This document shows, one piece after another, positions 1-54,960 of a stretch of 54,960 nucleotides of DNA. The position numbers were made by a program, and so were the translations under genes. This DNA comes from Pseudomonadota bacterium. GTDB lineage: Bacteria > Desulfobacterota > S145-22. The DNA lies in assembly GCA_015493505.1 (NCBI GenBank), contig WGDA01000065.1, positions 1 to 54,960 on the forward strand, in the 5' to 3' direction. The notes beneath the pieces were generated by a model. The model ran no database searches, was not told the origin of the DNA, and saw nothing but the letters and a program-made list of their open reading frames with translations. The number at the start of each line of letters is the position of its first letter. Position 1 is the stretch's first letter.

Positions 1-163
1 CGCCGACGGCCCGCGAAACTTTCGCGTCCTTGATGTTCTTGGCAACCACGGGAGTCAAAATCGCCGCCAGAATGGCAATGGCGGCGATTACGACAATAAC
101 CTCAATCAGGGTAAAACCATCCCTGAAAAGCGTGAAATAAGGTTTTTGAACTGCCTTTTTCAC
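1..163 (-). CDS. Prepilin-type (GspG/type IV pilin-like) protein, N-terminal part only (runs off window edge)
   Basis: Not in ORF track. Read manually from GTG at 163: MKKAVQKPYFTLFRDG|FTLIEVIVVIAAIAILAAILTPVVAKNIKDAKVSRAVG. Class III signal G|FTLIE; in-frame TGA at 199-197 bounds the start. Confidence 0.85.
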   Translation of the reverse strand, partial: MKKAVQKPYFTLFRDGFTLIEVIVVIAAIAILAAILTPVVAKNIKDAKVSRAVG

Positions 164-218
164 GGAATACCCTGTGGCCTTTCGGTATTCAAGGGTTCAA
201 GGGACAGTTCCATGAGGC

Positions 219-878
219 TTACTTCCTCACGCAGATTCGGAACCCGATGTCGTCCCCCTGAATTTCCTCTTCAGAGGTGGCGTCAGCGAATGGGGTGGAC
301 CACAGATGATCCGGCCCCGCGGAGAGGACGTATACATGGTGTCTGTTAGCTCCCCCAAGGGTATTGCCAGGGAAGTACCGGGCGTTGACGACGTATGACC
401 GACCCCAGGGGTCGTCGAGCAGCTTGTGGTCGATATAGGGGCCATTCCATTTAAACTCACCAGTTGTCGGGTAATCCTGATGTAATTGGTTTTGTCCATT
501 TTCACCAGTGTCATCATCCGGGTTATTGTAATAAAGGTAATCGTACATTGGTTTCTGTGGCCCAAGGGTTCCCCAATTGGTGGCTCCGTTTCCCGCGCCT
601 GTCCCGGCACCGACCGGGACAGTATTGGTGTCCCCAAGGATTCGACTGACGTGTCCGGCTGGTCCATTGGTATTGGTATAAGGCCACCAGCCGGTATCCT
701 TGTGGAGGTCGGCGATGGCCGCGCCAATGACAAGGGTTTCATTTTTTGTGCGGGATATCCGCGAGTCCTGAATCTGTTTCGCGATGGTGGGGGTGAGGAT
801 TGCCGCGAGGATTGCCACCACGGCAATCACTACAATGACCTCGATGAGGGTAAAACCTGCGTTTCTTTTGGTTCTCAT
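219..878 (-). CDS. Type II secretion GspG-like major pseudopilin / pilin
   Basis: G|FTLIEVIVVIA prepilin motif; C-terminal DDPWGRSY and SAGPD...GDDI motifs typical of the T2SS-G domain; GGAGG RBS. Confidence 0.88.
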   Translation of the reverse strand: MRTKRNAGFTLIEVIVVIAVVAILAAILTPTIAKQIQDSRISRTKNETLVIGAAIADLHKDTGWWPYTNTNGPAGHVSRILGDTNTVPVGAGTGAGNGATNWGTLGPQKPMYDYLYYNNPDDDTGENGQNQLHQDYPTTGEFKWNGPYIDHKLLDDPWGRSYVVNARYFPGNTLGGANRHHVYVLSAGPDHLWSTPFADATSEEEIQGDDIGFRICVRK

Positions 879-895
879 TTTGCCTCCTTTGCCTC

Positions 896-1525
896 CTATC
901 TTAATCTCATGGCGATGTCATCATCGCCCACCGTGACCGTGCCGGTCACGTCCTGGTCAAACTGCGTGTCCGCCTGCCTGTCCGGGCCGGCCGACCAGAC
1001 AAAAACAGCATAAGGATTGCCGGCTGTGGAGGGGGTGTAATAGAGGTAACGCACGTTACAGGCATAATAACTTCCCCACGGGTCAGCTTTAACTTCTGTT
1101 AAATAAGGACCATGCCATTTGTATTCACCTGTTGTGACATATCCTGTGCCGCTCCCCTTTGGATTGTTGCTTATTAACTGATTCGAAAAAAGGTCTCCTC
1201 GCCCATTCCCATCGTTGTAGCTCCTCCACCAGTAAGAATGTGCCACAGAATGGTCATAATTTGTTGGCATGTTCCCAGGGCCGTTCAACATATATAAATA
1301 ATCGGCATAATTCGCGGCGGAACCATTCCAGGTCGGCCACCGCCCCAGGTCCTTGTAAAAGGACGTCATGGCGGCGCCGATGACCTGGACCTCATTCTTG
1401 GCGCGGCTGATCTTTGCATCATCGATATTTTTGACCACGGTTGGGGTCAAAATTGCGGCAAGAATTGCCACCACGGCGATGACGACAATGACTTCAATTA
1501 AGGTAAAACCTCCTTCTCTTTTCAT
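896..1525 (-). CDS. Type II secretion GspG-like major pseudopilin / pilin
   Basis: Start reassigned to ATG 1525 (AAGGAGG RBS): MKREGG|FTLIE; DPWGSYY and SAGPD...GDDDI motifs. Confidence 0.88.
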   Translation of the reverse strand: MKREGGFTLIEVIVVIAVVAILAAILTPTVVKNIDDAKISRAKNEVQVIGAAMTSFYKDLGRWPTWNGSAANYADYLYMLNGPGNMPTNYDHSVAHSYWWRSYNDGNGRGDLFSNQLISNNPKGSGTGYVTTGEYKWHGPYLTEVKADPWGSYYACNVRYLYYTPSTAGNPYAVFVWSAGPDRQADTQFDQDVTGTVTVGDDDIAMRLR

Positions 1526-1564
1526 GAGATACCTCCTTCTATTTTTTTTTCTGTTGATAAAAGA

Positions 1565-1581
1565 AGCAAATATTATGCCGA
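1565..1581 (-). promoter_or_regulatory. Sigma54 (-24/-12) promoter of the pilin array
   Basis: Minus strand TCGGCATAATATTTGCT = GG-N10-GC, about 40 nt upstream of the ATG at 1525; pilin genes are commonly sigma54-dependent. Confidence 0.65.
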
Positions 1582-1933
1582 TATATGATTTTTTGCCAGG
1601 AGGGTTGCCGAAAACAGGTGGGAGGCTAATCAGATTCATTAGGGTTTTATCGGCCTGGCGGCTCCCTGAGATTCCGATGAAACTGGCAGGTTGGAAGGGG
1701 GCGGAGGGGCGGAAAATTGACGGTTCCGTAAAAAGCGGAGGGAATGGTTCCCCTCAATTATGTAGGGGGGGCTTCAATGTTTGTAGACTTATTTGAGGTA
1801 TCCATTCACAATTGAACGGTATCCTATTCGCTCACAATCTTTTTTCGAATTTGGAAGGTGATATGTCTTTTTAAAAAGAACGATGGGGCGTTAAAGAAGA
1901 AGGGTTCTTTCTAACGAAACCCATCAAACAAAA

Positions 1934-2899
1934 TCACAGCGGGACTTTGATTTCCGTGAAAAGGCCGCTTCTGTTTTGGATGATGGTGTTGCCACCCAGC
2001 TCCTTGGCTTTGTACAGCGCCTGGTCCGCCATGTGAATGACGTCTTCGGGATCCGAAATCTTCACGTCCGGGCAACTGGCGATGCCCAGGCTCACCGAGA
2101 CATGGATGTTGAGTGATGGCTTGTTCCGGGGAGTAAAAGTGAGAGACCGGATGTCTCTCATGATTCTTTTCACGATTTTTTCTACTTTATCGGCGGGGAT
2201 CTCCGGCAGGAGCAGGCCAAACTCTTCCCCCCCATAACGGCCCACGATGTCCGTATTCCTCCTTCCTGACACTAAGGTGTTTGAAAGGACTATGAGCACC
2301 TGGTCACCCGTGATATGCCCGTAGCGGTCGTTGATCTGTTTGAAATGATCGATGTCGAGCATGATAAAAGAAAAGGGGCGGTTGAAGCGCGTCAACAGGT
2401 TGAAAGATCGTTCTATTTGCTCGATGAGGTACCGATGGTTATACAGGCCGGTCAGGCTGTCGGTCACGGACAGTTTCTGGAGCCTTTCGTTCTTTTCCTG
2501 AAGGTCTTGATAGATGTCTTTTTTTGTCAGGGCGCTTTGCACCCGCGCGTCCAGCTCAATATAGGAAAAAGGTTTACGCATGTAATCGAACGCGCCGGCG
2601 TTCAGGGCGTTCGCGATGGCTTCCGGTGTATCTGCTTCACAGAGAAAGATAAAGGGGACTTCCCGATTTTCGAAAATTCTTTTCAGCTTCCGCATGAAAT
2701 CAATACTTGATTTGCCCTCACCATTTGGAGTCAGGATGATGAGGTCGGGAACCTCGCGCCGGGCCAGGGTGAAAGCCTCTCTCTGTGTGTAAATGTGGGT
2801 CGCGATATGCCCCAGGGATTTGAAGTGGTTGGCAAGCTCCATCCCTTCGAAGGAGTCTCCGCTGATAATCCAAATGGTTCTTGATCGTTGCATCAGCAT
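1934..2899 (-). CDS. Diguanylate cyclase with atypical receiver domain (REC-GGDEF)
   Basis: DSLTGLYN, DIDHFKQIND, RYGGEEF and RxxD I-site (RNTD); N-terminal REC-like fold (GAFDYMRKPF). Confidence 0.9.
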   Translation of the reverse strand: MLMQRSRTIWIISGDSFEGMELANHFKSLGHIATHIYTQREAFTLARREVPDLIILTPNGEGKSSIDFMRKLKRIFENREVPFIFLCEADTPEAIANALNAGAFDYMRKPFSYIELDARVQSALTKKDIYQDLQEKNERLQKLSVTDSLTGLYNHRYLIEQIERSFNLLTRFNRPFSFIMLDIDHFKQINDRYGHITGDQVLIVLSNTLVSGRRNTDIVGRYGGEEFGLLLPEIPADKVEKIVKRIMRDIRSLTFTPRNKPSLNIHVSVSLGIASCPDVKISDPEDVIHMADQALYKAKELGGNTIIQNRSGLFTEIKVPL

Positions 2900-3150
2900 C
2901 GTTTTTAATCTTTACCAATGAAATTAAGATATTGTCAAGTAAAGAACCGTGCTTGCTTCTTCTGTAACCCGGCTTTTCGTCATCATATGGTCTTTGTGCC
3001 GTTAAATTTAGCAAACCGGGGTGGCGAAACTGGCATAAGATGTCTCACGTGAATAATCTGAATAATTATTTCAGGGTAGTTTGATATTGTGAGCGTCGTT
3101 TCTCATGTGCAAAGTTGATAAAAAAATTTTTAATCCCATGCAAAATCAGG

Positions 3151-3179
3151 TTGTCAGCGAAAAATTTTTGTGTTAAGAG
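3151..3179 (+). promoter_or_regulatory. Possible sigma70 promoter of the ABC transporter operon
   Basis: TTGTCA-N17-TAAGAG with extended -10 TG; AAAAATTTTT palindromes at 3122 and 3160. Confidence 0.35.
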
Positions 3180-3283
3180 GTCTTAAAAGTGAAAAAGAGC
3201 CTTGAAGGGAGGTGATGGGGGGTTTTAGGTCATTGTTCGTCGTTGGTTGTTTCATGAAATCACAATAAGTGGAGGATGGAAGT

Positions 3284-4501
3284 ATGAAAGCAGGAAGCAA
3301 GATTCTAAAGGGATTGCTGGTCATGGGCCTGGTCATTGGTCTGGTCATCAGCCTCAATTCAGGCGCGTATTCCAAAGATGTCATCAAGATTGGATGCGCC
3401 ATGTCGTTTACCGGTAAAAAGAGCCGGACGGGCAAGCTTTATGTGGATTCACTGAAACTCGCGGAGGCGACCATCAATAAAGCAGGCGGAATCAAGGTTG
3501 GTGGAAAGGCCTATCTCGTAAAAATCAAGTTTTACGATGATAAAAGTAATGCGGCGGAAAGCGCAAAACTGATTGAAAAGCTGATCACGGAAGACAAGGT
3601 CAATTTCCTTTTGGGACCCTATTCAAGCGGGATTACTATTCCGGATAGCATCGTGGCGCAGCGTTACAGGATCCCCATGGTGGAGGGTGGGGGAGCTTCC
3701 GGGAAGATTTTCAGCCGGCACAACCCCTACATCTTCGGCACCCTTCCCGCCGCGGGCCAGTATTTCAGAACGACCCTGGAGATGCTCGCCGGTTTTAAGC
3801 CGAAGCCCAAGAAGATTGCCATTATTTATGGTGACGACAAGTTTGATATCAGTGTGGCCAAGGGAGCCAAAAAAATCGCGGAAGGCCTGGGGCTGAAGGT
3901 TGTCCTCTACGAAAAAATATCTGAAAGCTCCGCCGACTTCAACACGATTCTGACGAAGGTCAAGTCCCTCGCGCCGGATGCCCTCCTGATGGCGGGCCAC
4001 ACGGAAGGCGGGATCAACCTGATTCAGCAGGCGAAGGAGCTGAACGTCAATCTCAAGATGATTTCCCTGACGGTTGGCCCCTCTGAGGCGGATTTCAGGA
4101 AATCTCTCGGCAAGAACGCCAATTACATCTTTGGCGTGGCGAGCTGGTCTCCCCAGATGAATTATAAGGGATACCTCTTCAAGAACACGCAGGAATTCGT
4201 GAAGATTTTCAAGGCCAAATATGGGTATGACCCTGATTATCACAACGCGTCCGCCATCGCCGAGATGGCCGTCCTGAAAAACGCCATTGAAAGAGCCGGA
4301 ACGCTCAATCCCCAGAAGGTCCGGGATGCTATCGCGAAGACAGACCTGATGACGATTTACGGGCCCGTCAAATTCAATCCCAACGGGCAGATCAAGGGCA
4401 GCAGTGTCGTTCTGCAGATTCAGGGTGGACAGGTTTATCAGGTTTACCCCAACGGGACCAAGAAGCCGATCTATCCCATGCCCGCCTGGAAAGACAGATA
4501 G
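3284..4501 (+). CDS. livK: Branched-chain amino acid (HAAT) ABC transporter substrate-binding protein
   Basis: Signal peptide, YDDKSN, FLLGPYSS motifs; GGAGG 8 nt before ATG 3284; heads the liv operon. Actual substrate unknown. Confidence 0.85.
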   Translation: MKAGSKILKGLLVMGLVIGLVISLNSGAYSKDVIKIGCAMSFTGKKSRTGKLYVDSLKLAEATINKAGGIKVGGKAYLVKIKFYDDKSNAAESAKLIEKLITEDKVNFLLGPYSSGITIPDSIVAQRYRIPMVEGGGASGKIFSRHNPYIFGTLPAAGQYFRTTLEMLAGFKPKPKKIAIIYGDDKFDISVAKGAKKIAEGLGLKVVLYEKISESSADFNTILTKVKSLAPDALLMAGHTEGGINLIQQAKELNVNLKMISLTVGPSEADFRKSLGKNANYIFGVASWSPQMNYKGYLFKNTQEFVKIFKAKYGYDPDYHNASAIAEMAVLKNAIERAGTLNPQKVRDAIAKTDLMTIYGPVKFNPNGQIKGSSVVLQIQGGQVYQVYPNGTKKPIYPMPAWKDR

Positions 4502-4516
4502 AAACAACCTGTACGC

Positions 4517-4553
4517 AATCGAGGGGCAAAGCATCCCGCTTTACCCCTCGATT
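4517..4553 (+). terminator. Intercistronic stem-loop (partial terminator / mRNA stabiliser)
   Basis: AATCGAGGGGCAAAGC...GCTTTACCCCTCGATT near-perfect inverted repeat followed by a T-rich run, between binding protein and permease genes. Confidence 0.7.
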
Positions 4554-4574
4554 GATTTTATGATATAGGGGCTC

Positions 4575-5435
4575 TTGATGCTTCTACAAATAATTATCAA
4601 TGGGATTTTAAAGGGGGGGCTATACGCCCTGATGGCCCTGGGGATGTCGCTGATATGGGGCGTGATGGATATCATCAATATTGCCCACGGGGCGTTTATC
4701 ATGCTTGGGGCGTATTGCACCTACTGGTTTTTTTCGCTTCTGGGTATAGACCCCTTCATCAGTCTCTTTTTATCTGTTGCGATACTTTTTGTTATTGGGT
4801 ACGCCATTCAGCGCTATCTGATTAACCTGGTTATCCGTGCCACGATTTTCATTACCCTGATCCTCGCCTTTGGAATCGAGATATTCATCAGCAACCTGGC
4901 TCTGGTAATGTGGAGCGCGAATGTTCGAATGGTTCAGGTACCTTATGGCGCCTCGAATTTCAGCATCGGAAGCGTTACGATTCCTTACGCGCGGCTGGGC
5001 GCCTTTATTATCGCTTTGATTATTGCAGGCATTTTCTATTATATCTTGAACAAGACCCGCCTGGGGCGTTCTATTCGGGCCACGTCTCAGGACCTTGACG
5101 CCGCCCGCCTTGTGGGCGTGGATGTGGCCAAGACCTATTCCTTTACCTTTGGGCTGGGGGTAGGCGCGGCGGGCGCGGCGGGAACCCTGTGGGCGGTCTT
5201 ATTCCCCATCAATCCCATGATGGGCGGGGTGCTGACACTCAAATCCTTTGTCGTTGTCATTCTGGGGGGGTTGGGTACCATGTTTGGCCCCATCGTGGGA
5301 GGATTGACCCTGGGGGTTGCGGAAGCCCTGGGGACGAACTGGTTCGGAGCTACATACGAGAACCTTATCAGCTTTACGATTCTGGTTCTGGTCTTGATAT
5401 TTCTACCCAAAGGAATCTTGGGGAAAAGTGAGTAA
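4575..5435 (+). CDS. livH: HAAT ABC transporter permease LivH
   Basis: GGLYALMALGMSLIWG, NIAHGAF, TRLGRSIRATSQD motifs; hydrophobic. Confidence 0.92.
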   Translation: MMLLQIIINGILKGGLYALMALGMSLIWGVMDIINIAHGAFIMLGAYCTYWFFSLLGIDPFISLFLSVAILFVIGYAIQRYLINLVIRATIFITLILAFGIEIFISNLALVMWSANVRMVQVPYGASNFSIGSVTIPYARLGAFIIALIIAGIFYYILNKTRLGRSIRATSQDLDAARLVGVDVAKTYSFTFGLGVGAAGAAGTLWAVLFPINPMMGGVLTLKSFVVVILGGLGTMFGPIVGGLTLGVAEALGTNWFGATYENLISFTILVLVLIFLPKGILGKSE

Positions 5436-6414
5436 GCGTATGACTGAGAGGGGAGCCGTTACCAAGAAAGTTATTTTAGGCATTCTGATCATTGCCGGCG
5501 TTGCCATTCCCTTTTTGACGGGGAATTTCATTATCCGGTTTTTTACCGACACCCTGATGTTTGCCATCCTGGCAAGTTCCTGGAATATCATAGGGGGATA
5601 CACGGGGTATGCCTCTTTCGGCAATGTGGTCTTTCTCGGAATTGGCGCGTATGTGTCAGCCGTGCTGATGCAGAAGGGCGGGGTTCCTTTCTGGATCGCC
5701 TTCCCCGCCTCGGGCCTGGGGGCTGCCATTTTTGCCATCCTGATCGGGATGCCGGTTTTAAGACTGAAGGGGCACTACTTTGCCATCGCGACCCTTGGGG
5801 TGGCGGAAGCCATGAAGGCGCTGGTGGATAACCTCGACATCACGGAGGGAAATTCCGGGATATATCTCCCCATGATGAAGCTTTCCGTCAAGGGGCAATA
5901 CCTCTTTTTCTATTTTATGATGATGGGGGTGCTGGTCCTCACGTTTCTTGTAACCGCCTTCATCCTGAAGAAAAAACTGGGATATGGGCTGATTGCCATC
6001 CGCGAAGACGAAGAGGCCGCCGGGTCCCTGGGAGTGAACACCACCCTGTACAAGATTACCTCCTTCGCGCTGAGCGGTTTCTTCTCTGGCCTGGCGGGGA
6101 GCCTGTACGCCTATCAGCAGGGGTTTATCAAACCGGACGCGGTGTTCGACGTGGGGGTAACCGTCAAAATGATTGTAATGGCTGTGTTCGGCGGGATAGG
6201 AAGCATTCTTGGTCCCCTCCTGGGCGCGTTGAGCATCGAAGTCATTTCCGAGGTTCTGACAAACTATTTTCTTGTCGCGCACACCCTGTTTTTTGGGGCG
6301 ATTGTGATCCTGGCCATTGTGTTTACCCCTAAAGGGATTATGGACATCATCAGCGGTCGCAGGAAATTTGGGATTAACTATCTCTTACAAAACATCCGGG
6401 ATCACAGGATATAG
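5428..6414 (+). CDS. livM: HAAT ABC transporter permease LivM
   Basis: [37 protein letters not shown] motifs. Confidence 0.92.
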
Positions 6415-6420
6415 GGGTAT

Positions 6421-7170
6421 TTGGGCATGGTGATTTTGGAAGGACGGGGGATAACGAAGGAATTTGGCGGACTCAGAGCCGTCAGCGAGGTGGACTTCAC
6501 ACTGAACCAGGGGGAAATCCTGGGGCTGATTGGTCCTAACGGCGCGGGAAAGACCACCATCATTAACATGATCTCCGGGACCTACCCCCCCACCAGCGGG
6601 CGGGTGATTTTCAAAGGAGAGGATATTACGGGAAAAAAACCTTATAAGATTGGGCGGATGGGGATCAGCCGCACCTATCAGATTGTCAAACCCTTTCCCG
6701 GAATGACCGTCCGGGAAAATGTCTCGGTGGGGGCGATGTTTGGTGCCCGGGGAAAAGAGCTGAGCGCAAAAGAGGCGATTCAGAGGGCGGATGAAACGCT
6801 GGAGTTCGTGGGGCTCAGCGAGATGGCGGATCGCCGGGCGGATGACTTGAATGTGGCGTCGCGAAAGCGTCTGGAGATGGCAAAGGCTCTCGCTATGGGG
6901 CCGGAGGTTATCCTTTTCGATGAGGTGATGGCAGGCCTGAATTTTTCCGAGATTGACAAGGCGGTGGAGCTGATTCTGAAGGTTCGCGACAAAGGGATCA
7001 GCATCCTTGTCATCGAGCATGTCATGCGGGCCATCAAGAATGTGTGTGACCGGGTTTTTGTCCTGCATCACGGAACTAAGATCGCGGAAGGAACCGTGGA
7101 TGAGGTCCTGAGCAACGATGAGGTGATCAAGGCTTACCTGGGCCGACGTTACAAGGAACTGGTGCAGTAG
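6421..7170 (+). CDS. livG: HAAT ABC transporter ATP-binding protein LivG
   Basis: FGGLRAV, Walker [18 protein letters not shown]; ATG at 6427 is an alternative start. Confidence 0.93.
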
Positions 7171-7178
7171 GAGGACGC

Positions 7179-7886
7179 ATGTTTCTGGAAGTTAGGAACC
7201 TGAATGTCGCGTATGGGGACGTGCAGGTTCTTTGGGATATCAGCTTTAAGGTCGACAAGGGGATGATAGTTTCTCTCGTGGGGGCGAATGGCGCCGGGAA
7301 GAGCACACTTTTGAAGACCATTTCCGGGCTGCTTAGGCCCATGAGCGGAGAGATACTCTTCAGGGACCAGTCACTCAACAGCCTTACGCCAAAGGAAATC
7401 GTCGGGCTGGGGATCATCCATGTGCCGGAAGGACGGCGGCTGTTTCCTGAGATGACCGTGGAAGAGAATCTTCTGATGGGCGCCTTCAGGCGGGGAAAGG
7501 ATCCGGGTATTCAGAAAGACCTGGACCGGGTTTACGGCCTGTTCCCGCGTTTAAAAGAACGACGTAAGCAGAAAGCGGGCAGCATGTCGGGCGGAGAGCA
7601 GCAGATGTGCGCCATGGCAAGAGGGCTGATGGGAAACCCGGAACTGTTGCTGGTGGATGAAATGTCCCTTGGACTTGCCCCCTTGATTGTGGATGACCTG
7701 ATTGATATCGTAAAAGAGATTCATCAGCAGGGAACCACGGTTTTTATTGTGGAGCAGGATGTGCACCTGGCCCTGGCAAACTCCGATTACGGGTATGTCC
7801 TGGCGACGGGGCACATCATGATGGAAGGCCCCTCAAGGGAGCTGATGGCGAACAAGGAGATTAAGGAGGTCTTCCTGGGGATTTGA
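7179..7886 (+). CDS. livF: HAAT ABC transporter ATP-binding protein LivF
   Basis: GANGAGKS, HVPEGRRLF, MSGGEQQM, LVDEMSLGLAP. Confidence 0.94.
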   Translation: MFLEVRNLNVAYGDVQVLWDISFKVDKGMIVSLVGANGAGKSTLLKTISGLLRPMSGEILFRDQSLNSLTPKEIVGLGIIHVPEGRRLFPEMTVEENLLMGAFRRGKDPGIQKDLDRVYGLFPRLKERRKQKAGSMSGGEQQMCAMARGLMGNPELLLVDEMSLGLAPLIVDDLIDIVKEIHQQGTTVFIVEQDVHLALANSDYGYVLATGHIMMEGPSRELMANKEIKEVFLGI

Positions 7887-7887
7887 T

Positions 7888-9366
7888 ATGGTCGGATGGA
7901 TCTTAGTTGGTTTCGTGGGAGGGGGGATTATCGCCGCCCTCTTTTTTTATCTTGTCTGGGGGAAACGTGACCGCTTTCGGGTTGCCACGCTGGAATCAGA
8001 CCTGAAGCGCCTGTCCCAGCAGGCGCAACAGGCGTCCGAAGAGGCAAGGGAAAACAGAGCGAAGCTCTTGGAGGTTTCACAGGAAAAGGCCGCGGCGGTT
8101 CAGAAGGCGATGGAAGTCCCCGCCCTGAAGGAAAAGATTCAGTCCCTCGAAGAGGAAAAGGCCGCCGCGTTACGGGAACTCGCCGACCTTCGCGCGCGTC
8201 ATTCCGCGCTGGAGGCGAAAATCCAGGAGGAGCAGAAGGCCTGGGAAGAGAAATTCGCGCTCCTGAAAGAGGCGGAGAAAAAACTGGGGGACGCCTTTGA
8301 GGCCCTTTCCGCCAAGGTTTTGAGGGCCAGCCAGCAGGATTTCCTGCGGGAAGCGGCCGTGACCCTGGAAAAATTTCACCAGAAGGCCACGGGGGAGTTG
8401 GAAAAGCGCAAACAGGCGGTGGGGGAGCTGGTTCACCCCATTCAGGAGATGCTTAAAAGGTATGAGTCCCAGATCCAGGAGATGGAAAAGGCCCGGCAAG
8501 AAGCGTATGGCGGGCTGAAGGCACAGGTCCAGTCCCTGCTGGTGAGCCAGCAGAGGCTCCAGGCCGAGACGGGGAATCTTGTTAAAGCGCTCAGAACCCC
8601 GCAGGTTCGCGGCCGGTGGGGGGAGATCACCCTCAGGCGCGTGGCGGAACTGGCTGGAATGGTCGATCACTGCGATTTTTATGAGCAGGAAAACAAATCG
8701 ACCTCGGAGGGTCGCCTGCGTCCCGACATGATTGTCCGGCTGCCTGGTGGCAAACAGATCGTGGTGGACGCGAAGGTCCCCCTGATGGCGTTCCTCGAGG
8801 CCATGGAATGTGAGAGTGAGGCGGAACGGAAGACCCATTTGAAGGAACACGCGCGGCATGTGCAGAATCATATCATGCAGCTCGCCAATAAAGCCTACTG
8901 GGACCAGTTTACCCCAACACCGGAATTTGTCGTCCTCTTTATCCCCGGTGAAAATTTCTTCAGCGCCGCGCTGGAGCAGAACCCGGACCTGATCGAGGAG
9001 GGAGTCCGGAAGGGGGTTATCCTGGCGACGCCGACCACCCTGATTTCCCTTCTCAAGGCGGTCTCCTATGGGTGGCGGCAAGAGAAGATGGCCGAAAACG
9101 CGCAGGCCATCAGCGACCTTGCCCGGGTTTTGCATGAACGGATCGTAACCTTTACCAATCACGTGAATGACCTGGGGAAACATCTGGGACAGAGCGTTCA
9201 GTCCTACAATCGGGCGGTGGGCTCCCTCGAGAGCCGGGTGCTGCCCGCGGCGAGGCGGTTCAAGGAGATGGGCGTATCATCCAAAAGTTCCCTGAAGGAA
9301 ACGACAAAAATTGAATTGGTACCCCGTGTACCGCAGATAGAGGAAACCTCGAAAGAAAACGGGTAA
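7888..9366 (+). CDS. rmuC: DNA recombination protein RmuC
   Basis: N-terminal TM helix, coiled coil, RGRWGE, LRPDMIVRLP, VDAKVP, FVVLFIPGE, LATPTTL. Confidence 0.93.
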   Translation: MVGWILVGFVGGGIIAALFFYLVWGKRDRFRVATLESDLKRLSQQAQQASEEARENRAKLLEVSQEKAAAVQKAMEVPALKEKIQSLEEEKAAALRELADLRARHSALEAKIQEEQKAWEEKFALLKEAEKKLGDAFEALSAKVLRASQQDFLREAAVTLEKFHQKATGELEKRKQAVGELVHPIQEMLKRYESQIQEMEKARQEAYGGLKAQVQSLLVSQQRLQAETGNLVKALRTPQVRGRWGEITLRRVAELAGMVDHCDFYEQENKSTSEGRLRPDMIVRLPGGKQIVVDAKVPLMAFLEAMECESEAERKTHLKEHARHVQNHIMQLANKAYWDQFTPTPEFVVLFIPGENFFSAALEQNPDLIEEGVRKGVILATPTTLISLLKAVSYGWRQEKMAENAQAISDLARVLHERIVTFTNHVNDLGKHLGQSVQSYNRAVGSLESRVLPAARRFKEMGVSSKSSLKETTKIELVPRVPQIEETSKENG

Positions 9367-9497
9367 GCCCCCGACCTTTCAGCCGGCGCTTCCTTTGATG
9401 CCCCATCGATTCGATGTTGATTTCAGACCCCGCGACCGATAAAATGTGCCAAAAGGCGTGACACCATCCGAGAAAAAAAAGGGAAGAGAGGCCTATC

Positions 9498-10223
9498 TTG
9501 GACGAACAGATCCGTCGTTTGTGTGAAATGATGGGATACGGGTTTTCCGACGAAACATTGCTCGAACAGGCGCTGACTCACAGTTCATTCAGCTACGAAA
9601 GAACGGGAAGCGTTTCCGGAAGCAATGAGATTCTGGAATTTTTAGGGGACGCCGCCCTGAATCTCTCGGTCGCCGCCTATCTGATTCAGCGCTTTCCGGA
9701 GAAAAACGAGGGGGATCTGTCCCGTATGCGTGCGGAGCTGGTCAATGAACGCGCCCTCGCTCGGGCCGCGAAGCGGATTGGCCTGGACTCGTCCCTTCGG
9801 TTGGGGAAAAGCGCCCGGGCGGAAGGGAGCGATATCCCCGATTCCATTCTCGCGGACGGGGTCGAAGCCCTGATTGGAGCTGTTTTCCGGGATGGTGGCT
9901 ATCACCCGGCCTCATCGGTGGCCCTTCGGTTATTGGCGCCTGAAATAGAGGCAGGCGATTTCGCGAGAGGGACGGATTACAAGACACGGCTTCAGGAATA
10001 TACGCAAAAGGCGTATCAATCTCTGCCGGTTTACCGGATGGAAAACACGTCGGGTCCGGAGCACCAGAAGGTGTTCACGAGCGCTGTCTGGGTCAATGGT
10101 GAAAGGTTGGGGGTGGGACGGGGGCGCTCTATCAAGGCGTCTGAGCAGGAAGCGGCCCGGGTGGCCCTTGAGAAAATAGAGAAACGGTCTGGCGCGGAGG
10201 ATGCCGCCAGGCCCCATGTTTGA
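9498..10223 (+). CDS. rnc: Ribonuclease III
   Basis: ALTHSS, NEILEFLGDA, ADGVEALIGA, dsRBD DYKTRLQE. Confidence 0.95.
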   Translation: MDEQIRRLCEMMGYGFSDETLLEQALTHSSFSYERTGSVSGSNEILEFLGDAALNLSVAAYLIQRFPEKNEGDLSRMRAELVNERALARAAKRIGLDSSLRLGKSARAEGSDIPDSILADGVEALIGAVFRDGGYHPASSVALRLLAPEIEAGDFARGTDYKTRLQEYTQKAYQSLPVYRMENTSGPEHQKVFTSAVWVNGERLGVGRGRSIKASEQEAARVALEKIEKRSGAEDAARPHV

Positions 10224-10235
10224 GGGAACCGCGGG

Positions 10236-11264
10236 ATGAAAAAAAGGCGCTGGATATATCCCGTCTTTCTCCCCAACATGGGATGCCCCCACCGTTGCGC
10301 CTTCTGTGATCAGCATGCGGTTACCGGGGAGGTCACGGGGCTGCCTCCGCTCGAGGCGCTTGAGGCGGATTTTCCTTCAACAGGGGGAGGCGACAGGGAA
10401 GTCGTTCGCCAGATCGCCTTTTACGGGGGGAGCTTTACCGCGCTCCCTCTGTCCGTCCAGAAACGGTACCTCGATTGGGCGGCCGCGAAGGTTCGGCAGG
10501 GCCTGGTGGATTCCCTGCGGTGTTCCACGCGTCCTGACGCCCTGTCAGACGATGAATTGGCGTTTCTGTCGGATTATCCGATTCAAACGGTCGAGATTGG
10601 GGTTCAGTCGCTGGATGATGGTGTTTTGGCAGCCATAGGCCGGGGCCATACGGCGAAAGATGCGGAAGTGGCGGTGGAAAAGGTTCTCGCCAAAGGGTGG
10701 GAAGCGGGAGTTCAGCTCATGCCCGGTCTGCCGGGTGAAACTTTAAAGGGGTTTTTGCGCGGTGTGTCTGCCGTTGCCGGGTGGGGAGTCCGTGACGCGC
10801 GGTTGTATCCGGTGGTCGCGCTCGAGGGGACCCGCCTGGCCATGGCGTATCGAAGGGGCCGGTACCGCCCGCTTTCGCTGAAGGAAGCCGTCTTATGGTG
10901 CGCCCGGGCCAGCGAAATCCTCGAAGAATCGGGAGTGACTGTGATTCGCGTGGGGCTGCCTGATTCGGACCTCTTGAGGCGCTCCATCGTGGCAGGGCCT
11001 TATCATCCCGCTTTTGGGTTCCTGGTTCAGTCATTTCGGTTCCACCAGAGGCTTCAATCGGCGCTGTGTCGTGCTTCCAGCTCCGCGCGCGCGGTGCGGA
11101 TCCACCTCTCTCCCAGGGATGTGCCCCTCTTGATGGGAGACCGTGGCCAGGCCTGGAAGACCTTGCTGGCAGCCTATCCGGGGATGGATTTCCGTTATGA
11201 GGTGGACTCTGGACTCTCGAAAGGGGACGTGAAGCTGGAGGTGTCAACGCCACCGGTTGCATGA
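10236..11264 (+). CDS. Radical SAM protein (Elp3/HemN-related, no GNAT domain)
   Basis: CPHRCAFC cluster motif, IAFYGGSFT, STRPD, EIGVQS, QLMPGLPG. Confidence 0.88.
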   Translation: MKKRRWIYPVFLPNMGCPHRCAFCDQHAVTGEVTGLPPLEALEADFPSTGGGDREVVRQIAFYGGSFTALPLSVQKRYLDWAAAKVRQGLVDSLRCSTRPDALSDDELAFLSDYPIQTVEIGVQSLDDGVLAAIGRGHTAKDAEVAVEKVLAKGWEAGVQLMPGLPGETLKGFLRGVSAVAGWGVRDARLYPVVALEGTRLAMAYRRGRYRPLSLKEAVLWCARASEILEESGVTVIRVGLPDSDLLRRSIVAGPYHPAFGFLVQSFRFHQRLQSALCRASSSARAVRIHLSPRDVPLLMGDRGQAWKTLLAAYPGMDFRYEVDSGLSKGDVKLEVSTPPVA

Positions 11265-11383
11265 TGAAACCACCGGCCGGGATCCGCGCGCGTGGCGCCA
11301 CATAACCGTGGCAGATTTTATGGCTATACACAGCCGGGGGATTCTGTTATAACTTCACGACATGATGCCTTTGATGAGGCAAT

Positions 11384-12778
11384 TTGTCAGGGAGATTTCC
11401 TGAAATGTATGCGGCGTTTCGGAAATTCATGCTCCAGAGGGACTGGGCCAGGCCCGGCGCGCGGATTGTCGTGGGAGTTTCAGGTGGCATGGATTCCATG
11501 GTCCTGCTCTTTCTGCTGCGAAAATTGTCTCGCGAGCGGGAGCTTTCTCTCGTCGTGGCGCATCTGAATCATACCCTGAGGGGGATGGAATCAGACAGGG
11601 ATGAAGCGTTTGTCACCTCGACCTGCGACGCGTGGGGACTTCCCGTCATAACGGGCAGGAAAGACATCAGGCGGCAAGCGGCGCTCGAGGGACTTTCCGT
11701 TCAGGTGGCGGCACGGCAGGTGCGGTACGCGTTTTTCAGTGAGGTGCTTGAAAAGGAGAAAGGAGACTGGCTGGCCCTGGGGCATCACGCGGACGACGTG
11801 GCTGAGACGGTCATGATGCGGCTGTTGCGGGGAGCCTCCGTTCAGGGGCTTCGGGGGATTCCCCTGCAAAATGAGAAGGTTATTCGGCCTCTTCTGCATT
11901 TTCCCAGAAGCAGAATTGCGGCGTTTGCCCGCGAGGAGAAAATTCCTTACGTGGAAGACAGCTCAAACCAGAGTGTGAAATACCTTCGAAACAGAATCCG
12001 TCACGAGCTTATTCCCCTGATTGAACGGGATTATTGCCCCTCTTTTTCACGCAGGCTGATTCGATATGCTACGTATTTCGGCGAGATTCAGCACTTTCTT
12101 TCCGAGCTGACGGAAAAGGCGGAAAATGATGTCGTGGGCAGGGATGGGAAAATCGATGTCAGGGCCTTCAACGGGTTGAATGTGGCCGTCAGGCGCGCCT
12201 TCCTGGAGGCATATCTCCTGAAGGGGGGGTGGGTCTCTCGTCCCCTTTCTTTCGACCAGCTGGATAAAGCCATCCGGATGGCGGAAACGCGGGGGGGTGC
12301 CAGTAGGATCGCGATCGGGCGCGGGAAATGGCTGGTTCGGGAGTATGACACCCTCTTCGTCACGGAGGTTCCCGTACAGGAGGGAATAACTCCCGTGACC
12401 TGCCCCATTCCCGGTTCAGTCGAGATTAAGGAGATCGGGAACCGCCTGACGGTCCGCGAACAGTTTGCGCCGCCCGGTAACCTTGCTTCCGACAGCCAAA
12501 AGGCTTACGTTGACGGAGACCAGGTGGGCGCCAGCGTGTGGATTCGCGGGTTTCGGCCCGGAGACAAGATTGTGACGAACGGAACGAAGAAACTCAAAAA
12601 GCTGTTCATCGACGCGAAGATTCCTCGTAGGTTGCGACGCCGGATCCCCCTGGTGGGGGCGGGCGACGATATTATCTGGGTCGGGGGGATGCGTGTCAAC
12701 CGCCCATATTACGTGACCGCCCGCACGAAACGTATCCTGTGTTTTCAATTCCAGTTTCCCATCAGGACGCGGGAATGA
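11384..12778 (+). CDS. tilS: tRNA(Ile)-lysidine synthetase
   Basis: PP-loop VSGGMDS, HLNHTLRG, HHADDVAET, IRPLL, DSSN, RNRIRH; C-terminal TilS domain. Start may be ATG 11405. Confidence 0.95.
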   Translation: MSGRFPEMYAAFRKFMLQRDWARPGARIVVGVSGGMDSMVLLFLLRKLSRERELSLVVAHLNHTLRGMESDRDEAFVTSTCDAWGLPVITGRKDIRRQAALEGLSVQVAARQVRYAFFSEVLEKEKGDWLALGHHADDVAETVMMRLLRGASVQGLRGIPLQNEKVIRPLLHFPRSRIAAFAREEKIPYVEDSSNQSVKYLRNRIRHELIPLIERDYCPSFSRRLIRYATYFGEIQHFLSELTEKAENDVVGRDGKIDVRAFNGLNVAVRRAFLEAYLLKGGWVSRPLSFDQLDKAIRMAETRGGASRIAIGRGKWLVREYDTLFVTEVPVQEGITPVTCPIPGSVEIKEIGNRLTVREQFAPPGNLASDSQKAYVDGDQVGASVWIRGFRPGDKIVTNGTKKLKKLFIDAKIPRRLRRRIPLVGAGDDIIWVGGMRVNRPYYVTARTKRILCFQFQFPIRTRE

Positions 12779-15447
12779 TGGACGTGATTACGACCCATGT
12801 GGGCGCGGATTTTGACGCCTTTGCCAGCATGGTGGCGGCGAAGAAACTCTATCCGGATGCCCTGATTTCGTTCCCCGGAAGTCCGGAAAAGGGCTTGAGG
12901 GATTTTTTCGTGGTCTCCGCCCTGTACGCCCTCGACATTACGCCAGCCACAGAGATTGCGTTGGAAAAGATCACGCGTCTCATCGTGGTGGATACGCGGC
13001 AAAGGGGGCGGATTGGCCTTTTTGAAAAGGTTTTGGAAAACCCGGGGGTGGAGGTGATTGTTTATGATCACCACCCCCCGTCTGCGGACGATATACAGAC
13101 GAAGCGCGCCTTTGTTTCTAAAACGGGCGCGTGCGTGACGCTGATGGCCGAGATTCTTCAGGAAAAAGGGATTCCCCTGACGCCGGATGAGGCGACCATT
13201 CTGATGCTCGGGCTTTATGAGGATACCGGAGCCCTGAAGTTTGTTTCCACGACGCCCCGGGATTTCCGTGCCGCCGCCTTTCTCCTGGAGCAAGGGGCAA
13301 GTTTAAGTGTGGTCTCGGACCTTCTGATCAAGGAGATGACGACGGAACAGGTTCTGTTACTGCATGACCTGATTCGATCAACCTCCCATCATCGTATCCA
13401 TGGGATCGATATATATATCGCCACGGCCTCTTCTGAACAGTATATCGGAGACATGGCAGTGGTGGTGCACAAATTGAGGGACATGGAAAATTATAATGTC
13501 CTGTTTGTCCTTGTCTCCATGGAAGACCGCGTTTATCTTGTTGCCAGAAGTCGGCTCGAAAACGTTCATGTGGGGGAAATCGCCCGGCATTTTGGGGGAG
13601 GGGGACACCCCACCGCCGCCTCCGCCACGTTGAAGGGGGTCACATTGCCCGAGGCGAAGGAAATGCTGCTGAAGGTTTTGGAGAAGATGATCCCCCCAAA
13701 ATTGGTTGCCAGAACCATGATGTCATCCCCCCCTATCATTGCGCACGAGCGAACCCTCATCAAGGACGCTCAGACCCTGATGACGCGATACAACATCAAC
13801 GGGCTGGTCGTAGTGGATGAACAGGAAAAAATTTGTGGAATCGTGACACGCCAGACAGTAGAAAAAGCCGTTTACCATGGCTTGGAACGGAGCCCAGTTT
13901 CCCAATTTATGACAACAGAATTTTCCACGGTGACCCCGGAGGATTCCTTTGAGACGGTCCAACAAAAGGTCATTGGTGAGAGCCAGCGGCTTCTTCCCGT
14001 GCTCGAGAAGGACCGGGTTGTCGGCGTGATTACCCGAACGGATGTGATGCGTATTTTCAGAGAGCGGGTGGGGGAGAAGGTGGGAGACGGCGCGTTACCC
14101 ACCCTGTCACAACCCATGAGGGGAAAGCAGATTAAGAAACTGATGGCGGAACGTTTGCCGGTACACGTGTATGAGTTTCTGAAAAAGGCGGGGGAAGTGG
14201 CGGAAGAGATGGGATTCCAGGCGTATGGCGTGGGTGGATTCGTACGGGATTTGTTGCTTCGAAGGGATACGTTTGACATCGATATCGTGGTCGAGGGTGA
14301 TGGGATGGCTTTTTCCGAAAGGCTTGCGGCGTATACCAATGGCGTGAGCAAAAGGCACCGGAAGTTCAAAACCGCGTCCCTCACGCTTCCTGACGGATTT
14401 CAGGTGGACATCGCGTCGGCACGCCTGGAATATTACGACCGGCCGGCGGCCCTACCGACGGTGACCCACAGCTCCATCAAACTGGACCTCTTTCGACGAG
14501 ACTTTACGATAAATACCCTGGCGGTTCGACTGAAACCAGATTCGTTTGGGCAGTTGCTCGACTTTTTCGGAGCGCAGGAGGATCTCCGGGAAAGGCGTAT
14601 ACGTGTTTTGAACAACCTCAGCTTCGTGGAAGATCCCACAAGGATTCTACGCGCAATTCGATTTGAGCAGCGTTTCGGTTTCCGCCTGGGGAAACACACT
14701 CTGAACCTGATGAAACACGCCATCCAGAACAATTTTATCGACCTTCTTTCGGGGAAACGCCTGTTCAACGAGTTTTCCCTGATTCTCGAGGAAGAGGACC
14801 CCGTCGCTATGCTGAAGCGCATGGACGAACTGGATGTTTTGAAGGCGATACACCCGAAACTTGTCATTCATGAACGGATACTGAATCTGCTGAGGGCCGT
14901 CCGGGAAACGCTCGCGTGGTACGATCTGCTGTTTCAGAGGCAAAAAGCGGACAAATGGGTGGTCTATCTCTTTGCCTTGACAGATTACACGCGACCGGAG
15001 GTGCTGGGTGAGGTCATGGAGCGCTTTAAAATTCCCCCAAAAAGCCGCCAGAAATGGCAGGATGAACGGCGGGAAGGCATGATTTGCCTGGGACAGTTGA
15101 AAAAAAGGCTAAAAGAGGGAACATGCCCCCCCAGTTGTGTGCACGAAAAGCTTAGCCCCCTTCATTTGAATACGCTGTTGTTTATGCTGGCCAAAGCGGA
15201 CACGGTTTCCGTCAAGCGTGAGATATCATCCTTCGTGACGGATTACAGCCGGGTAAAAATCTCCCTGAAAGGGCACGACCTGAAGGACATGGGGATCCCA
15301 CAGGGGCCCATTTATCAGGAAATTTTCAGAAACCTTCTGAAGCAGCGTCTTGACGGAAAGATTAAAAACAAGCGGGAAGAGATTTCTTGGGTGTTGAAGT
15401 ATATGAAAGATGTTAAAGGTGAAGGTCTCGCAAACGCGCGGGCATGA
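12775..15447 (+). CDS. tRNA nucleotidyltransferase with N-terminal DHH/DHHA1 and CBS domains (A-adding / CCA-adding type)
   Basis: DFDA, VDT, YDHH, GGGGHPTAA; two CBS repeats; GGFVRD, DIDIV, RRDFTIN, EDPTRILRAIRF. ATG overlaps tilS TGA. Confidence 0.9.
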   Translation: MMDVITTHVGADFDAFASMVAAKKLYPDALISFPGSPEKGLRDFFVVSALYALDITPATEIALEKITRLIVVDTRQRGRIGLFEKVLENPGVEVIVYDHHPPSADDIQTKRAFVSKTGACVTLMAEILQEKGIPLTPDEATILMLGLYEDTGALKFVSTTPRDFRAAAFLLEQGASLSVVSDLLIKEMTTEQVLLLHDLIRSTSHHRIHGIDIYIATASSEQYIGDMAVVVHKLRDMENYNVLFVLVSMEDRVYLVARSRLENVHVGEIARHFGGGGHPTAASATLKGVTLPEAKEMLLKVLEKMIPPKLVARTMMSSPPIIAHERTLIKDAQTLMTRYNINGLVVVDEQEKICGIVTRQTVEKAVYHGLERSPVSQFMTTEFSTVTPEDSFETVQQKVIGESQRLLPVLEKDRVVGVITRTDVMRIFRERVGEKVGDGALPTLSQPMRGKQIKKLMAERLPVHVYEFLKKAGEVAEEMGFQAYGVGGFVRDLLLRRDTFDIDIVVEGDGMAFSERLAAYTNGVSKRHRKFKTASLTLPDGFQVDIASARLEYYDRPAALPTVTHSSIKLDLFRRDFTINTLAVRLKPDSFGQLLDFFGAQEDLRERRIRVLNNLSFVEDPTRILRAIRFEQRFGFRLGKHTLNLMKHAIQNNFIDLLSGKRLFNEFSLILEEEDPVAMLKRMDELDVLKAIHPKLVIHERILNLLRAVRETLAWYDLLFQRQKADKWVVYLFALTDYTRPEVLGEVMERFKIPPKSRQKWQDERREGMICLGQLKKRLKEGTCPPSCVHEKLSPLHLNTLLFMLAKADTVSVKREISSFVTDYSRVKISLKGHDLKDMGIPQGPIYQEIFRNLLKQRLDGKIKNKREEISWVLKYMKDVKGEGLANARA

Positions 15448-15518
15448 CCTGTCACCTTTGAACGTGATTAGTTTGAGAGATACAAGAAAAGACAAAGAGT
15501 CCTGGTAAGGAGGAAGTT

Positions 15519-16157
15519 TTGAATCACATCATTCAGGAGATTAGCATTCTGCTGGTGCCCGTGCTGCTGGCGGTCACGTTTCATGAGCTGGCCCATGGGT
15601 GGGTCGCTTATAAGTTGGGAGATCCCACAGCCAAAGAGGCGGGACGATTGACCCTGAACCCGATTAAACATCTCGACGTGCTTGGGACCATCGTGTTCTT
15701 TGTCACCAGGATGATCGGGTGGGCCAAGCCGGTTCCCGTGAATCCTTTCAATTTCAGGAACCCCAAGAGGGATATGGCATGGGTCGCGGTGGCGGGTCCC
15801 GCCATGAATATCCTGCTGGCTGTCGGGTTTACCATTCTTCTCAAGGTGCTGCTGCTAATCCCATTGAACCCTACGTCATCCCTCGTTCGCGTGTTCATGC
15901 CTCTGGCCCTGATGTTCAAGGCGGGAATTATCATTAACGTGGGGCTGGCGATTTTCAACATCATCCCCATTCCTCCTCTTGATGGAAGCAAGATTCTGGA
16001 AGGGGTGTTGCCCATGGAGGCCGCGATACGGTACGCCAAGCTCGAACGGTATGGCTTTATCATCCTGATTCTGCTTATCTTTACCCATGTGGTTGATTAC
16101 GTGGTATTCCCCGTAATTCGCGTGATCACGTCTCTTTTCCTTGGGTTCGTGGTTTGA
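15519..16157 (+). CDS. Site-2 protease (peptidase M50)
   Basis: HELAHG (HExxH), AGPAMN, NIIPIPPLDG; TTG start after AGGAGG. Confidence 0.93.
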   Translation: MNHIIQEISILLVPVLLAVTFHELAHGWVAYKLGDPTAKEAGRLTLNPIKHLDVLGTIVFFVTRMIGWAKPVPVNPFNFRNPKRDMAWVAVAGPAMNILLAVGFTILLKVLLLIPLNPTSSLVRVFMPLALMFKAGIIINVGLAIFNIIPIPPLDGSKILEGVLPMEAAIRYAKLERYGFIILILLIFTHVVDYVVFPVIRVITSLFLGFVV

Positions 16158-16269
16158 CACGAAATCCGTTACCTTTCGAGACCTGTTTGACATTTTAGGG
16201 GAATTGGTCTAATAGAAAATATTCGATAACTTAGTATCGGTTTTCTAATCATGTGATTACGAAGGAACG

Positions 16270-18573
16270 ATGGACGACCTTGATTATAAAACGCTGATAG
16301 AGGGAATTCCCGACTTTATCTATATTCACGACCTTGACGGGCGATTCCTGGAAGTGAATAAATCTCTAATAACGCTTCTCAGGTGTGAAAGAAACGATCT
16401 GATCGGGCGCAACATCACGGAATTTATCCATCCCCGGTGTCGGCAGGAGTTTTTTGAGGAATGTTTAAAGACACTTCGCGCGAAGAAAGTGGTGAAAGGG
16501 TTGATCACGGTATCCAACCGGGATGGTGAAACACGCCTGCTTGAATATCACAGTAGAGTCGTTGAAAGGAACGGCTGTCCCCCTGTCGTGCAAGGGGTGG
16601 CGCGTGACGTAAGTGTCCAGAAACGGCTGGAAAAGGAGTTAGCGGACCGTGAGGTGCTTTATCGCGCCTTATTCGAAAACGCGGCGGACGCTATTTTCCT
16701 GATGGAGGGTGAAATTTTTATAGACTGCAACCCGAAAGCTGTGGAGATGTTTGGCTGCAAAGAGAAGCCCGATATCGTCCAAAAACCTCCCTACCTCTTT
16801 TCTCCTGAATTTCAACCGGATGGCCAGTTGTCGCGAGAGAAGGCCCTGAAAAAGATTCGCGCGGCTTTGAATGGCGTGCCTCAAAGATTTGAATGGGTGC
16901 ACACGCGCCTGGATGGCACTCCCTTCAACACGATCGTCAGCCTGTTTCAGATTGATGTGCAAAAAAGGCAACTGATAGTGGCGATGGTTCATGATATTTC
17001 CGCCATCAAAAACGCCACGAAGGCGCTTCAGGAGAGTGAGCAGAACTATCGGGAACTGGTTGAAAATGCCAACGTGATTATCTACAGGTTCACGCCTGAC
17101 GGAACTTTCACGTTTATCAACAAATATGGAGAAGAGTTTTTTGGGTATAGCCGTGATGAGCTGATTGGCAAAAAGAAGACAGTGGGAACCATTATTCCCA
17201 AAACCGGGGAAAAGAGCCAGTCGCTACGAGAGATGTTCCAGGATTTGTGCGCCCATCCGGAACGGTATTACGAACATGAAAATGAAAATGTGACACGAGA
17301 CGGCCGCACGGTTTATATCAAGTGGCGCAACCAGCCCATTCGGGACGCCAATGGCAATGTCAGGGAAATCCTGAGTATCGGCACGGATGTCACGAAGATC
17401 CGAGAGCTGGAAAACGAGCTTCTCCAGGCGAAAAAGCTCGAGGCGATCGGAACTCTTGCCGGTGGGATTGCGCACGATTTCAATAATATCCTTGGGGGGA
17501 TCATGGGATATGTTTCCCTTCTGAAGGAACGACACGCCCCGGACGACTCGCATTATGCCATTCTTGAAAAGATAGAAAACGCCGGTCTTCGCGCTTCTGA
17601 TCTTATTAAGCAGCTCCTCGCCTTTTCACGGAGAGGAAAGTACGAAAACAGAAATATGGAAATCAATGAGAAGATACGGAATGTGATTGATATCCTGAAA
17701 CATTCGGCTCCCAAAAAGGTGACGTTTGACCTTGAACTAATGGAAGGCCTCCCTGAGATTGTGGGGGATCCTTCCCAGATTGAGCAGGTTTTTATGAATA
17801 CGTGCCTGAATGCCATCCAGGCGATGCCCGATGGTGGAAGGTTGCGAATAGTTACCTCCCTCGATAACGAAAAGGAACTCCAGAAACCCCTGTTTGAGGG
17901 AAAACCTGATAAACCCTATGTATCCATTGTCATATCCGACACGGGCGTTGGGATGGACGAGGAGACGAAAGAACATATTTTTGAACCCTTTTTCACCACA
18001 AAGCCCGTTGGCAAGGGGACGGGGCTGGGCCTTTCGACGGTTTATGGCATCGTGAAGAATCACGGGGGAGGCGTGACAGTTGAGTCAACAAAGGGGAAAG
18101 GAACCACCTTTCGATTTTATTTTCCGGCAGCGGAAGGCGCCGCAACCGCGCCAGGCACAAAGGAAGCCCGTGTGAAACGCGATCGAGGCCTTTTGCAGGG
18201 GAAAGGAAAAATCCTGGTGGCGGATGATGAAGAGGTTTTTCGCGACATGCTCAAAGATGTCCTTGAATACCTGGGATATGATGTTTTGACCGCGAGAGAC
18301 GGCAAAGAGGGCCTGGAGGTCTTTAAAAGGCATCAGAGCGCTATTGATCTGGTGATTCTTGATATGAATATGCCTGTCATGGACGGGAAAGAGATGTTTC
18401 GGGAGTTAAAAAAGCTTTCTCCAGATGTGAAGGCCCTCCTCGCGACCGGCTTCACGCTGAATGGTGCGGTTCAAACCCTGATGGACGAAGGCGTGATGGG
18501 GTTTATCCAGAAACCCTTTAGGATTGAAGAGATTTCAAAGGCCATCAACGCCCTGATGTCCATGGAGACCTGA
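16270..18573 (+). CDS. Hybrid sensor histidine kinase (three PAS domains, HisKA, HATPase, REC)
   Basis: PAS repeats, AHDFNN, QVFMNTCLNA, DTGVGM, FFTTK, GTGLGL, C-terminal DLVILDMNMP. Confidence 0.93.
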   Translation: MDDLDYKTLIEGIPDFIYIHDLDGRFLEVNKSLITLLRCERNDLIGRNITEFIHPRCRQEFFEECLKTLRAKKVVKGLITVSNRDGETRLLEYHSRVVERNGCPPVVQGVARDVSVQKRLEKELADREVLYRALFENAADAIFLMEGEIFIDCNPKAVEMFGCKEKPDIVQKPPYLFSPEFQPDGQLSREKALKKIRAALNGVPQRFEWVHTRLDGTPFNTIVSLFQIDVQKRQLIVAMVHDISAIKNATKALQESEQNYRELVENANVIIYRFTPDGTFTFINKYGEEFFGYSRDELIGKKKTVGTIIPKTGEKSQSLREMFQDLCAHPERYYEHENENVTRDGRTVYIKWRNQPIRDANGNVREILSIGTDVTKIRELENELLQAKKLEAIGTLAGGIAHDFNNILGGIMGYVSLLKERHAPDDSHYAILEKIENAGLRASDLIKQLLAFSRRGKYENRNMEINEKIRNVIDILKHSAPKKVTFDLELMEGLPEIVGDPSQIEQVFMNTCLNAIQAMPDGGRLRIVTSLDNEKELQKPLFEGKPDKPYVSIVISDTGVGMDEETKEHIFEPFFTTKPVGKGTGLGLSTVYGIVKNHGGGVTVESTKGKGTTFRFYFPAAEGAATAPGTKEARVKRDRGLLQGKGKILVADDEEVFRDMLKDVLEYLGYDVLTARDGKEGLEVFKRHQSAIDLVILDMNMPVMDGKEMFRELKKLSPDVKALLATGFTLNGAVQTLMDEGVMGFIQKPFRIEEISKAINALMSMET

Positions 18574-18653
18574 TGGCCTTCTCAAAGGTATTCCTAAACC
18601 CCCGTTTGCCCGGTTTTCCCCCGAAAACGGCCTGATAGAGGCATAGGCCAGTT

Positions 18654-18920
18654 TCAGTAGGCTCTCGTCTGGTCCATCTGGTGCCCGATTAGCGCGCCAC
18701 CCAGTGCCCCGGCCAGGCCGCCCAGAATGGCGCCATTCCGCACACTCCCCTTGTGTTTATGATTCAGGTTGTTGCCTATAATGGCGCCGCCGACAGCCCC
18801 CAGCGTTCCCCCATAAAGGGCGCCGCGCTGGGTGTTATTCATGCTGTTCATCGTGGTGCATCCAGCCAGGCCCATGCCAACAAACGTGACAAGCAGTATC
18901 AAAATCATCAATCGTTTCAT
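18654..18920 (-). CDS. Glycine-zipper lipoprotein
   Basis: Lipobox LAGC; GA/GG repeats (GGTLGAVGGAIIG, GGLAGALGGALIG); GGAG RBS before ATG 18920. Confidence 0.85.
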   Translation of the reverse strand: MKRLMILILLVTFVGMGLAGCTTMNSMNNTQRGALYGGTLGAVGGAIIGNNLNHKHKGSVRNGAILGGLAGALGGALIGHQMDQTRAY

Positions 18921-18987
18921 CGTTAACTCCTTTCCGCTGTTGAGCTCTTTTTTAATTATTTGACGGTTCAAACCAATACTTTATTCA

Positions 18988-19015
18988 TTGCATTTTTTTG
19001 GGGATTTGTTTATGA
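18988..19015 (+). promoter_or_regulatory. Possible sigma70 promoter of ilvE
   Basis: TTGCAT-N16-TATGAT about 40 nt upstream of ATG 19056. Confidence 0.4.
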
Positions 19016-19055
19016 TAAATGTTGAAAACAAGGAAAAAACCGAAAGGAGGCTGCC

Positions 19056-19991
19056 ATGGTTCAGAAGGCGGAAAAAATTTGGAAAGATAGTCAGTTGATT
19101 CCGTGGGACGACGCCAACGTCCATGTCTTAACACATACCCTTCATTATGGTTTGGGTGTTTTTGAAGGGATTCGATGCTATGAATGCGTCGATGGCCGGT
19201 CAGCCGTCTTTCGGTTGCGGGATCACGTGGTCAGGCTTCTTAATTCGGCCAAGATCGGAGAAATGGAGATTCCCTTTACCGTTGAGGAGATCGAACAGGG
19301 AATTAAAGACACTTTGAACGCCAACGGGTTGAAGGAAGGGTACATCCGGCCCATCGCGATTATCGGCGAAGGCGTGATGGGGGTTCATCCACAGGACAAC
19401 CCGATTAACCTCTTCATCGTGACATGGCCATGGGGCGCTTATCTGGGAGAGGAGGGGCTGAGAAAAGGGATTCGCGTAAAGATTTCCTCCTATACCCGGC
19501 ATCACGTCAACATCAGCATGACCAAGGCGAAAATCTGCGGGAATTATGTCAATTCCATCCTGGCCAAGCGAGAAGCGGTGCGCTCTGGGTATGATGAGGC
19601 GCTGCTCTTGGACACGGAAGGGTACGTCTGCGAGGCTTCGGGAGAAAATATTTTTATCGTGGAGGGGAACACCCTCAAGACACCGCCTTTAACTTCCATT
19701 CTTCCCGGAATCACCAGGGATTCCATCATGACCCTGGCACGAGACCTGGGCTTCGAGGTGGTGGAGCAGCGGTTTACCCGGGACGAGCTTTACACAGCCG
19801 ACGAAGCCTTCTTCAGTGGAACCGCTGCGGAAGTAACGCCAATCCGCGAAGTGGATGACCGAACCATAGGAAAAGGATCAGCCGGTGAGATTACCCTGCG
19901 TATCCAGTCAGCCTATTTCGATGTGGTCAAAGGCAAGGACGACTGGGCACAGGGCCGCTATGCCCACTGGCGCGCTTATATCGATGAATAG
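19056..19991 (+). CDS. ilvE: Branched-chain amino acid aminotransferase
   Basis: [25 protein letters not shown] (PLP lysine), [23 protein letters not shown]. Confidence 0.96.
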
Positions 19992-19993
19992 AG

Positions 19994-20518
19994 ATGCCGC
20001 CGACCCTGATCGTTGACGGTTACAATCTCATTCGCGCGTCACCGGTCTTGTCGCGTATCGACCAGGAGAACCTTGAGGAGGGACGGGAAGCCCTTATCTC
20101 TCGGCTCGCGGATTACCGGAAAGTTCGACATTTCCCCGTCATAGTCGTGTTTGACGGGACCGGGTTTTACCACCTGTCCACTGAGAAAGAGACGCGGATG
20201 GGCATCAAAATCCTCTACTCCCCGGCAGGGCGTACGGCTGATGAGCTGATTGTCTCTCTCGCGAGGCAGAAGGGGAGGGAGTATGTTGTCGTGACCTCGG
20301 ACCACGGGATCTGGGATCGACTGAAAGACACGAATTGCGTGTGCGTGGACTCGAAAACCTTCGACTCAAAAATCGACAACGCCCTGTACGAACTTTTCAA
20401 AGGGACAAGCCTGGAGGAGGAAGAGGGAGAGGCTTTGCTACCCTCACGCGCGAGAGGAAAGCGCAGGAAGCTGCCCAAGAAACTGCGCCGGCAGAGAGAT
20501 ATTTTGAGGAGGCTGTAA
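19994..20518 (+). CDS. NYN-domain (YacP/Rae1-like) putative RNase
   Basis: LIVDGYNL, VVFDG, TADELI, VVTSD acidic PIN-like motifs; basic C-terminal tail. Confidence 0.85.
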   Translation: MPPTLIVDGYNLIRASPVLSRIDQENLEEGREALISRLADYRKVRHFPVIVVFDGTGFYHLSTEKETRMGIKILYSPAGRTADELIVSLARQKGREYVVVTSDHGIWDRLKDTNCVCVDSKTFDSKIDNALYELFKGTSLEEEEGEALLPSRARGKRRKLPKKLRRQRDILRRL

Positions 20519-20554
20519 AACCCGAGAGGGTGATAGGAAAGGGGATAAAGCCGG

Positions 20555-21673
20555 TCACGTTTTGAAATCATGAGAGGGGAGGGGGGCCTTCAACACCATG
20601 GGCAGTGTAATGGTGATGGTGGTCCCTTTTCCCTCTTCGCTTTGGATATCCACACGCCCCTGAAGATCCCGGATGTGCTGATATACCAGGGTGAGCCCCA
20701 GGCCGATCCGGTAGGGCTTGGTTGTATAAAAGGGATCCATGACCTTTCCTAATTCTTCCGGTGGAATACCAATCCCGTTGTCACGAACCTTCATCCATAA
20801 AATGCCTTCCTCCACATCCATCCCCGCTTCCACGCTTATCGTCCCCTTCCGGCCTTCCGGAATCGCCTCAATGGCATTTTCAAAGAGATTTTCAAACACA
20901 CTTTTCACCCCCTGCCGGCTGGCGCGTATGAGGGGAATTTCGTCATTTTTTGGGACCGTGATATTTATATCTTTCCCCGGCATGGAATCAATAACCGCTT
21001 TGAACTGTTCGGCTGTTTCCTGAAGGATCGCGATCAAGTCCACAAATTCATAGGATTCTTTAGCGGGAGTTTCGAACTCTGTTATCTGATTGACAATTCT
21101 TTCAAGTCGGTTGACCTCCTTGATGATTCTTCCTACATAATCCTGGCATAATGGGTCGTGAGGGTGTTTCTTCTTGATTCGGTAAGCGAATCCCCCGATG
21201 ACAGTCAAGGGGTTTCTGAATTCATGGGCGATCCTGTCAGCGAGCCGGCCAAGGGCCGCGAACTTTTCGCTTTCAAGAAGTCTGAGTTGTAACTCCCGGA
21301 TGCTGAGAAGGGAATAAACCGATGCGTAAAGCTCTTCCACGGGCGAAAAGCGGGAGACATAAGCGTCAGCGGCCAGTCCAAACGCCTCAAGTTTTTCCAC
21401 CTTCTTGTTTTTCCCATCCAGAACCAGGATCAGAATACTTTGAGTTTCAATTTGTCCTTTTAATATCTTGCAAATTTCGTGAGGGTCAATATCGGGAGGT
21501 GAATCGTAGAGAATCAACAAGTCGGGTCGCTTAAGGCTTGTCTGGTAAATGATCTCTGCCGAGCCACCTTTTATCAGATAGGGAGAAAATCCCTTGTCTA
21601 TCAGATACTTATAGAAATGTTCAGATTCGATGGAATGATCGTGTGCAAAAAGAATATTTTTTCTTTGAATCAT
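20555..21673 (-). CDS. Histidine kinase with degenerate N-terminal receiver domain
   Basis: AHEFRNPL, NLFENAIEA, DNGIGI, FYTTK, GLGL; N-terminus only loosely REC-like. Confidence 0.88.
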   Translation of the reverse strand: MIQRKNILFAHDHSIESEHFYKYLIDKGFSPYLIKGGSAEIIYQTSLKRPDLLILYDSPPDIDPHEICKILKGQIETQSILILVLDGKNKKVEKLEAFGLAADAYVSRFSPVEELYASVYSLLSIRELQLRLLESEKFAALGRLADRIAHEFRNPLTVIGGFAYRIKKKHPHDPLCQDYVGRIIKEVNRLERIVNQITEFETPAKESYEFVDLIAILQETAEQFKAVIDSMPGKDINITVPKNDEIPLIRASRQGVKSVFENLFENAIEAIPEGRKGTISVEAGMDVEEGILWMKVRDNGIGIPPEELGKVMDPFYTTKPYRIGLGLTLVYQHIRDLQGRVDIQSEEGKGTTITITLPMVLKAPLPSHDFKT

Positions 21674-21842
21674 TGATGTTTTATGTTCTCCCTTGCAGCG
21701 TAACCAGATTTTTTCTAACATCTTTGTGAGGGAAAGGCAAAAGGTGCTTACTCTTGAGAACTTTATTTCAAAAGTGGACTTGCAGTTTTAACACCCATAG
21801 GATAAAACCGGATGGGATTCGGAAGGAAAGGTTTAGATTATC

Positions 21843-22391
21843 GTGAATCAACCGATAAAAATAGAATGGGAAGAGGTCCGATTGCCAAAACTTGGCGTGA
21901 TCGTTGCCTTCACGACAGAAAAGGGGGTATGTGCCATTAATTTTGGTGAGAAAGTTGAAGACGTGATTCGGGATCTTCAAGTAAAATATGGCCGGTCACT
22001 GAAAGCGGTCAGAGGGATCACAACGCACGGATCCGTTTTGGCCTCACTTCGCGAATATGTCATGGGATGGCGCACAACTTTTGATATTCCTTTGCATTTC
22101 CTATATGGAACGTTATTTCAAAAGAGTGTGTGGGAGATTCTTCGGAAAATTCCTTACGGCACATGTGTCAGTTATCAATGGGTGGCTCGAAAGGCCGGCA
22201 AGCCAACCGCTGCCCGCGCCGTGGGGAACGCCGTCGGGAAAAATCCAATCCCGATCATTGTTCCCTGCCACCGGGTGATTCGCCGGGACGGGAGCCTTGG
22301 GGGATTTTCCGCTGGGGTATCTTTCAAAAAGACCCTGCTGGAAATAGAGGGATGCGAGATAAAACGGAGACGAGAACGTGAGTTCGGTTAA
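21843..22391 (+). CDS. ogt: Methylated-DNA--protein-cysteine methyltransferase
   Basis: GTLFQKSVW, IPYG, ARAVGNA, active-site PCHRVI, KKTLLEIE. Confidence 0.93.
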   Translation: MNQPIKIEWEEVRLPKLGVIVAFTTEKGVCAINFGEKVEDVIRDLQVKYGRSLKAVRGITTHGSVLASLREYVMGWRTTFDIPLHFLYGTLFQKSVWEILRKIPYGTCVSYQWVARKAGKPTAARAVGNAVGKNPIPIIVPCHRVIRRDGSLGGFSAGVSFKKTLLEIEGCEIKRRREREFG

Positions 22392-24396
22392 AGAACGGCT
22401 CAATCAGCTTCTTAAAGAGGAGACGGAAGCTCCCACGCTCCCGGAGGTTGGAATCCGCGCCATGCAGATCGCGCTGGACGACAGCCTCGCGCAAAAGAAA
22501 CTGGTGCAGCTCATTATGCGTTATCCCGATATCGCCGCGCGGGTTGTGCGTCTTGCCAATTCACCGCTGTTTGGCCTTTCCGGCCGTATCTCGTCCGTGG
22601 AGCGCGCTGTCAATCTGCTGGGGATCGCCCCCATTCGCAGCCTCGTTCTCAGCCTGTCTGTTATCAGGGCGATGGATAAAAAGAGAAAGCAGATCATGGC
22701 GCCGCTTTACAGGCGAATTCAAGACAATTCTTTCGCGTGTGGCATTGCCGCCCGCCTCATCGCGAAAACTACTGGATATAAACGGTCGGATGAAGCCTTT
22801 CTGACAGGGCTCCTTTACCATATCGGGTATTTTTTTATTCTTTCACAAATTCAGGAGGAGGATCATTTTAGATTAATCGCGTCTCATCTCTCAAATCCGT
22901 TTGCCCCTGAACTGGAGAAAAAAGAAAGGGAGGTTTTTGGGTTTTCGCACGCGGAATTTGGGGGTCTGATCGCCACAAGATGGTTTTTGCCTCAGCATAT
23001 CGTGACGTCTATTCAGAATCATCATGAGGACATAAAGAAAGTCTCGCTGAATGAAAGGGCCGAGACACTGACCAGCATGATTCAGGGATCTATTCTGCTG
23101 AACACCATCTTCGACCAGGGTGAAAGAGATGGGGACAGCCAAAAGCTTGCCGCTTTCCTTGAAGAGACCCTGGGAATACCGACAGACGCTTGTGATAACG
23201 TCCTGCTTGAATTCAGCCAGCGCCTGTCTGAGGAAAGCAGTTTGTTTAAGCTTCCGGTGAAGCCCCGCAAAAGCTACCTGAACGTGCTTCGCGAAAGCAA
23301 TCAGAAACTTTATGAAATTAGCCTCGACTATATTAAAGTCCTGGAAGAAAAGAAGAAGCTTGACAGGGAGAACGAAGAAACTGCCAGGATTCTTAAGGCC
23401 CTTTTCGATCATTCCCCCGATATCATCGTGGTTCTGGACAGGCTAGGGAAACCCGTCATGATCAACCAGGCCATGGAACGCCTCACGGGGATTCCCGTGG
23501 AGGAGTTCATGTCGGGGCGGCAGTCACTGTTGAGGTACTATCCCACAGCCAGAGAGGTCATGCGGGTTCTCAGGAGTGACCAGTATGGCCCCCCGGGATT
23601 GATCAGCGATTACGAGACGTATGTGCTGGATTACAAAAAGAGAAAAATACTGGTAAGCTTTTCCGGTGCGCTGCTTGAAGAGGATGGAAAGGTAAAAATG
23701 ACCATCGGGTTTGTCCGGGATATCCGAAAGCGGAAGGCGCTGGAACTGGAGCTGGTGAATTCAAAACGCTATCTCGACCTTATCTTCAACACCATGGCTG
23801 ACGGGATTCGGGTGATCGATCAGACGATGACCATCATCTTTGAGAATGAAAGGATGAAAGAGATGCTGGGCCATGGGGTCGGAAAAAAGTGCTATCAGAC
23901 GCATTTTCAGGGGCAGGTGGGAAGAGAGGGGCCATGTGAGGATTGCCCCGCGTTTCCCGTGAAGAAAGGCGGGGTCTTTTCGAAGGAGATTTCAGATGCC
24001 AGGGGAAGGACTTACATGGTTTCCTCAACTGTTCTTGACATGCACGGGGAGCCCCCCGCCGTTTTACAGGTTATCCGGGATATTTCTCCCTTGAAGGAAG
24101 CCCAGAGGCTGGCTATCGATCAGCACAAGCTCAAGGGGATTATGGAACTGGCTGGGGCCATGGCGCACGAGTTGAACCAGCCTTTGACCTCCATTTCCAT
24201 GGGGCTTGAAATCATTTCCCGTCAGACGCAGAACCGCCGCCCAATCCCCCCAGAGGCGATTCGGGATACCATGCAGAGCGTGGAGAAAATGAGCGCGATT
24301 ATCAAGAAGCTTTCAGAGATTACGCAATATGAGACCCGGGATTACGTTGAGGCCATGAAGATTCTGGATATCGACGGGTCGAGCAGAAAGTCCTGA
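22378..24396 (+). CDS. HDOD-PAS-PAS protein ending in a HisKA-like helix pair without ATPase domain
   Basis: RLANSPLF, AVNLLG, GLLYHIG, HAEFG, HH (HDOD); PAS domains; AHELNQPL; ends about 70 aa later with no N/G1/F/G2 boxes. Confidence 0.85.
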   Translation: MSSVKERLNQLLKEETEAPTLPEVGIRAMQIALDDSLAQKKLVQLIMRYPDIAARVVRLANSPLFGLSGRISSVERAVNLLGIAPIRSLVLSLSVIRAMDKKRKQIMAPLYRRIQDNSFACGIAARLIAKTTGYKRSDEAFLTGLLYHIGYFFILSQIQEEDHFRLIASHLSNPFAPELEKKEREVFGFSHAEFGGLIATRWFLPQHIVTSIQNHHEDIKKVSLNERAETLTSMIQGSILLNTIFDQGERDGDSQKLAAFLEETLGIPTDACDNVLLEFSQRLSEESSLFKLPVKPRKSYLNVLRESNQKLYEISLDYIKVLEEKKKLDRENEETARILKALFDHSPDIIVVLDRLGKPVMINQAMERLTGIPVEEFMSGRQSLLRYYPTAREVMRVLRSDQYGPPGLISDYETYVLDYKKRKILVSFSGALLEEDGKVKMTIGFVRDIRKRKALELELVNSKRYLDLIFNTMADGIRVIDQTMTIIFENERMKEMLGHGVGKKCYQTHFQGQVGREGPCEDCPAFPVKKGGVFSKEISDARGRTYMVSSTVLDMHGEPPAVLQVIRDISPLKEAQRLAIDQHKLKGIMELAGAMAHELNQPLTSISMGLEIISRQTQNRRPIPPEAIRDTMQSVEKMSAIIKKLSEITQYETRDYVEAMKILDIDGSSRKS

Positions 24397-24397
24397 C

Positions 24398-25645
24398 ATG
24401 GGTGACAGCCGGCGCACCGAATTCTTCCAGGTCAAGACGCGCGAAGAGGTCGAAAAGATTATCGATGAGGCCCTCTCACCTCTGACGGGAGAAGAGGTTC
24501 CTCTGACACGTGCACTGGATCGGGTGTCGTACGCTGAACTTGTTTCGTCAACGACCTTACCTCCTTTTTCCCGCTCAACAGTGGACGGATTCGCCGTCCG
24601 AAGCAAAGACACCTTTGGGGCCTCCGAAGGGTTCCCGGCTCTTCTCACGGTTGCCGGGAAAATTGCCATTGGAACACTGCCTGAGATTTCCATCAGGCCG
24701 GGAGAGGCCATGGCGATTCCCACGGGGGGGGCACTGCCGGAAGGCGCGGACGCCGTCGTGATGGTGGAACACACGGAATCTCCGGACCCCGCCATGGTAG
24801 AAGTGTATCGCCCTGTTTCCCCACTTGAAAACGTTGTTCAGGCAGGGGAAGATGTCCCGAAGGGGAGGGCGGTCCTGGCCAAGGGCCAGAGGATCCGTCC
24901 GCAGGAGATGGGCCTTTTGAGCGCCCTGGGGATTACGCGGGTGAAGGTCACGAGGAAGCCGGTGGTGGGAATCATCTCAACCGGGAATGAGATTGTTCCA
25001 CCCGAAACTTCTCCGCGCCCCGGACAGATCAGGGACGTCAACCGGTTCACCCTGACCGGTCTGGTGGCCAGTCATGGCGGGGATCCCCGGTTCATCGGCC
25101 TCGTCCCTGACACGGAATCCCTGTTGAAAGAGGCGTGTGATAGGGGGCTGGCAACCTGTGACATGCTGCTCCTTTCCGGGGGCAGCTCGGTCGGGGTGCG
25201 GGATCTAACCCTGAAGGTCCTCGAGACGTATTCAGATTTCAGACTGCTGGTTCACGGCGTCTCCATCAGTCCGGGGAAACCAACCATCCTGGCGTCCGTG
25301 AAGGGGAAAATGGTTTTCGGATTGCCCGGCCACCCGGTTTCCGCGTGGGTTGTCGCGCAGCTCCTCGTGACGCGCGCGATGGACGCCCTTTTGGGAGCGA
25401 CTGAGAACCGATCTCTTCAGTGGGACCGCGCCCTCGTGGAAGGGAATATCCCTTCCGCCCAGGGGCGGGAAGATTTCGTGCGGGCCAGGGTTACCGGTAT
25501 GGGGCGGGAAAGAACGGCTGTCCCGATTTTCAGCAAATCCGGCGTTATTTCTTCTCTGGTTGAAGCCAATGCCCTGATTCGTATTCCATTAAACTCGGAA
25601 GGGGTTTACAAAGGTCAGGAAGTGGATATATTAAACCTGACATGA
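24398..25645 (+). CDS. moeA: Molybdopterin molybdotransferase MoeA
   Basis: STVDGFAV, IPTGGALP, GADAVVMVE, STGNE, SGGSSVG, PGKP, GLPGHP. Confidence 0.94.
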   Translation: MGDSRRTEFFQVKTREEVEKIIDEALSPLTGEEVPLTRALDRVSYAELVSSTTLPPFSRSTVDGFAVRSKDTFGASEGFPALLTVAGKIAIGTLPEISIRPGEAMAIPTGGALPEGADAVVMVEHTESPDPAMVEVYRPVSPLENVVQAGEDVPKGRAVLAKGQRIRPQEMGLLSALGITRVKVTRKPVVGIISTGNEIVPPETSPRPGQIRDVNRFTLTGLVASHGGDPRFIGLVPDTESLLKEACDRGLATCDMLLLSGGSSVGVRDLTLKVLETYSDFRLLVHGVSISPGKPTILASVKGKMVFGLPGHPVSAWVVAQLLVTRAMDALLGATENRSLQWDRALVEGNIPSAQGREDFVRARVTGMGRERTAVPIFSKSGVISSLVEANALIRIPLNSEGVYKGQEVDILNLT

Positions 25646-27552
25646 AACGTTCCATCTACCTGACCTTGACGCCGCCCGAAACGGCGAGGCAAAAAATCCT
25701 TTCCACCCTGCCTACCTTGGCAATTCCAAGGGAAGAAGAAGTGGAAACTATCCACGCGGGTGGAAGAATTGCCGCGCGTGCGGTTTACGCCCGGCGTTCC
25801 ATCCCTCATTACGCCGCCGCGGCCATGGATGGCGTCGCGGTGCAGGCGGGGGAAACCTTTGGTGCCTCCGAGTTTTCGCCCAAACTGCTTGAAATTGGCC
25901 GGACCGCTTTCTGGGTCAACACGGGGATGCCCATGCCGGAGGGAACCAACGCCGTCATTATGGTAGAGCAGTTGGAAGAGAAACAGCCCGGCGTCATTGA
26001 AATCCGCCAGGCCGCCCATCCCTGGCAACATGTCCGCCCGGTAGGTGAGGATATTGTTCGCGGGGATATTCTCTTGCTCCCCGGAGAAGAGATTCAACCC
26101 GTTCATGTGGGTGTTTTGCTGAATGGAGGGATTTTTTCCGTTGCCGTCAAGCCGAGGCCCGTTGTGGCTATTCTTCCAACCGGATCTGAGCTGGTGCCTC
26201 CCGAAGGGACCCCCAAGCCTGGACAGGTCATTGAATCCAACAGTGCGATGATGGCCGCTTATGTGACGCGGGATGGCGGAATCCCCAGGATTCTGCCCCC
26301 CTGCGCGGACGAAGAGCAGATCCTGAGGCAAAACATTCAGGCCGCCCTGAAGTCGGCTGATGTCCTCTTTGTCCTGTCAGGCTCTTCAGCGGGCTCGAAG
26401 GACTTCACGCGGGGGGTTCTGGAGGGGCTTGGGACAGTCCACATCCATGGGATCGCCATGATGCCGGGCAAGCCCGCCCTCTACGCCACCCTCTTCGACA
26501 AGCCGGTTTTCGGAATCCCCGGCTATCCCACCTCGGCGGCGCTCTTTTACGAAGAGATGGTATCCCCCTTCATGGCGGCGATTACGGGAAAGCCTGTTCC
26601 TTCTTCCGAGACCCTTTTGGCGGAAGTAATCCGGAAAATCCCTTCCAAACTGGGGCAGGAGGAGCTGATCCGCGTGCGGCTGGGAAAGATTGGGGACCGA
26701 TGGATCGCCATCCCGTTGCCCAGGGGGGCGGGTGTCTTGCATAGCTTGAGTGAGGCGGACGGGGTACTTCGAATCCCAGAGGATTCCGAAGGGGTTTCGG
26801 AACGATCTCCTGTTTCTGTACAGGTTCGACGTTCGAAAAAGGACATAGAGGGCACCCTCCTTTTTGTCGGAAGCCATGACCTGAGCCTGGATCGCGCCAA
26901 CGAACTGCTGGCACAGCGGAAGACCGGTGTGACTCTGGCAATCGGCGCCATAGGAAGCCTGGGAGGGGTGTTCGCGCTGAAAAGCGGTCGAACGCATCTG
27001 ACCGCCATCCACCTGCTGGATCCTGAAACCAAGACCTATAACCTGCCATATATCCGAAAATACCTTCCCAATCGACGTGTCCGGCTGATCCACCTCCTCA
27101 CGCGCACGCAGGGCCTCATGGTACGCAAAGGAAACCCAAAGAGGATTACCTCCATTAGAGATTTGTACCGTGAGGATGTGCAGTTTGTGAATCGACAGCG
27201 CGGGGCGGGCACCCGGGTTCTGCTCGACGTCCTCCTGAAGGAAGAAGGCATCTCGCCGGATGCTGTGACTGGCTACGCCAATGAGGTTGCCACGCACACC
27301 ATGGTGGCGGCGGAGATCAGGGGCGGGATGGCTGATTGTGGTATGGGGATCGAGGCGGCGGCCCGGGCATTGGAACTTGATTTTATTCCCCTCGCCAAAG
27401 AGCCCTATGACCTGGTGATTCCGGAGGAACTGATGGACGACTGGCGGGTGCGGGAACTTTTGACGGTTATTCGCTCTGACGAGTTCAGAAACATGGTGAG
27501 CGCGCTCGGAGGGTACGACCCTTCTGAAAGCGGAAACGAGATACCGGTATGA
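25642..27552 (+). CDS. MoeA fused to a C-terminal periplasmic-binding-protein-like (PBP) domain
   Basis: AAMDGVAV, PTGSEL, PGKP, PGYP followed by GSHD, GSLGG, NRQRGAGTR, EPYDL. Confidence 0.9.
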   Translation: MKRSIYLTLTPPETARQKILSTLPTLAIPREEEVETIHAGGRIAARAVYARRSIPHYAAAAMDGVAVQAGETFGASEFSPKLLEIGRTAFWVNTGMPMPEGTNAVIMVEQLEEKQPGVIEIRQAAHPWQHVRPVGEDIVRGDILLLPGEEIQPVHVGVLLNGGIFSVAVKPRPVVAILPTGSELVPPEGTPKPGQVIESNSAMMAAYVTRDGGIPRILPPCADEEQILRQNIQAALKSADVLFVLSGSSAGSKDFTRGVLEGLGTVHIHGIAMMPGKPALYATLFDKPVFGIPGYPTSAALFYEEMVSPFMAAITGKPVPSSETLLAEVIRKIPSKLGQEELIRVRLGKIGDRWIAIPLPRGAGVLHSLSEADGVLRIPEDSEGVSERSPVSVQVRRSKKDIEGTLLFVGSHDLSLDRANELLAQRKTGVTLAIGAIGSLGGVFALKSGRTHLTAIHLLDPETKTYNLPYIRKYLPNRRVRLIHLLTRTQGLMVRKGNPKRITSIRDLYREDVQFVNRQRGAGTRVLLDVLLKEEGISPDAVTGYANEVATHTMVAAEIRGGMADCGMGIEAAARALELDFIPLAKEPYDLVIPEELMDDWRVRELLTVIRSDEFRNMVSALGGYDPSESGNEIPV

Positions 27553-28532
27553 AAAAGGTGCTGACAGATTCACACCATCGAACCATCGATTACCTGAGAA
27601 TCTCCATCACGGATCATTGTAACCTGAGATGCGTGTATTGCGTCACGGACACGGTCAAATGGGTCCCTCATGAGGAAATCCTGAGGTTTGAAGAGATTGC
27701 CCGCATCGTGCGTGTTTTCGTGGATGAAGGTATCCGAAAGATTCGGATCACGGGGGGCGAACCGCTCATGCGCCATGGGTTGCCCGAGTTTATCGCGCAG
27801 ATATCCCATCTCGACGGGCTCGAGGACCTGAGCCTTACCACCAACGGGGTCTTTCTCCAGCAGATGGCGGGGAAGCTGAGACAGGCGGGGTTGACCCGCA
27901 TCAATGTCAGCCTGGATACCCTGCATCCTGAGCGGTACGCCCGCATCACGGGGTGGGATTTGTTCCACCAGGTATGGGCGGGTATTCAGGAAGCCCGCCG
28001 AGTCGGGCTGTCGCCCGTGAAGATCAACGTGGTGGCCATGATGGGGTACAACGAGGATGAAATCCTCGATTTCGCGCGATTGACGTTGGAAGAACCGTAC
28101 GTGGTCCGTTTTATTGAGTATATGCCGGTGAATGAAAAATGGAACGACGACAATTTCTTGAGTGTGGATAGAATCAGGGAAAAGATTGCCGTCACGTATT
28201 CGCTCGTCCCCATCAACGGGACACGGAACAATGGTCCGGCGAGGGTGTTTCAGATTCCCGGCGCCAAAGGGGAGATCGGGCTGATCAGCCCCCTGAGCAA
28301 CCACTTCTGCGGCACCTGTAACCGCCTGCGGCTGACGGCGGATGGCCATCTACGGCCCTGCCTCTTTTCCGACACGGAGATCGACCTGAAAACGCCCCTG
28401 AGAAATGGGGGAGGGGAGGCCGCCCTGCGGGATTTGCTCAGGGAGACCCTCCGCCTGAAACCGGAGCGCCATCATTTGCAGAATATTTCCGCCCCGAAAT
28501 GTCATCGGGGCATGTGGAGTATCGGGGGATAG
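27549..28532 (+). CDS. moaA: GTP 3',8-cyclase MoaA
   Basis: YLRISITDHCNLRCVYC, TGGEP, FCGTCNRLR, C-terminal IGG. Confidence 0.96.
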   Translation: MKKVLTDSHHRTIDYLRISITDHCNLRCVYCVTDTVKWVPHEEILRFEEIARIVRVFVDEGIRKIRITGGEPLMRHGLPEFIAQISHLDGLEDLSLTTNGVFLQQMAGKLRQAGLTRINVSLDTLHPERYARITGWDLFHQVWAGIQEARRVGLSPVKINVVAMMGYNEDEILDFARLTLEEPYVVRFIEYMPVNEKWNDDNFLSVDRIREKIAVTYSLVPINGTRNNGPARVFQIPGAKGEIGLISPLSNHFCGTCNRLRLTADGHLRPCLFSDTEIDLKTPLRNGGGEAALRDLLRETLRLKPERHHLQNISAPKCHRGMWSIGG

Positions 28533-28535
28533 AAT

Positions 28536-29033
28536 ATGGAGAAAGAAAAAGGGAAGGAAAAATTGACCCACCTGACGCCGGCGGGAGAGGCCATCATGGT
28601 GGATGTTTCCGGAAAGAAGGAAACCGTTCGGATCGCTATTGCCCGGGGCCGCATTCGCATGAAACCTGAAACGTTCCGCCTGATTCAGCAGGGCCAGATG
28701 AAAAAGGGTGATGTCTTGGGAACCGCGCGAATCGCCGGGATCATGGCGGCAAAGCAGACGCCGCGCCTGATTCCCCTCTGTCATCCTATCCCCATCAGCA
28801 AAATCTCCGTGGACTTTACCATGGACGCGGAGGACGGAACCATTACGGCCACGTCTGAGGTGAAAAACAGGGGCGTCACCGGGGTGGAGATGGAGGCGCT
28901 GGTTGCCGTGTCGGTGAGCCTTTTGACCATCTACGACATGGGAAAAGCGGTGGACAGAGGTATGACCATTGAAGATATTCACCTAATTAAAAAAAGCGGC
29001 GGAAAGAGCGGTTTGTACATTTCGGAAGAATAA
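28536..29033 (+). CDS. moaC: Cyclic pyranopterin monophosphate synthase MoaC
   Basis: [36 protein letters not shown]. Confidence 0.96.
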
Positions 29034-29051
29034 AGGAAGGGGTATTGTTCA

Positions 29052-29990
29052 GTGCATGGTCATCTGATTTCAGTTAATCTCGGGAAAATCAGGGGGGTGC
29101 CGAAACACCCTGTTCAGGAAGGAACCCTGACTCCGGATTGGGGGCTGGTGGGAGACGCGCATGGAGGGGACTGGGATCAACAGATCAGTCTTTTCCCCGT
29201 CGAAACCCTGGCGCTTGTGCCCAAATCCATCCGGGCGGGGTTTGAGGAAAACAGCTTTTCAGAGAACCTTACGATCGAGGGGATCCCGCCGGAAAAGTTG
29301 CGCCCCGGAACCATTCTGAGCGTGGGAAGCGCCGACATCAAAATATTGAAAATAGGCAAGGTTTCCTTCGAACCCCCGGAGAGCGGACGTCCCTACATTG
29401 TCAGTCGGGAGGGGCGTTTCGGACGGGTTTTGAAAGGGGGGATCGTGAAACCGGGTGACCGGGTCAAGGTTCTGGAGGAAGGAAGAACGGAACCGGATGC
29501 CCCGAAACTGTTTTTGGTGACCCTCAGCGACAAGGGGTCAAAGGGAGAGCGCGAAGATATCAGTGGCCGGTTTCTGAGCTGGTACGCCACGCGATTGGGG
29601 GCTGCCATCCTTTCCTCCGTGATAATCCCGGATGAGAAGGCGCTTATCAAGGAAACGCTCATGAAGGGTGTCCGGGCGGGGGCGGACCTTATCCTGACCA
29701 CAGGTGGAACGGGTCTGGCGCCCAGAGACGTGACGCCGGAGGCGACACTTGAGGTGATCGATCGGGAGGTACCTGGATTTGCCGAGGCTATGCGGGCGGA
29801 AAGCCTGAAGATTACCCCCCACGCCATGGCCTCCAGGGCGGTGAGCGGGATTGCCGGCAGGACCCTGATTATCAACCTGCCAGGGAGTCCCAAGGCGGTG
29901 GCCGAGTGCATGGAGGTTATTTTTCCGGCCCTCCGGCACGCCATCGAAAAGCTTCGTGGCGATCCCACGGAATGTGCCACGGAGCTCTGA
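29052..29990 (+). CDS. MOSC domain - MogA/MoaB molybdopterin adenylyltransferase fusion
   Basis: N-terminal GLVGDAH, ENLTIEG (MOSC); C-terminal TLSD, TTGGTGLAPRDVTPEA, NLPGSP. Confidence 0.88.
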   Translation: MHGHLISVNLGKIRGVPKHPVQEGTLTPDWGLVGDAHGGDWDQQISLFPVETLALVPKSIRAGFEENSFSENLTIEGIPPEKLRPGTILSVGSADIKILKIGKVSFEPPESGRPYIVSREGRFGRVLKGGIVKPGDRVKVLEEGRTEPDAPKLFLVTLSDKGSKGEREDISGRFLSWYATRLGAAILSSVIIPDEKALIKETLMKGVRAGADLILTTGGTGLAPRDVTPEATLEVIDREVPGFAEAMRAESLKITPHAMASRAVSGIAGRTLIINLPGSPKAVAECMEVIFPALRHAIEKLRGDPTECATEL

Positions 29991-30085
29991 CGGGCTGGAT
30001 AGTCACATGAACCGTGATTCGTGGTAGGATGACCCCTGACGAGCAGCCGCGAAAGACTTCATGCCATGGATGAATTAAATTTTGA

Positions 30086-30113
30086 TTGACTTTTTCAGGT
30101 TTGGTGCTACGAT
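30086..30113 (+). promoter_or_regulatory. Sigma70 promoter of ccsB
   Basis: TTGACT-N16-TACGAT with extended -10 TG; implies a leader of roughly 135 nt. Confidence 0.5.
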
Positions 30114-30256
30114 AGATTTAGCTTGCTGTAAAAAGTTATGAATAGGAAAAAGGTAAAACACCCGGAAGGTGGTGGCGGACGAAACGGACGCGCCACTTTC
30201 GGATTGCGCGCGGAGCTTGACTCTTCGAGCCGGATTTGTGGAGAAAGGAAGGACAT

Positions 30257-31111
30257 ATGAATCAGATTAGCATGGTGAGTTCGAAACTTTTTGGAATTGC
30301 CATGATGACCTATATCGTGGCAACCCTTTTGTACCTGGCGTTTGTGACCTTCAAAAACAAAAAGGTGGGAACCCTCGCGACCACCGTCCTGGTACTTGGT
30401 TTTCTCATACATACGGCGGGGATAGCTTTCAGGTGGCATGAGACCCATCTGACTGGTTACGGCTACGTGCCGCTGTCGAACATGTATGAATCCCTCATCT
30501 TTTTTTCCTGGACCATGATACTCATCTACCTGATTCTCGAGTGGCGGTATAAGAAGAAGGTCATTGGCGTGTTTTTTGTTCCCCTGGCCTTCCTTGCCAT
30601 CGCGGCCACGTCTCTGATCCCTGGCGTGAGCGACAAGATTCACCCCCTCATTCCCGCCCTTCAGAGCAACTGGCTGACTATTCATGTTACCACCTGTTTC
30701 TTCGGGTACGCCTCCTTCGCGGCGGCCTTCGTGGTCAGTATCCTCTACCTGATTCAGGCCAAGCGGAAGAAGGAGGGAAAGCCTATCACGTGGCTACCCG
30801 AGGCGCGTGTCCTGGATGACGCCAACTACAAGTCGATTATTATCGGTTTTCCCTTTCTGACCATCGGAATCATTACGGGCGCCATGTGGGCCAATTACGC
30901 GTGGGGAAGTTACTGGAGTTGGGACCCGAAAGAGACCTGGTCCCTGATTACCTGGTTTATCTATGCCGCGTTCCTCCACGCACGCTATACGCGCGGGTGG
31001 CGCGGAAAGAAGGCCGCTTACCTGTCGGTTTTGGGGTTCGCGGCGGTTTTATTTACCTATTTTGGGGTGAATTACCTGATCGCGGGATTACACAGTTACG
31101 CGTCATCATAA
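30257..31111 (+). CDS. ccsB: Cytochrome c biogenesis system II heme synthase (CcsB/ResC/CcsA family)
   Basis: PLSNMYES, LQSNWLTIH, WWD domain WGSYWSWDPKETW, YFGVNY, GLHSY. Confidence 0.93.
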   Translation: MNQISMVSSKLFGIAMMTYIVATLLYLAFVTFKNKKVGTLATTVLVLGFLIHTAGIAFRWHETHLTGYGYVPLSNMYESLIFFSWTMILIYLILEWRYKKKVIGVFFVPLAFLAIAATSLIPGVSDKIHPLIPALQSNWLTIHVTTCFFGYASFAAAFVVSILYLIQAKRKKEGKPITWLPEARVLDDANYKSIIIGFPFLTIGIITGAMWANYAWGSYWSWDPKETWSLITWFIYAAFLHARYTRGWRGKKAAYLSVLGFAAVLFTYFGVNYLIAGLHSYASS

Positions 31112-31130
31112 GGGCAGGTGATTTAGAAAG

Positions 31131-31170
31131 AAACTGTGGGCGGTCTTGGCCTGGGGCCGCCCACAGCTTT
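31131..31170. terminator. Likely bidirectional terminator between convergent genes
   Basis: AAA-CTGTGGGCGG...CCGCCCACAG-CTTT inverted repeat. Confidence 0.7.
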
Positions 31171-31190
31171 AGGAATGATTCCTGGGAATT

Positions 31191-31616
31191 TTACAGCCTG
31201 TACAGCTCGTCTCCGACCATCTTGACCCAGCTTTGTTTCAAAACCTCTTTGGCCGCTTCGAGGTTATCCACACCCACGATCAGGATGGTTTTGTCTCCGG
31301 TTCCCAGGACGGGGTAGAGATAGGAGACGTTGATGTTTCGCTCCTTCAGCGGTTTCAGGATGGCGTTGAGCCCACCGGGGTGGTTGGGAGCCTCCGCCGC
31401 CAGGACTTCGGTGACGTGAATATTGAAGTGGTTGCTTTTTAGAACCTCAGTCGCCTTTTCAGGGTTGTTGGCAACGATACGGATAGAGCTGATATCCGCC
31501 GCGTCCACCACGCTGATCGCGATAATGTTGATGCCGTTTTTTCCAAGAATTTCACTCACTTCAGATAATTTGCCAGGAACGTTTTCCAGGCTGATTGAGA
31601 TCTGCTGAATAGCCAT
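31191..31616 (-). CDS. Tandem ACT-domain protein
   Basis: QISISLENVPGKL, INIIAISV, PNHPGGL, NVSYLY; family commonly beside 2-oxoacid oxidoreductases. Confidence 0.88.
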   Translation of the reverse strand: MAIQQISISLENVPGKLSEVSEILGKNGINIIAISVVDAADISSIRIVANNPEKATEVLKSNHFNIHVTEVLAAEAPNHPGGLNAILKPLKERNINVSYLYPVLGTGDKTILIVGVDNLEAAKEVLKQSWVKMVGDELYRL

Positions 31617-32170
31617 CAGGCGTTCTCCTCTCTGTTTTTCATATAATCATAACCCACATTCAGGGCTTTGAGATTCATTTCTTTCGCCTTCTTTTTTTCC
31701 TTGAACACGTCTGAGATGGCGCTTTGAATGCTTTCGAGTCTCACGAGGCTGGTTTGCTGGATAAACCCGCCCAGCATGACCATGTTGGCGCTCTGGTCGC
31801 TGCCCAGCGTGTGGGCCAGATCGTTGCACGGAATTTCGCGCACAATGATGTCACCACGGACCGGACGCTGTTCCACCAGGTTGCTGTTTAGAAACATCAC
31901 CCCTCCCGTCAGAATCTGATGCTGAAACTTTTCAAGGGACGGGTTATTCATGACCACCACGTTGTCAGGTGTGGAGGCGATGGGCGAGGCAATTTCCTCG
32001 TTGGAAACGGCGACGGTGCAGTTGGCGGTTCCACCCCGCACCTCCGCCCCATAAGACGGGAGGTAGGTGACCTGCAGGCCCTCGATCATCGCCGCGTACG
32101 CCAGGACATATCCCATGGAAAGGACGCCCTGGCCTCCAAAACCGGCAAAAACAGTTTTAATGAGCATCAT
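31616..32170 (-). CDS. 2-oxoacid:ferredoxin oxidoreductase gamma subunit
   Basis: AGFGGQG, PSYGAEVRGG, ANMVMLG; GGAG RBS before ATG 32170. Confidence 0.93.
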   Translation of the reverse strand: MMLIKTVFAGFGGQGVLSMGYVLAYAAMIEGLQVTYLPSYGAEVRGGTANCTVAVSNEEIASPIASTPDNVVVMNNPSLEKFQHQILTGGVMFLNSNLVEQRPVRGDIIVREIPCNDLAHTLGSDQSANMVMLGGFIQQTSLVRLESIQSAISDVFKEKKKAKEMNLKALNVGYDYMKNREENA

Positions 32171-32921
32171 GATTCTCCTGAGGTGCCGTGATATCCTTGA
32201 TGACGCCCAGCGGGAAGAAATTGACCATTTCCGTATCGACCCATTTGCAGGCATCCGCCGGACTCATTTTCAGGTTTGTGGGGCAGGGAGACAAGACTTC
32301 CACCAGGGTGAATCCCAAGCCCTGAAGCTGGATTTCGAAGGCCTTGCGAACCGCCTTTTTGGTGGCGCGAATACCGGCCGGTGTGGTGACGGATGTCCGT
32401 TCGATATAAGCACTGCCGCGCGTGACAGCCAGCATCTCGCTAAGGTTCAGGGGAAAGCCATCCCGATTTCCCGTCCTTCCGCCTGGTGAGGTGGTGGTGG
32501 GTTGCCCCAGGATGGTGGTCGGGGCCATCTGCCCGCCCGTCATGCCGTACACGGCGTTGTTGACAAAAATACAGGTAATCTTTTCCCCCCGGTTTGCCGC
32601 GTGAACCGTTTCCGCCGTGCCGATGGCAGCGATGTCTCCGTCTCCCTGGTAGGTGAAGACCAGATGATCCGGGAGCACGCGTTTGACACCCGTGGCCAGG
32701 GCAGCGCCACGTCCGTGGGCGGCCTCTCCCATATCCACGTCGAAATAGTTGTAGGCGAGAACCGCGCATCCCGCGGGGGGAATCCCGATGGCAATCTCAT
32801 CAGCCTCCATCTCCTCGATGACCTCGGCCACAACCCGGTGGAGCAGGCTGTGTCCGCAACCCGGACAATAGTGAAAGGGATTGGGTTTGAGGAGTTTGGG
32901 CCGGCTAAAAACCTTTTTCAT
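32157..32921 (-). CDS. 2-oxoacid:ferredoxin oxidoreductase beta (TPP-binding) subunit, Vor type
   Basis: YCPGCGH, AHGRG, GDGD...NN TPP motif, YGMTGGQ, SPCPT. Confidence 0.93.
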   Translation of the reverse strand: MKKVFSRPKLLKPNPFHYCPGCGHSLLHRVVAEVIEEMEADEIAIGIPPAGCAVLAYNYFDVDMGEAAHGRGAALATGVKRVLPDHLVFTYQGDGDIAAIGTAETVHAANRGEKITCIFVNNAVYGMTGGQMAPTTILGQPTTTSPGGRTGNRDGFPLNLSEMLAVTRGSAYIERTSVTTPAGIRATKKAVRKAFEIQLQGLGFTLVEVLSPCPTNLKMSPADACKWVDTEMVNFFPLGVIKDITAPQENHDAH

Positions 32922-34001
32922 TTAAACAATCTCCTTCTGGAAAAACTGTCGCGAGATGATTCTCGCGATTTCGGCCGGATTGGGGACTACCCCTCCGGGT
33001 CTCCCGTAGAAAAAGACATCCGCGTCCCCTTTCAGGGCGAGCTGCACGTCTTCAACCATCTGTCCGGCGTTCAATTCAAACACAAAGAAGTGTTTGGCAT
33101 GCTTAGAGAGCTCCCGAAGCGCCTTTTTGGGATAAGGCCACAGGGTGATTGGCCGCAGCAGCCCGACAGGCAATCCCTCCGCCCTGGCGCGTTTCACCGC
33201 AGCCTTGGCGATGCGGGCGGCGGTTCCAAAAGCCACGATAACCAGTTTGGCGTCTTCTGTTTTGAACGTTTCGTATTGGACTTCCTGGTCGGTGATTTGT
33301 TCATATTTGCGAATCAGCTTCCAGTTGTGTTCCTCCATCTGTCCCGGGTCCAGAATCAGGGATCGGATAAAATGGCTCTTCCGGCCTTTGGCGCCGGTAA
33401 TTGTCCAGGGCTTCTTGGGGAGTTTCTGAACATCTCTCAAAACGGGGAACCGGACCGGCTCCATCATTTGTCCCATCATTCCGTCCGCCAGAATGAGAAC
33501 GGGGTTGCGGTAATGGTCCGCGAGATCGAAGGCGCGGTAAGTGAGGTCACAAAGCTCCTGGCCGGACGCAGGCGCCAGGACGATCGTCCGGTAATCTCCA
33601 TGTCCCCCCCCACGGGTCGCCTGAAAATAATCCGACTGGGAAGGGGCAATATTTCCGAGACCGGGGCCGCCCCGCATCATGTTGACGATAACGGCGGGAA
33701 GTTCCAGCCCTCCCAGATAGGAAATGCCTTCCTGCTTCAGGCTGATTCCCGGAGAGGAAGAGGAAGTCATGACCCGCGCGCCAGCCATGCTCGCGCCGAT
33801 CACCATATTGATCGAGGCGATCTCACTCTCGGCCTGGACAAACGTTCCGCCTACCTCCGGAAGCCGCCGGGACATGTATTCGGGGAGCTCATTCTGAGGG
33901 GTAATGGGGTATCCAAAGTAATACCGGCATCCCGCGCGCACGGCAGCCTCTGCCACGATATGGCTTCCCCGCATCAGGGAAGGTTTTTCATCTCTCTTCA
34001 C
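32922..34001 (-). CDS. vorB: 2-oxoacid:ferredoxin oxidoreductase alpha subunit (VorB-like, 2-oxoisovalerate)
   Basis: FGYPITPQNE, QAESEIA, TSSSSPG, RGGPGLG, ELNAGQM. Confidence 0.88.
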   Translation of the reverse strand: MKRDEKPSLMRGSHIVAEAAVRAGCRYYFGYPITPQNELPEYMSRRLPEVGGTFVQAESEIASINMVIGASMAGARVMTSSSSPGISLKQEGISYLGGLELPAVIVNMMRGGPGLGNIAPSQSDYFQATRGGGHGDYRTIVLAPASGQELCDLTYRAFDLADHYRNPVLILADGMMGQMMEPVRFPVLRDVQKLPKKPWTITGAKGRKSHFIRSLILDPGQMEEHNWKLIRKYEQITDQEVQYETFKTEDAKLVIVAFGTAARIAKAAVKRARAEGLPVGLLRPITLWPYPKKALRELSKHAKHFFVFELNAGQMVEDVQLALKGDADVFFYGRPGGVVPNPAEIARIISRQFFQKEIV

Positions 34002-34236
34002 GGCACACCTCGATGGCTACTTCCGGGCACATGATGGCGCACAATGTGCATCCCGTGCACCCGCGCCCGTTTTCCGCTTTTTTGCTTGTCTTTTTCGCGA
34101 CGGCATAGAAATATCCCATGCCATTGCGTTGCGATCCAATCTCGATCACACCATTAGGGCAGGTTTCAACGCATAACCCGCATCCCTTGCAGAGATTGGA
34201 ATCAATTTTAATAGACCCTTTCAAACTACCCTCCAT
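33988..34236 (-). CDS. 2x[4Fe-4S] ferredoxin-like delta subunit
   Basis: CKGCGLCVETCP and CTGCTLCAIMCP; TTG at 34224 after GGAGG may be the true start. Confidence 0.9.
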   Translation of the reverse strand: MEGSLKGSIKIDSNLCKGCGLCVETCPNGVIEIGSQRNGMGYFYAVAKKTSKKAENGRGCTGCTLCAIMCPEVAIEVCREER

Positions 34237-34244
34237 TAGAAATG

Positions 34245-34274
34245 ATAATAACTCTAATTTAATTTAAAAGTCAA
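34245..34274 (-). promoter_or_regulatory. Possible sigma70 promoter of the vor operon
   Basis: TTGACT-N18-TATTAT in an AT-rich gap. Confidence 0.45.
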
Positions 34275-34299
34275 GAAAATTCACCCTGACCTCCATGGG

Positions 34300-34719
34300 T
34301 TACTCACCTATAATCTTGACCAGGACCCTTTTGTTTCTCCTGCCGTCAAATTCGCCGTAGAAAATCTGTTCCCACGGGCCAAAATCGAGCCGGCCTTCCG
34401 TCACGGCGACCACCACTTCGCGGCCCATTACCTGGCGTTTGAGATGCGCATCCCCGTTGTCTTCTCCGGTCCGGTTGTGCTGGTACTTGGAAATGGGCTC
34501 GTGCGGTGCCAGCCATTCAAGCCATCGCTCGTAATCCTGATGAAGGCCCGACTCATCATCATTGATGAACACCGAAGCGGTAATGTGCATGGCGTTGACC
34601 AGGCACAGGCCTTCCGATATCCCGCTCTCCCGAAGGCACGCTTCAACGTCTGGCGTGATGTTGATAAAGGCCCTCCGGGTGGGGGTGTTGAACCACAGTT
34701 CTTTTCTGTAACTTTTCAT
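34300..34719 (-). CDS. yjbQ: YjbQ / UPF0047 family protein
   Basis: [34 protein letters not shown]. Confidence 0.92.
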
Positions 34720-34745
34720 GCCACGTAACTCCGGCTATACGGGAA

Positions 34746-35642
34746 TCAGCTCATCCCCTCCTTTTTGACAATCATCATGGACAGATATCGTTCCTGATCC
34801 TCTTCCAGGGTTTTTTTGTCCAGCTCCTTCATGACCCGCTGGTCCGGGAGACAGCATTTCTGGACCCAGATGGCCCGGTGCAACAGCCCCTCTTCTTCAA
34901 GGTTTTTAATCAGCATTTGGGCGTCACTGGGGATCTTCATGAAAACCAGGTTGTCTGAGTGACGAATAAGAGGGCGGAGCTGGGCTTCGTCGATTTGCGC
35001 GGAAGGGATCAGGGTCAGGCTTTCCCCGTCAATGGCCAGGGGAACATTCAGCAAGTTTGAGGCGGCTGTGACCATCGTTACGCCCGGGATGATCTCCACC
35101 CGGACACCCGGTGACAGCTTGGTCAGGTTCCGCAGGAGGTGGGAAAAGGTGCTGTAGAGGGATGGATCTCCCAGAGTGATGTACCCGCAGTCCTGGCCTG
35201 TTTTCAATACCTCGAAGACCTTTTTGGCGTTTTCTGCCCAAATGGCGTCGAATTCATCCCGGTCATAAGTCGCTTTAAACTCGAGAAACTGAACCTGGGA
35301 AGAAGCCGGAAGGTATTTTTCGGCAATGGTGTAGGCGATGCTCTCGGAGACGCCTTCCTTCTTGGAGGCGAAGACCATCTCGAGGCTTCTCAACCGGTCG
35401 ATGGCCTGAAGCGTGATCATGCGCGGGTCTCCGGGGCCGACCCCGATGGCGTAGAGGGTTCCCCCTATTTTTTCTTTCTGCTGGCGCTGCCTTAAACGGT
35501 TTTGTTTGCCCAGTTCGTGGATCAGGCACGAGGGGCGAAACCTGCAGTATTCGTGAGGGTGTACGCAAACGGTGTTTTCGTCCAGCGGGATTTTCTTGTT
35601 GTATTTCTGGCAATATCCGTATTCCAGGCCCGGTTCGCTCAA
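34746..35642 (-). CDS. cbiL: Precorrin-2 / cobalt-factor II C20-methyltransferase with Cys-rich N-terminal extension
   Basis: LYAIGVGPGDP, ITLGDPSLYSTF, IIPGVT, LVFMK, YLSMMIV; TTG start overlaps cobO TGA. Confidence 0.85.
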   Translation of the reverse strand: MSEPGLEYGYCQKYNKKIPLDENTVCVHPHEYCRFRPSCLIHELGKQNRLRQRQQKEKIGGTLYAIGVGPGDPRMITLQAIDRLRSLEMVFASKKEGVSESIAYTIAEKYLPASSQVQFLEFKATYDRDEFDAIWAENAKKVFEVLKTGQDCGYITLGDPSLYSTFSHLLRNLTKLSPGVRVEIIPGVTMVTAASNLLNVPLAIDGESLTLIPSAQIDEAQLRPLIRHSDNLVFMKIPSDAQMLIKNLEEEGLLHRAIWVQKCCLPDQRVMKELDKKTLEEDQERYLSMMIVKKEGMS

Positions 35643-36163
35643 AACTCGATCCCCCTCTGAGCTTTGATTCCTTTCTGATAAGGATGTTTGATTTCCCGCA
35701 TTTCCGTGACCAGATCTGCCCGCTTGACGATTTCCTCCGGGGCGTTTCTTCCCGTGAGAATGAGATGCAGGGCGTGAGGTTTTTCATCGATCAGCATGAG
35801 CACCTCTTTCTCGCTGATCAATCCGAACCCGATGGCGTAAATGATTTCATCCAGGATCAGTATATCCGCGTCGCGGAGGTGCGCGCGGGCGTAGGCGAGG
35901 GCTTCAGCCGCTGCCTTCTTGTCTTCTTCGGCGATTTTCCCGTCGGTCGAGACGAATCCCCGGCCCATGGGGTGCAGGGTGAAATTCTCAAATTTTTTGG
36001 CGGATTCCAATTCACCGTATTTCCAGGAGCCCTTGATGAACTGAACCATCAGGACCCTGTACCCATGCCCGAGGGCGCGAAACGCCAAACCCAGCGCGGC
36101 AGTCGTTTTCCCCTTTCCGTTTCCCGTATGGACGATGACCAGCCCCGTACGTTCAGGTGACAT
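35639..36163 (-). CDS. cobO: Cob(I)yrinic acid a,c-diamide adenosyltransferase
   Basis: TGNGKGKTTAALG, QFIKG, ILDEI, LTGRNAP, ADLVTEM, KHPY...GIEF. Confidence 0.95.
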   Translation of the reverse strand: MSPERTGLVIVHTGNGKGKTTAALGLAFRALGHGYRVLMVQFIKGSWKYGELESAKKFENFTLHPMGRGFVSTDGKIAEEDKKAAAEALAYARAHLRDADILILDEIIYAIGFGLISEKEVLMLIDEKPHALHLILTGRNAPEEIVKRADLVTEMREIKHPYQKGIKAQRGIEF

Positions 36164-36331
36164 CTGTATGCCAGCTCCTTAGAAGTATAATCTTACCCTT
36201 TACGTATCTGAGGCGATTTTGTCAAGGGTGGTGGAGTGAAAATTCTGTTTTTTTTCGGGAGATTCATTGAGCCATGAAAAGAAAAAACTTCCCTCACAAG
36301 TTCTTCCTACGGCGGAGAGTAAAAGGAGGAA

Positions 36332-37132
36332 TTACTTCATAGGGAGAGGAGTTCCCGTGGAAAGCAGAATGGCCTGCCGGGTCATTTCCTTTCGTTTGCA
36401 GTCCGGGCAGAGGTCTTGCAGCGCGGCTTTGAGCGCCGTGTCGAGCTTTTCGAGGGTGTTGTCCACGAAGGGAGAGGGAGCGAAATACCTGCCACAGCTC
36501 TGGCATGTCTTGAGGGGGACTTTGGTCCCGCTCCAGGACTTCATGATCCGGTTCGGCGCGATATCCTCGATAGCAATGGCACCGGTCGGGCACACTTCCG
36601 CGCACGCTCCACAGCCCTGGCACGTCTCGTTCTCCTCAAAAAACGGGGTATTGATTTCCGTGAACTGCCCCCTTCCGATGTAGTTGATGGCGCCCACGCC
36701 CATGACGTCCCGGCAAACCCGGACGCACAACCCGCAGAGGATGCACCGGTTTTGCAGGGGATCGTCCCGAACCGTTTTTTTCGTGAAACGGGTCCTGGTT
36801 ACCCCATAGCGCGCGGCAAGGGCACGGATGGATTCGGAGCGGGGGGCCTGGGCAAGGTAGAGTTCCAGAAGGGCCTTGCGGAGCCGTATGATTTCCGGCG
36901 ATTCAGTAAGGACGTCCAGGCCCTCAGTTACTTGAAGGGTACAGGAGGTCGTGATGCCTTCCCGACCCCCCTTGACCACCTCCACGAGGCACATGCGGCA
37001 TGCACCGTAAGGCGCGAGGGCCTCTTCGTAACAGAACGAGGGGATGTCAATCCCGTTTCGCCGGGCGACGGCGAGCAGGATTTCACCTTCTTCCGCCGCG
37101 CAGGTTTTTCCGTCGATGATGACCTGAATCAT
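36332..37132 (-). CDS. Fe-S protein resembling the NuoG/HydA N-terminal module, no catalytic domain
   Basis: [2Fe-2S] IPSFC...GACRMC...TSC; two [4Fe-4S] motifs CILCGLCVRVC and CQGCGACAEVCP; C-terminal CQSC...CPDC. Confidence 0.88.
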   Translation of the reverse strand: MIQVIIDGKTCAAEEGEILLAVARRNGIDIPSFCYEEALAPYGACRMCLVEVVKGGREGITTSCTLQVTEGLDVLTESPEIIRLRKALLELYLAQAPRSESIRALAARYGVTRTRFTKKTVRDDPLQNRCILCGLCVRVCRDVMGVGAINYIGRGQFTEINTPFFEENETCQGCGACAEVCPTGAIAIEDIAPNRIMKSWSGTKVPLKTCQSCGRYFAPSPFVDNTLEKLDTALKAALQDLCPDCKRKEMTRQAILLSTGTPLPMK

Positions 37133-37133
37133 G

Positions 37134-38825
37134 TTATGGGACCCCTTTCAGGTAGGCGTCATATTCGTTTCTGAAATACTTGAGGGTGGTCAGCACGGGA
37201 TTGGGAGCCGTCTGCCCCAGCCCGCAGAGGGAGGTTTTTTTGATGACACCGGAGAGCTCTTCCAGGGTGGCCATGTCGGATTCTGTTGCCTTTCCGACCA
37301 GGATCTTGTCAAGGAGCATGAGCATGTGTTTCAGCCCTTCCCGGCAGGGGACGCACTTTCCGCACGACTCCTCGTTGGTAAATCCGATGAAAAACCGTGC
37401 CGTGTCCACCATGGAGGTGAGCTCGTCCATCACGACAACCCCTCCCGAACCCATGATGGATCCGACGGCCGTCAGGTGTTCATAATCCATGGGGGTGTCG
37501 AACAGAGAGGCGGGGATACACCCCCCGGAGGGGCCGCCTGTCTGAACAGCCTTGATTTTACGCCCCTCGATCCCGCCGTTTCCAACATCATAGACAAGGG
37601 TTTGGATGGGTGTTCCCAGCGGCACCTCGACCAGCCCGACACGCTGGACCTCGCCCACGAGGGAAAAGACCTTGGTGCCACTGTTTTTCTCTCCGCCGAT
37701 TCGTGAGAACCAGGCGCCGCCTTTCTGGATGATGACGGGGATATTCGTCCACGTCTCCACGTTGTTGATGTTGGTGGGCATTCCCCAAAGCCCTTTCTGA
37801 GCGGGAAAGGGAGGACGAGGCCTGGGACGTCCCGTTTTCCCCTCGATAGACGCGATGAGGGCGGTTTCCTCGCCGCAGACGAACGCCCCCGCACCTTCCG
37901 CGATGGTCAGTTCAAAGCTGAAATCCGTTCCGAAGATATTTTTTCCGATCAGTCCGTAATCCCGTGCCTGCGCGATGGCCCGGGTCAGCCGCTGGATCGC
38001 AAGGGGGTATTCCGCGCGCACATAGATGACACCCTCACGCGCCCCGATGGCGTAAGCCCCGATAAGCATGCCCTCCAGGATCATGTGCGGATCGCTTTCC
38101 ATCTCATTCCGGTTCATGTAAGCGCCGGGGTCACCTTCGTCCGCATTGCAGATGATGTATTTCTGGAGACTCTTTTCCTGCTTCGTGAAGTTCCATTTCA
38201 TCCCGGTGGGGAATCCGCCGCCACCCCTGCCGCGAAGCCCGGAAGCGATGACTTCCTCGATCACCTCTTCAGGGGTCATGGCCGTGAGGGCCTTGTGGAG
38301 TGCGCTGTATCCCCCCACCGCGATGTATTCCTCGATCTCTTCCGGATTGATGAGTCCCGCGTCGCGAAGGACGATTTTCCGCTGCGGAGCGAAGTAGGGG
38401 ATCTCGTCATACACGGGGATGTCCTCGAAACCGGTGCCGAAGACGAGCTTTTCCCCCACGATGGGGTCCCACTCTTCGACACGGCAGAGGGCGAGATCCT
38501 GCGGGACCGTTTCCGCGGCCACGGCTTCGACGATTTTTTCGGCATCCGTTTCCGCGACCCGATGCAGGATGATTAGGGATTTTCCCGGAAGATGGATGGA
38601 AACCAGGGGCTCTTCCCGGCAATACCCGATGCAGCCGGTTCGAGTCAGGAGAACCTGGAGGTTTCGTTGCGACAAGGCGTTTTTCAGCGCCGCAAAGACT
38701 TTGTCACCTCCCGCCGCGATGCCACAGGTGGCCAGCCCCACCGTGATCCGGGGGACCCCCGGGAAAAGCCTCCGAACGGATTGAGACCTGACTTTTTCCA
38801 GATCGGCTTTGGTTTTAAGTTTAAT
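37134..38825 (-). CDS. NuoF/HydB-like FMN/NAD(P)H-binding diaphorase subunit with N-terminal thioredoxin-like Fe-S domain
   Basis: GLRGRGGGGFPTG, NADEGDPGAYM, FVCGEETAL, NNVET, ESCGKCVPCREG, LCGLGQTAPNP. Frame stays open 28 codons upstream of the track's GTG (38741), to ATT 38825 / ATC 38828. Confidence 0.88.
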   Translation of the reverse strand: MKLKTKADLEKVRSQSVRRLFPGVPRITVGLATCGIAAGGDKVFAALKNALSQRNLQVLLTRTGCIGYCREEPLVSIHLPGKSLIILHRVAETDAEKIVEAVAAETVPQDLALCRVEEWDPIVGEKLVFGTGFEDIPVYDEIPYFAPQRKIVLRDAGLINPEEIEEYIAVGGYSALHKALTAMTPEEVIEEVIASGLRGRGGGGFPTGMKWNFTKQEKSLQKYIICNADEGDPGAYMNRNEMESDPHMILEGMLIGAYAIGAREGVIYVRAEYPLAIQRLTRAIAQARDYGLIGKNIFGTDFSFELTIAEGAGAFVCGEETALIASIEGKTGRPRPRPPFPAQKGLWGMPTNINNVETWTNIPVIIQKGGAWFSRIGGEKNSGTKVFSLVGEVQRVGLVEVPLGTPIQTLVYDVGNGGIEGRKIKAVQTGGPSGGCIPASLFDTPMDYEHLTAVGSIMGSGGVVVMDELTSMVDTARFFIGFTNEESCGKCVPCREGLKHMLMLLDKILVGKATESDMATLEELSGVIKKTSLCGLGQTAPNPVLTTLKYFRNEYDAYLKGVP

Positions 38826-39318
38826 GATGATTTCCCTCCCAACCGAATTGTTTCAGAATCGACGGAATCCGCTCGGGGGTGACGTATCCGAAGATTTTGT
38901 TGTCGACCCGCAGAACAGGGGCCATGCTGCACGCCCCGAAACAGCGGGCCGAGGTAAGCGTATATTCTCCGTCGTCCGTCGTCAAAAGAAATTTTCCGTC
39001 CCGTGTCGTTTCGTCCATTTCCACGCCAAGGTGGTGTTTCAGTGATGCAACAAGTTCCGGCGCCCCCTTGACATGGCAGGCGGTTCCCATGCAGACCGTC
39101 ACCACGTGCCTGCCCAGAGCCTCGAGGGTGAAAAAGGAGTAAAAGGTGGCAATACTGTACAGCTCCGACAGCGGGAGCTCCAGCCTTTTGGCGAGGAGTT
39201 TCAGCACGTCTTTCGGAAGATACCCCATCTCCCGTTGAATATGCTCGAGAATGCCGAGGATTTTCCCAGTGGGGGTGGGGTATCTCCCGATGATTTCTTC
39301 CAATCGCTGAGGTTCCAT
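38821..39318 (-). CDS. NuoE/HydC-like [2Fe-2S] subunit
   Basis: IATFYSFF, CMGTACHVKG, CFGACSMAP; ATG directly abuts the cooS stop. Confidence 0.92.
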   Translation of the reverse strand: MEPQRLEEIIGRYPTPTGKILGILEHIQREMGYLPKDVLKLLAKRLELPLSELYSIATFYSFFTLEALGRHVVTVCMGTACHVKGAPELVASLKHHLGVEMDETTRDGKFLLTTDDGEYTLTSARCFGACSMAPVLRVDNKIFGYVTPERIPSILKQFGWEGNHH

Positions 39319-41211
39319 TTAGATACCGAGCCCTTTTCGTTTTTTCTCAATGACCTCTTCCAGAATGTCCGCCGCCTTGACGGGATCGGGTTCCACGGCA
39401 AAGGCGGCGTTGATGAGCCCGTTGAGCCCTTCCGTGAGCAGGTTGATGACATTCGGACTGCCGAAAATCTTGGGTGGCACATCCAGGACCGTGAAGACTC
39501 CGGAGGCCACAAAGTAGGCGCCGATGGAGATGGCTTTCTGGGAATACCATTCGGGCGCGGCGCCACCCAGGGGCAGGTCTTCAATCCCGACGTTCAGCTC
39601 CTTGGCGATATTGGCCGCCAGAACGAGGATGCGGGAGCAGTCCACGCAGGAACCCATGTGAAGAATCGGTGGAATCTTCAGGGCTTCGCAGACGGAGCGC
39701 AGCCCATCTCCCGCCAGGCTGGCCGCTTCCGGCACCAGCAGGCCCGCCTTGCCGCTGGCGATGGCGGCGCATCCGGTTTCCACCACCAGGATGTCCCGTT
39801 TGATCAGTTCCTTCCCCAGGGTGATGTGCCCGTAATCCTGCTTGACTTTGGGATTGTTACACCCCACGATTCCGACGGCCCCCCGAATCTTCCCGGCGAC
39901 GATGGCGTCGATGAGAGGTTTGTAGGAACCGCCCAGCGCCCCCCGGATGGCCTCTTCGGAGAAGCCCGCCATCATCTTCATGGGTTTGTCGGGGATTCTT
40001 ACCCGGTCGGGGTTCCGGTTGGGATAGTTTTCGATGGCCAACTTCACGATTTCCTTGGCGGTGTCCAGGGCGTTTTCAGGGTGGAACTCCATGTGGGTCG
40101 CGCCCGGAACCTTGGACAGCGCGCTCGTGGAGACCACCTTTGTGTGGTAACACTTTGCCGTGTCAGTGATGGACGGAAAGATACACTGATAGTCGATGAC
40201 CATCACCTCGACGCTGCCCGTCGCGATGGCCAGTTCCTGATCCAGCTCGTTCCCGGCAATGGGGATGCCGTGCCGCATGAGAAGCTCATTTCCCGTGCAG
40301 CACATCCCGACCAGGTTGATGCCCTTCGCTCCCTTTTCCTTCGCCAGCTTTTTCAGGTCGGGATCGTCGGCCGCGATAACCACCATCTCCGAGAGGATGG
40401 GGTTGTGGCCATGCATCACGATGTTGACCTCGTCCTTTTTGAGGACTCCGAGATTGGCCAGTGCCGTGTTGGGAGTGGGGGTGCCAAAGAGGATGTCCGA
40501 CCCCTCGGTGGCCATCATGGATCCTCCCCAGCCATCCGAAAGGGACGCCCTCAGGGCATGGAGCAGGATGTTGGCGTAATCCGCCCCAACCCCCATGTGC
40601 ACCCGGTGCATCGCTTCGACAATCTCACGATCCACGCTTCGAGGGACGATTCCCAGCTTTTTCCACATCTCCTGGGTCTTGGCTGGGGCCCGCCTGGAGA
40701 GCTGAATCTCGTTTTTAATGGTGCCAAACTCCTCCAGCATGGCCAGGGCGAGGGCCTTTGCCATCTCTTCCTTGCTTTTGCCTTCCGTTTCTATCCCGTA
40801 TTCCGTCGCCACGGTTTTCAGCTTTTCGGCATCCAGAATCTGATACCCCTGAGATTTCCCTTCCGCCGTCTCCAGAAGGACCTGGATAACCTCTCGGCCA
40901 TGATCTGAATGGGCGGCCGCGCCCGTGGCCAGGTCATCCAGCAGGTTTCGGGCGGTGATCAGATCGTTGGTGGCGCCACAGACGCCCCGTTTTGGCTCCC
41001 CTCCGAAGGGGTCGATCCGGCATGGCCCCATGACGCATCGGTTGCAGCAGATGCCCAATTGCCCGAATCCGCACTGAGGCTGCTGTTTCCTCAGCCGGTC
41101 CCAGGCGGTTTCGATGCCGTCTTCCATGGCCTTTTGCACGATCTCCTGATCGGTTTTGTCCAGGCATCTTTTCTCGGCCTCTTCATTGAGAACTTTTGGA
41201 TCAATATACAT
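39319..41211 (-). CDS. cooS: Anaerobic [NiFe] carbon monoxide dehydrogenase catalytic subunit
   Basis: D/B cluster QCGFGQLGICCNRCVMGPC...VCG; AHSDH; C-cluster ligands HGHNP, GMCCTGNE, DYQC, VGCNNPK, TGCA, GSCVDC; SQKA. Confidence 0.96.
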   Translation of the reverse strand: MYIDPKVLNEEAEKRCLDKTDQEIVQKAMEDGIETAWDRLRKQQPQCGFGQLGICCNRCVMGPCRIDPFGGEPKRGVCGATNDLITARNLLDDLATGAAAHSDHGREVIQVLLETAEGKSQGYQILDAEKLKTVATEYGIETEGKSKEEMAKALALAMLEEFGTIKNEIQLSRRAPAKTQEMWKKLGIVPRSVDREIVEAMHRVHMGVGADYANILLHALRASLSDGWGGSMMATEGSDILFGTPTPNTALANLGVLKKDEVNIVMHGHNPILSEMVVIAADDPDLKKLAKEKGAKGINLVGMCCTGNELLMRHGIPIAGNELDQELAIATGSVEVMVIDYQCIFPSITDTAKCYHTKVVSTSALSKVPGATHMEFHPENALDTAKEIVKLAIENYPNRNPDRVRIPDKPMKMMAGFSEEAIRGALGGSYKPLIDAIVAGKIRGAVGIVGCNNPKVKQDYGHITLGKELIKRDILVVETGCAAIASGKAGLLVPEAASLAGDGLRSVCEALKIPPILHMGSCVDCSRILVLAANIAKELNVGIEDLPLGGAAPEWYSQKAISIGAYFVASGVFTVLDVPPKIFGSPNVINLLTEGLNGLINAAFAVEPDPVKAADILEEVIEKKRKGLGI

Positions 41212-41235
41212 GGCTTCCCTCCTTTCGTAGGGGTC

Positions 41236-41853
41236 TTAATCCCTGAATATGCCGATGTCGGCGATTGATTTCATGATATCCCGGTAGGCCTGGATGTTGG
41301 GCGGGACCTCAGGCACCTCTACCTCCGCCCCGGAGGGCCGCAGGATCTTGAAGGTAAAATCCTTTCGATTCGTTCGAATGAGGTCATTCACGTCACCAAA
41401 CTCCAGGGCGCCGGTTTTGCACGCCTCCACGCAGGCCGGGATTCTTCCCGTCCTTTGCCGGTCGATGCAATGGTCGCATTTTGTGTTCACGTTCCGGTCG
41501 AGGGCGATCTGGTAAGTTTTGTCGAACTGGATGATCCCGAAGGGGCAGACCATGGCGCAGGCCGCGCACGCGATGCATTTCGCGTAATCCACGATGACAG
41601 AATCCGTTTCCGCGTCACGTTGCAGCGCGCCCGTTGGGCAGACCTGCAGGCAGGGAGCGGGGTCGCAATGGCGGCACCGGTTGGGGAAGGTCAAAAGGCC
41701 CGGCCCCACCTCCACGTGAATCCTCGGCTTCGGGATAGGGTCTTCCGAGACCGCCCCGAAAAGTGTTTTATTCTGAGAGTGTTCGATGGCGCACGCCACT
41801 TCACAGTGCCGGCAGCCGATACATCTTTCCGGCTTGACCATAACGGTGTTCAT
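41236..41853 (-). CDS. cooF: CooF-like 4x[4Fe-4S] electron-transfer protein
   Basis: CIGCRHCEVAC, CRHCDPAPCLQVCP, CIACAACAMVCP, KCDHC...PACVEAC; GGAGGTG RBS before ATG 41853. Confidence 0.9.
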   Translation of the reverse strand: MNTVMVKPERCIGCRHCEVACAIEHSQNKTLFGAVSEDPIPKPRIHVEVGPGLLTFPNRCRHCDPAPCLQVCPTGALQRDAETDSVIVDYAKCIACAACAMVCPFGIIQFDKTYQIALDRNVNTKCDHCIDRQRTGRIPACVEACKTGALEFGDVNDLIRTNRKDFTFKILRPSGAEVEVPEVPPNIQAYRDIMKSIADIGIFRD

Positions 41854-42018
41854 GATGTCACCTCCTTTTTTTACAAAGATAAGGTTTAACCGGGTGCCAC
41901 GGGGAGCCGTTTCCATATTCATAAAGGTTCAACAGGGTATTCTCCTTCACACCTTTATCCGGATGTGGCACATATTCCCCTCACAAAAACGAATTGTTCG
42001 GACTCAAAACAAAACTGT

Positions 42019-42024
42019 ATTATA
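42019..42024 (-). promoter_or_regulatory. -10 box of the coo operon (no recognisable -35; activator-dependent?)
   Basis: Perfect TATAAT on the minus strand; the expected -35 position reads TTTTTT. Confidence 0.45.
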
Positions 42025-42126
42025 TATGACATAACAGCCACAAAAAAACAATTATTTTTTTATGAAATAGGGCTTTTTCTTTGTAGGCGGTGCTATTTCG
42101 GAGTAAAGCACATCCTGGGGGTCGGC

Positions 42127-42828
42127 TTACTTTATTCCGAGCAGCCGGAGAAATTCTTTCGCTTTATTGCGGCTGACAGGCAGTTTTTTTGTGCTTCCCT
42201 GAACGCTCACAAAGACGGTCCCCGCGTCCTTGTGGACTTTGTTGATTTTCGACAGGTTGACTACATAGCTCCGGTGGATTCTGAAAAAATATCTGTGCGG
42301 GAGGCGGTCATACAGATTCCCGAGGGAAAGGCCGGAGAAATAGTTTTTTGAATGGGTATAAACCCTGCTGTAAACATTGTCTGCCTCTATGTAAACGACA
42401 TCTTTCAGGTCGATAAGCTTGATGTCGTTTTTGACGCCAATGGGAATCTTCATCAGGTGCATCGTGTTGTCAGAAATGAAAGGCGTGATGTCGTACATGA
42501 GCGCGCAACATAGCGATTCCTCCATTTCCGGAGACAGGAGGGAAATCAGTTTCATGAACAGATATCGAACACGCTGATCTTTGGAAAGAATTTTGATGGA
42601 GAAGGGAATCTGTCGTTTCGCCGTACTGAGGAGGCTGAGTATGCGGGTGATCTTTTCCGATGAGGGGGCCTGGTGCAGATCCATGAGGGATCCGCTGAAA
42701 ATCTCTTCGGGTGAGAATTCAGCAAAAATCGTCAGGATGACCCGGTTGATATAGTGGACCTTGAAGTCCTTGCCAAAGATGACAATGCCCGGGTCCAGCG
42801 TGTTCAATAAAGAGACGAGGTCATCCAT
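42127..42828 (-). CDS. PAS-LytTR transcriptional regulator, RcoM-like putative CO sensor
   Basis: N-terminal PAS (LDPGIVIF, INR, LMDLHQ); LytTR motifs VYIEADNVYS, FFRIHRSYVVNL, LPVSR; directly upstream of cooF-cooS. Confidence 0.85.
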   Translation of the reverse strand: MDDLVSLLNTLDPGIVIFGKDFKVHYINRVILTIFAEFSPEEIFSGSLMDLHQAPSSEKITRILSLLSTAKRQIPFSIKILSKDQRVRYLFMKLISLLSPEMEESLCCALMYDITPFISDNTMHLMKIPIGVKNDIKLIDLKDVVYIEADNVYSRVYTHSKNYFSGLSLGNLYDRLPHRYFFRIHRSYVVNLSKINKVHKDAGTVFVSVQGSTKKLPVSRNKAKEFLRLLGIK

Positions 42829-42840
42829 GATTGTTTCATC

Positions 42841-42868
42841 CTTATAAAAAAGCGGCGCGGGATGTCAA
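42841..42868 (-). promoter_or_regulatory. Sigma70 promoter of the PAS-LytTR gene
   Basis: TTGACA-N16-TATAAG, 12 nt upstream of the ATG. Confidence 0.5.
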
Positions 42869-42893
42869 GGAGGGGGACAGAGGACCGGGAGAA

Positions 42894-43183
42894 AAGTGAA
42901 TAGTGAAAAGTAAAAACTCAAAGGGATGGTCGAAGGCAGATTTCACCGGGGTAGAAGGAAAGGACTGAGAAACGGGGACTGAGGACTGCGTAAAACATGA
43001 ATTTCACACAAAGCCCCGGCACTAAAACCGATTACAAAATTGGTTAATATTATTGATTTTCTTTGCGTCTTAGCGCCTTCGCGTGAGGTAAGGAATGCGG
43101 TGCGAAGTCATCTATGGCTAAAACAACGGGACGAGGCACGCAGAGAGACAGAAAAAAAGGATGTCCTCACGTCTCACGTCCCC
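42894..43183. repeat. Cluster of short imperfect 7-8 nt tandem repeats of four different units
   Basis: AAGTGAA/TAGTGAA/AAGTAAA (42894-42914); GGACTGA-type units (42962-42989); CTTTGCGT/CTTAGCGC/CTTCGCGT (43061-43084); CTCACGT x2 (43166-43179). Confidence 0.7.
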
Positions 43184-43246
43184 CATCCCCGCCCGCGGCC
43201 CAGGGCTTCCCTAAGTCCAACCGTGTGTCTTGGGAAGGGGCATTCG

Positions 43247-43275
43247 TTGACTTTAAGGCTAAAATCTGCCATCCT
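43247..43275 (+). promoter_or_regulatory. Sigma70 promoter of tRNA-Sec
   Basis: TTGACT-N17-CATCCT with extended TG; predicted start site falls about 1 nt before the tRNA 5' end. Confidence 0.6.
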
Positions 43276-43282
43276 TACGAAC

Positions 43283-43378
43283 GGAAGTGGTTAGGTCACT
43301 GGTGGGCCTCCTGGACTTCAAATCCAGTGGTCCCGTGAAGAGCGGGACGGCGGGTTCGATTCCCGTCCACTTCCGCCA
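43283..43378 (+). tRNA. selC: tRNA-Sec (UCA)
   Basis: 8-bp acceptor stem GGAAGTGG/CCACTTCC, anticodon loop CT-TCA-AA, long variable arm (GTCCCG-TGAAGAG-CGGGAC), GGTTCGATTCC T-arm, G-CCA end; 96 nt. Confidence 0.95.
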
Positions 43379-43404
43379 ACCCGTTTTTTTTAAAGGAGGT
43401 CGTC

Positions 43405-43623
43405 ATGATTGGTGGAATCGGCGTAACGGAGCTTATTATTATTCTTGTGATTGTCATCATAATATTTGGAGCGAGACGGCTGCCGGAACTTGGAAGTGGC
43501 ATCGGCAAGGCTATTAAAAATTTCAAGAAGGCTACTTCTGGACAGGATGAAATTGACGTGACCCCTAAAGTCAAAAAAGACGAAAAAAATGATGATAGTA
43601 CAACGAACAATCCTACCTCTTAA
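43405..43623 (+). CDS. tatA: Twin-arginine translocase TatA/E
   Basis: [29 protein letters not shown]; AGGAGG RBS. Confidence 0.94.
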
Positions 43624-43641
43624 CCATTCGGGAAACCTTTT

Positions 43642-44154
43642 TTGGGGAAAATATTCCATAAAACTTTAATTGGGATGGGTTCAAACGTAGGGGACAGGGT
43701 GGCAATGTGCTGTGCCGCCATTGAACGCCTGAGAGTACATCCGTCGATTGAAGATGTCAGGACGTCACCGTTTTATGAAACGGCCCCGGTTGGCGTGACG
43801 GAACAGCCTCCCTTTCTCAACCTGGCAATTGAAGCCCGAACGACACTTTCTCCAACGGATCTCCTTGCGACACTCAAAAATTTGGAACAGGAGCTCGGAA
43901 GGGTGAGGCGATTTCGCTGGGGTCCCCGGGAGATCGATCTGGATATCCTGCTTTATGATTCACTGATCTTGTCGACCGATCGCTTGACAATCCCCCATCC
44001 GGAAATGCATAAACGGGCTTTTGTGCTGGTCCCCGCGTGCGATATCGCGGCAGACTGGCCACACCCCGTTCTCCAGAAGCCTTTGGATGCCCTTTTAAAC
44101 GCTGTATCCCTTGAAGAGGTGACGCCTTACCGGGGGCCTGTTCCATGCGTTTGA
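43642..44154 (+). CDS. folK: 2-amino-4-hydroxy-6-hydroxymethyldihydropteridine diphosphokinase
   Basis: GMGSNVGD, YETAP, FLN, RWGPREIDLDILLY, IPHP, RAFVLVP. Confidence 0.95.
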   Translation: MGKIFHKTLIGMGSNVGDRVAMCCAAIERLRVHPSIEDVRTSPFYETAPVGVTEQPPFLNLAIEARTTLSPTDLLATLKNLEQELGRVRRFRWGPREIDLDILLYDSLILSTDRLTIPHPEMHKRAFVLVPACDIAADWPHPVLQKPLDALLNAVSLEEVTPYRGPVPCV

Positions 44155-44411
44155 TTCTCTACGCGATTCTGGCATTTGTGATTTATTACTTGTTCAAAGG
44201 GCTTTCTGGGAAAGGAACACAGATGCCTCGAAGGAGGAGCGAACAGCCTCCAGAGGCGGGAAAAGAGCTGAAAATGGACCCTGTATGCGGAACTTATATT
44301 CCGGAGGACACGCCATATCGCTTGAGACATAAGGGCACGACCCATTATTTTTGTAGCGAAGAATGCCTGAAGACTTACAAAAAACAGATTGCCGAGGGAA
44401 AGACGGAGTAA
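44145..44411 (+). CDS. Small membrane-anchored YHS/TRASH-domain protein
   Basis: N-terminal TM helix; DPVCGTYIP...YFCSEEC. Confidence 0.85.
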   Translation: MRLILYAILAFVIYYLFKGLSGKGTQMPRRRSEQPPEAGKELKMDPVCGTYIPEDTPYRLRHKGTTHYFCSEECLKTYKKQIAEGKTE

Positions 44412-44443
44412 TAACGGCGATGCTAAAAAGACGGGAGGGATAG

Positions 44444-45088
44444 ATGAAGTTCTTTATTGACACGGCAAATATCGAGGAGATCAAAAAGGCGAACAGCATG
44501 GGACTGGTTGATGGCGTGACCACAAACCCCACCCTGGTGTCGCGGGAGGGGCGACCATTTCTGGATGTCATTCGCGATATTTGTGAAGTGGTGGATGGCC
44601 CCGTCAGTGTGGAAGCCGTTTCCATGACCGCCGATGAGTTGATCCCGGAGGCGCGGAAGCTTGCCCGGATCCATCAGAACGTGGTGGTCAAGATTCCCAT
44701 GACCCTGGAAGGCCTGATCGCGGTGCGGCAACTGGAGCAGGAAGGGGTGAAGACGAATGTGACCCTTGTCTTTTCGCCAAACCAGGCCCTGCTTGCCATG
44801 AAGGCGGGGGCTTCATATATCAGCCCGTTTGTGGGGCGGCTGGACGACGTGGCCCACGAAGGGATGGATATGGTGGCGGATTGCCTGGAAGTCATTGAAA
44901 ATTATGGCTTTACCTCCGAAATCATCGTCGCGAGTATCCGACACCCCCTGCATGTCCTGACGGCCGCGCGGATGGGCGCGCACATTGCCACCATTCCCTA
45001 CAAGGTCATGGTGCAGCTCTCAAAGCACCCCCTGACGGATGTGGGCATTGAACGGTTCCTGAGTGACTGGGAAAAGGTGCCGAAATGA
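44444..45088 (+). CDS. tal: Transaldolase / fructose-6-phosphate aldolase (TalC family)
   Basis: [41 protein letters not shown]. Confidence 0.92.
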
Positions 45089-45373
45089 GGTATGACCGTT
45101 TGTATCGCCATCCGAAATTTTTCACGAAATCACCAGAAGCGTAAAGGCGCTGGCGTGGCAGGGTCAGCCCCCTCTTTTTGGCGCCGTGACCCGGAAGGAT
45201 ACCTGACGGGGATGGCAACACGTGTGAAACACCCCTGACGCGAAATCACTTGTGTCACGTTTTCGTGTTTCTGGATTGTGCCGGAGAACGTGGTGAAGAG
45301 GAAGGGAGGATTCTTGTTGGTTCATGCCGGTTTCAGGGGAATGAACAGGTTTTTTGATTGAAATGGGGGGAGC

Positions 45374-46492
45374 ATGGCCGGCCAAAGAGGGGTCCTTGTT
45401 CCGTTAAAGGCATTTGCCCTCAGCCGCGGGGCGCTGTTTGTGTTCGCGTGGGTTACCCTTGCACTTTTCCCCATCAAAAGCGGTAAGCGATACTGGCGCG
45501 CCTTTCCCCATAACACCGCGCTGGATGGATGGGCGCGGTTCGATTCAGGGTGGTATGCAAGAATCGCAAAGTATGGGTATCAGAATATCCCGATGGGAGA
45601 TGGGCAGGATACGAATTTTTTCCCCATGTATCCATTGGTGATCCGGACGGTCGGGAAAATAGTGGGAAATATTTACCTCGCCGGGATCATCGTTTCAAAC
45701 GCCGCTTTTTTGCTTGCCCTGATTGGCTTGCATGGGCTGGTTGTCAAAAGGTATGGTCCGGCGCTCGCGAAAAGAACGGTGACCCTTCTGGCCTTCAACC
45801 CCTTTTCCTTCTTTTACAGCGCCGTTTACGCGGAGGCGCTGTTCCTGTTCTTTCTCGTTTACGCGTTCTATCTCTGTGAAAACCGGAGGTATTTTCTCGC
45901 GGGGGTTTCCGCCGCCTGCGCGGGAGCGACCAGGAATCTCGGCGTCTTTGCCTTTGTGGGGCTGGGATTGTTGGCTCTAAGGCAAAGGGAGAATGCCCCA
46001 CGACGCCTGGAGGCCAGGGCGCTTTGGCTGCTTCTTGCCGCGGTGGGGCCCCTGGCGTACAGTGTTTTTTTGTGGATTCGGTTCAACGACCCGCTCCTTT
46101 TTCTCCACGCGCAGCGGGCATGGGGCACGTTTAGCCCGTTGGGAAATTTAACCCATATCTTCAACACGTTTCATACCAATCGATTTCTGGCATTGGGACG
46201 CCTGGCGCTGTTTCTGTTACACGCGGGGGTCGGGATTTTTTCTATTCTGCTGGTACTGAAAGTGGGGAAGTTTTTGAAAATGCCCTATGTGATTTTCTCT
46301 CTTTTACTTATCCTCCCCGGCTTTTTGAGGCTCACAAGCCTGGGGCGGTACGTAATGGTGGTGTTTCCGGTCTTCATCGCGCTTGCGATGGTGACTGACA
46401 AAAGATGGGTGTACAGAGGGGCTCTCGCCGTGGAAGGCTGTCTGCTCCTCCTGCTCTCTTTAATGTTTACCCACTGGTACTGGGTGGCGTAG
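45374..46492 (+). CDS. GT-C membrane glycosyltransferase (PIG-V-like mannosyltransferase)
   Basis: RFDSGWY..IA..GY, FFPMYP, YAEALF, QRAW; multiple TM segments. Confidence 0.8.
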   Translation: MAGQRGVLVPLKAFALSRGALFVFAWVTLALFPIKSGKRYWRAFPHNTALDGWARFDSGWYARIAKYGYQNIPMGDGQDTNFFPMYPLVIRTVGKIVGNIYLAGIIVSNAAFLLALIGLHGLVVKRYGPALAKRTVTLLAFNPFSFFYSAVYAEALFLFFLVYAFYLCENRRYFLAGVSAACAGATRNLGVFAFVGLGLLALRQRENAPRRLEARALWLLLAAVGPLAYSVFLWIRFNDPLLFLHAQRAWGTFSPLGNLTHIFNTFHTNRFLALGRLALFLLHAGVGIFSILLVLKVGKFLKMPYVIFSLLLILPGFLRLTSLGRYVMVVFPVFIALAMVTDKRWVYRGALAVEGCLLLLLSLMFTHWYWVA

Positions 46493-47723
46493 GGATTGTG
46501 AGGGTGTTATCCATAGTCAACTCACGTCCGGTTTCCCGTCGGTAGATTTGGGCGATAAGGTTTGTGTCGATGGCCTCCGCGTCTATCTTGATGACCTTCA
46601 CATTCTGGCTGCTGAGGACATATTCCGGCCCTTTCCCGTGAAAGGGTTCACGTGTCAGAACCACGTCAACCCCTTTCGAAGTCAGGTGTTCGGCAACCCT
46701 GATTCCCTTTCCTCGCTCCAGATGGGTAAAGGGATTGGGCGTGGTTTCCATCCGAAGTATCCGGTTGTTCCCGCGATGGATCTCTATCCATCCGATATAC
46801 GGGGCTTCCCCAAAGTGCTCAGAGACACGCCAGTGAGAGTCATCTGTAAGCATGGCTGCAATTGCAAAGGTTTCCTTGACCGTTGGCTCGTAATGCAGGA
46901 CAATCCGGTCGGCCTGCGGAACCTGTGAGCGGACCTTTTCAGTAATTTCCTCGATAATTCGATGCGCGTGGGCAAAATCTTTCGCGTTCACGATTAGCGT
47001 CCCCTCGATAAAGGTAAAACTGCCGGAGTTTCTCCCAATGATTTCACGGATGTCCGTGATAGCGGGATGCGCGGAGATAATCTCCCGGATACGGGTCAGG
47101 GTTTGGGCATCGATAGAGGCATCCAGCAGCACGCGGACGGATTCGAGGAGGATGTCCCAACCCGCTTTCAGGATGAAGGCAATGACGATAACGGTGGCGG
47201 CTTTCTCCGCGGGAAAATCGAACAGAGAACCAACCAGCCCCAGGAAAACAACGGCGGACACGACGGCGTCCATGCGGATATGCCGGCCGTCCGCCTTCAG
47301 AGCGGGAGAGTTTTCTATTTTTCCCATTTTAATCTCGTAAGTGGAGAAAAGATAGGATGAACACGCGGCAATTCCCGCTGAGGCCATGGCTATGTAGGGA
47401 TGGGTAAGGTGAAAATACCTGCGTTCAAAGAAGATTTCTCGAAAAATCTCGTATCCCGTTAAAAAAATGATGAAAGAAATGCCCACGGCGATGAGGTTTT
47501 CAACCTTGTACAGGCCAAACGGGAAGTTTTGTGATTTGCGGTTGGATATTTTGACTCCGATTAAAAGCGCGATGGAGGAAACGATATCCGTGGAAGAGTG
47601 AATGGCGTCAGCGATCAGCGCGATACTCCCTGAAAGAAGTCCCATTCCCAGTTTCAGGATGAAAAGAAAACTGTTCAGAACGATGGAAAGCGTGGCAACC
47701 TTTGTTTTCGCTGAAAACTTCAT
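46467..47723 (-). CDS. Cation diffusion facilitator with C-terminal NifB/NifX-like domain
   Basis: ADAIHSSTD and ADGRHIRMD metal sites, GLYKVE, CDF dimerisation domain, then EHFGEAPY...GKGPEYVL. Start set to ATG 47723. Confidence 0.88.
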   Translation of the reverse strand: MKFSAKTKVATLSIVLNSFLFILKLGMGLLSGSIALIADAIHSSTDIVSSIALLIGVKISNRKSQNFPFGLYKVENLIAVGISFIIFLTGYEIFREIFFERRYFHLTHPYIAMASAGIAACSSYLFSTYEIKMGKIENSPALKADGRHIRMDAVVSAVVFLGLVGSLFDFPAEKAATVIVIAFILKAGWDILLESVRVLLDASIDAQTLTRIREIISAHPAITDIREIIGRNSGSFTFIEGTLIVNAKDFAHAHRIIEEITEKVRSQVPQADRIVLHYEPTVKETFAIAAMLTDDSHWRVSEHFGEAPYIGWIEIHRGNNRILRMETTPNPFTHLERGKGIRVAEHLTSKGVDVVLTREPFHGKGPEYVLSSQNVKVIKIDAEAIDTNLIAQIYRRETGRELTMDNTLTIPTPPSTSG

Positions 47724-47828
47724 CCGGAAGATCCTAAGCGTCGTTTTTAATGTGACACAATAACATTGTCCGAGCGCAAAATTAAGCTGTCGTTTTGCAA
47801 CTCCTAGAAATAAATATTTACAACTTAC

Positions 47829-47857
47829 TTGACAATAACCATATACCATATTATATT
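47829..47857 (+). promoter_or_regulatory. Sigma70 promoter of the MerR-NifX-MinD operon
   Basis: TTGACA-N17-TATATT. Confidence 0.65.
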
Positions 47858-47888
47858 TGAAAAAAGCAAGAGAGTGGTGGATGAAATA

Positions 47889-48221
47889 ATGGGAAAGGGG
47901 ATCTATCCGATTGGGGTCGCAGCGGATTTGCTTCAGGTGCATCCGCGAACATTGAGAATCTATGAACAGGAGAATCTTATCAAACCGGAGAGAAGGAACG
48001 GCCGGCGATACTATTCGGACGAGGATCTGGAGTACATACGATGTATCCGGAAACTGATTCACGAAGATGGCATCAACCTGACGGGGGTTAAAAGGCTGAT
48101 GGAGGTGGCACCATGTTGGAAGGTTCGCGGATGCCGGAGAAGACAGTGCGGCCGTTTTCACAAGGCGGGTCCAATGACAAGGCGGCGACGAGGTGGCAGC
48201 GTTGGAAGAGATAATTCTTAG
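47889..48221 (+). CDS. MerR/HspR-family regulator with Cys-rich C-terminus
   Basis: YPIGVAADLLQVHPRTLRIYE, RRYYSDEDL, GINLTGVK; tail CWKVRGCRRRQC. Confidence 0.85.
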   Translation: MGKGIYPIGVAADLLQVHPRTLRIYEQENLIKPERRNGRRYYSDEDLEYIRCIRKLIHEDGINLTGVKRLMEVAPCWKVRGCRRRQCGRFHKAGPMTRRRRGGSVGRDNS

Positions 48222-49068
48222 CGTTTTGTGTGACAACATGGCGGCCATGAAGGAAGGGATACGGGCGGAACACGGCTTTTCCGCGTTTCTGGAATGGGGT
48301 GACCGGAAGGTCCTCTTTGACACGGGACAATCGGATATCTTCTGGCACAACGCCGAGGTGATGGGGTGCGATGTGGAAAGCGCGCAAAAGGTTTTGGTGA
48401 GCCATGGCCATTATGATCATACCGGTGGATTGGGGAGGCTGGCGCGGCCCAATCGGGCTGTAACGGTTATCGCGCACCCGGCGGTTTTTACCCCGCGTTA
48501 CAAGAAGCAGAAAGACGGGTCTATGAAATATATCGGGTGCCCCTATAGCCGGGATTTTCTCGAGAGCCGGGGCCTGCGTTTCAGTTTTGTAGAGAGCCGG
48601 GTCGAGGTGGTGGATGATGTCTTTTTCGTCTGCGGAATACCTCAGACGACAGATTTCGAAAAGGGGGATCCTCTCCTGATGGTGAAAAACCGGGAGGGTG
48701 AATTTGAACCGGACCCATTTTTGGATGACGCCGCCATGTACGCAAGGACCCCGGAGGGACTTGTGATTGTCCTGGGTTGTTCCCATCGAGGCGTCATAAA
48801 TATCTTAAGATATATCTTGACTTTGGAAGGTGACGTTCCTATCTTAACCATAATCGGAGGAACGCATCTGTCCAGAAGCAGCCGGGAGCAGCGTGAGGAG
48901 ACGATCGACGCCCTGCGGGCGTTAAATCCGAGAATGGTCGGTGTGTCACATTGCACGGGCACAGAGGCGACAGACGCGATGCGCCACGTCTTTGGCCAGA
49001 GGTTCTTCAGGGCCATGGCGGGCGTGAGAGTGACGATAAATCAGAAGGGAGGGAGTGTAATTCAATGA
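48193..49068 (+). CDS. MBL-fold metallo-hydrolase (COG1237-like)
   Basis: EHGFS, LFDTG, SHGHYDHTGG, GCSHRG, GGTH, HCTG; TTG 48202 is an alternative start. Confidence 0.88.
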   Translation: MAALEEIILSVLCDNMAAMKEGIRAEHGFSAFLEWGDRKVLFDTGQSDIFWHNAEVMGCDVESAQKVLVSHGHYDHTGGLGRLARPNRAVTVIAHPAVFTPRYKKQKDGSMKYIGCPYSRDFLESRGLRFSFVESRVEVVDDVFFVCGIPQTTDFEKGDPLLMVKNREGEFEPDPFLDDAAMYARTPEGLVIVLGCSHRGVINILRYILTLEGDVPILTIIGGTHLSRSSREQREETIDALRALNPRMVGVSHCTGTEATDAMRHVFGQRFFRAMAGVRVTINQKGGSVIQ

Positions 49069-49241
49069 GTTCGGAAGAGAAAATCAAGCAGAGGATCCAG
49101 GAAGTTTCAAAGGAAGGGAAAATCACCTGTACAGCGGCCCACGAAGTGGCAAAAGAGCTGGATGTGCCCATCGGGAAGGTGGGGCAATTGATTAACCAGT
49201 TAAACCTGAAAATTATCGCCTGTGAACTGGGATGTTTTTAG
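49065..49241 (+). CDS. Hypothetical 58-aa Cys-containing protein
   Basis: ATG overlaps MBL TGA, GGAGGGAG RBS; MSSEEKIK...ITCTAAHEVA...KIIACELGCF. Confidence 0.75.
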   Translation: MSSEEKIKQRIQEVSKEGKITCTAAHEVAKELDVPIGKVGQLINQLNLKIIACELGCF

Positions 49242-49261
49242 GGACGTGAAAGGAGACAGCA

Positions 49262-50164
49262 ATGGCTGAATGTAAAGAAAGCACCTCTTGCAGCACGTGT
49301 GGAAGCGCATCAAGCTGCAGTGTGGATGAAAAACAGCGCCATGAGCAGGAGCTTCTGGCGAAAAAGCTTGAATCGATCGACCACCGCCTGGCGGTTATGA
49401 GCGGGAAGGGCGGGGTTGGTAAGACGACCGTGGCCGTCAACCTGGGCGTCACCCTGGCGCGGGAAGGCCTGAACGTGGGCCTGATGGACGTGGATATCCA
49501 TGGCCCCAACGTTCCAAAGATGCTGGGGATTGAAACACGCCGCCTGGAAGGGAGCGAGCAGGGTGGCATCAACCCCATTGAAGTCTTTCCCAACTTCAAG
49601 GTTGTGTCCATGGCGTTTCTTTTGCAGGACAGGGACACACCCGTGGTATGGCGGGGCCCGTTGAAACATTCGCTGATTCAGCAGTTTGTCAAGGATGTCA
49701 ATTGGGGGCATCTGGATTACCTGATTATCGACCTGCCTCCGGGGACGGGAGACGAACCCTTGAGTGTGGCGCAGGTCATTAACAAGATGGATGGGAGCAT
49801 TATCGTGACCACCCCTCAGGACGTGGCGCTCCTCGATTCGAGAAAATCCGTGACCTTCAGCCGGCAGCTCCAGGTGCCGGTGATTGGGATTGTTGAAAAT
49901 ATGAGTGGGTTGATCTGCCCGCACTGTGGAAAGGAAATTGACCTGTTCAAGGTCGGGGGTGGCCGGAAGGCCTCTCAGGAATTGGGTGTCCCCTTCCTCG
50001 GGAGCATCCCGATTGATCCTGAGATTGTACAGGACAGCGACCGTGGCGCGCCGTTTGTGATGTCACATCCTGATTCGAAGGCCGCTCAGGCTTTCAAGGA
50101 AGTGGTGAAAAATGTGAGGGCGTTTGTGGAACAGCCTGAAAAGAACGCCGCTTCTCAGGCTTAA
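49262..50164 (+). CDS. mrp: Mrp/NBP35 (ApbC) Fe-S carrier ATPase
   Basis: [42 protein letters not shown]; four-Cys N-terminus. Confidence 0.93.
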
Positions 50165-50201
50165 TGGTTGCGCAGAAGTTAGAACCCATCAGGAGGAAGA
50201 C

Positions 50202-50747
50202 ATGGAACTTTTGGAAGCTATCAGGACGCGACGGACCGTGCGGAGGTTGAAGGCTGACCCCATCAAGGAAGAGCAGCTTAAAAATATCCTTGAGGCGATT
50301 CGATGGACGCCTTCCTGGGCGAATACCCAGTGTTGGGAGGTCGTAGTCGTCAGGGATCGAAGCGTGAAGGAAAAACTGGCTGAAACCCTTTCACCGACCA
50401 ACCCGGCGCTGAAGGCGGTCACGAACGCCCCAGTCGTGCTGGTGATGTGCGGGAAGAGGGGGCTTGCCGGGTTTAAGAAAGGGGAAGTCACGACGGACAA
50501 GGGAGACTGGTTCATATTCGATGTGGGCGCGGCAACGTTGAATGCCTGCCTGGCGGCCCATGCGCAGGGACTGGGATCGGTGATCGTGGGATTGTTCGAT
50601 TCGAAAAAAGTGGAAGAGATTCTCGGAGTTCCTGAAGGTGTTTCAGTCGTTTCCCTGATTCCCATCGGCGTTCCGGAAAAGGTTCCCGAAGGGCCCAAGC
50701 GTAAACCGCTGGAAGAATTTGTGTTTGAAAATCACTATCAATCATAA
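50202..50747 (+). CDS. Nitroreductase family flavoprotein
   Basis: IRTRRTVR, PSWANTQCW, AHAQGLGS, PIG; AGGAGG RBS. Confidence 0.9.
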   Translation: MELLEAIRTRRTVRRLKADPIKEEQLKNILEAIRWTPSWANTQCWEVVVVRDRSVKEKLAETLSPTNPALKAVTNAPVVLVMCGKRGLAGFKKGEVTTDKGDWFIFDVGAATLNACLAAHAQGLGSVIVGLFDSKKVEEILGVPEGVSVVSLIPIGVPEKVPEGPKRKPLEEFVFENHYQS

Positions 50748-50753
50748 GGAGGT

Positions 50754-51164
50754 ATGCTGAATATGCCAAGAATCGCGTTTTCTTCTGAAGACAACGTGGG
50801 GTTGGAGGGGCAGATGAGCGGCCATTTCGGCCGGTGTCCCTATTTCACCCTGGTGGATGTGGAAGATGGAAAGATTCAGAATGTGACGGTTGTGGAGAAT
50901 CCCTTTTATAACAATCATCAACCGGGGCAGGTTCCCGCGTTTATCCACTCGCAGAAGGTGGATGTCATGATCGCGGGCGGGATGGGGCCCATGGCCATTA
51001 ACCTTTTCAACAGCAACGGGATCGAAGTTGTAACGGGATACATGGGGACCATTCAGAACGTGCTGGACGCCTATCTTAAAGGGGAGGCGAAAGGGGCCAG
51101 CGGCTGTGCGGACCATGAAGACCATGACCATCACCATGGCCATGGCGGGGGATTTGTGCATTAA
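50754..51164 (+). CDS. NifB/NifX (MTH1175-like) family protein with His-rich tail
   Basis: HFGRCPYF, IAGGMGP; C-terminus CADHEDHDHHHGHGGGFVH. Confidence 0.88.
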   Translation: MLNMPRIAFSSEDNVGLEGQMSGHFGRCPYFTLVDVEDGKIQNVTVVENPFYNNHQPGQVPAFIHSQKVDVMIAGGMGPMAINLFNSNGIEVVTGYMGTIQNVLDAYLKGEAKGASGCADHEDHDHHHGHGGGFVH

Positions 51165-51180
51165 GTGAGGATGCGAACCG

Positions 51181-51537
51181 ATGAAAATTGCCATTTCTTC
51201 CACTGGTGAAGGGCTGACCGCGAAAGCGGATCCAAGGTTTGGGCGTGCGCCGTACTTCGTGCTGTTGGATGACGCAGACTCTGATGTGCCAGGCGTGACG
51301 GTCCTGAAAAACGAGGCGGCGGAGGCAGCCACCGGGGCGGGAACCGAGGCGGCCCGAAGAGTTGTGGAGGAAGGGGCACATGTTGTCATCTCTGGCTCTG
51401 TGGGGCCTAATGCTTTCCAGGTCTTTGAGCGAATGGGAATACCCGTTTATCTGATTCAGGGAGATATGACGGTTCGGGAAGCCTATGAACGGTATCAAAA
51501 AGGTGAATTAACACGGATGATTATCAAGAGACTGTAA
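51181..51537 (+). CDS. NifB/NifX (MTH1175-like) family protein
   Basis: DPRFGRAPYF, GAG, VISGSVGPNA. Confidence 0.88.
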   Translation: MKIAISSTGEGLTAKADPRFGRAPYFVLLDDADSDVPGVTVLKNEAAEAATGAGTEAARRVVEEGAHVVISGSVGPNAFQVFERMGIPVYLIQGDMTVREAYERYQKGELTRMIIKRL

Positions 51538-51570
51538 CGAAAGGACTCTTAACCGGAAGGGGTGATTTTA

Positions 51571-52137
51571 ATGAAGGTCATTGTAACATCAACGGGACCA
51601 AGCCTGGATGATGAGCTTGATCCAAGGTTTGGCCGGTGTCAGTATTTTCTCCTCGTGGACACGGAAACGATGCGGGTCTTGGAAACCATTTCCAACGAAG
51701 GAATGATGTCCGCGGGTGGCGCGGGGATTCAGGCGGGCCAGCTGGCCGCAAACAAAGGCGCCGAAGCGGTCATCACCGGCAACGTGGGACCCAACGCCAT
51801 ACAGACCCTCCAGGCGGCCGGGATCGGGGTGTATCTGGCACCCGCGGGAACCGTGCGCCAGGCGATCGAGGCATTCAAGCAGGATGCCTTGAAAGGGGTT
51901 TCTTCCGCGACGGTGGACGCGCATCATGGGATGGGGAGCGGTTCGGAGGCGCCCCAGGCCCAGGCATACGGCCCAGGGATGGGAAGAGGCATGGGGCGTG
52001 GGATGGGCATGGGACGGAGATTCCAGTCTCAACCCGCGCCATCACCGGAAATTGATCAGCTACGCGCCGAGATTGACGGGTTGAAGAAAGATCTTTCCGA
52101 GATGAAAGAGATGCTGAAAAAACTGACTGAGAGTTAG
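51571..52137 (+). CDS. NifB/NifX family protein with GRGMG repeats and coiled-coil tail
   Basis: DPRFGRCQYF, ITGNVGPNA; GMGRGMGRGMGMGRR; EIDQLRAEIDGLKKDL. Confidence 0.88.
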   Translation: MKVIVTSTGPSLDDELDPRFGRCQYFLLVDTETMRVLETISNEGMMSAGGAGIQAGQLAANKGAEAVITGNVGPNAIQTLQAAGIGVYLAPAGTVRQAIEAFKQDALKGVSSATVDAHHGMGSGSEAPQAQAYGPGMGRGMGRGMGMGRRFQSQPAPSPEIDQLRAEIDGLKKDLSEMKEMLKKLTES

Positions 52138-52218
52138 GGATGGTTTCTCCGGAGAAGGCCTGGATGGCTGATTCCGGGGCCGTGGAATTAGAAAGTTTGG
52201 TGAAAGGAGGTGTGAACC

Positions 52219-52473
52219 ATGCCAGGATTTGATGGTACAGGCCCAAGAGGTGAAGGGCCCATGACCGGTGGCGGAAGAGGTTTTTGCGCCCGCCCTGCCG
52301 GTTACGGACCCTATGGCGCGGCCGGCCGCTGGTATCCACCTTATGGAACCGGTTATGCCGGATATGGCGGTTGGGGCCGCCCCGTCTATGGCGTGGGCCG
52401 CGGAGGTATCCCCTATGGGGGAGGCCGTGGGCGCGCCTTCGGTGGTGGCCGCGGACGCGGCTGGCGCTGGTAA
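52219..52473 (+). CDS. DUF5320-like Gly/Arg/Tyr-rich protein
   Basis: MPGFDGTGPRGEGPMTGGGRGFC N-terminus; AGGAGG RBS. Confidence 0.8.
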   Translation: MPGFDGTGPRGEGPMTGGGRGFCARPAGYGPYGAAGRWYPPYGTGYAGYGGWGRPVYGVGRGGIPYGGGRGRAFGGGRGRGWRW

Positions 52474-52565
52474 CCCTTAATCACTGGCTGGGGGGAGTTC
52501 CTTCCCTCCAGCCCGTTTTCATCTGTATCCATTGGAAGTTAAATAAATAGGAAAAGGACAAGTGT

Positions 52566-53426
52566 ATGGAAAATACAGTAACCATCACGATAGCCAGCGG
52601 AAAAGGCGGGACCGGGAAGACGCTCGTGGCGACCTCTCTGGCTTTGTCTCTTCCGGAGGGGGTGCAATTTCTTGATTGTGACGTGGAGGCACCCAACTCT
52701 CATATCTTCCTGAACCCTCAGTGGGAAATGGAAGTGCCGACGGGGCTGGTGGTTCCGAGAGTGGATGAATCGGTCTGCACGGCCTGCGGAGAATGCAACC
52801 GCGTGTGCGAATTCAAGGCGATCGTGGTCATCGTTGACAAGGTTCTGGTCTTTGACGAACTGTGTCATGGCTGCGGGGCGTGCACCTATATCTGCCCCGT
52901 GGATGCCATTACGGAGATTGAAAAACCCATAGGTGTCATTCGCAAGGGATCCGCGCGAAACGGGATCCATTTCCTGCAGGGACTGTTGAATATCGGCGAA
53001 CCCATGGCGACACCTATTATTCGCCGGTTGAAAAAGGAGGCCTCTCCGGTCGCGAAGATTACCCTTCGGGATGCCCCGCCGGGGACCTCGTGCCCCGTGA
53101 TTGAGAGCGTGGAGGGGAGTGACTACACGATTCTCGTCACGGAACCAACCCCTTTTGGGCTCAACGACCTGAAATTATCGGTGGGGGTGTGTCGGGAATT
53201 GAATGTCCCCTTGGGAGTGATTATCAATCGTGCTGACGTGGGAGACGCGGGTATTCATGCCTATTGCCGGGAGGAGGGTCTCCCGATCCTGATGGAGATT
53301 CCGCTGATTCGTGAGGTCGCGGAAGGATACGCGAACGGGGTCCCCCTCATCGATGTCCTGCCCCAGTATCGAGACAGGTTCCAGGAATTGTTTGACAAAA
53401 TCCTCAAGGAGGTGCGTCATGGCTGA
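52566..53426 (+). CDS. MinD-superfamily P-loop ATPase with inserted 2x[4Fe-4S] domain (COG1149-like)
   Basis: SGKGGTGKT, DCDVEAPN, CTACGECNRVC, CHGCGACTYICP, DAPPGTSCP, VTEPT. Confidence 0.9.
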   Translation: MENTVTITIASGKGGTGKTLVATSLALSLPEGVQFLDCDVEAPNSHIFLNPQWEMEVPTGLVVPRVDESVCTACGECNRVCEFKAIVVIVDKVLVFDELCHGCGACTYICPVDAITEIEKPIGVIRKGSARNGIHFLQGLLNIGEPMATPIIRRLKKEASPVAKITLRDAPPGTSCPVIESVEGSDYTILVTEPTPFGLNDLKLSVGVCRELNVPLGVIINRADVGDAGIHAYCREEGLPILMEIPLIREVAEGYANGVPLIDVLPQYRDRFQELFDKILKEVRHG

Positions 53427-54291
53427 GGCTAAAACATCTCCCCGGCAACTGACCATTATCAGCGGAAAAGGCGGGACGGGGAAAACGACCCTGACGGCGG
53501 CGTTCGCCCAGTTAACGGAAAACAAGGTCATGGCGGATTGTGATGTGGACGCTGCGGATCTGCATCTGATCCTTGAACCCACGATTAAAAAGTCTGTTCC
53601 CTTTTACGGGGGACGGAATCCGGTCGTGGATCTGGATGCCTGCACGAAGTGTGGCGTCTGCACGGAAGTTTGCCGGTTCGGCGCCATACATGATGGGGTG
53701 GTGGACCTGTTTGCCTGTGATCATTGCGCCCTTTGCGCCCACGCCTGCCCTGAACAGGTGATAAAGATGGAAGACGCCCATTCCGGAGACTGGTTTGTCT
53801 CGGAAACCCGCTTCGGTCCCATGGTACACGCGAGGCTGGGAATCGCCGAGGAGAACTCCGGAAAGCTGGTGACGATGGTGAGAAAAGAGGCGATGGAGGT
53901 AGCCAAAAAGGGTTCGCGTTCCTGGATTATCATTGATGGTCCTCCGGGGGTGGGGTGTCCGGTCACGGCCTCCCTCGCGGGGGTTGACAAGGTCCTGGTG
54001 ATAACGGAACCGACCCTGTCGGGGATTCATGACATGGAGCGCGTGCTGAGCCTGGCGACACATTTCAATATTCCCGCCCAGGTTTGTATCAACAAGTTTG
54101 ACATACACCTTGCCAATACGCGACAGATCGAGGCGTATTGCCTGGAAAAGGGGATTGAACTTGTGGGAAAAATCCCCTTTCATCGGGGGGTTATCGAGGC
54201 AATGGTGAATGGGAAGACTGTCATCGAAACAGATGTCCCGGAGGTTGCCCCCGCCATTCATCAGATCTGGGAGCGGGTGATGGGGGAGTGA
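53419..54291 (+). CDS. Second MinD-superfamily P-loop ATPase with inserted 2x[4Fe-4S] domain
   Basis: SGKGGTGKT, DCDVDAAD, CTKCGVCTEVC, CDHCALCAHACP, DGPPGVGCP; AGGAGG RBS, overlaps the previous stop. Confidence 0.9.
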   Translation: MAEAKTSPRQLTIISGKGGTGKTTLTAAFAQLTENKVMADCDVDAADLHLILEPTIKKSVPFYGGRNPVVDLDACTKCGVCTEVCRFGAIHDGVVDLFACDHCALCAHACPEQVIKMEDAHSGDWFVSETRFGPMVHARLGIAEENSGKLVTMVRKEAMEVAKKGSRSWIIIDGPPGVGCPVTASLAGVDKVLVITEPTLSGIHDMERVLSLATHFNIPAQVCINKFDIHLANTRQIEAYCLEKGIELVGKIPFHRGVIEAMVNGKTVIETDVPEVAPAIHQIWERVMGE

Positions 54292-54318
54292 CGGAAACTT
54301 TCCCCCAGTATTTTCCGT

Positions 54319-54960
54319 TTAATTGGCTTCCATAACGGCTATAATTTCATCAGCGAGGGTTTTGGTTATGGGGAGGGTAACCTGCTTTTTCGTGCGCATA
54401 TCGCGCAGAACAATTTCCTGGCGTTGCAGCTCCTCTTCCCCAATAATGGCCGTGTAGGCCGCGTTCAGGCGGTTGGCCAGTTTCATGAGCGCCTTGAGGC
54501 TTTTTGGCTCATAAGAGAATTCGCAGACTTTTCCCGATCGTCTCACACCGGCCGCGAGGGTCAGGCCGAAACGGCGCGCGTCTTCCCCAAGCGTGGCAAC
54601 GAAGAGGTCACAGGGCCAGACAGGAGAGGTGGCCCGCACCTCTTGAAGAATCATGGCGAGGCGTTCCATGCCCATGGCATAGCCGATTCCGGGGATGTCA
54701 GGGCCGCCTAACTGTTTCACGAGCCCGTCGTAGCGACCCCCGCCCGCCACAGCGTTTTGAGCACCGAGGTTTTCGGAGACGGCTTCAAAGGTTGTCTGCA
54801 CATAGTAATCCAAACCTCTGACCATCATGGGGTTAAGACGGGTCGGAATCTTCAGTTCGTTGAGGTAATCACGGACAGAACCAAAATGTGTCCGGCAGGT
54901 TTCACACAGGTATTCCTGTATATTGGGCGCGTCCAGGGCAAGCGCGTGGCAGGTCTCCAC
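54319..54960 (-). CDS. hisS: Histidine--tRNA ligase, C-terminal part (5' end beyond window)
   Basis: MVRGLDYY, AGGGRYDGL, GYAMGMERL, anticodon-binding domain IIGEEE. Confidence 0.95.
   Translation of the reverse strand: METCHALALDAPNIQEYLCETCRTHFGSVRDYLNELKIPTRLNPMMVRGLDYYVQTTFEAVSENLGAQNAVAGGGRYDGLVKQLGGPDIPGIGYAMGMERLAMILQEVRATSPVWPCDLFVATLGEDARRFGLTLAAGVRRSGKVCEFSYEPKSLKALMKLANRLNAAYTAIIGEEELQRQEIVLRDMRTKKQVTLPITKTLADEIIAVMEAN

Follow-up and report, generated by a model that had tools for sequence, protein, structure and literature searches.

A conserved CooF-CooS gene cluster with a shortened BfuB-like subunit may encode a soluble, non-bifurcating CO:NAD(P)+ oxidoreductase

Introduction

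An enzyme combining the CO dehydrogenase proteins CooS and CooF with HydABC-type subunits was proposed as a bioinformatic prediction in 2022 under the name Codh-Bfu (Schut et al., PMC9304861), and in 2025 under the name CodhABCSF (PNAS, PMC12318220). The general design of the locus analyzed here had thus already appeared in print; the statement of the initial annotation that no biochemical characterization is known agrees with our literature search, which found no purification or biochemical characterization of a CooS-CooF-NuoEFG-like enzyme. In the published definition of the Bfu family, IPR017896 is required in BfuB. A structure is available for WorABCSL, in which a zinc finger plus helix joins WorA to the CooF homologue WorS and electrons follow the route A4-A2-A1-B1 (PMC12318220). 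Here we describe a cluster that appears to be a hitherto undescribed variant without the ferredoxin-binding part; what is new is this variant and not the general design.

Results

The window (the complete 54,960 nt stretch of DNA analyzed) contains, between positions 36332 and 42828, six ORFs that all lie on the minus strand, exactly as first annotated (Table 1). A gene for a PAS-LytTR regulator is followed by the tightly packed genes cooF-cooS-nuoE-nuoF-nuoG, the last of which is short. The sequence confirms that the nuoE ATG directly abuts the cooS TAA (0 nt) and that 1 nt separates the nuoF stop from the nuoG ATG; the spacing between cooF and cooS is 24 nt. The nuoE/nuoF overlap that had also been noted is obtained when nuoF starts at an ATC or ATT codon (38831-38823), but not with the first standard start codon, GTG 38741, upstream of which no ATG, GTG or TTG start is present. 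Homologues of nuoF have an ATG at exactly the ATC/ATT position in all cases but the nearest relative, locus L002, and the start is non-canonical if placed at ATC 38831. The most likely cooF start is ATG 41853 and not ATG 41922, because the Shine-Dalgarno sequence AAGGAGGTG precedes the former by 6 nt. As noted before, the window ORFs that were scanned include no gene for ACS or an energy-converting (Ech/Coo) hydrogenase, and no cooC either. The latter gene adjoins the other clusters examined, and its absence from the window counts against the reading that we favor below.

Table 1. Features of the CO dehydrogenase locus.
Feature	Position	Strand	Description
RcoM-like regulator	42127..42828	-	PAS + LytTR, 233 aa
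Intergenic region regulator/cooF	41854..42126	-	AT-rich
cooF	41236..41853	-	205 aa from ATG 41853; ORF reaches 41922; four [4Fe-4S] clusters
cooS	39319..41211	-	Ni,Fe-CO dehydrogenase catalytic subunit, 630 aa
NuoE/HoxE/BfuC-like [2Fe-2S] subunit	38821..39318	-	165 aa
NuoF/BfuB-like flavoprotein	37134..38831	-	565 aa if start = ATC 38831
Short NuoG/HoxU/BfuA-like subunit	36332..37132	-	266 aa

The five-gene unit is present in 21 of the 80 genome loci seeded with CooS, and the five genes occur in identical order in Thermodesulfobacteriota, Anaerolineae, Lentimicrobiaceae, Methanomicrobiales and Archaeoglobaceae. When look-ups were seeded from NuoG-like or NuoF-like homologues all nine fell in clusters of this kind, including those of the cultured Methanospirillum stamsii, M. 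hungatei, Methanoplanus endosymbiosus and Desulfurobacterium thermolithotrophum, and in all contexts examined this NuoEFG-like subfamily was located beside cooS only. Moreover, the identities of CooS, NuoE, NuoF and NuoG to their window counterparts co-vary (r 0.89-0.94, 19 loci). The gene arrangement is far beyond chance, and the view that the five genes form one conserved unit is borne out across bacterial phyla and archaea. Sister CooS operons have cooC and FNOR (Pyr_redox_2), a single NAD(P)-linked flavoprotein, in place of the module, and long-form relatives with a full BfuB occur within the same CooS clade.

The CooF-type ferredoxin (Fer4_11, 3e-22) has 16 cysteines in four motifs, corresponding to four [4Fe-4S] clusters, and among PDB entries it matches HycB4 (7QV7_B) and WorS (9MQX_E) best, E 1.6e-20. 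Its C-terminal tail gives no specific evidence of docking, because it is equally conserved in FNOR-type operons. CooS scores 699 bits against TIGR01702 (cut-off 478), with 6T7J_B as best PDB match (E 8.5e-241). In agreement with the initial annotation, every ligand motif of the B-, C- and D-clusters was located: the D/B-cluster motif C47-x7-C55-C56-x2-C59-x4-C64...C78, and for the C-cluster the histidine in VMHGHNP and the cysteines in GMCCTGNE, DYQCIFP, VGCNNP, ETGCAAI and MGSCVDC. The motifs AAHSDH and SQKA are also present, and presumably hold the equivalents of catalytic His93 and Lys563 (CODH-II numbering).

The NuoE-like subunit matches PF01257 (6.6e-46); its hits to the models for HoxE and NuoE (1e-41 to 1e-38) are under the curated cut-offs of these models. 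The NuoF-like protein contains PF01512 and PF10589 as its only Pfam domains and is laid out as a thioredoxin-like N-terminal domain, an FMN/NAD(H) site and one [4Fe-4S] cluster, without the C-terminal ferredoxin domain. Its closest PDB sequences are the BfuB subunits 9N5U_B and 7T2R_B (E about 1e-194), but the alignment does not extend beyond residue ~527-530 of these chains, and the subunit ends before the two-[4Fe-4S] (B3/B4) ferredoxin-binding domain. This absence had been missed by the initial annotation. In addition, the equivalent of the B2/Zn-site histidine, His525 of A. mobile HydB, is a tyrosine. The short form is common to 91 of the 119 closest relatives, mostly from Methanomicrobiales, and the histidine is kept in none of these 91, whereas all 28 long relatives have it. 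An AlphaFold model (pLDDT 87.5) matched BfuB chains with TM 0.88-0.91 and FdsB with 0.85/0.94 in Foldseek. Among homologues, residues C36, C67, C71 and E74 and the cysteines C490, C493, C496 and C536 are invariant; the B1 cysteines and the motifs of the FMN and nucleotide sites show no variation. By sequence, then, the module is not a generic NuoEFG, and its NuoF-like subunit is closest to BfuB/HydB of electron-bifurcating enzymes. We propose that the module descends from a bifurcating Bfu (HydABC-type) core that lost the ferredoxin-binding C-terminal domain together with the adjacent Zn/B2 site.

The NuoG-like protein (Fer2_4, Fer4_7) contains a [2Fe-2S] and two [4Fe-4S] clusters followed by a C-terminal four-cysteine zinc finger and helix. 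WorA (9MQX_A) is its best PDB sequence match (E 3.6e-39) as well as the top Foldseek match of its AlphaFold model (pLDDT 88; TM 0.77/0.82). Sixteen cysteines are invariant across 52 homologues, the zinc finger being among the invariant features, and comparison of the same 52 revealed no ligands for a His-type [4Fe-4S] cluster. As had been noted, there is no H-cluster or Mo/W domain; the His-ligated [4Fe-4S] site is missing too. The similarities indicate that the protein is a WorA-type "plug".

The regulator matches LytTR (7e-24) and PAS_4 of Pfam, a two-domain architecture that it has in common with RcoM, the haem-containing PAS-LytTR CO sensor of Burkholderia-type cox/coo operons. It is homologous over its full length to the RcoM-type LytTR protein adjoining coxMSL on Paraburkholderia aromaticivorans pBN2 and keeps the proximal histidine, but the identity is only 27%. 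It also sits beside CO dehydrogenase genes, and two homologues that were looked up are both encoded immediately upstream of cooS operons. Among 24 homologues His52 is invariant and Cys108 nearly so. The ligands of RcoM are His74, Cys94 and Met104; equivalents of Cys94 and Met104 are not kept in the pairwise alignment. The protein probably senses CO through haem and thereby turns on the operon. CO induction is plausible, given the regulator's homology and gene position; the earlier label "CO-inducible" overstated what these two features convey. The region between the regulator gene and cooF contains a TATAAT and an imperfect direct repeat of 21 nt whose copies lie 59 nt from each other, and a block around ATTATGTCAT is kept in locus L002; a consensus promoter scan of the region did not rise above shuffled background. 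This region is the likely promoter/operator.

Discussion

On balance, we lean towards the reading that cooF-cooS-nuoE-nuoF-nuoG encode one soluble complex that transfers electrons from CO to NAD(P)+ without bifurcation. CO would be oxidized at the CooS C-cluster, and electrons would pass via the B- and D-clusters of CooS to the four [4Fe-4S] clusters of CooF. From there they would move into the short NuoG-like subunit, anchored to CooF through its C-terminal zinc finger and helix, run from A4 via A2 to the [2Fe-2S] cluster A1, and travel over B1, the single [4Fe-4S] cluster in the NuoF-like subunit, to FMN, from which hydride would be transferred to NAD(P)+. The link to NAD(P) is suggested by the invariant FMN/nucleotide motifs and B1 cysteines and by the FNOR of sister operons. 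Since the B3/B4 domain and the Zn/B2 site are lost, the module is expected to behave like the FdsBG NADH module or Hox hydrogenase. The potentials (E0') of CO2/CO and NAD+/NADH are about -520 mV and -320 mV, respectively, and electron transfer from CO to NAD+ is strongly downhill. Such a reaction would suit CO scavenging or detoxification together with NAD(P)H production. In the energy metabolism of Methanomicrobiales NAD(H) plays only a small part, which counts against our reading. Bifurcation is considered absent because, besides the missing B3/B4 domain, the lost B2/Zn histidine and the FdsB-like layout, deletion of B3/B4 in T. kivui HydABC abolished bifurcation (as cited in PMC11829005).

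Loss of the ferredoxin domain decides between this simple enzyme and a Codh-Bfu that still bifurcates, reducing NAD+ and ferredoxin together, with ferredoxin docking away from the lost B3/B4 domain, for example on CooF or on the mobile C1 domain in the NuoE-like subunit. The nearest sequence and fold relatives of the NuoF-like protein are all bifurcating BfuB subunits (identity 54-56%, versus 38-47% to FdsB or NuoF), full-length BfuB forms exist in the same CooS clade, and the N-terminal B5 site, made up of 3 Cys and a Glu, is retained together with the C1 cluster of the NuoE-like subunit, points that weigh against our reading. FMN-B1-C1, retained here, is moreover the proposed minimal bifurcating site (PMC11829005), and ferredoxin could therefore conceivably take electrons from C1 or CooF directly. 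Even so, we regard continued bifurcation as unlikely: the window module falls outside the published Bfu definition because its BfuB-like subunit is without the ferredoxin-binding domain, the B2/Zn histidine has gone from every short relative, the HydABC deletion speaks against it, and the potential of CO is low enough for either acceptor without coupling. It is improbable, too, that two separate enzymes are co-expressed, CooS-CooF reducing free ferredoxin and a stand-alone NuoEFG-like enzyme re-oxidizing it to produce NAD(P)H. Diffusible ferredoxin does serve CooS/CooF pairs in other systems. The same CooF type with its C-terminal tail is found in FNOR-type operons, and Schut et al. raised this question for Codh-Bfu (PMC9304861). 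However, the WorA-type zinc finger and helix of the NuoG-like subunit serve to dock a subunit of the WorS/CooF type, the module itself is without a ferredoxin-binding domain, and its subfamily is confined to the neighborhood of cooS in the contexts examined.

There is little to recommend a role in a non-CO/CO2 reaction, in which NAD(P)H would feed CooS/CooF for reductive reactivation or oxidant detoxification. Work on CODH-IV has connected some clusters of CooS, CooF and a flavoprotein with oxidative stress, but the CooS of the window has a complete, canonical active site and groups with active enzymes (6T7J, 6B6V), and no rubrerythrin or similar partner is adjacent among the window ORFs. Equally slim are the chances of the reverse direction, in which NADH, perhaps with another donor, would drive reduction of CO2 to CO for biosynthesis, for example with an ACS encoded elsewhere. 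Ni-CODHs are reversible, and Inoue et al. 2019 placed NuoEFG-like COGs in Wood-Ljungdahl contexts; yet with NADH alone the reaction is ~200 mV uphill (~39 kJ/mol at standard potentials), the ferredoxin input for confurcation is absent, the scanned window ORFs include no ACS, and the regulator, being RcoM-like, points to a response to CO as substrate. The "NADH-assisted CO2 reductase" of the initial annotation is accordingly disfavored. Its placement of CooS-CooF at the catalytic-module position of a HydABC/Bfu-type module, on the other hand, agrees with the WorA-type zinc finger/helix and with FNOR in the equivalent place, so that of the earlier interpretation the single gene unit and the module type stand, and the CO2-reductase alternative does not.

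The proposed non-bifurcating complex is most readily compared with Codh-Bfu/CodhABCSF, in which CooS and CooF are likewise encoded alongside HydC-, HydB- and HydA-like subunits, the BfuA being of the WorA type with zinc finger and helix, and which is, as here, biochemically uncharacterized. The published examples, four sequences from Firmicutes plus Sporomusa silvacetica, have a full BfuB and carry the CODH genes between bfuB and bfuA, whereas the window has the order cooF-cooS-C-B-A, belongs to a Thermodesulfobacteriota-like bacterium, and encodes a BfuB without the B3/B4 domain and B2/Zn histidine, i.e. without the defining feature of the family. WorABCSL, the bifurcating tungsten aldehyde oxidoreductase of Acetomicrobium mobile (PDB 9MQX), provides the best sequence and fold match to the NuoG-like subunit (WorA), a homologue of CooF (WorS), and counterparts of the NuoF- and NuoE-like subunits (WorB, TM 0.91, and WorC), and its A4-A2-A1-B1-FMN wire would be expected in the window complex too. 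It differs in having a tungstopterin catalytic subunit instead of a Ni-CODH, and a WorB with C-terminal B3/B4 domain and Zn site that reduces ferredoxin; WorABCSL, moreover, forms a nanowire with 1:3 stoichiometry.

Soluble, non-bifurcating enzymes in which a catalytic module is wired to NAD+ via NuoG-, NuoF- and NuoE-like parts are the NAD+-dependent formate dehydrogenase FdsABG (PDB 6VW8, 6TG9) and the NAD-reducing Hox hydrogenase (HoxEFU; 5XF9). FdsB has the same thioredoxin-like N-terminal domain plus NuoF core and also lacks the C-terminal ferredoxin domain. Sequence identity is only about 38%, however, and in these enzymes the NuoG-like part has retained the His-ligated cluster and is either fused to a Mo or NiFe module or in contact with it, whereas in the window a separate CooF would bridge to CooS. 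Finally, the cooS-cooF-FNOR operons with RcoM, e.g. that of Geobacter sulfurreducens (as cited in PMC11247825), share with the window the CooS/CooF clade, the PAS-LytTR kind of regulator and a pyridine-nucleotide-linked partner downstream; there, the partner is one FAD flavoprotein (Pyr_redox_2), and in the window it is a three-subunit FMN/Fe-S module.

Organization of the gene unit

Six reading frames are present on the minus strand of region 36332-42828, and these, together with their Pfam/NCBIfam matches (see table), bear out the gene content proposed in the initial annotation: an RcoM-like regulator followed by cooF, cooS and nuoE-, nuoF- and nuoG-like genes. The tight coupling on one strand that had been noted also holds, as the cooS TAA directly abuts the nuoE ATG and a single nucleotide separates the nuoF stop codon from the nuoG ATG. 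Gene cooF sits 24 nt upstream of cooS; its most likely start, ATG 41853, lies 6 nt after AAGGAGGTG and gives a product of 205 aa.

Genes of the cooF-cooS-nuoEFG-like unit and the matches on which their assignment is based
Feature	Position	Strand	Matches
PAS + LytTR regulator	42828..42127	minus	Pfam/NCBIfam
CooF-type protein, four [4Fe-4S] motifs, 16 Cys	start most likely ATG 41853	minus	Fer4_11 (Pfam)
CooS	41211..39319	minus	TIGR01702, PF03063
NuoE/HoxE-like [2Fe-2S] protein	39318..38821	minus	PF01257
NuoF-like flavoprotein	ends at 37134	minus	PF01512 + PF10589
NuoG/HoxU-like protein, 266 aa	37132..36332	minus	Fer2_4 + Fer4_7

The operon probably ends after nuoG, as judged from the 168-nt gap only. 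No clear terminator was seen by eye downstream of nuoG, and a TTGACA box is present ahead of cobO (36163..35639), the gene following nuoG. Promoter and terminator scans of region 35500-43700 were uninformative because the sites obtained were fewer than, or no more than, those in shuffled sequence. Long antisense ORFs are located within cooS (39073-40908, plus strand, 611 aa) and within the 2-oxoacid oxidoreductase genes (32502-34034, plus strand, 510 aa). Both have low-complexity translations rich in Gly, Arg and Pro, and are almost certainly not genes.

The start of nuoF

The nuoF frame contains no ATG, GTG or TTG between the upstream stop codon and GTG 38741. The nuoE/nuoF overlap described in the initial annotation is therefore real only if nuoF starts at a non-canonical codon (ATC/ATT). 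The conserved N-terminus of the NuoF-like protein (IIIKLKTKADLEKV...) begins at ATC ATC ATT (38831-38823, minus strand), a site that is preceded by GGAGGG and overlaps the nuoE TAA. Among 20 homologous loci with NuoE and NuoF matches, an ATG is found exactly at the position of the window's ATC in 16 and a few codons off in three; only L002 (12375-12383), the closest relative, also has ATC ATC. Public gene calls for the lineage use the internal GTG (535-aa entries), thereby dropping 30 residues. Given the overlap with the nuoE TAA, the sequence suggests that nuoF may be translated by coupled re-initiation at a non-AUG codon. The junction contains no slippery heptamer that would point to a programmed frameshift joining NuoE to NuoF.

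CooS and CooF

CooS scored 699 bits against TIGR01702 (cut-off 478) and 2.6e-184 against PF03063, and its best solved relatives were 6T7J_B (E 8.5e-241) and the 6B6V/6VWY CODHs. In agreement with the claim that CooS has all B, C and D cluster ligands, every ligand motif was found (residues 46-64, 78, 99-104, 265-271, 302-309, 340-346, 449-454, 478-484, 519-527 and 556-561). The AAHSDH and SQKA motifs are present, which we take to hold the catalytic His and Lys in CODH-II numbering; the roles of the other motif residues are likewise assumed from this numbering. Structure 6T7J is presumably that of the Thermococcus sp. AM4 enzyme, and 6B6V/6VWY presumably those of the (Nitrati)desulfovibrio vulgaris enzyme. 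A 2026 survey of CODHs places the enzymes of these two organisms in clade E. CooF matches the nanowire subunits HycB4 and WorS. Its C-terminal tail (NIxAFRxIM...) was considered as a Bfu-specific docking element and discarded, because the tail is conserved equally in operons that encode a single Pyr_redox_2 flavoprotein (FNOR).

The NuoF-like protein resembles BfuB but lacks the C-terminal ferredoxin domain

The NuoF-like protein matched the BfuB/HydB chains 9N5U_B, 7T2R_B and 9BOV_B of electron-bifurcating HydABC-type (Bfu) enzymes with E values of about 1e-194, compared with 1e-121 for complex-I NuoF, and its AlphaFold model (pLDDT 87.5) superposes on BfuB chains with TM scores of 0.88-0.91. 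PF01512 and PF10589 are its only Pfam domains. Its sequence comes to an end three residues past the four-helix bundle, which on A. mobile HydB corresponds to residue ~530. It lacks all of the C-terminal ferredoxin-type domain (IPR017896) expected of a BfuB, with its two [4Fe-4S] clusters B3 and B4. The B2/Zn-site histidine and its downstream cysteines are missing as well: the histidine (His525 in A. mobile HydB), which is kept in 1550/1558 BfuB sequences, is replaced by Tyr, and the positions of C531 and C536 fall beyond the end of the protein.

Other features of the Bfu family are retained. The thioredoxin-like N-domain, which was modelled and superposes on BfuB chains, contains the B5 site (three Cys and one Glu in Csac NfnB, 3C1E) as C36, C67, C71 and E74, invariant in 37 sequences. 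The unit also encodes a NuoE-like [2Fe-2S] BfuC (PF01257) and a BfuA in which both a [2Fe-2S] domain and a 4Fe-4S ferredoxin domain are present (Fer2_4 + Fer4_7).

The short form, as we call a BfuB-like protein without the B3/B4 domain, is widespread. It accounts for 91 of the 119 closest database relatives (those in the tree), the other 28 being long; the B2/Zn histidine is found in none of the 91 short and in all 28 long relatives. The short end is common to L002 and all Methanomicrobiales loci, and the H...Cx4C and two CxxCxxCxxxCP motifs are retained in Lentimicrobiaceae, Archaeoglobaceae, Desulfurobacterium, Caldisericaceae and another Anaerolineae MAG. An assembly or frameshift artefact was rejected as the cause of the short NuoF, as nuoG begins 1 nt past the stop codon and dozens of independent genomes show the same end. 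In delimiting the Bfu family, Schut et al. (2022) required a ferredoxin-type domain in BfuB and left out metagenomic data; the short form therefore falls outside that survey by construction.

At locus L004 (12776-15970, Anaerolineae MAG), whose CooS is 81% identical to that of the window, the NuoF-like protein is 1064 aa long. Its C-terminus is fused to a GltD/NfnB-like module (Fer4_20 + Pyr_redox_2) that replaces the ferredoxin domain. This fusion is a third variant, which may link CO oxidation to both NAD and NADP.

The NuoG-like subunit is of the WorA type

The best solved match of the NuoG-like protein (AlphaFold model pLDDT 88) was WorA, chain 9MQX_A, both in sequence (E 3.6e-39, residues 2-251) and in fold (Foldseek TM 0.77/0.82). 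WorA, 247 aa in length, serves as BfuA in the tungsten aldehyde oxidoreductase WorABCSL (PDB 9MQX). Across 52 NuoG-like homologues there is no variation in the four cysteines for the [2Fe-2S] cluster, the eight for a pair of [4Fe-4S] clusters or the four of a C-terminal zinc finger (C210, C213, C242 and C245), and a helix is predicted at 243-258. The segment corresponding to that of the His-ligated cluster in NuoG/HydA, ELYLAQAPRSESIRALAARYGV, contains neither His nor Cys, and the same applies to the 52 homologues. This composition is that of a WorA-type (Type 2) BfuA: A1, A2 and A4 are present, A3 (His-ligated) and A5 are absent, and a zinc finger is followed by a helix. WorA in the WorABCSL structure uses its zinc finger and C-terminal helix to dock the CooF homologue WorS, and electrons pass along A4-A2-A1-B1 to FMN (PMC12318220). 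The full set of N1b, N4 and His-ligated N5 that characterizes the NuoG of canonical NuoEFG/HoxEFU was not found, and there was no PF10588 match. A plain complex-I NuoEFG or HoxEFU paralogue was rejected because the similarity to BfuB and WorA is much greater and there is no His-ligated cluster.

The regulator and the intergenic region

The regulator has the N-terminal PAS and C-terminal LytTR domains of RcoM and is encoded beside CO dehydrogenase genes. A full-length alignment shows 27% identity (pairwise E 1e-22) to a LytTR protein of Paraburkholderia aromaticivorans pBN2, whose gene is divergently adjacent to coxMSL, the classical RcoM setting. The family of the regulator is small and comprises 32 clusters of full or near-full length. 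In 24 homologues, the residue that aligns with the RcoM-type histidine, His52, is invariant, and Cys108 is nearly so. We take His74, Cys94 and Met104 to be the haem ligands of RcoM; in the 27%-identity alignment the position of Cys94 falls in a gap and that of Met104 is Ile/Lys. Of the two regulator homologues that were looked up, one directly precedes a cooS operon of the short Bfu type and the other a cooS operon of the FNOR type. It is therefore plausible that the regulator senses CO.

The 273-nt spacer between the regulator gene and cooF contains a TATAAT sequence, a 21-nt direct repeat that is imperfect and a block that is also found in L002. The repeat copies (41970-41990 and 42029-42049; GTTTTTGTGAGGGGAATATGT / GTTTTTTTGTGGCTGTTATGT, coding strand) are 59 nt apart and flank the TATAAT, the upstream copy being within the conserved block. 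The repeat is a candidate LytTR binding site.

Conservation and distribution of the cassette

A CooS-seeded scan using one genome per species yielded 80 loci. NuoE/F/G-like genes are located beside cooS in 21 of them, with the order cooF-cooS-nuoE-nuoF-nuoG in 17 of the 21, so that the neighbourhood survey proposed in the initial annotation finds the unit conserved. These loci are from Thermodesulfobacteriota, Anaerolineae, Lentimicrobiaceae, many Methanomicrobiales and Archaeoglobaceae. Identities to the window of CooS, NuoE, NuoF and NuoG co-vary (r 0.89-0.94), as expected for a cassette that is inherited and transferred whole. Searches seeded from NuoG-like (3/3) and NuoF-like (6/6) homologues all led to cooF-cooS-(cooC)-nuoE-nuoF-nuoG-(cooC) clusters, including those of the cultured hosts Desulfurobacterium thermolithotrophum, Methanospirillum stamsii, M. 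hungatei and Methanoplanus endosymbiosus. The CooS of the host, a Thermodesulfobacteriota-like bacterium, is 70-79% identical to that of Methanomicrobiales archaea (L006-L012, L016-L019, L026, L027) and the whole cassette is common to both, which indicates that it was probably transferred horizontally between domains.

Close CooS relatives without the nuoEFG-like trio have cooC and an FNOR gene in its place. An FNOR gene follows genes for same-clade CooS/CooF at loci L005, L013-L015, L021, L023, L030, L031, L033, L038 and L091, with cooC before it in about half. Two alternative pyridine-nucleotide modules thus serve one CooS/CooF clade and, since operons of both types have a regulator from one RcoM-like family, it is the NAD(P)-linked partner that is swapped.

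Gene cooC, encoding a CbiA/ParA-type Ni-insertion ATPase, was found in all nine related clusters looked up (L081-L083, L085-L090), either past nuoG or between cooS and nuoE. The window's operon has no cooC; cobO comes next instead. Three MinD/ParA-type P-loop proteins (49-54 kb) were rejected as operon-linked CooC, being Mrp/NUBPL-like or carrying 4Fe-4S inserts and being encoded beside NifX-like genes. Region 46467-54291 holds a putative group of metallocluster-handling genes. One product combines a cation-efflux protein with a Nitro_FeMo-Co (NifX-like) domain, and a second NifX-like protein stands alone; the others are a nitroreductase, a P-loop ATPase of the Mrp/NUBPL kind and two MinD-type ATPases into which 4Fe-4S motifs are inserted.

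As had been noted for the adjacent region, no ACS or energy-converting hydrogenase genes were found, and this extends to the ORFs scanned across the 55-kb window. The rest of the window contains housekeeping genes, among them those for ABC transport, sensor kinases, tRNA enzymes, a 2-oxoacid:ferredoxin oxidoreductase and the synthesis of cobalamin and molybdopterin. A 902-aa protein encoded at 12739-15447 (plus strand) matches the A-adding tRNA nucleotidyltransferase model over its whole length with 937 bits, below the cut-off of 1440; its N-terminal region is NrnA/DHH-like, and it also contains a CBS-like stretch.

Discussion

The locus belongs to a widespread short variant outside the Bfu definition, and the enzyme that it encodes is most likely a plain CO:NAD(P)+ oxidoreductase. 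CO would be oxidized at the C-cluster of CooS and electrons would pass through the B and D clusters to the four CooF clusters, from there through A4-A2-A1 of the NuoG-like plug to B1, and then via FMN to NAD(P)+. Transfer from CO to NAD(P)+ releases about 39 kJ/mol. It needs no coupling because E0' is about -520 mV for CO and -320 mV for NAD (values tabulated in PMC9304861). We infer the assembly of the CooS-CooF-NuoEFG-like complex, its acceptor and its lack of bifurcation.

The main rival to a plain CO:NAD(P)+ oxidoreductase is an enzyme in which ferredoxin is still co-reduced. The C1 and B5 sites through which this would occur are both retained in the short form; the B3/B4 domain is lost, and deletion of B3/B4 abolished bifurcation in T. 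kivui HydABC, according to the account cited in PMC11829005. The initial annotation had also offered an NADH-assisted CO2 reductase; this we consider unlikely, the reverse reaction being implausible without ferredoxin input. Its principal proposal of a CO:NAD(P)+ oxidoreductase was right in outline, but is already in print as a prediction. A 'Codh-Bfu' was proposed from four Firmicutes sequences, its nature as a single enzyme being left open (Schut et al. 2022; PMC9304861), and the 2025 WorABCSL paper names a hypothetical 'CodhABCSF', in which CooF is the counterpart homologous to WorS and which 'has yet to be purified' (PMC12318220). NuoEFG-type COGs are listed among CODH neighbours by Inoue et al. 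(2019); NuoEF-type partners are not specifically mentioned in the 2026 genomic-context survey of CODHs. Our literature searches found no characterized CODH-NuoEFG/Bfu enzyme, in line with the initial annotation, and no description of the methanogen clusters.

We tentatively propose, giving it slightly less than an even chance, that the short form is a distinct, undescribed class of soluble, non-bifurcating, NAD(P)+-reducing Ni-CODH that arose when a bifurcating Codh-Bfu enzyme lost its ferredoxin-binding domain. The five genes would have moved between Bacteria and Archaea as one cassette, and the short form would have come to prevail in Methanomicrobiales. If so, the short form would be a natural 'de-bifurcated' Bfu core with FMN-B1-C1-B5, and a control for the disputed Bfu mechanism. 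Because a single CooS clade includes natural pairs of short and long forms, these can be compared to ask whether B3/B4 alone separates a bifurcating Bfu from a plain NADH-linked enzyme. The CO:NAD(P)+ prediction is directly testable because both forms have cultured hosts, Methanospirillum hungatei, M. stamsii and Methanoplanus endosymbiosus for the short form and Desulfurobacterium thermolithotrophum for the long form. The abundance of the family in Methanomicrobiales of wetland and peat metagenomes suggests that hydrogenotrophic methanogens have an unappreciated CO sink, or a supply of NAD(P)H that depends on CO. For biocatalysis, an enzyme leading directly from CO to NAD(P)H would also be of interest, for example in NAD(P)H regeneration from CO or syngas.

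To our knowledge, the purification of a CODH joined to a NuoEF/Bfu-type NADH module has not been reported. Among known systems, FdsB of the non-bifurcating NAD-dependent formate dehydrogenase has the same layout as the short NuoF-like protein, with a thioredoxin-like N-domain, an FMN core and B1 (TM 0.85/0.94).

Follow-up and report, generated by a model that had tools for sequence, protein, structure and literature searches.

Gene content and layout of the array

Inspection of the window, the whole 54,960-nucleotide stretch of DNA that was analysed, confirmed the presence of every gene listed by the initial annotation between 47889 and 54291, all on the plus strand, with a gene coding for a cation efflux transporter fused to a NifX-like domain (CDF-NifX) diverging from them (Table 1). 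The array itself was thus confirmed, but not the count of ten, eleven plus-strand genes being present at spacings of -29 to +92 nt. Since the whole array is retained in a relative with 85% identity, and its core is found again in many phyla, the grouping is not a matter of chance. The scanned open reading frames of the window included no nitrogenase structural genes, as first noted.

Table 1. Features of the array and its flanks, with positions in the window
Feature	Position	Strand	Evidence and remarks
CDF cation efflux transporter with C-terminal NifX-like domain (CDF-NifX)	46467..47723	-	Pfam; divergent from operon
Sigma70-like promoter, TTGACA-17-TATATT	47829..47857	+	5' of MerR gene; putative, by consensus match alone
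MerR/HspR-like regulator	47889..48221	+	Pfam MerR_1 2.3e-18
MBL-fold metallo-hydrolase, TM1679 / 2p4z type	48193..49068	+	Pfam Lactamase_B
58-aa protein, three conserved Cys	49065..49241	+	Start overlaps MBL stop
Mrp/NBP35-type Fe-S carrier ATPase	49262..50164	+	Pfam ParA/NUBPL 1.9e-100
Nitroreductase-family flavoprotein	50202..50747	+	Pfam Nitroreductase 3.2e-30
NifX-like 1 (NifX1)	50754..51164	+	PF02579 2.9e-22; HFGRC ... CADH, His-rich C-terminus
NifX-like 2 (NifX2), MTH1175/ORP type	51181..51537	+	PF02579 1.3e-18; RFGRA, Cys-free
NifX-like 3 (NifX3), ORP-type globular domain with 76-aa tail	51562..52137	+	PF02579 5.1e-23; RFGRC
DUF5320-like protein, 84 aa	52219..52473	+	N-terminal motif MPGFDGTGPRGEGPMTGGGRGFC, then Gly/Arg/aromatic-rich disordered region
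Terminator-like hairpin, 12 bp	52486..52513	+	Between DUF5320-like gene and ATPase pair; pattern scan, centroid fold
MinD-type P-loop ATPase 1 (MinD1), Orp3/Orp4 type	52566..53426	+	Pfam CbiA/ParA and Fer4 families
MinD-type P-loop ATPase 2 (MinD2)	53419..54291	+	Pfam; start overlaps MinD1 stop by 8 nt
Terminator-like hairpin	54282..54304	+	Array end; pattern scan

The putative promoter matches 11 of 12 consensus positions and is preceded by the palindrome TAAATATTTA, the sequence block being conserved in a related locus, L004, where CDF-NifX also occupies the same position. L004 likewise carries a hairpin at the position equivalent to that of the 12-bp hairpin, with other stem bases and a T-run, and the compensatory changes between the two loci indicated conservation of the structure. 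This element may split or attenuate the array upstream of the ATPase pair, which qualifies the original view of the genes as a single co-transcribed set. Downstream of the hairpin at the array end lies a convergent hisS gene, assigned by Pfam.

Properties of the encoded proteins

The MerR regulator, which scored 77.5 bits against the HspR model (cut-off 105), contains four cysteines (C52, C76, C82 and C87, with a PCWxxxxC...C tail) that are invariant among homologues down to 42% identity; in locus L092, a homologue with 47% identity is divergent to a NifX-DUF5320-MinD-MinD-NifX operon. The MBL-fold protein, for which an alternative start at 48202 is possible, matched the structures 2p4z (1.9e-38) and 3h3e (2.7e-35), and in 14 of 80 loci a homologue was found no more than 6 kb from the core. 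The 58-aa protein, known from only four sequence clusters, has its cysteines at positions 22, 53 and 57 and ends in CELGCF; the AF2 model (pLDDT 84.6) predicts three helices in a small helix-turn-helix-like fold, for which no significant PDB fold match was obtained, and no family was recorded at or above cut-off. No NCBIfam model reached cut-off for the nitroreductase, whose gene sits between those for Mrp and NifX1. The MerR regulator, the 58-aa protein and the nitroreductase were each found in none of 80 distant loci, and are, as judged from these comparisons, lineage-specific additions to the core.

The Mrp protein has an N-terminal Cx5Cx2Cx5C motif together with CPHC, and aligned with positions 1-258 of the 365 in the NCBIfam MrpORP model (376.8 bits, cut-off 450), while NifX1 aligned with positions 273-364 of the same model (80.2 bits). 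[quoted passage not shown] Mrp would thus correspond to the P-loop part of MrpORP (Orp9), and NifX1 to its detached Di-Nase domain. Fused Mrp-NifX proteins that score above the cut-off of 450 (518.5 and 504.8), and bear the HFGHCE/CDH motifs described in PMC6345978, are present beside MinD1/MinD2 homologues in loci L083 and L085. NifX2 matched MTH1175 (3.9e-18) and the orange protein ORP (2wfb, 4.5e-16), and the best match for NifX3 was the Desulfovibrio gigas orange protein itself (2wfb, 8.5e-20). The tail of NifX3, the gene for which has an alternative start at 51571, consists of a cationic GMGR-repeat segment followed by a C-terminal helix that is the C-terminal half of DUF5320 (26.3 bits, model positions 20-99), an architecture that recurs in nine other loci of varied lineages.

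The assignment of the 84-aa protein as DUF5320-like was upheld in part: the family's N-terminal motif is present, but the score over model positions 1-55 (21.3 bits) lies below the Pfam cut-off of 27. One public gene call places a 70-aa open reading frame in another frame here, whereas the conserved frame is the 84-aa one, which is preceded by a strong ribosome-binding site (AAGGAGG). Its product has a pI of 10.65 and comprises 38% Gly, 18% aromatic residues, 13% Arg and a single Cys. The motif was detected in 72 open reading frames of related loci, and it likewise forms the N-terminus of longer proteins (100-160 aa) that contain coiled coils, zinc ribbons or ferredoxin domains.

MinD1 and MinD2 are paralogues (34% identity, 3e-46 by BLASTP) of ~31 kDa each, and both have an inserted 2x[4Fe-4S] ferredoxin domain with two CxxCxxCxxxC motifs; the invariant cysteines of MinD1 (38, 71/74/77/81, 100/103/106/110, 176 and 234) are patterned identically in MinD2. 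Among the 150 best-scoring family representatives, 33 are tandem fusions, always in the order MinD1-MinD2, and one is a NifX-MinD1 fusion; these fusions, a new observation, point to physical contact between the partners. Foldseek searches with the AF2 model of MinD1 returned archaeal MinD, FleN/FlhG, Cfd1, HypB, BchL and NifH.

Pfam analysis of CDF-NifX returned Cation_efflux (1.1e-38), ZT_dimer and Nitro_FeMo-Co (PF02579, 2.1e-10), and after the CDF superfamily model its best NCBIfam equivalogs were the Fe/Mn-type MamB, MntE and MamM, none of which reached its cut-off. Strong matches were also present in L046 and L079, and 2 of 80 loci have the gene at 6 kb or less from MinD1.

Recurrence of the core in other genomes

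Relatives of MinD1 are present in at least 532 species genomes. Counts made within 6 kb of the MinD1 relative in the best 80 of these, which represent more than 15 phyla of bacteria and archaea, revealed NifX-like genes in 74 loci, Mrp in 43 (and in 21 of 29 full-length loci) and DUF5320-motif reading frames in 38, with the MinD2 paralogue following MinD1 in 78. The families most often found in a sample of 150 from the 458 unlabelled same-strand neighbours were Radical_SAM (11), NifU_N/IscU (10), DUF5320 (10), DUF364 (4) and FUR (4). Recurrence of this core, together with the lack of nif structural genes among the scanned reading frames of the window, bears out the proposal of a recurrent, nitrogenase-independent cluster for metal-sulfur handling.

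Proposed function and relationship to known systems

The array is most likely, to judge from its gene content, a variant of the anaerobe-specific ORP (orange protein) complex cluster first studied in Desulfovibrio, an equivalence based on published descriptions, the MrpORP model and the ORP structure. The initial description of such clusters as uncharacterised and lacking an assigned function consequently needs amending, because the Desulfovibrio complex has its own literature (PMC6345978, PMC8359166, and Fievet 2011 as cited there), in which the core proteins Orp3, Orp4 and Orp8 co-purify. In vitro, MrpORP transfers Fe-S clusters to this ATPase/NifX subcomplex and also to aconitase (PMC6345978, PMC8359166), and its Di-Nase domain holds a [3Fe-4S]-like cluster (PMC6345978).

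The suggestion of a role in the assembly, storage or transfer of an inorganic cluster is retained as the best reading, and the locus probably codes for an ATP- and redox-gated machine that stores clusters of Fe-S, or of another metal sulfide, and delivers them on demand where conditions are sulfidic and strongly reducing. An Nbp35-like Mrp dimer would use its CxxC motif to assemble or carry a labile [4Fe-4S] cluster, and would load the heterodimer of ferredoxin-bearing MinD ATPases together with their associated NifX-like proteins. The latter, one a detached Orp9 Di-Nase domain and two of the ORP/MTH1175 type, may hold anionic metal-sulfur species with no need for Cys ligands, while the cationic, Gly/Arg(/aromatic)-rich NifX3 tail and DUF5320-like protein could wrap or template anionic material, on the model of the IssA tail and thioferrate. 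A nucleotide-driven dimer switch of the MinD/NifH type, coupled to four [4Fe-4S] clusters, would then control the transfer of electrons or clusters, whether for loading or for release by reduction; this mechanism is one that we infer, because the ferredoxin insert of MinD1 is poorly modelled (pLDDT <50 at residues 80-109) and the nearest solved structures are generic MinD, Cfd1, HypB and NifH, with none closer. Expression would be set by the four-Cys MerR regulator, and surplus metal removed by the CDF-NifX exporter. The metal could be Mo, Cu or W instead of Fe, given the Mo-Cu-S cluster found in isolated ORP.

It is unlikely that the MinD-like pair forms a positioning or cell-division system in which Fe-S clusters and NifX-like proteins serve only to sense redox state and so couple division to anaerobiosis, even though the ORP complex was originally proposed to act in division, the orp regulon is labelled 'cell division' (PMC4641369, PMC6345978), and MrpORP is located at the cell pole, with MinD-like C-terminal amphipathic helices reported for Orp3/Orp4 (PMC6345978). 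MinD1 itself ends in a helix (267-285) predicted to show amphipathic-like hydrophobic spacing, and archaeal MinD and FleN/FlhG are among its best fold matches; however, Cfd1, HypB, BchL and NifH match about as well, the MinD equivalog models score far below their cut-offs (47.6 vs 201.75 and 63.5 vs 212.9), the genes nearby are those for NifX, Mrp, NifU_N, Fur and radical SAM proteins, the 25 commonest neighbour families include no division or min genes, and the family spans bacteria and archaea with different division machineries. CooC and HypB, both MinD-class ATPases, act as metal insertases, and ATPase-type HypB is among the MinD1 fold matches. The CODH (36332-41922) and Moco (24398-29990) loci put forward earlier as candidate clients do lie in the window, where the CooS-type CODH operon is accompanied by no CooC anywhere in the 55 kb; a CooS gene adjoins the core in L085, CdhA/CdhB are within a related cluster in L008, and ORP binds a Mo-containing cluster (PMC6345978). 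Nevertheless, CODH is beside the core in only 1 of 80 loci (within 6 kb of the MinD1 relative) and Moco genes in 1-2 of 80 (over whole loci), so that these clients lack neighbourhood support. Moreover, the CODH operon lies on the opposite strand, separated from the cluster by five unrelated protein-coding genes and a tRNA-Sec gene, the 85%-identity relative has unrelated upstream genes (CYTH, PNP, HIT, glycosyltransferase), and the core, spread over many lineages, shows no sign of a tie to CODH; a dedicated maturation line for the Ni-Fe-S C-cluster of this CODH, or for Mo/W enzymes served by the Moco genes, is hence very improbable.

Buffering or detoxification of Mo, W or Cu sulfides, with NifX-like proteins sequestering thiomolybdate/Cu(I) clusters of a sulfidic cytoplasm, is distinctly doubtful, as is its extension to Cu(I) binding by Met-rich GMGR repeats and cation export by the CDF protein. 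NifX3 and NifX2 are close relatives of the D. gigas orange protein, isolated with a non-covalent [S2MoS2CuS2MoS2]3- cluster (PMC6345978), the GMGR segment has 5 Met in 45 residues, similar tails are found elsewhere, and orp-type genes of D. alaskensis respond to copper surfaces (PMC10533852). Yet in those same data Dde_3197-3199 co-vary with feoA and flavodoxin, an iron-response pattern (PMC10533852), the clusters bound by MrpORP and its Di-Nase domain are of the Fe-S type (PMC6345978), the neighbouring NifU_N and Fur families indicate iron and Fe-S, not Mo/Cu, handling, and the CDF protein is nearest to Fe/Mn-type members. It is barely plausible that the DUF5320-motif peptides are ribosomal precursors modified by radical SAM enzymes, with the ATPases and NifX-like proteins serving that pathway. 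They are small and have a common leader-like N-terminal motif, radical SAM is the commonest extra neighbour, and in L006-L009 such genes separate MinD1 from the DUF5320 genes; but they are missing from the cluster in the window and from many other loci, the motif also heads the longer proteins described above, DUF5320-type tails are fused to NifX domains, and no protease or export genes were seen.

Returning to the preferred role in cluster storage and delivery, a likeness to IssA, which holds thioferrate, is apparent: its tail has a pI of 10.7, abundant Gly, aromatic and cationic residues and one Cys (PMC5524996), and M. voltae contains larger amounts of two IssA-like NifX proteins when thioferrate-like EPR signals are seen (PMC8516115). 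Residues 116-160 of NifX3 also have a pI of 10.7, and the Gly/Arg-rich tail and DUF5320-like protein appear to resemble the IssA tail, a new observation that concerns composition only. By the published definition, NifX3 falls outside the IssA clade, with a whole-protein pI of 5.44 (at least 9 required) and 1 Gly in its 40 C-terminal residues (20% required).

The core described here (Mrp/NBP35, NifX-like proteins and MinD pair) corresponds to the gene set of the D. vulgaris ORP complex (Orp9, Orp8 and Orp3/Orp4), and the published description of Orp3/Orp4 fits MinD1/MinD2 in size, mutual identity and paired [4Fe-4S] motifs. Two further features are new: the Orp9-type Mrp is split from its own NifX-like domain, and in place of the sigma54 activator OrpR there stands a MerR regulator with four invariant cysteines.

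Composition, gene calls and regulation of the array

The forward strand between 47889 and 54291 carries eleven open reading frames, most of them with good ribosome-binding sites and separated by intergenic gaps of −29 to +92 nt. The initial annotation had described a ten-gene system: every gene that it listed is present, but those on the forward strand number eleven. The signature residues HFGRC, RFGRA and RFGRC that it had read in the three NifX paralogues were all recovered, and its statement that nif structural genes are lacking was borne out, no nifB, nifE, nifN, nifH, nifD or nifK gene having turned up either in the window or in the 25 most frequent neighbour families of related loci. The 58-aa protein belonged to four sequence clusters only, and its confident small helical model gave no significant fold match. 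An Rfam scan near the array found no riboswitch.

Features of the array and of other parts of the window (gene families from Pfam and NCBIfam)
Feature	Position	Strand	Remarks
Moco biosynthesis block	24398-29990	+	MoeA, MoeA fused to PBP_like, MoaA, MoaC, MOSC+MoCF_biosynth
CooS-type CODH operon	36332-41922	-	CooF-like ferredoxin, CooS, NuoE-like, NuoF-like, 2Fe-2S/4Fe-4S subunits
tRNA-Sec gene	43283-43374	+	Rfam 76.2 bits
Small YHS-domain (metal-binding) gene	~44145-44411	+	seen only in gene calls of identical contig (L001:1394-1660); between HPPK and transaldolase genes, TatA upstream
CDF-NifX gene	46467-47723	-	CDF cation exporter with C-terminal PF02579 domain; divergent from array
Putative promoter	47829-47857		TTGACA-17-TATATT
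MerR	47889-48221	+	MerR-type regulator
MBL	48193-49068	+	MBL-fold hydrolase
58-aa gene	49065-49241	+	no family
Mrp	49262-50164	+	Mrp/NBP35 ATPase
Nitroreductase	50202-50747	+	nitroreductase
NifX1	50754-51164	+	PF02579 (NifX-like)
NifX2	51181-51537	+	PF02579 (NifX-like)
NifX3	51562-52137	+	PF02579 (NifX-like)
Met-Gly-Arg repeats (GMGRGMGRGMGMGRR)	51907-52041	+	NifX3 residues 116-160
84-aa gene	52219-52473	+	DUF5320-like
Hairpin	52486-52513		12 bp, GC-rich; after DUF5320-like gene
MinD1	52566-53426	+	MinD/CbiA-type ATPase
MinD2	53419-54291	+	MinD/CbiA-type ATPase

The array genes are identical in the metagenome-assembled genome GCA_027055435.1, and a close homologue of the array MerR carries the label Deltaproteobacteria. 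Public gene calls made on identical DNA (L-numbers denote the other loci compared) conflict over the small gene upstream of MinD1, a 70-aa frame (L001:9517-9729) standing against an 84-aa frame (L003:2245-2499); the latter is the conserved one. The MerR gene was left uncalled in the public annotations of both L001 and L002.

A putative strong sigma70-like promoter with an upstream palindrome precedes the array, and is conserved in L004, the relative with 85% MinD1 identity. The promoter spacer holds no inverted repeat of the MerR-operator type, the conserved palindrome lying upstream only. In the MerR/HspR-like regulator itself, C52, C76, C82 and C87 are invariant down to 42% identity. The protein failed the HspR test (NCBIfam NF047375, 77.5 bits against a cut-off of 105, over the N-terminal DNA-binding part only), and the Cys motif at its C-terminus marks out a distinct subfamily. 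In another lineage, a 47%-identical MerR is divergent to a NifX-DUF5320-DUF5320-MinD-MinD-NifX operon (L092). The subfamily is not dedicated to clusters of the orange protein (ORP) type, since its members in Desulfobacteraceae and Desulfobulbaceae (L090:6001-6369, L091:6001-6456) adjoin instead genes for NrfD-like membrane proteins and a second MerR. The conserved four-Cys site suggests Fe-S, redox or metal sensing.

The hairpin between the DUF5320-like gene and MinD1 has a counterpart in L004 at the corresponding site, with different stem bases and a T-run, so that the ATPase pair may be less strongly expressed than the carrier and storage genes; alternatively, two transcription units may make up the array, as in D. 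vulgaris.

Relationship to the Desulfovibrio ORP complex and distribution of the core genes

The decisive lead was a match to the NCBIfam model NF041136, 'iron-sulfur cluster carrier protein MrpORP', which has a cut-off of 450 bits. The window encodes as two genes what the model describes as one: Mrp aligned with its P-loop part (376.8 bits, model positions 1-258) and NifX1 with its C-terminal, NifX-like Di-Nase part (80.2 bits, positions 273-364), each alone scoring below the cut-off. Fused Mrp-NifX proteins of two related loci, L083 and L085, exceeded it (518.5 and 504.8 bits, respectively), which places both loci in the ORP family. NifX1 aligns with the Di-Nase domain of fused MrpORP proteins and retains HFGxC and the terminal C(A)DH. 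Among solved structures, that of the D. gigas orange protein (PDB 2wfb, 8.5e-20 over residues 4-107) is the best match to NifX3; NifX2 is related to it as well (4.5e-16) and also lies near MTH1175.

MrpORP is Orp9 of the Desulfovibrio vulgaris ORP complex, the members of which are Orp3, Orp4, Orp5, Orp8 and Orp9 (PMC6345978). Orp3 and Orp4 are paralogous ATPases with two [4Fe-4S] ferredoxin motifs each, and co-purify with Orp8, the NifX-like orange protein, whose D. gigas homologue binds a [S2MoS2CuS2MoS2] cluster non-covalently; in vitro, MrpORP hands Fe-S to apo-Orp3-Orp4-Orp8 and to aconitase (PMC6345978). MinD1 (286 aa) and MinD2 (290 aa), both of ~31 kDa, 34% identical, with two CxxCxxCxxxC motifs each and a shared 12-Cys pattern, have the traits of Orp3 and Orp4 as described in that work (PMC6345978), the equivalence to D. 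vulgaris Orp3/4/5/7 being one of published descriptions rather than of directly compared sequences. The array is thus not the uncharacterised system of the initial annotation, the two partial MrpORP matches and the likeness to ORP, Orp3 and Orp4 placing it in a known kind. Its membership of the ORP-type family is highly probable, and it is a real, conserved variant of the ORP complex cluster. Literature searches on DUF5320, COG1149 and COG1433 returned nothing relevant.

L004 keeps the entire array, including the CDF-NifX gene; its NifX3 orthologue appears split or miscalled (L004:8475-9633; two partial matches, calls of 140 and 50 aa), which could reflect a frameshift or an assembly error. 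Relatives at 57-60% identity have the order Mrp, two NifX, DUF5320, radical SAM, MinD, NifU_N, MinD, AF_2379 and Zn-ribbon, and in one of them, L009, an OrpR-like PAS-sigma54 activator adjoins the cluster. At least 532 genomes of bacteria and archaea, scanned at one genome per species, carry a MinD1 relative, so that the ORP core extends far beyond Desulfovibrio; the best 80 include Chloroflexota, Planctomycetota, Omnitrophota, Desulfobacterota, Acidobacteriota, Ignavibacteria, Bathyarchaeia, Methanocellaceae and Thermoplasmatota, among others. All open reading frames of these 80 loci were searched with the window proteins within a radius of 6 kb from the MinD1 relative. A MinD2-type paralogue was found in 78 loci and NifX-like genes, usually two, in 74; Mrp was found in 43 (21 of the 29 with complete flanks), an Mrp-NifX fusion of Orp9 architecture in 9, a DUF5320-motif frame in 38, an MBL homologue in 14 and CDF-NifX in 2, while the nitroreductase, MerR and 58-aa genes each occurred in none. 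A further 458 neighbours lie on the same strand; in 150 of them, analysed with Pfam, the leading families were Radical_SAM (11), NifU_N (10), DUF5320 (10), Zn_ribbon_8 (6), DUF134 (5), DUF364 (4) and FUR (4), Fe-S scaffold and iron-regulation genes being the usual companions of the core.

The CODH and Moco loci had been put forward as candidate clients, a linkage that was rejected on the neighbourhood counts: CODH or Moco genes lay near the core in only one or two of the 80 genomes (CODH within 6 kb in one), and upstream synteny is lost in L004. In the window, the CODH operon and the array are set apart by five unrelated protein-coding genes and the tRNA-Sec gene, the latter implying selenoprotein synthesis in the organism. 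The gene content of the CODH operon suggests an NAD(P)-linked CODH; a gene for the nickel-insertion ATPase CooC is absent from the 55-kb window. CODH genes were seen in or near some related clusters (CdhA/CdhB, L008:3755-6643; a Prismane fragment, L009:6338-6721; CooS, L085:16029-18053), an adjacency that is rare in the survey but may matter in those lineages.

NifX-like and DUF5320-motif proteins

NifX3 consists of a globular PF02579 domain (5.1e-23), a GMGR-repeat segment of pI 10.7, and a helix. Similarly tailed NifX domains occur in nine further loci of varied lineages; Met-Gly-Arg repeats were also seen in NifX tails of L083, L070, L053 and L088, and their evenly placed Met residues might serve to bind soft metals, for example Cu(I), or to confer flexibility only. 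The DUF5320-like 84-aa protein (pI 10.65) contains 38% Gly, 18% aromatic residues, 13% Arg and one Cys. Neither it (21.3 bits, positions 1-55) nor the NifX3 tail (26.3 bits, positions 20-99) reached the Pfam cut-off for DUF5320 (PF17253, 27 bits), both showing clear partial similarity where full-length members in related loci scored 87 bits. The DUF5320-like call of the initial annotation falls short by that measure, but the assignment is sound because the N-terminal motif of the protein is shared with bona fide members.

That motif, MPxxDGTGPxGxGPxTGRGxGxC, heads proteins with varied C-terminal parts in related loci: G/R/W repeats with a coiled coil (canonical DUF5320), G/R/aromatic repeats only (the window type), a 2x[4Fe-4S] ferredoxin domain, or a G/R-rich linker and 6-Cys zinc ribbon. 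The last type, of ~76 aa, occurs among others in L012, L014 (9748-10005), L017, L018, L025, L028, L030, L037, L038, L057, L060, L061 and L077, often in the position directly upstream of MinD1 that the Cys-poor aromatic variant takes in the window. Its identification with Orp5/Dde_3197 was dropped, Dde_3197 being reported as NifX-like in resemblance (PMC10533852), and a Fur-like protein of L026 beginning MPRRDGTGP was rejected as a DUF5320 member (E 0.57). Ferredoxins of 2x[4Fe-4S] type fused to the motif or to GMGR-tailed NifX were observed in L053:113-532, L070:8057-8551, L072:1178-2065 and L050:861-1661, modules thus being shuffled among the proteins of ORP-type clusters.

IssA of Pyrococcus furiosus (PF2025) combines a NifX-like domain with a 70-aa disordered tail (pI 10.7, one Cys) in which Pro, Gly, aromatic and cationic residues are abundant, and keeps thioferrate, which is anionic, in 20-300 nm particles (PMC5524996). 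NifX3 resembles it in having a NifX-like domain, the N-terminal IPR003731/PF02579 feature of the IssA clade, followed by a disordered, cationic, Gly-rich tail. However, when the published criteria for the clade were applied (pI at least 9, fewer than 5 Cys, at least 20% Gly within the last 40 residues), membership was rejected because NifX3, with 1 Cys, is acidic overall (pI 5.44) and has at its end an acidic/basic helix, not a Gly-rich stretch (1 Gly in the last 40 residues, 2.5%); its likeness to IssA may accordingly be one of working, not of membership. The most IssA-like sequence of the window is the 84-aa protein, which is near-identical to the IssA tail in composition and has the pI, Cys and overall Gly values of all three criteria, but lacks a NifX domain. 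Proteins with the chemistry of the thioferrate-binding IssA tail are regular members of ORP-type clusters.

The ATPase pair, possible working and known systems

The MinD1 family comprised 899 clusters in the representative library at E ≤ 1e-30. Among the best 150 representatives, 33 are fusions of at least 550 aa in which a MinD1-type half precedes a MinD2-type half (single polypeptides of 580-700 aa, P0171-P0183 and others), and one, P0184, joins a NifX domain to MinD1. The fusions show the two ATPases to be an obligate pair at the level of sequence and, in agreement with the co-purification in D. vulgaris, argue for a heterodimer in contact with a NifX protein.

The Walker A of both ATPases is of the deviant type with a signature Lys (GKGGTGKT), which is characteristic of ATPases that form dimers upon nucleotide binding. 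A complete 2x[4Fe-4S] ferredoxin domain is inserted directly after the DCDVE segment, which corresponds to the switch I region, and an invariant Cys follows seven residues past the Walker B Asp (D169 and C176 in MinD1; C180 in MinD2), a spacing that is also the one between NifH D125 and cluster ligand C132 and that serves here as a lead. By sequence, none of the solved structures belongs to the MinD family with ferredoxin domains. With an AF2 model, in which the ferredoxin insert was poorly modelled, Foldseek matched MinD, FleN, Cfd1, ATPase-type HypB, BchL and NifH about equally, that is, folds of the generic MinD/ParA/Cfd1/HypB/NifH class only.

ATP-gated transfer of electrons or clusters is favoured for MinD1-MinD2 because of the signature-Lys Walker A, the MinD/NifH-like fold, the ferredoxin insert at switch I and the invariant Cys176/180. 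Mrp would act as loader, a function shown for its homologues. The role of the NifX proteins would be to keep anionic clusters bound, as shown for ORP, the Di-Nase domain and IssA, and the cationic disordered proteins may serve as counter-ions or templates. Storage and transfer of Fe-S or metal sulfide is, on balance, the probable general mechanism. Expression data of relatives are consistent with an iron-sulfur role: D. alaskensis Dde_3197-3199 vary together with feoA and flavodoxin (PMC10533852), and in M. voltae the IssA-like NifX proteins Mvol_0689 and Mvol_0693, with nearby radical SAM proteins, rise with thioferrate-like accumulation (PMC8516115, PMC9431491). A role of the ORP-type cluster in cell division is a live rival; MinD was among the folds matched, and both ATPases failed the MinD equivalog tests of NCBIfam (MinD1, 47.6 against 201.75 for minD_arch; MinD2, 63.5 against 212.9 for minD_bact).

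A more far-reaching proposal, that ORP-type clusters encode a store of Fe-S mineral that is widespread among anaerobes and under the control of ATP and redox state, is unlikely when taken jointly with its three parts. DUF5320 proteins and NifX tails with RGG/aromatic or GMGR repeats, often with a coiled coil, would template or condense thioferrate-like (FeS2-)n or another anionic metal sulfide into granules; the N-terminal motif would be a docking tag for the ATPase/NifX core; and MinD1-MinD2 would act as an NifH-type ATP-driven reductase, releasing Fe-S units to Mrp and then to apo-proteins. If true, the proposal would bring together research on ORP and on IssA and explain the polar foci of MrpORP. 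Iron and sulfide storage and distribution are poorly understood in strict anaerobes, many of which live in sulfide habitats with parts of the ISC/SUF systems missing, and the function of the ORP complex, known since 2011, and of the orange protein, known since about 2000, is unsettled. Several features of the locus and its relatives make that long-standing gap directly testable: two ATPases in obligate pairing, neighbouring genes for Fe-S scaffolds and Fur, disordered IssA-like proteins that have an N-terminal motif in common, and a MerR regulator with four Cys.

The array shares with the ORP complex its clustered genes, paired ~31 kDa ATPases with two [4Fe-4S] motifs, an ORP-type NifX-like protein, an Nbp35-like Mrp with a Di-Nase module bearing HFGxC and C(A)DH, and occurrence in anaerobes. 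It differs in forming one co-directional array rather than two divergent operons, in the splitting of MrpORP into Mrp and NifX1 with the nitroreductase gene in between, in having three NifX paralogues plus CDF-NifX, in the added MBL, 58-aa and nitroreductase genes, and possibly in its DUF5320-like gene and its NifX protein bearing a tail of DUF5320 type. Regulation differs likewise, a Cys4 MerR and sigma70-like promoter in the window contrasting with OrpR in Desulfovibrio, a sigma54 activator with a PAS-bound [4Fe-4S] cluster that turns on the orp operons only at very low redox potential (PMC8359166).

In common with NifX, NafY and the C-terminal domain of NifB, the NifX proteins have PF02579, a domain that binds complex inorganic clusters non-covalently, but their closest solved relatives are ORP, MTH1175 and TM1290 rather than NafY. 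The window Mrp (Pfam ParA/NUBPL, 1.9e-100; ApbC equivalog, 245 against a cut-off of 348) resembles the Nbp35-Cfd1/ApbC/Mrp carriers in its deviant Walker A, CxxC for a bridging cluster and the N-terminal 4-Cys motif known for Nbp35, but is encoded with dedicated partner proteins. The ATPase pair is like the NifH/BchL/CfbC reductases and CooC/HypB insertases in fold class, signature-Lys Walker A and obligate pairing, whereas, in contrast to NifH, BchL and CfbC, it has no catalytic partner of the NifDK/BchNB type and carries its ferredoxin domain inserted after switch I.
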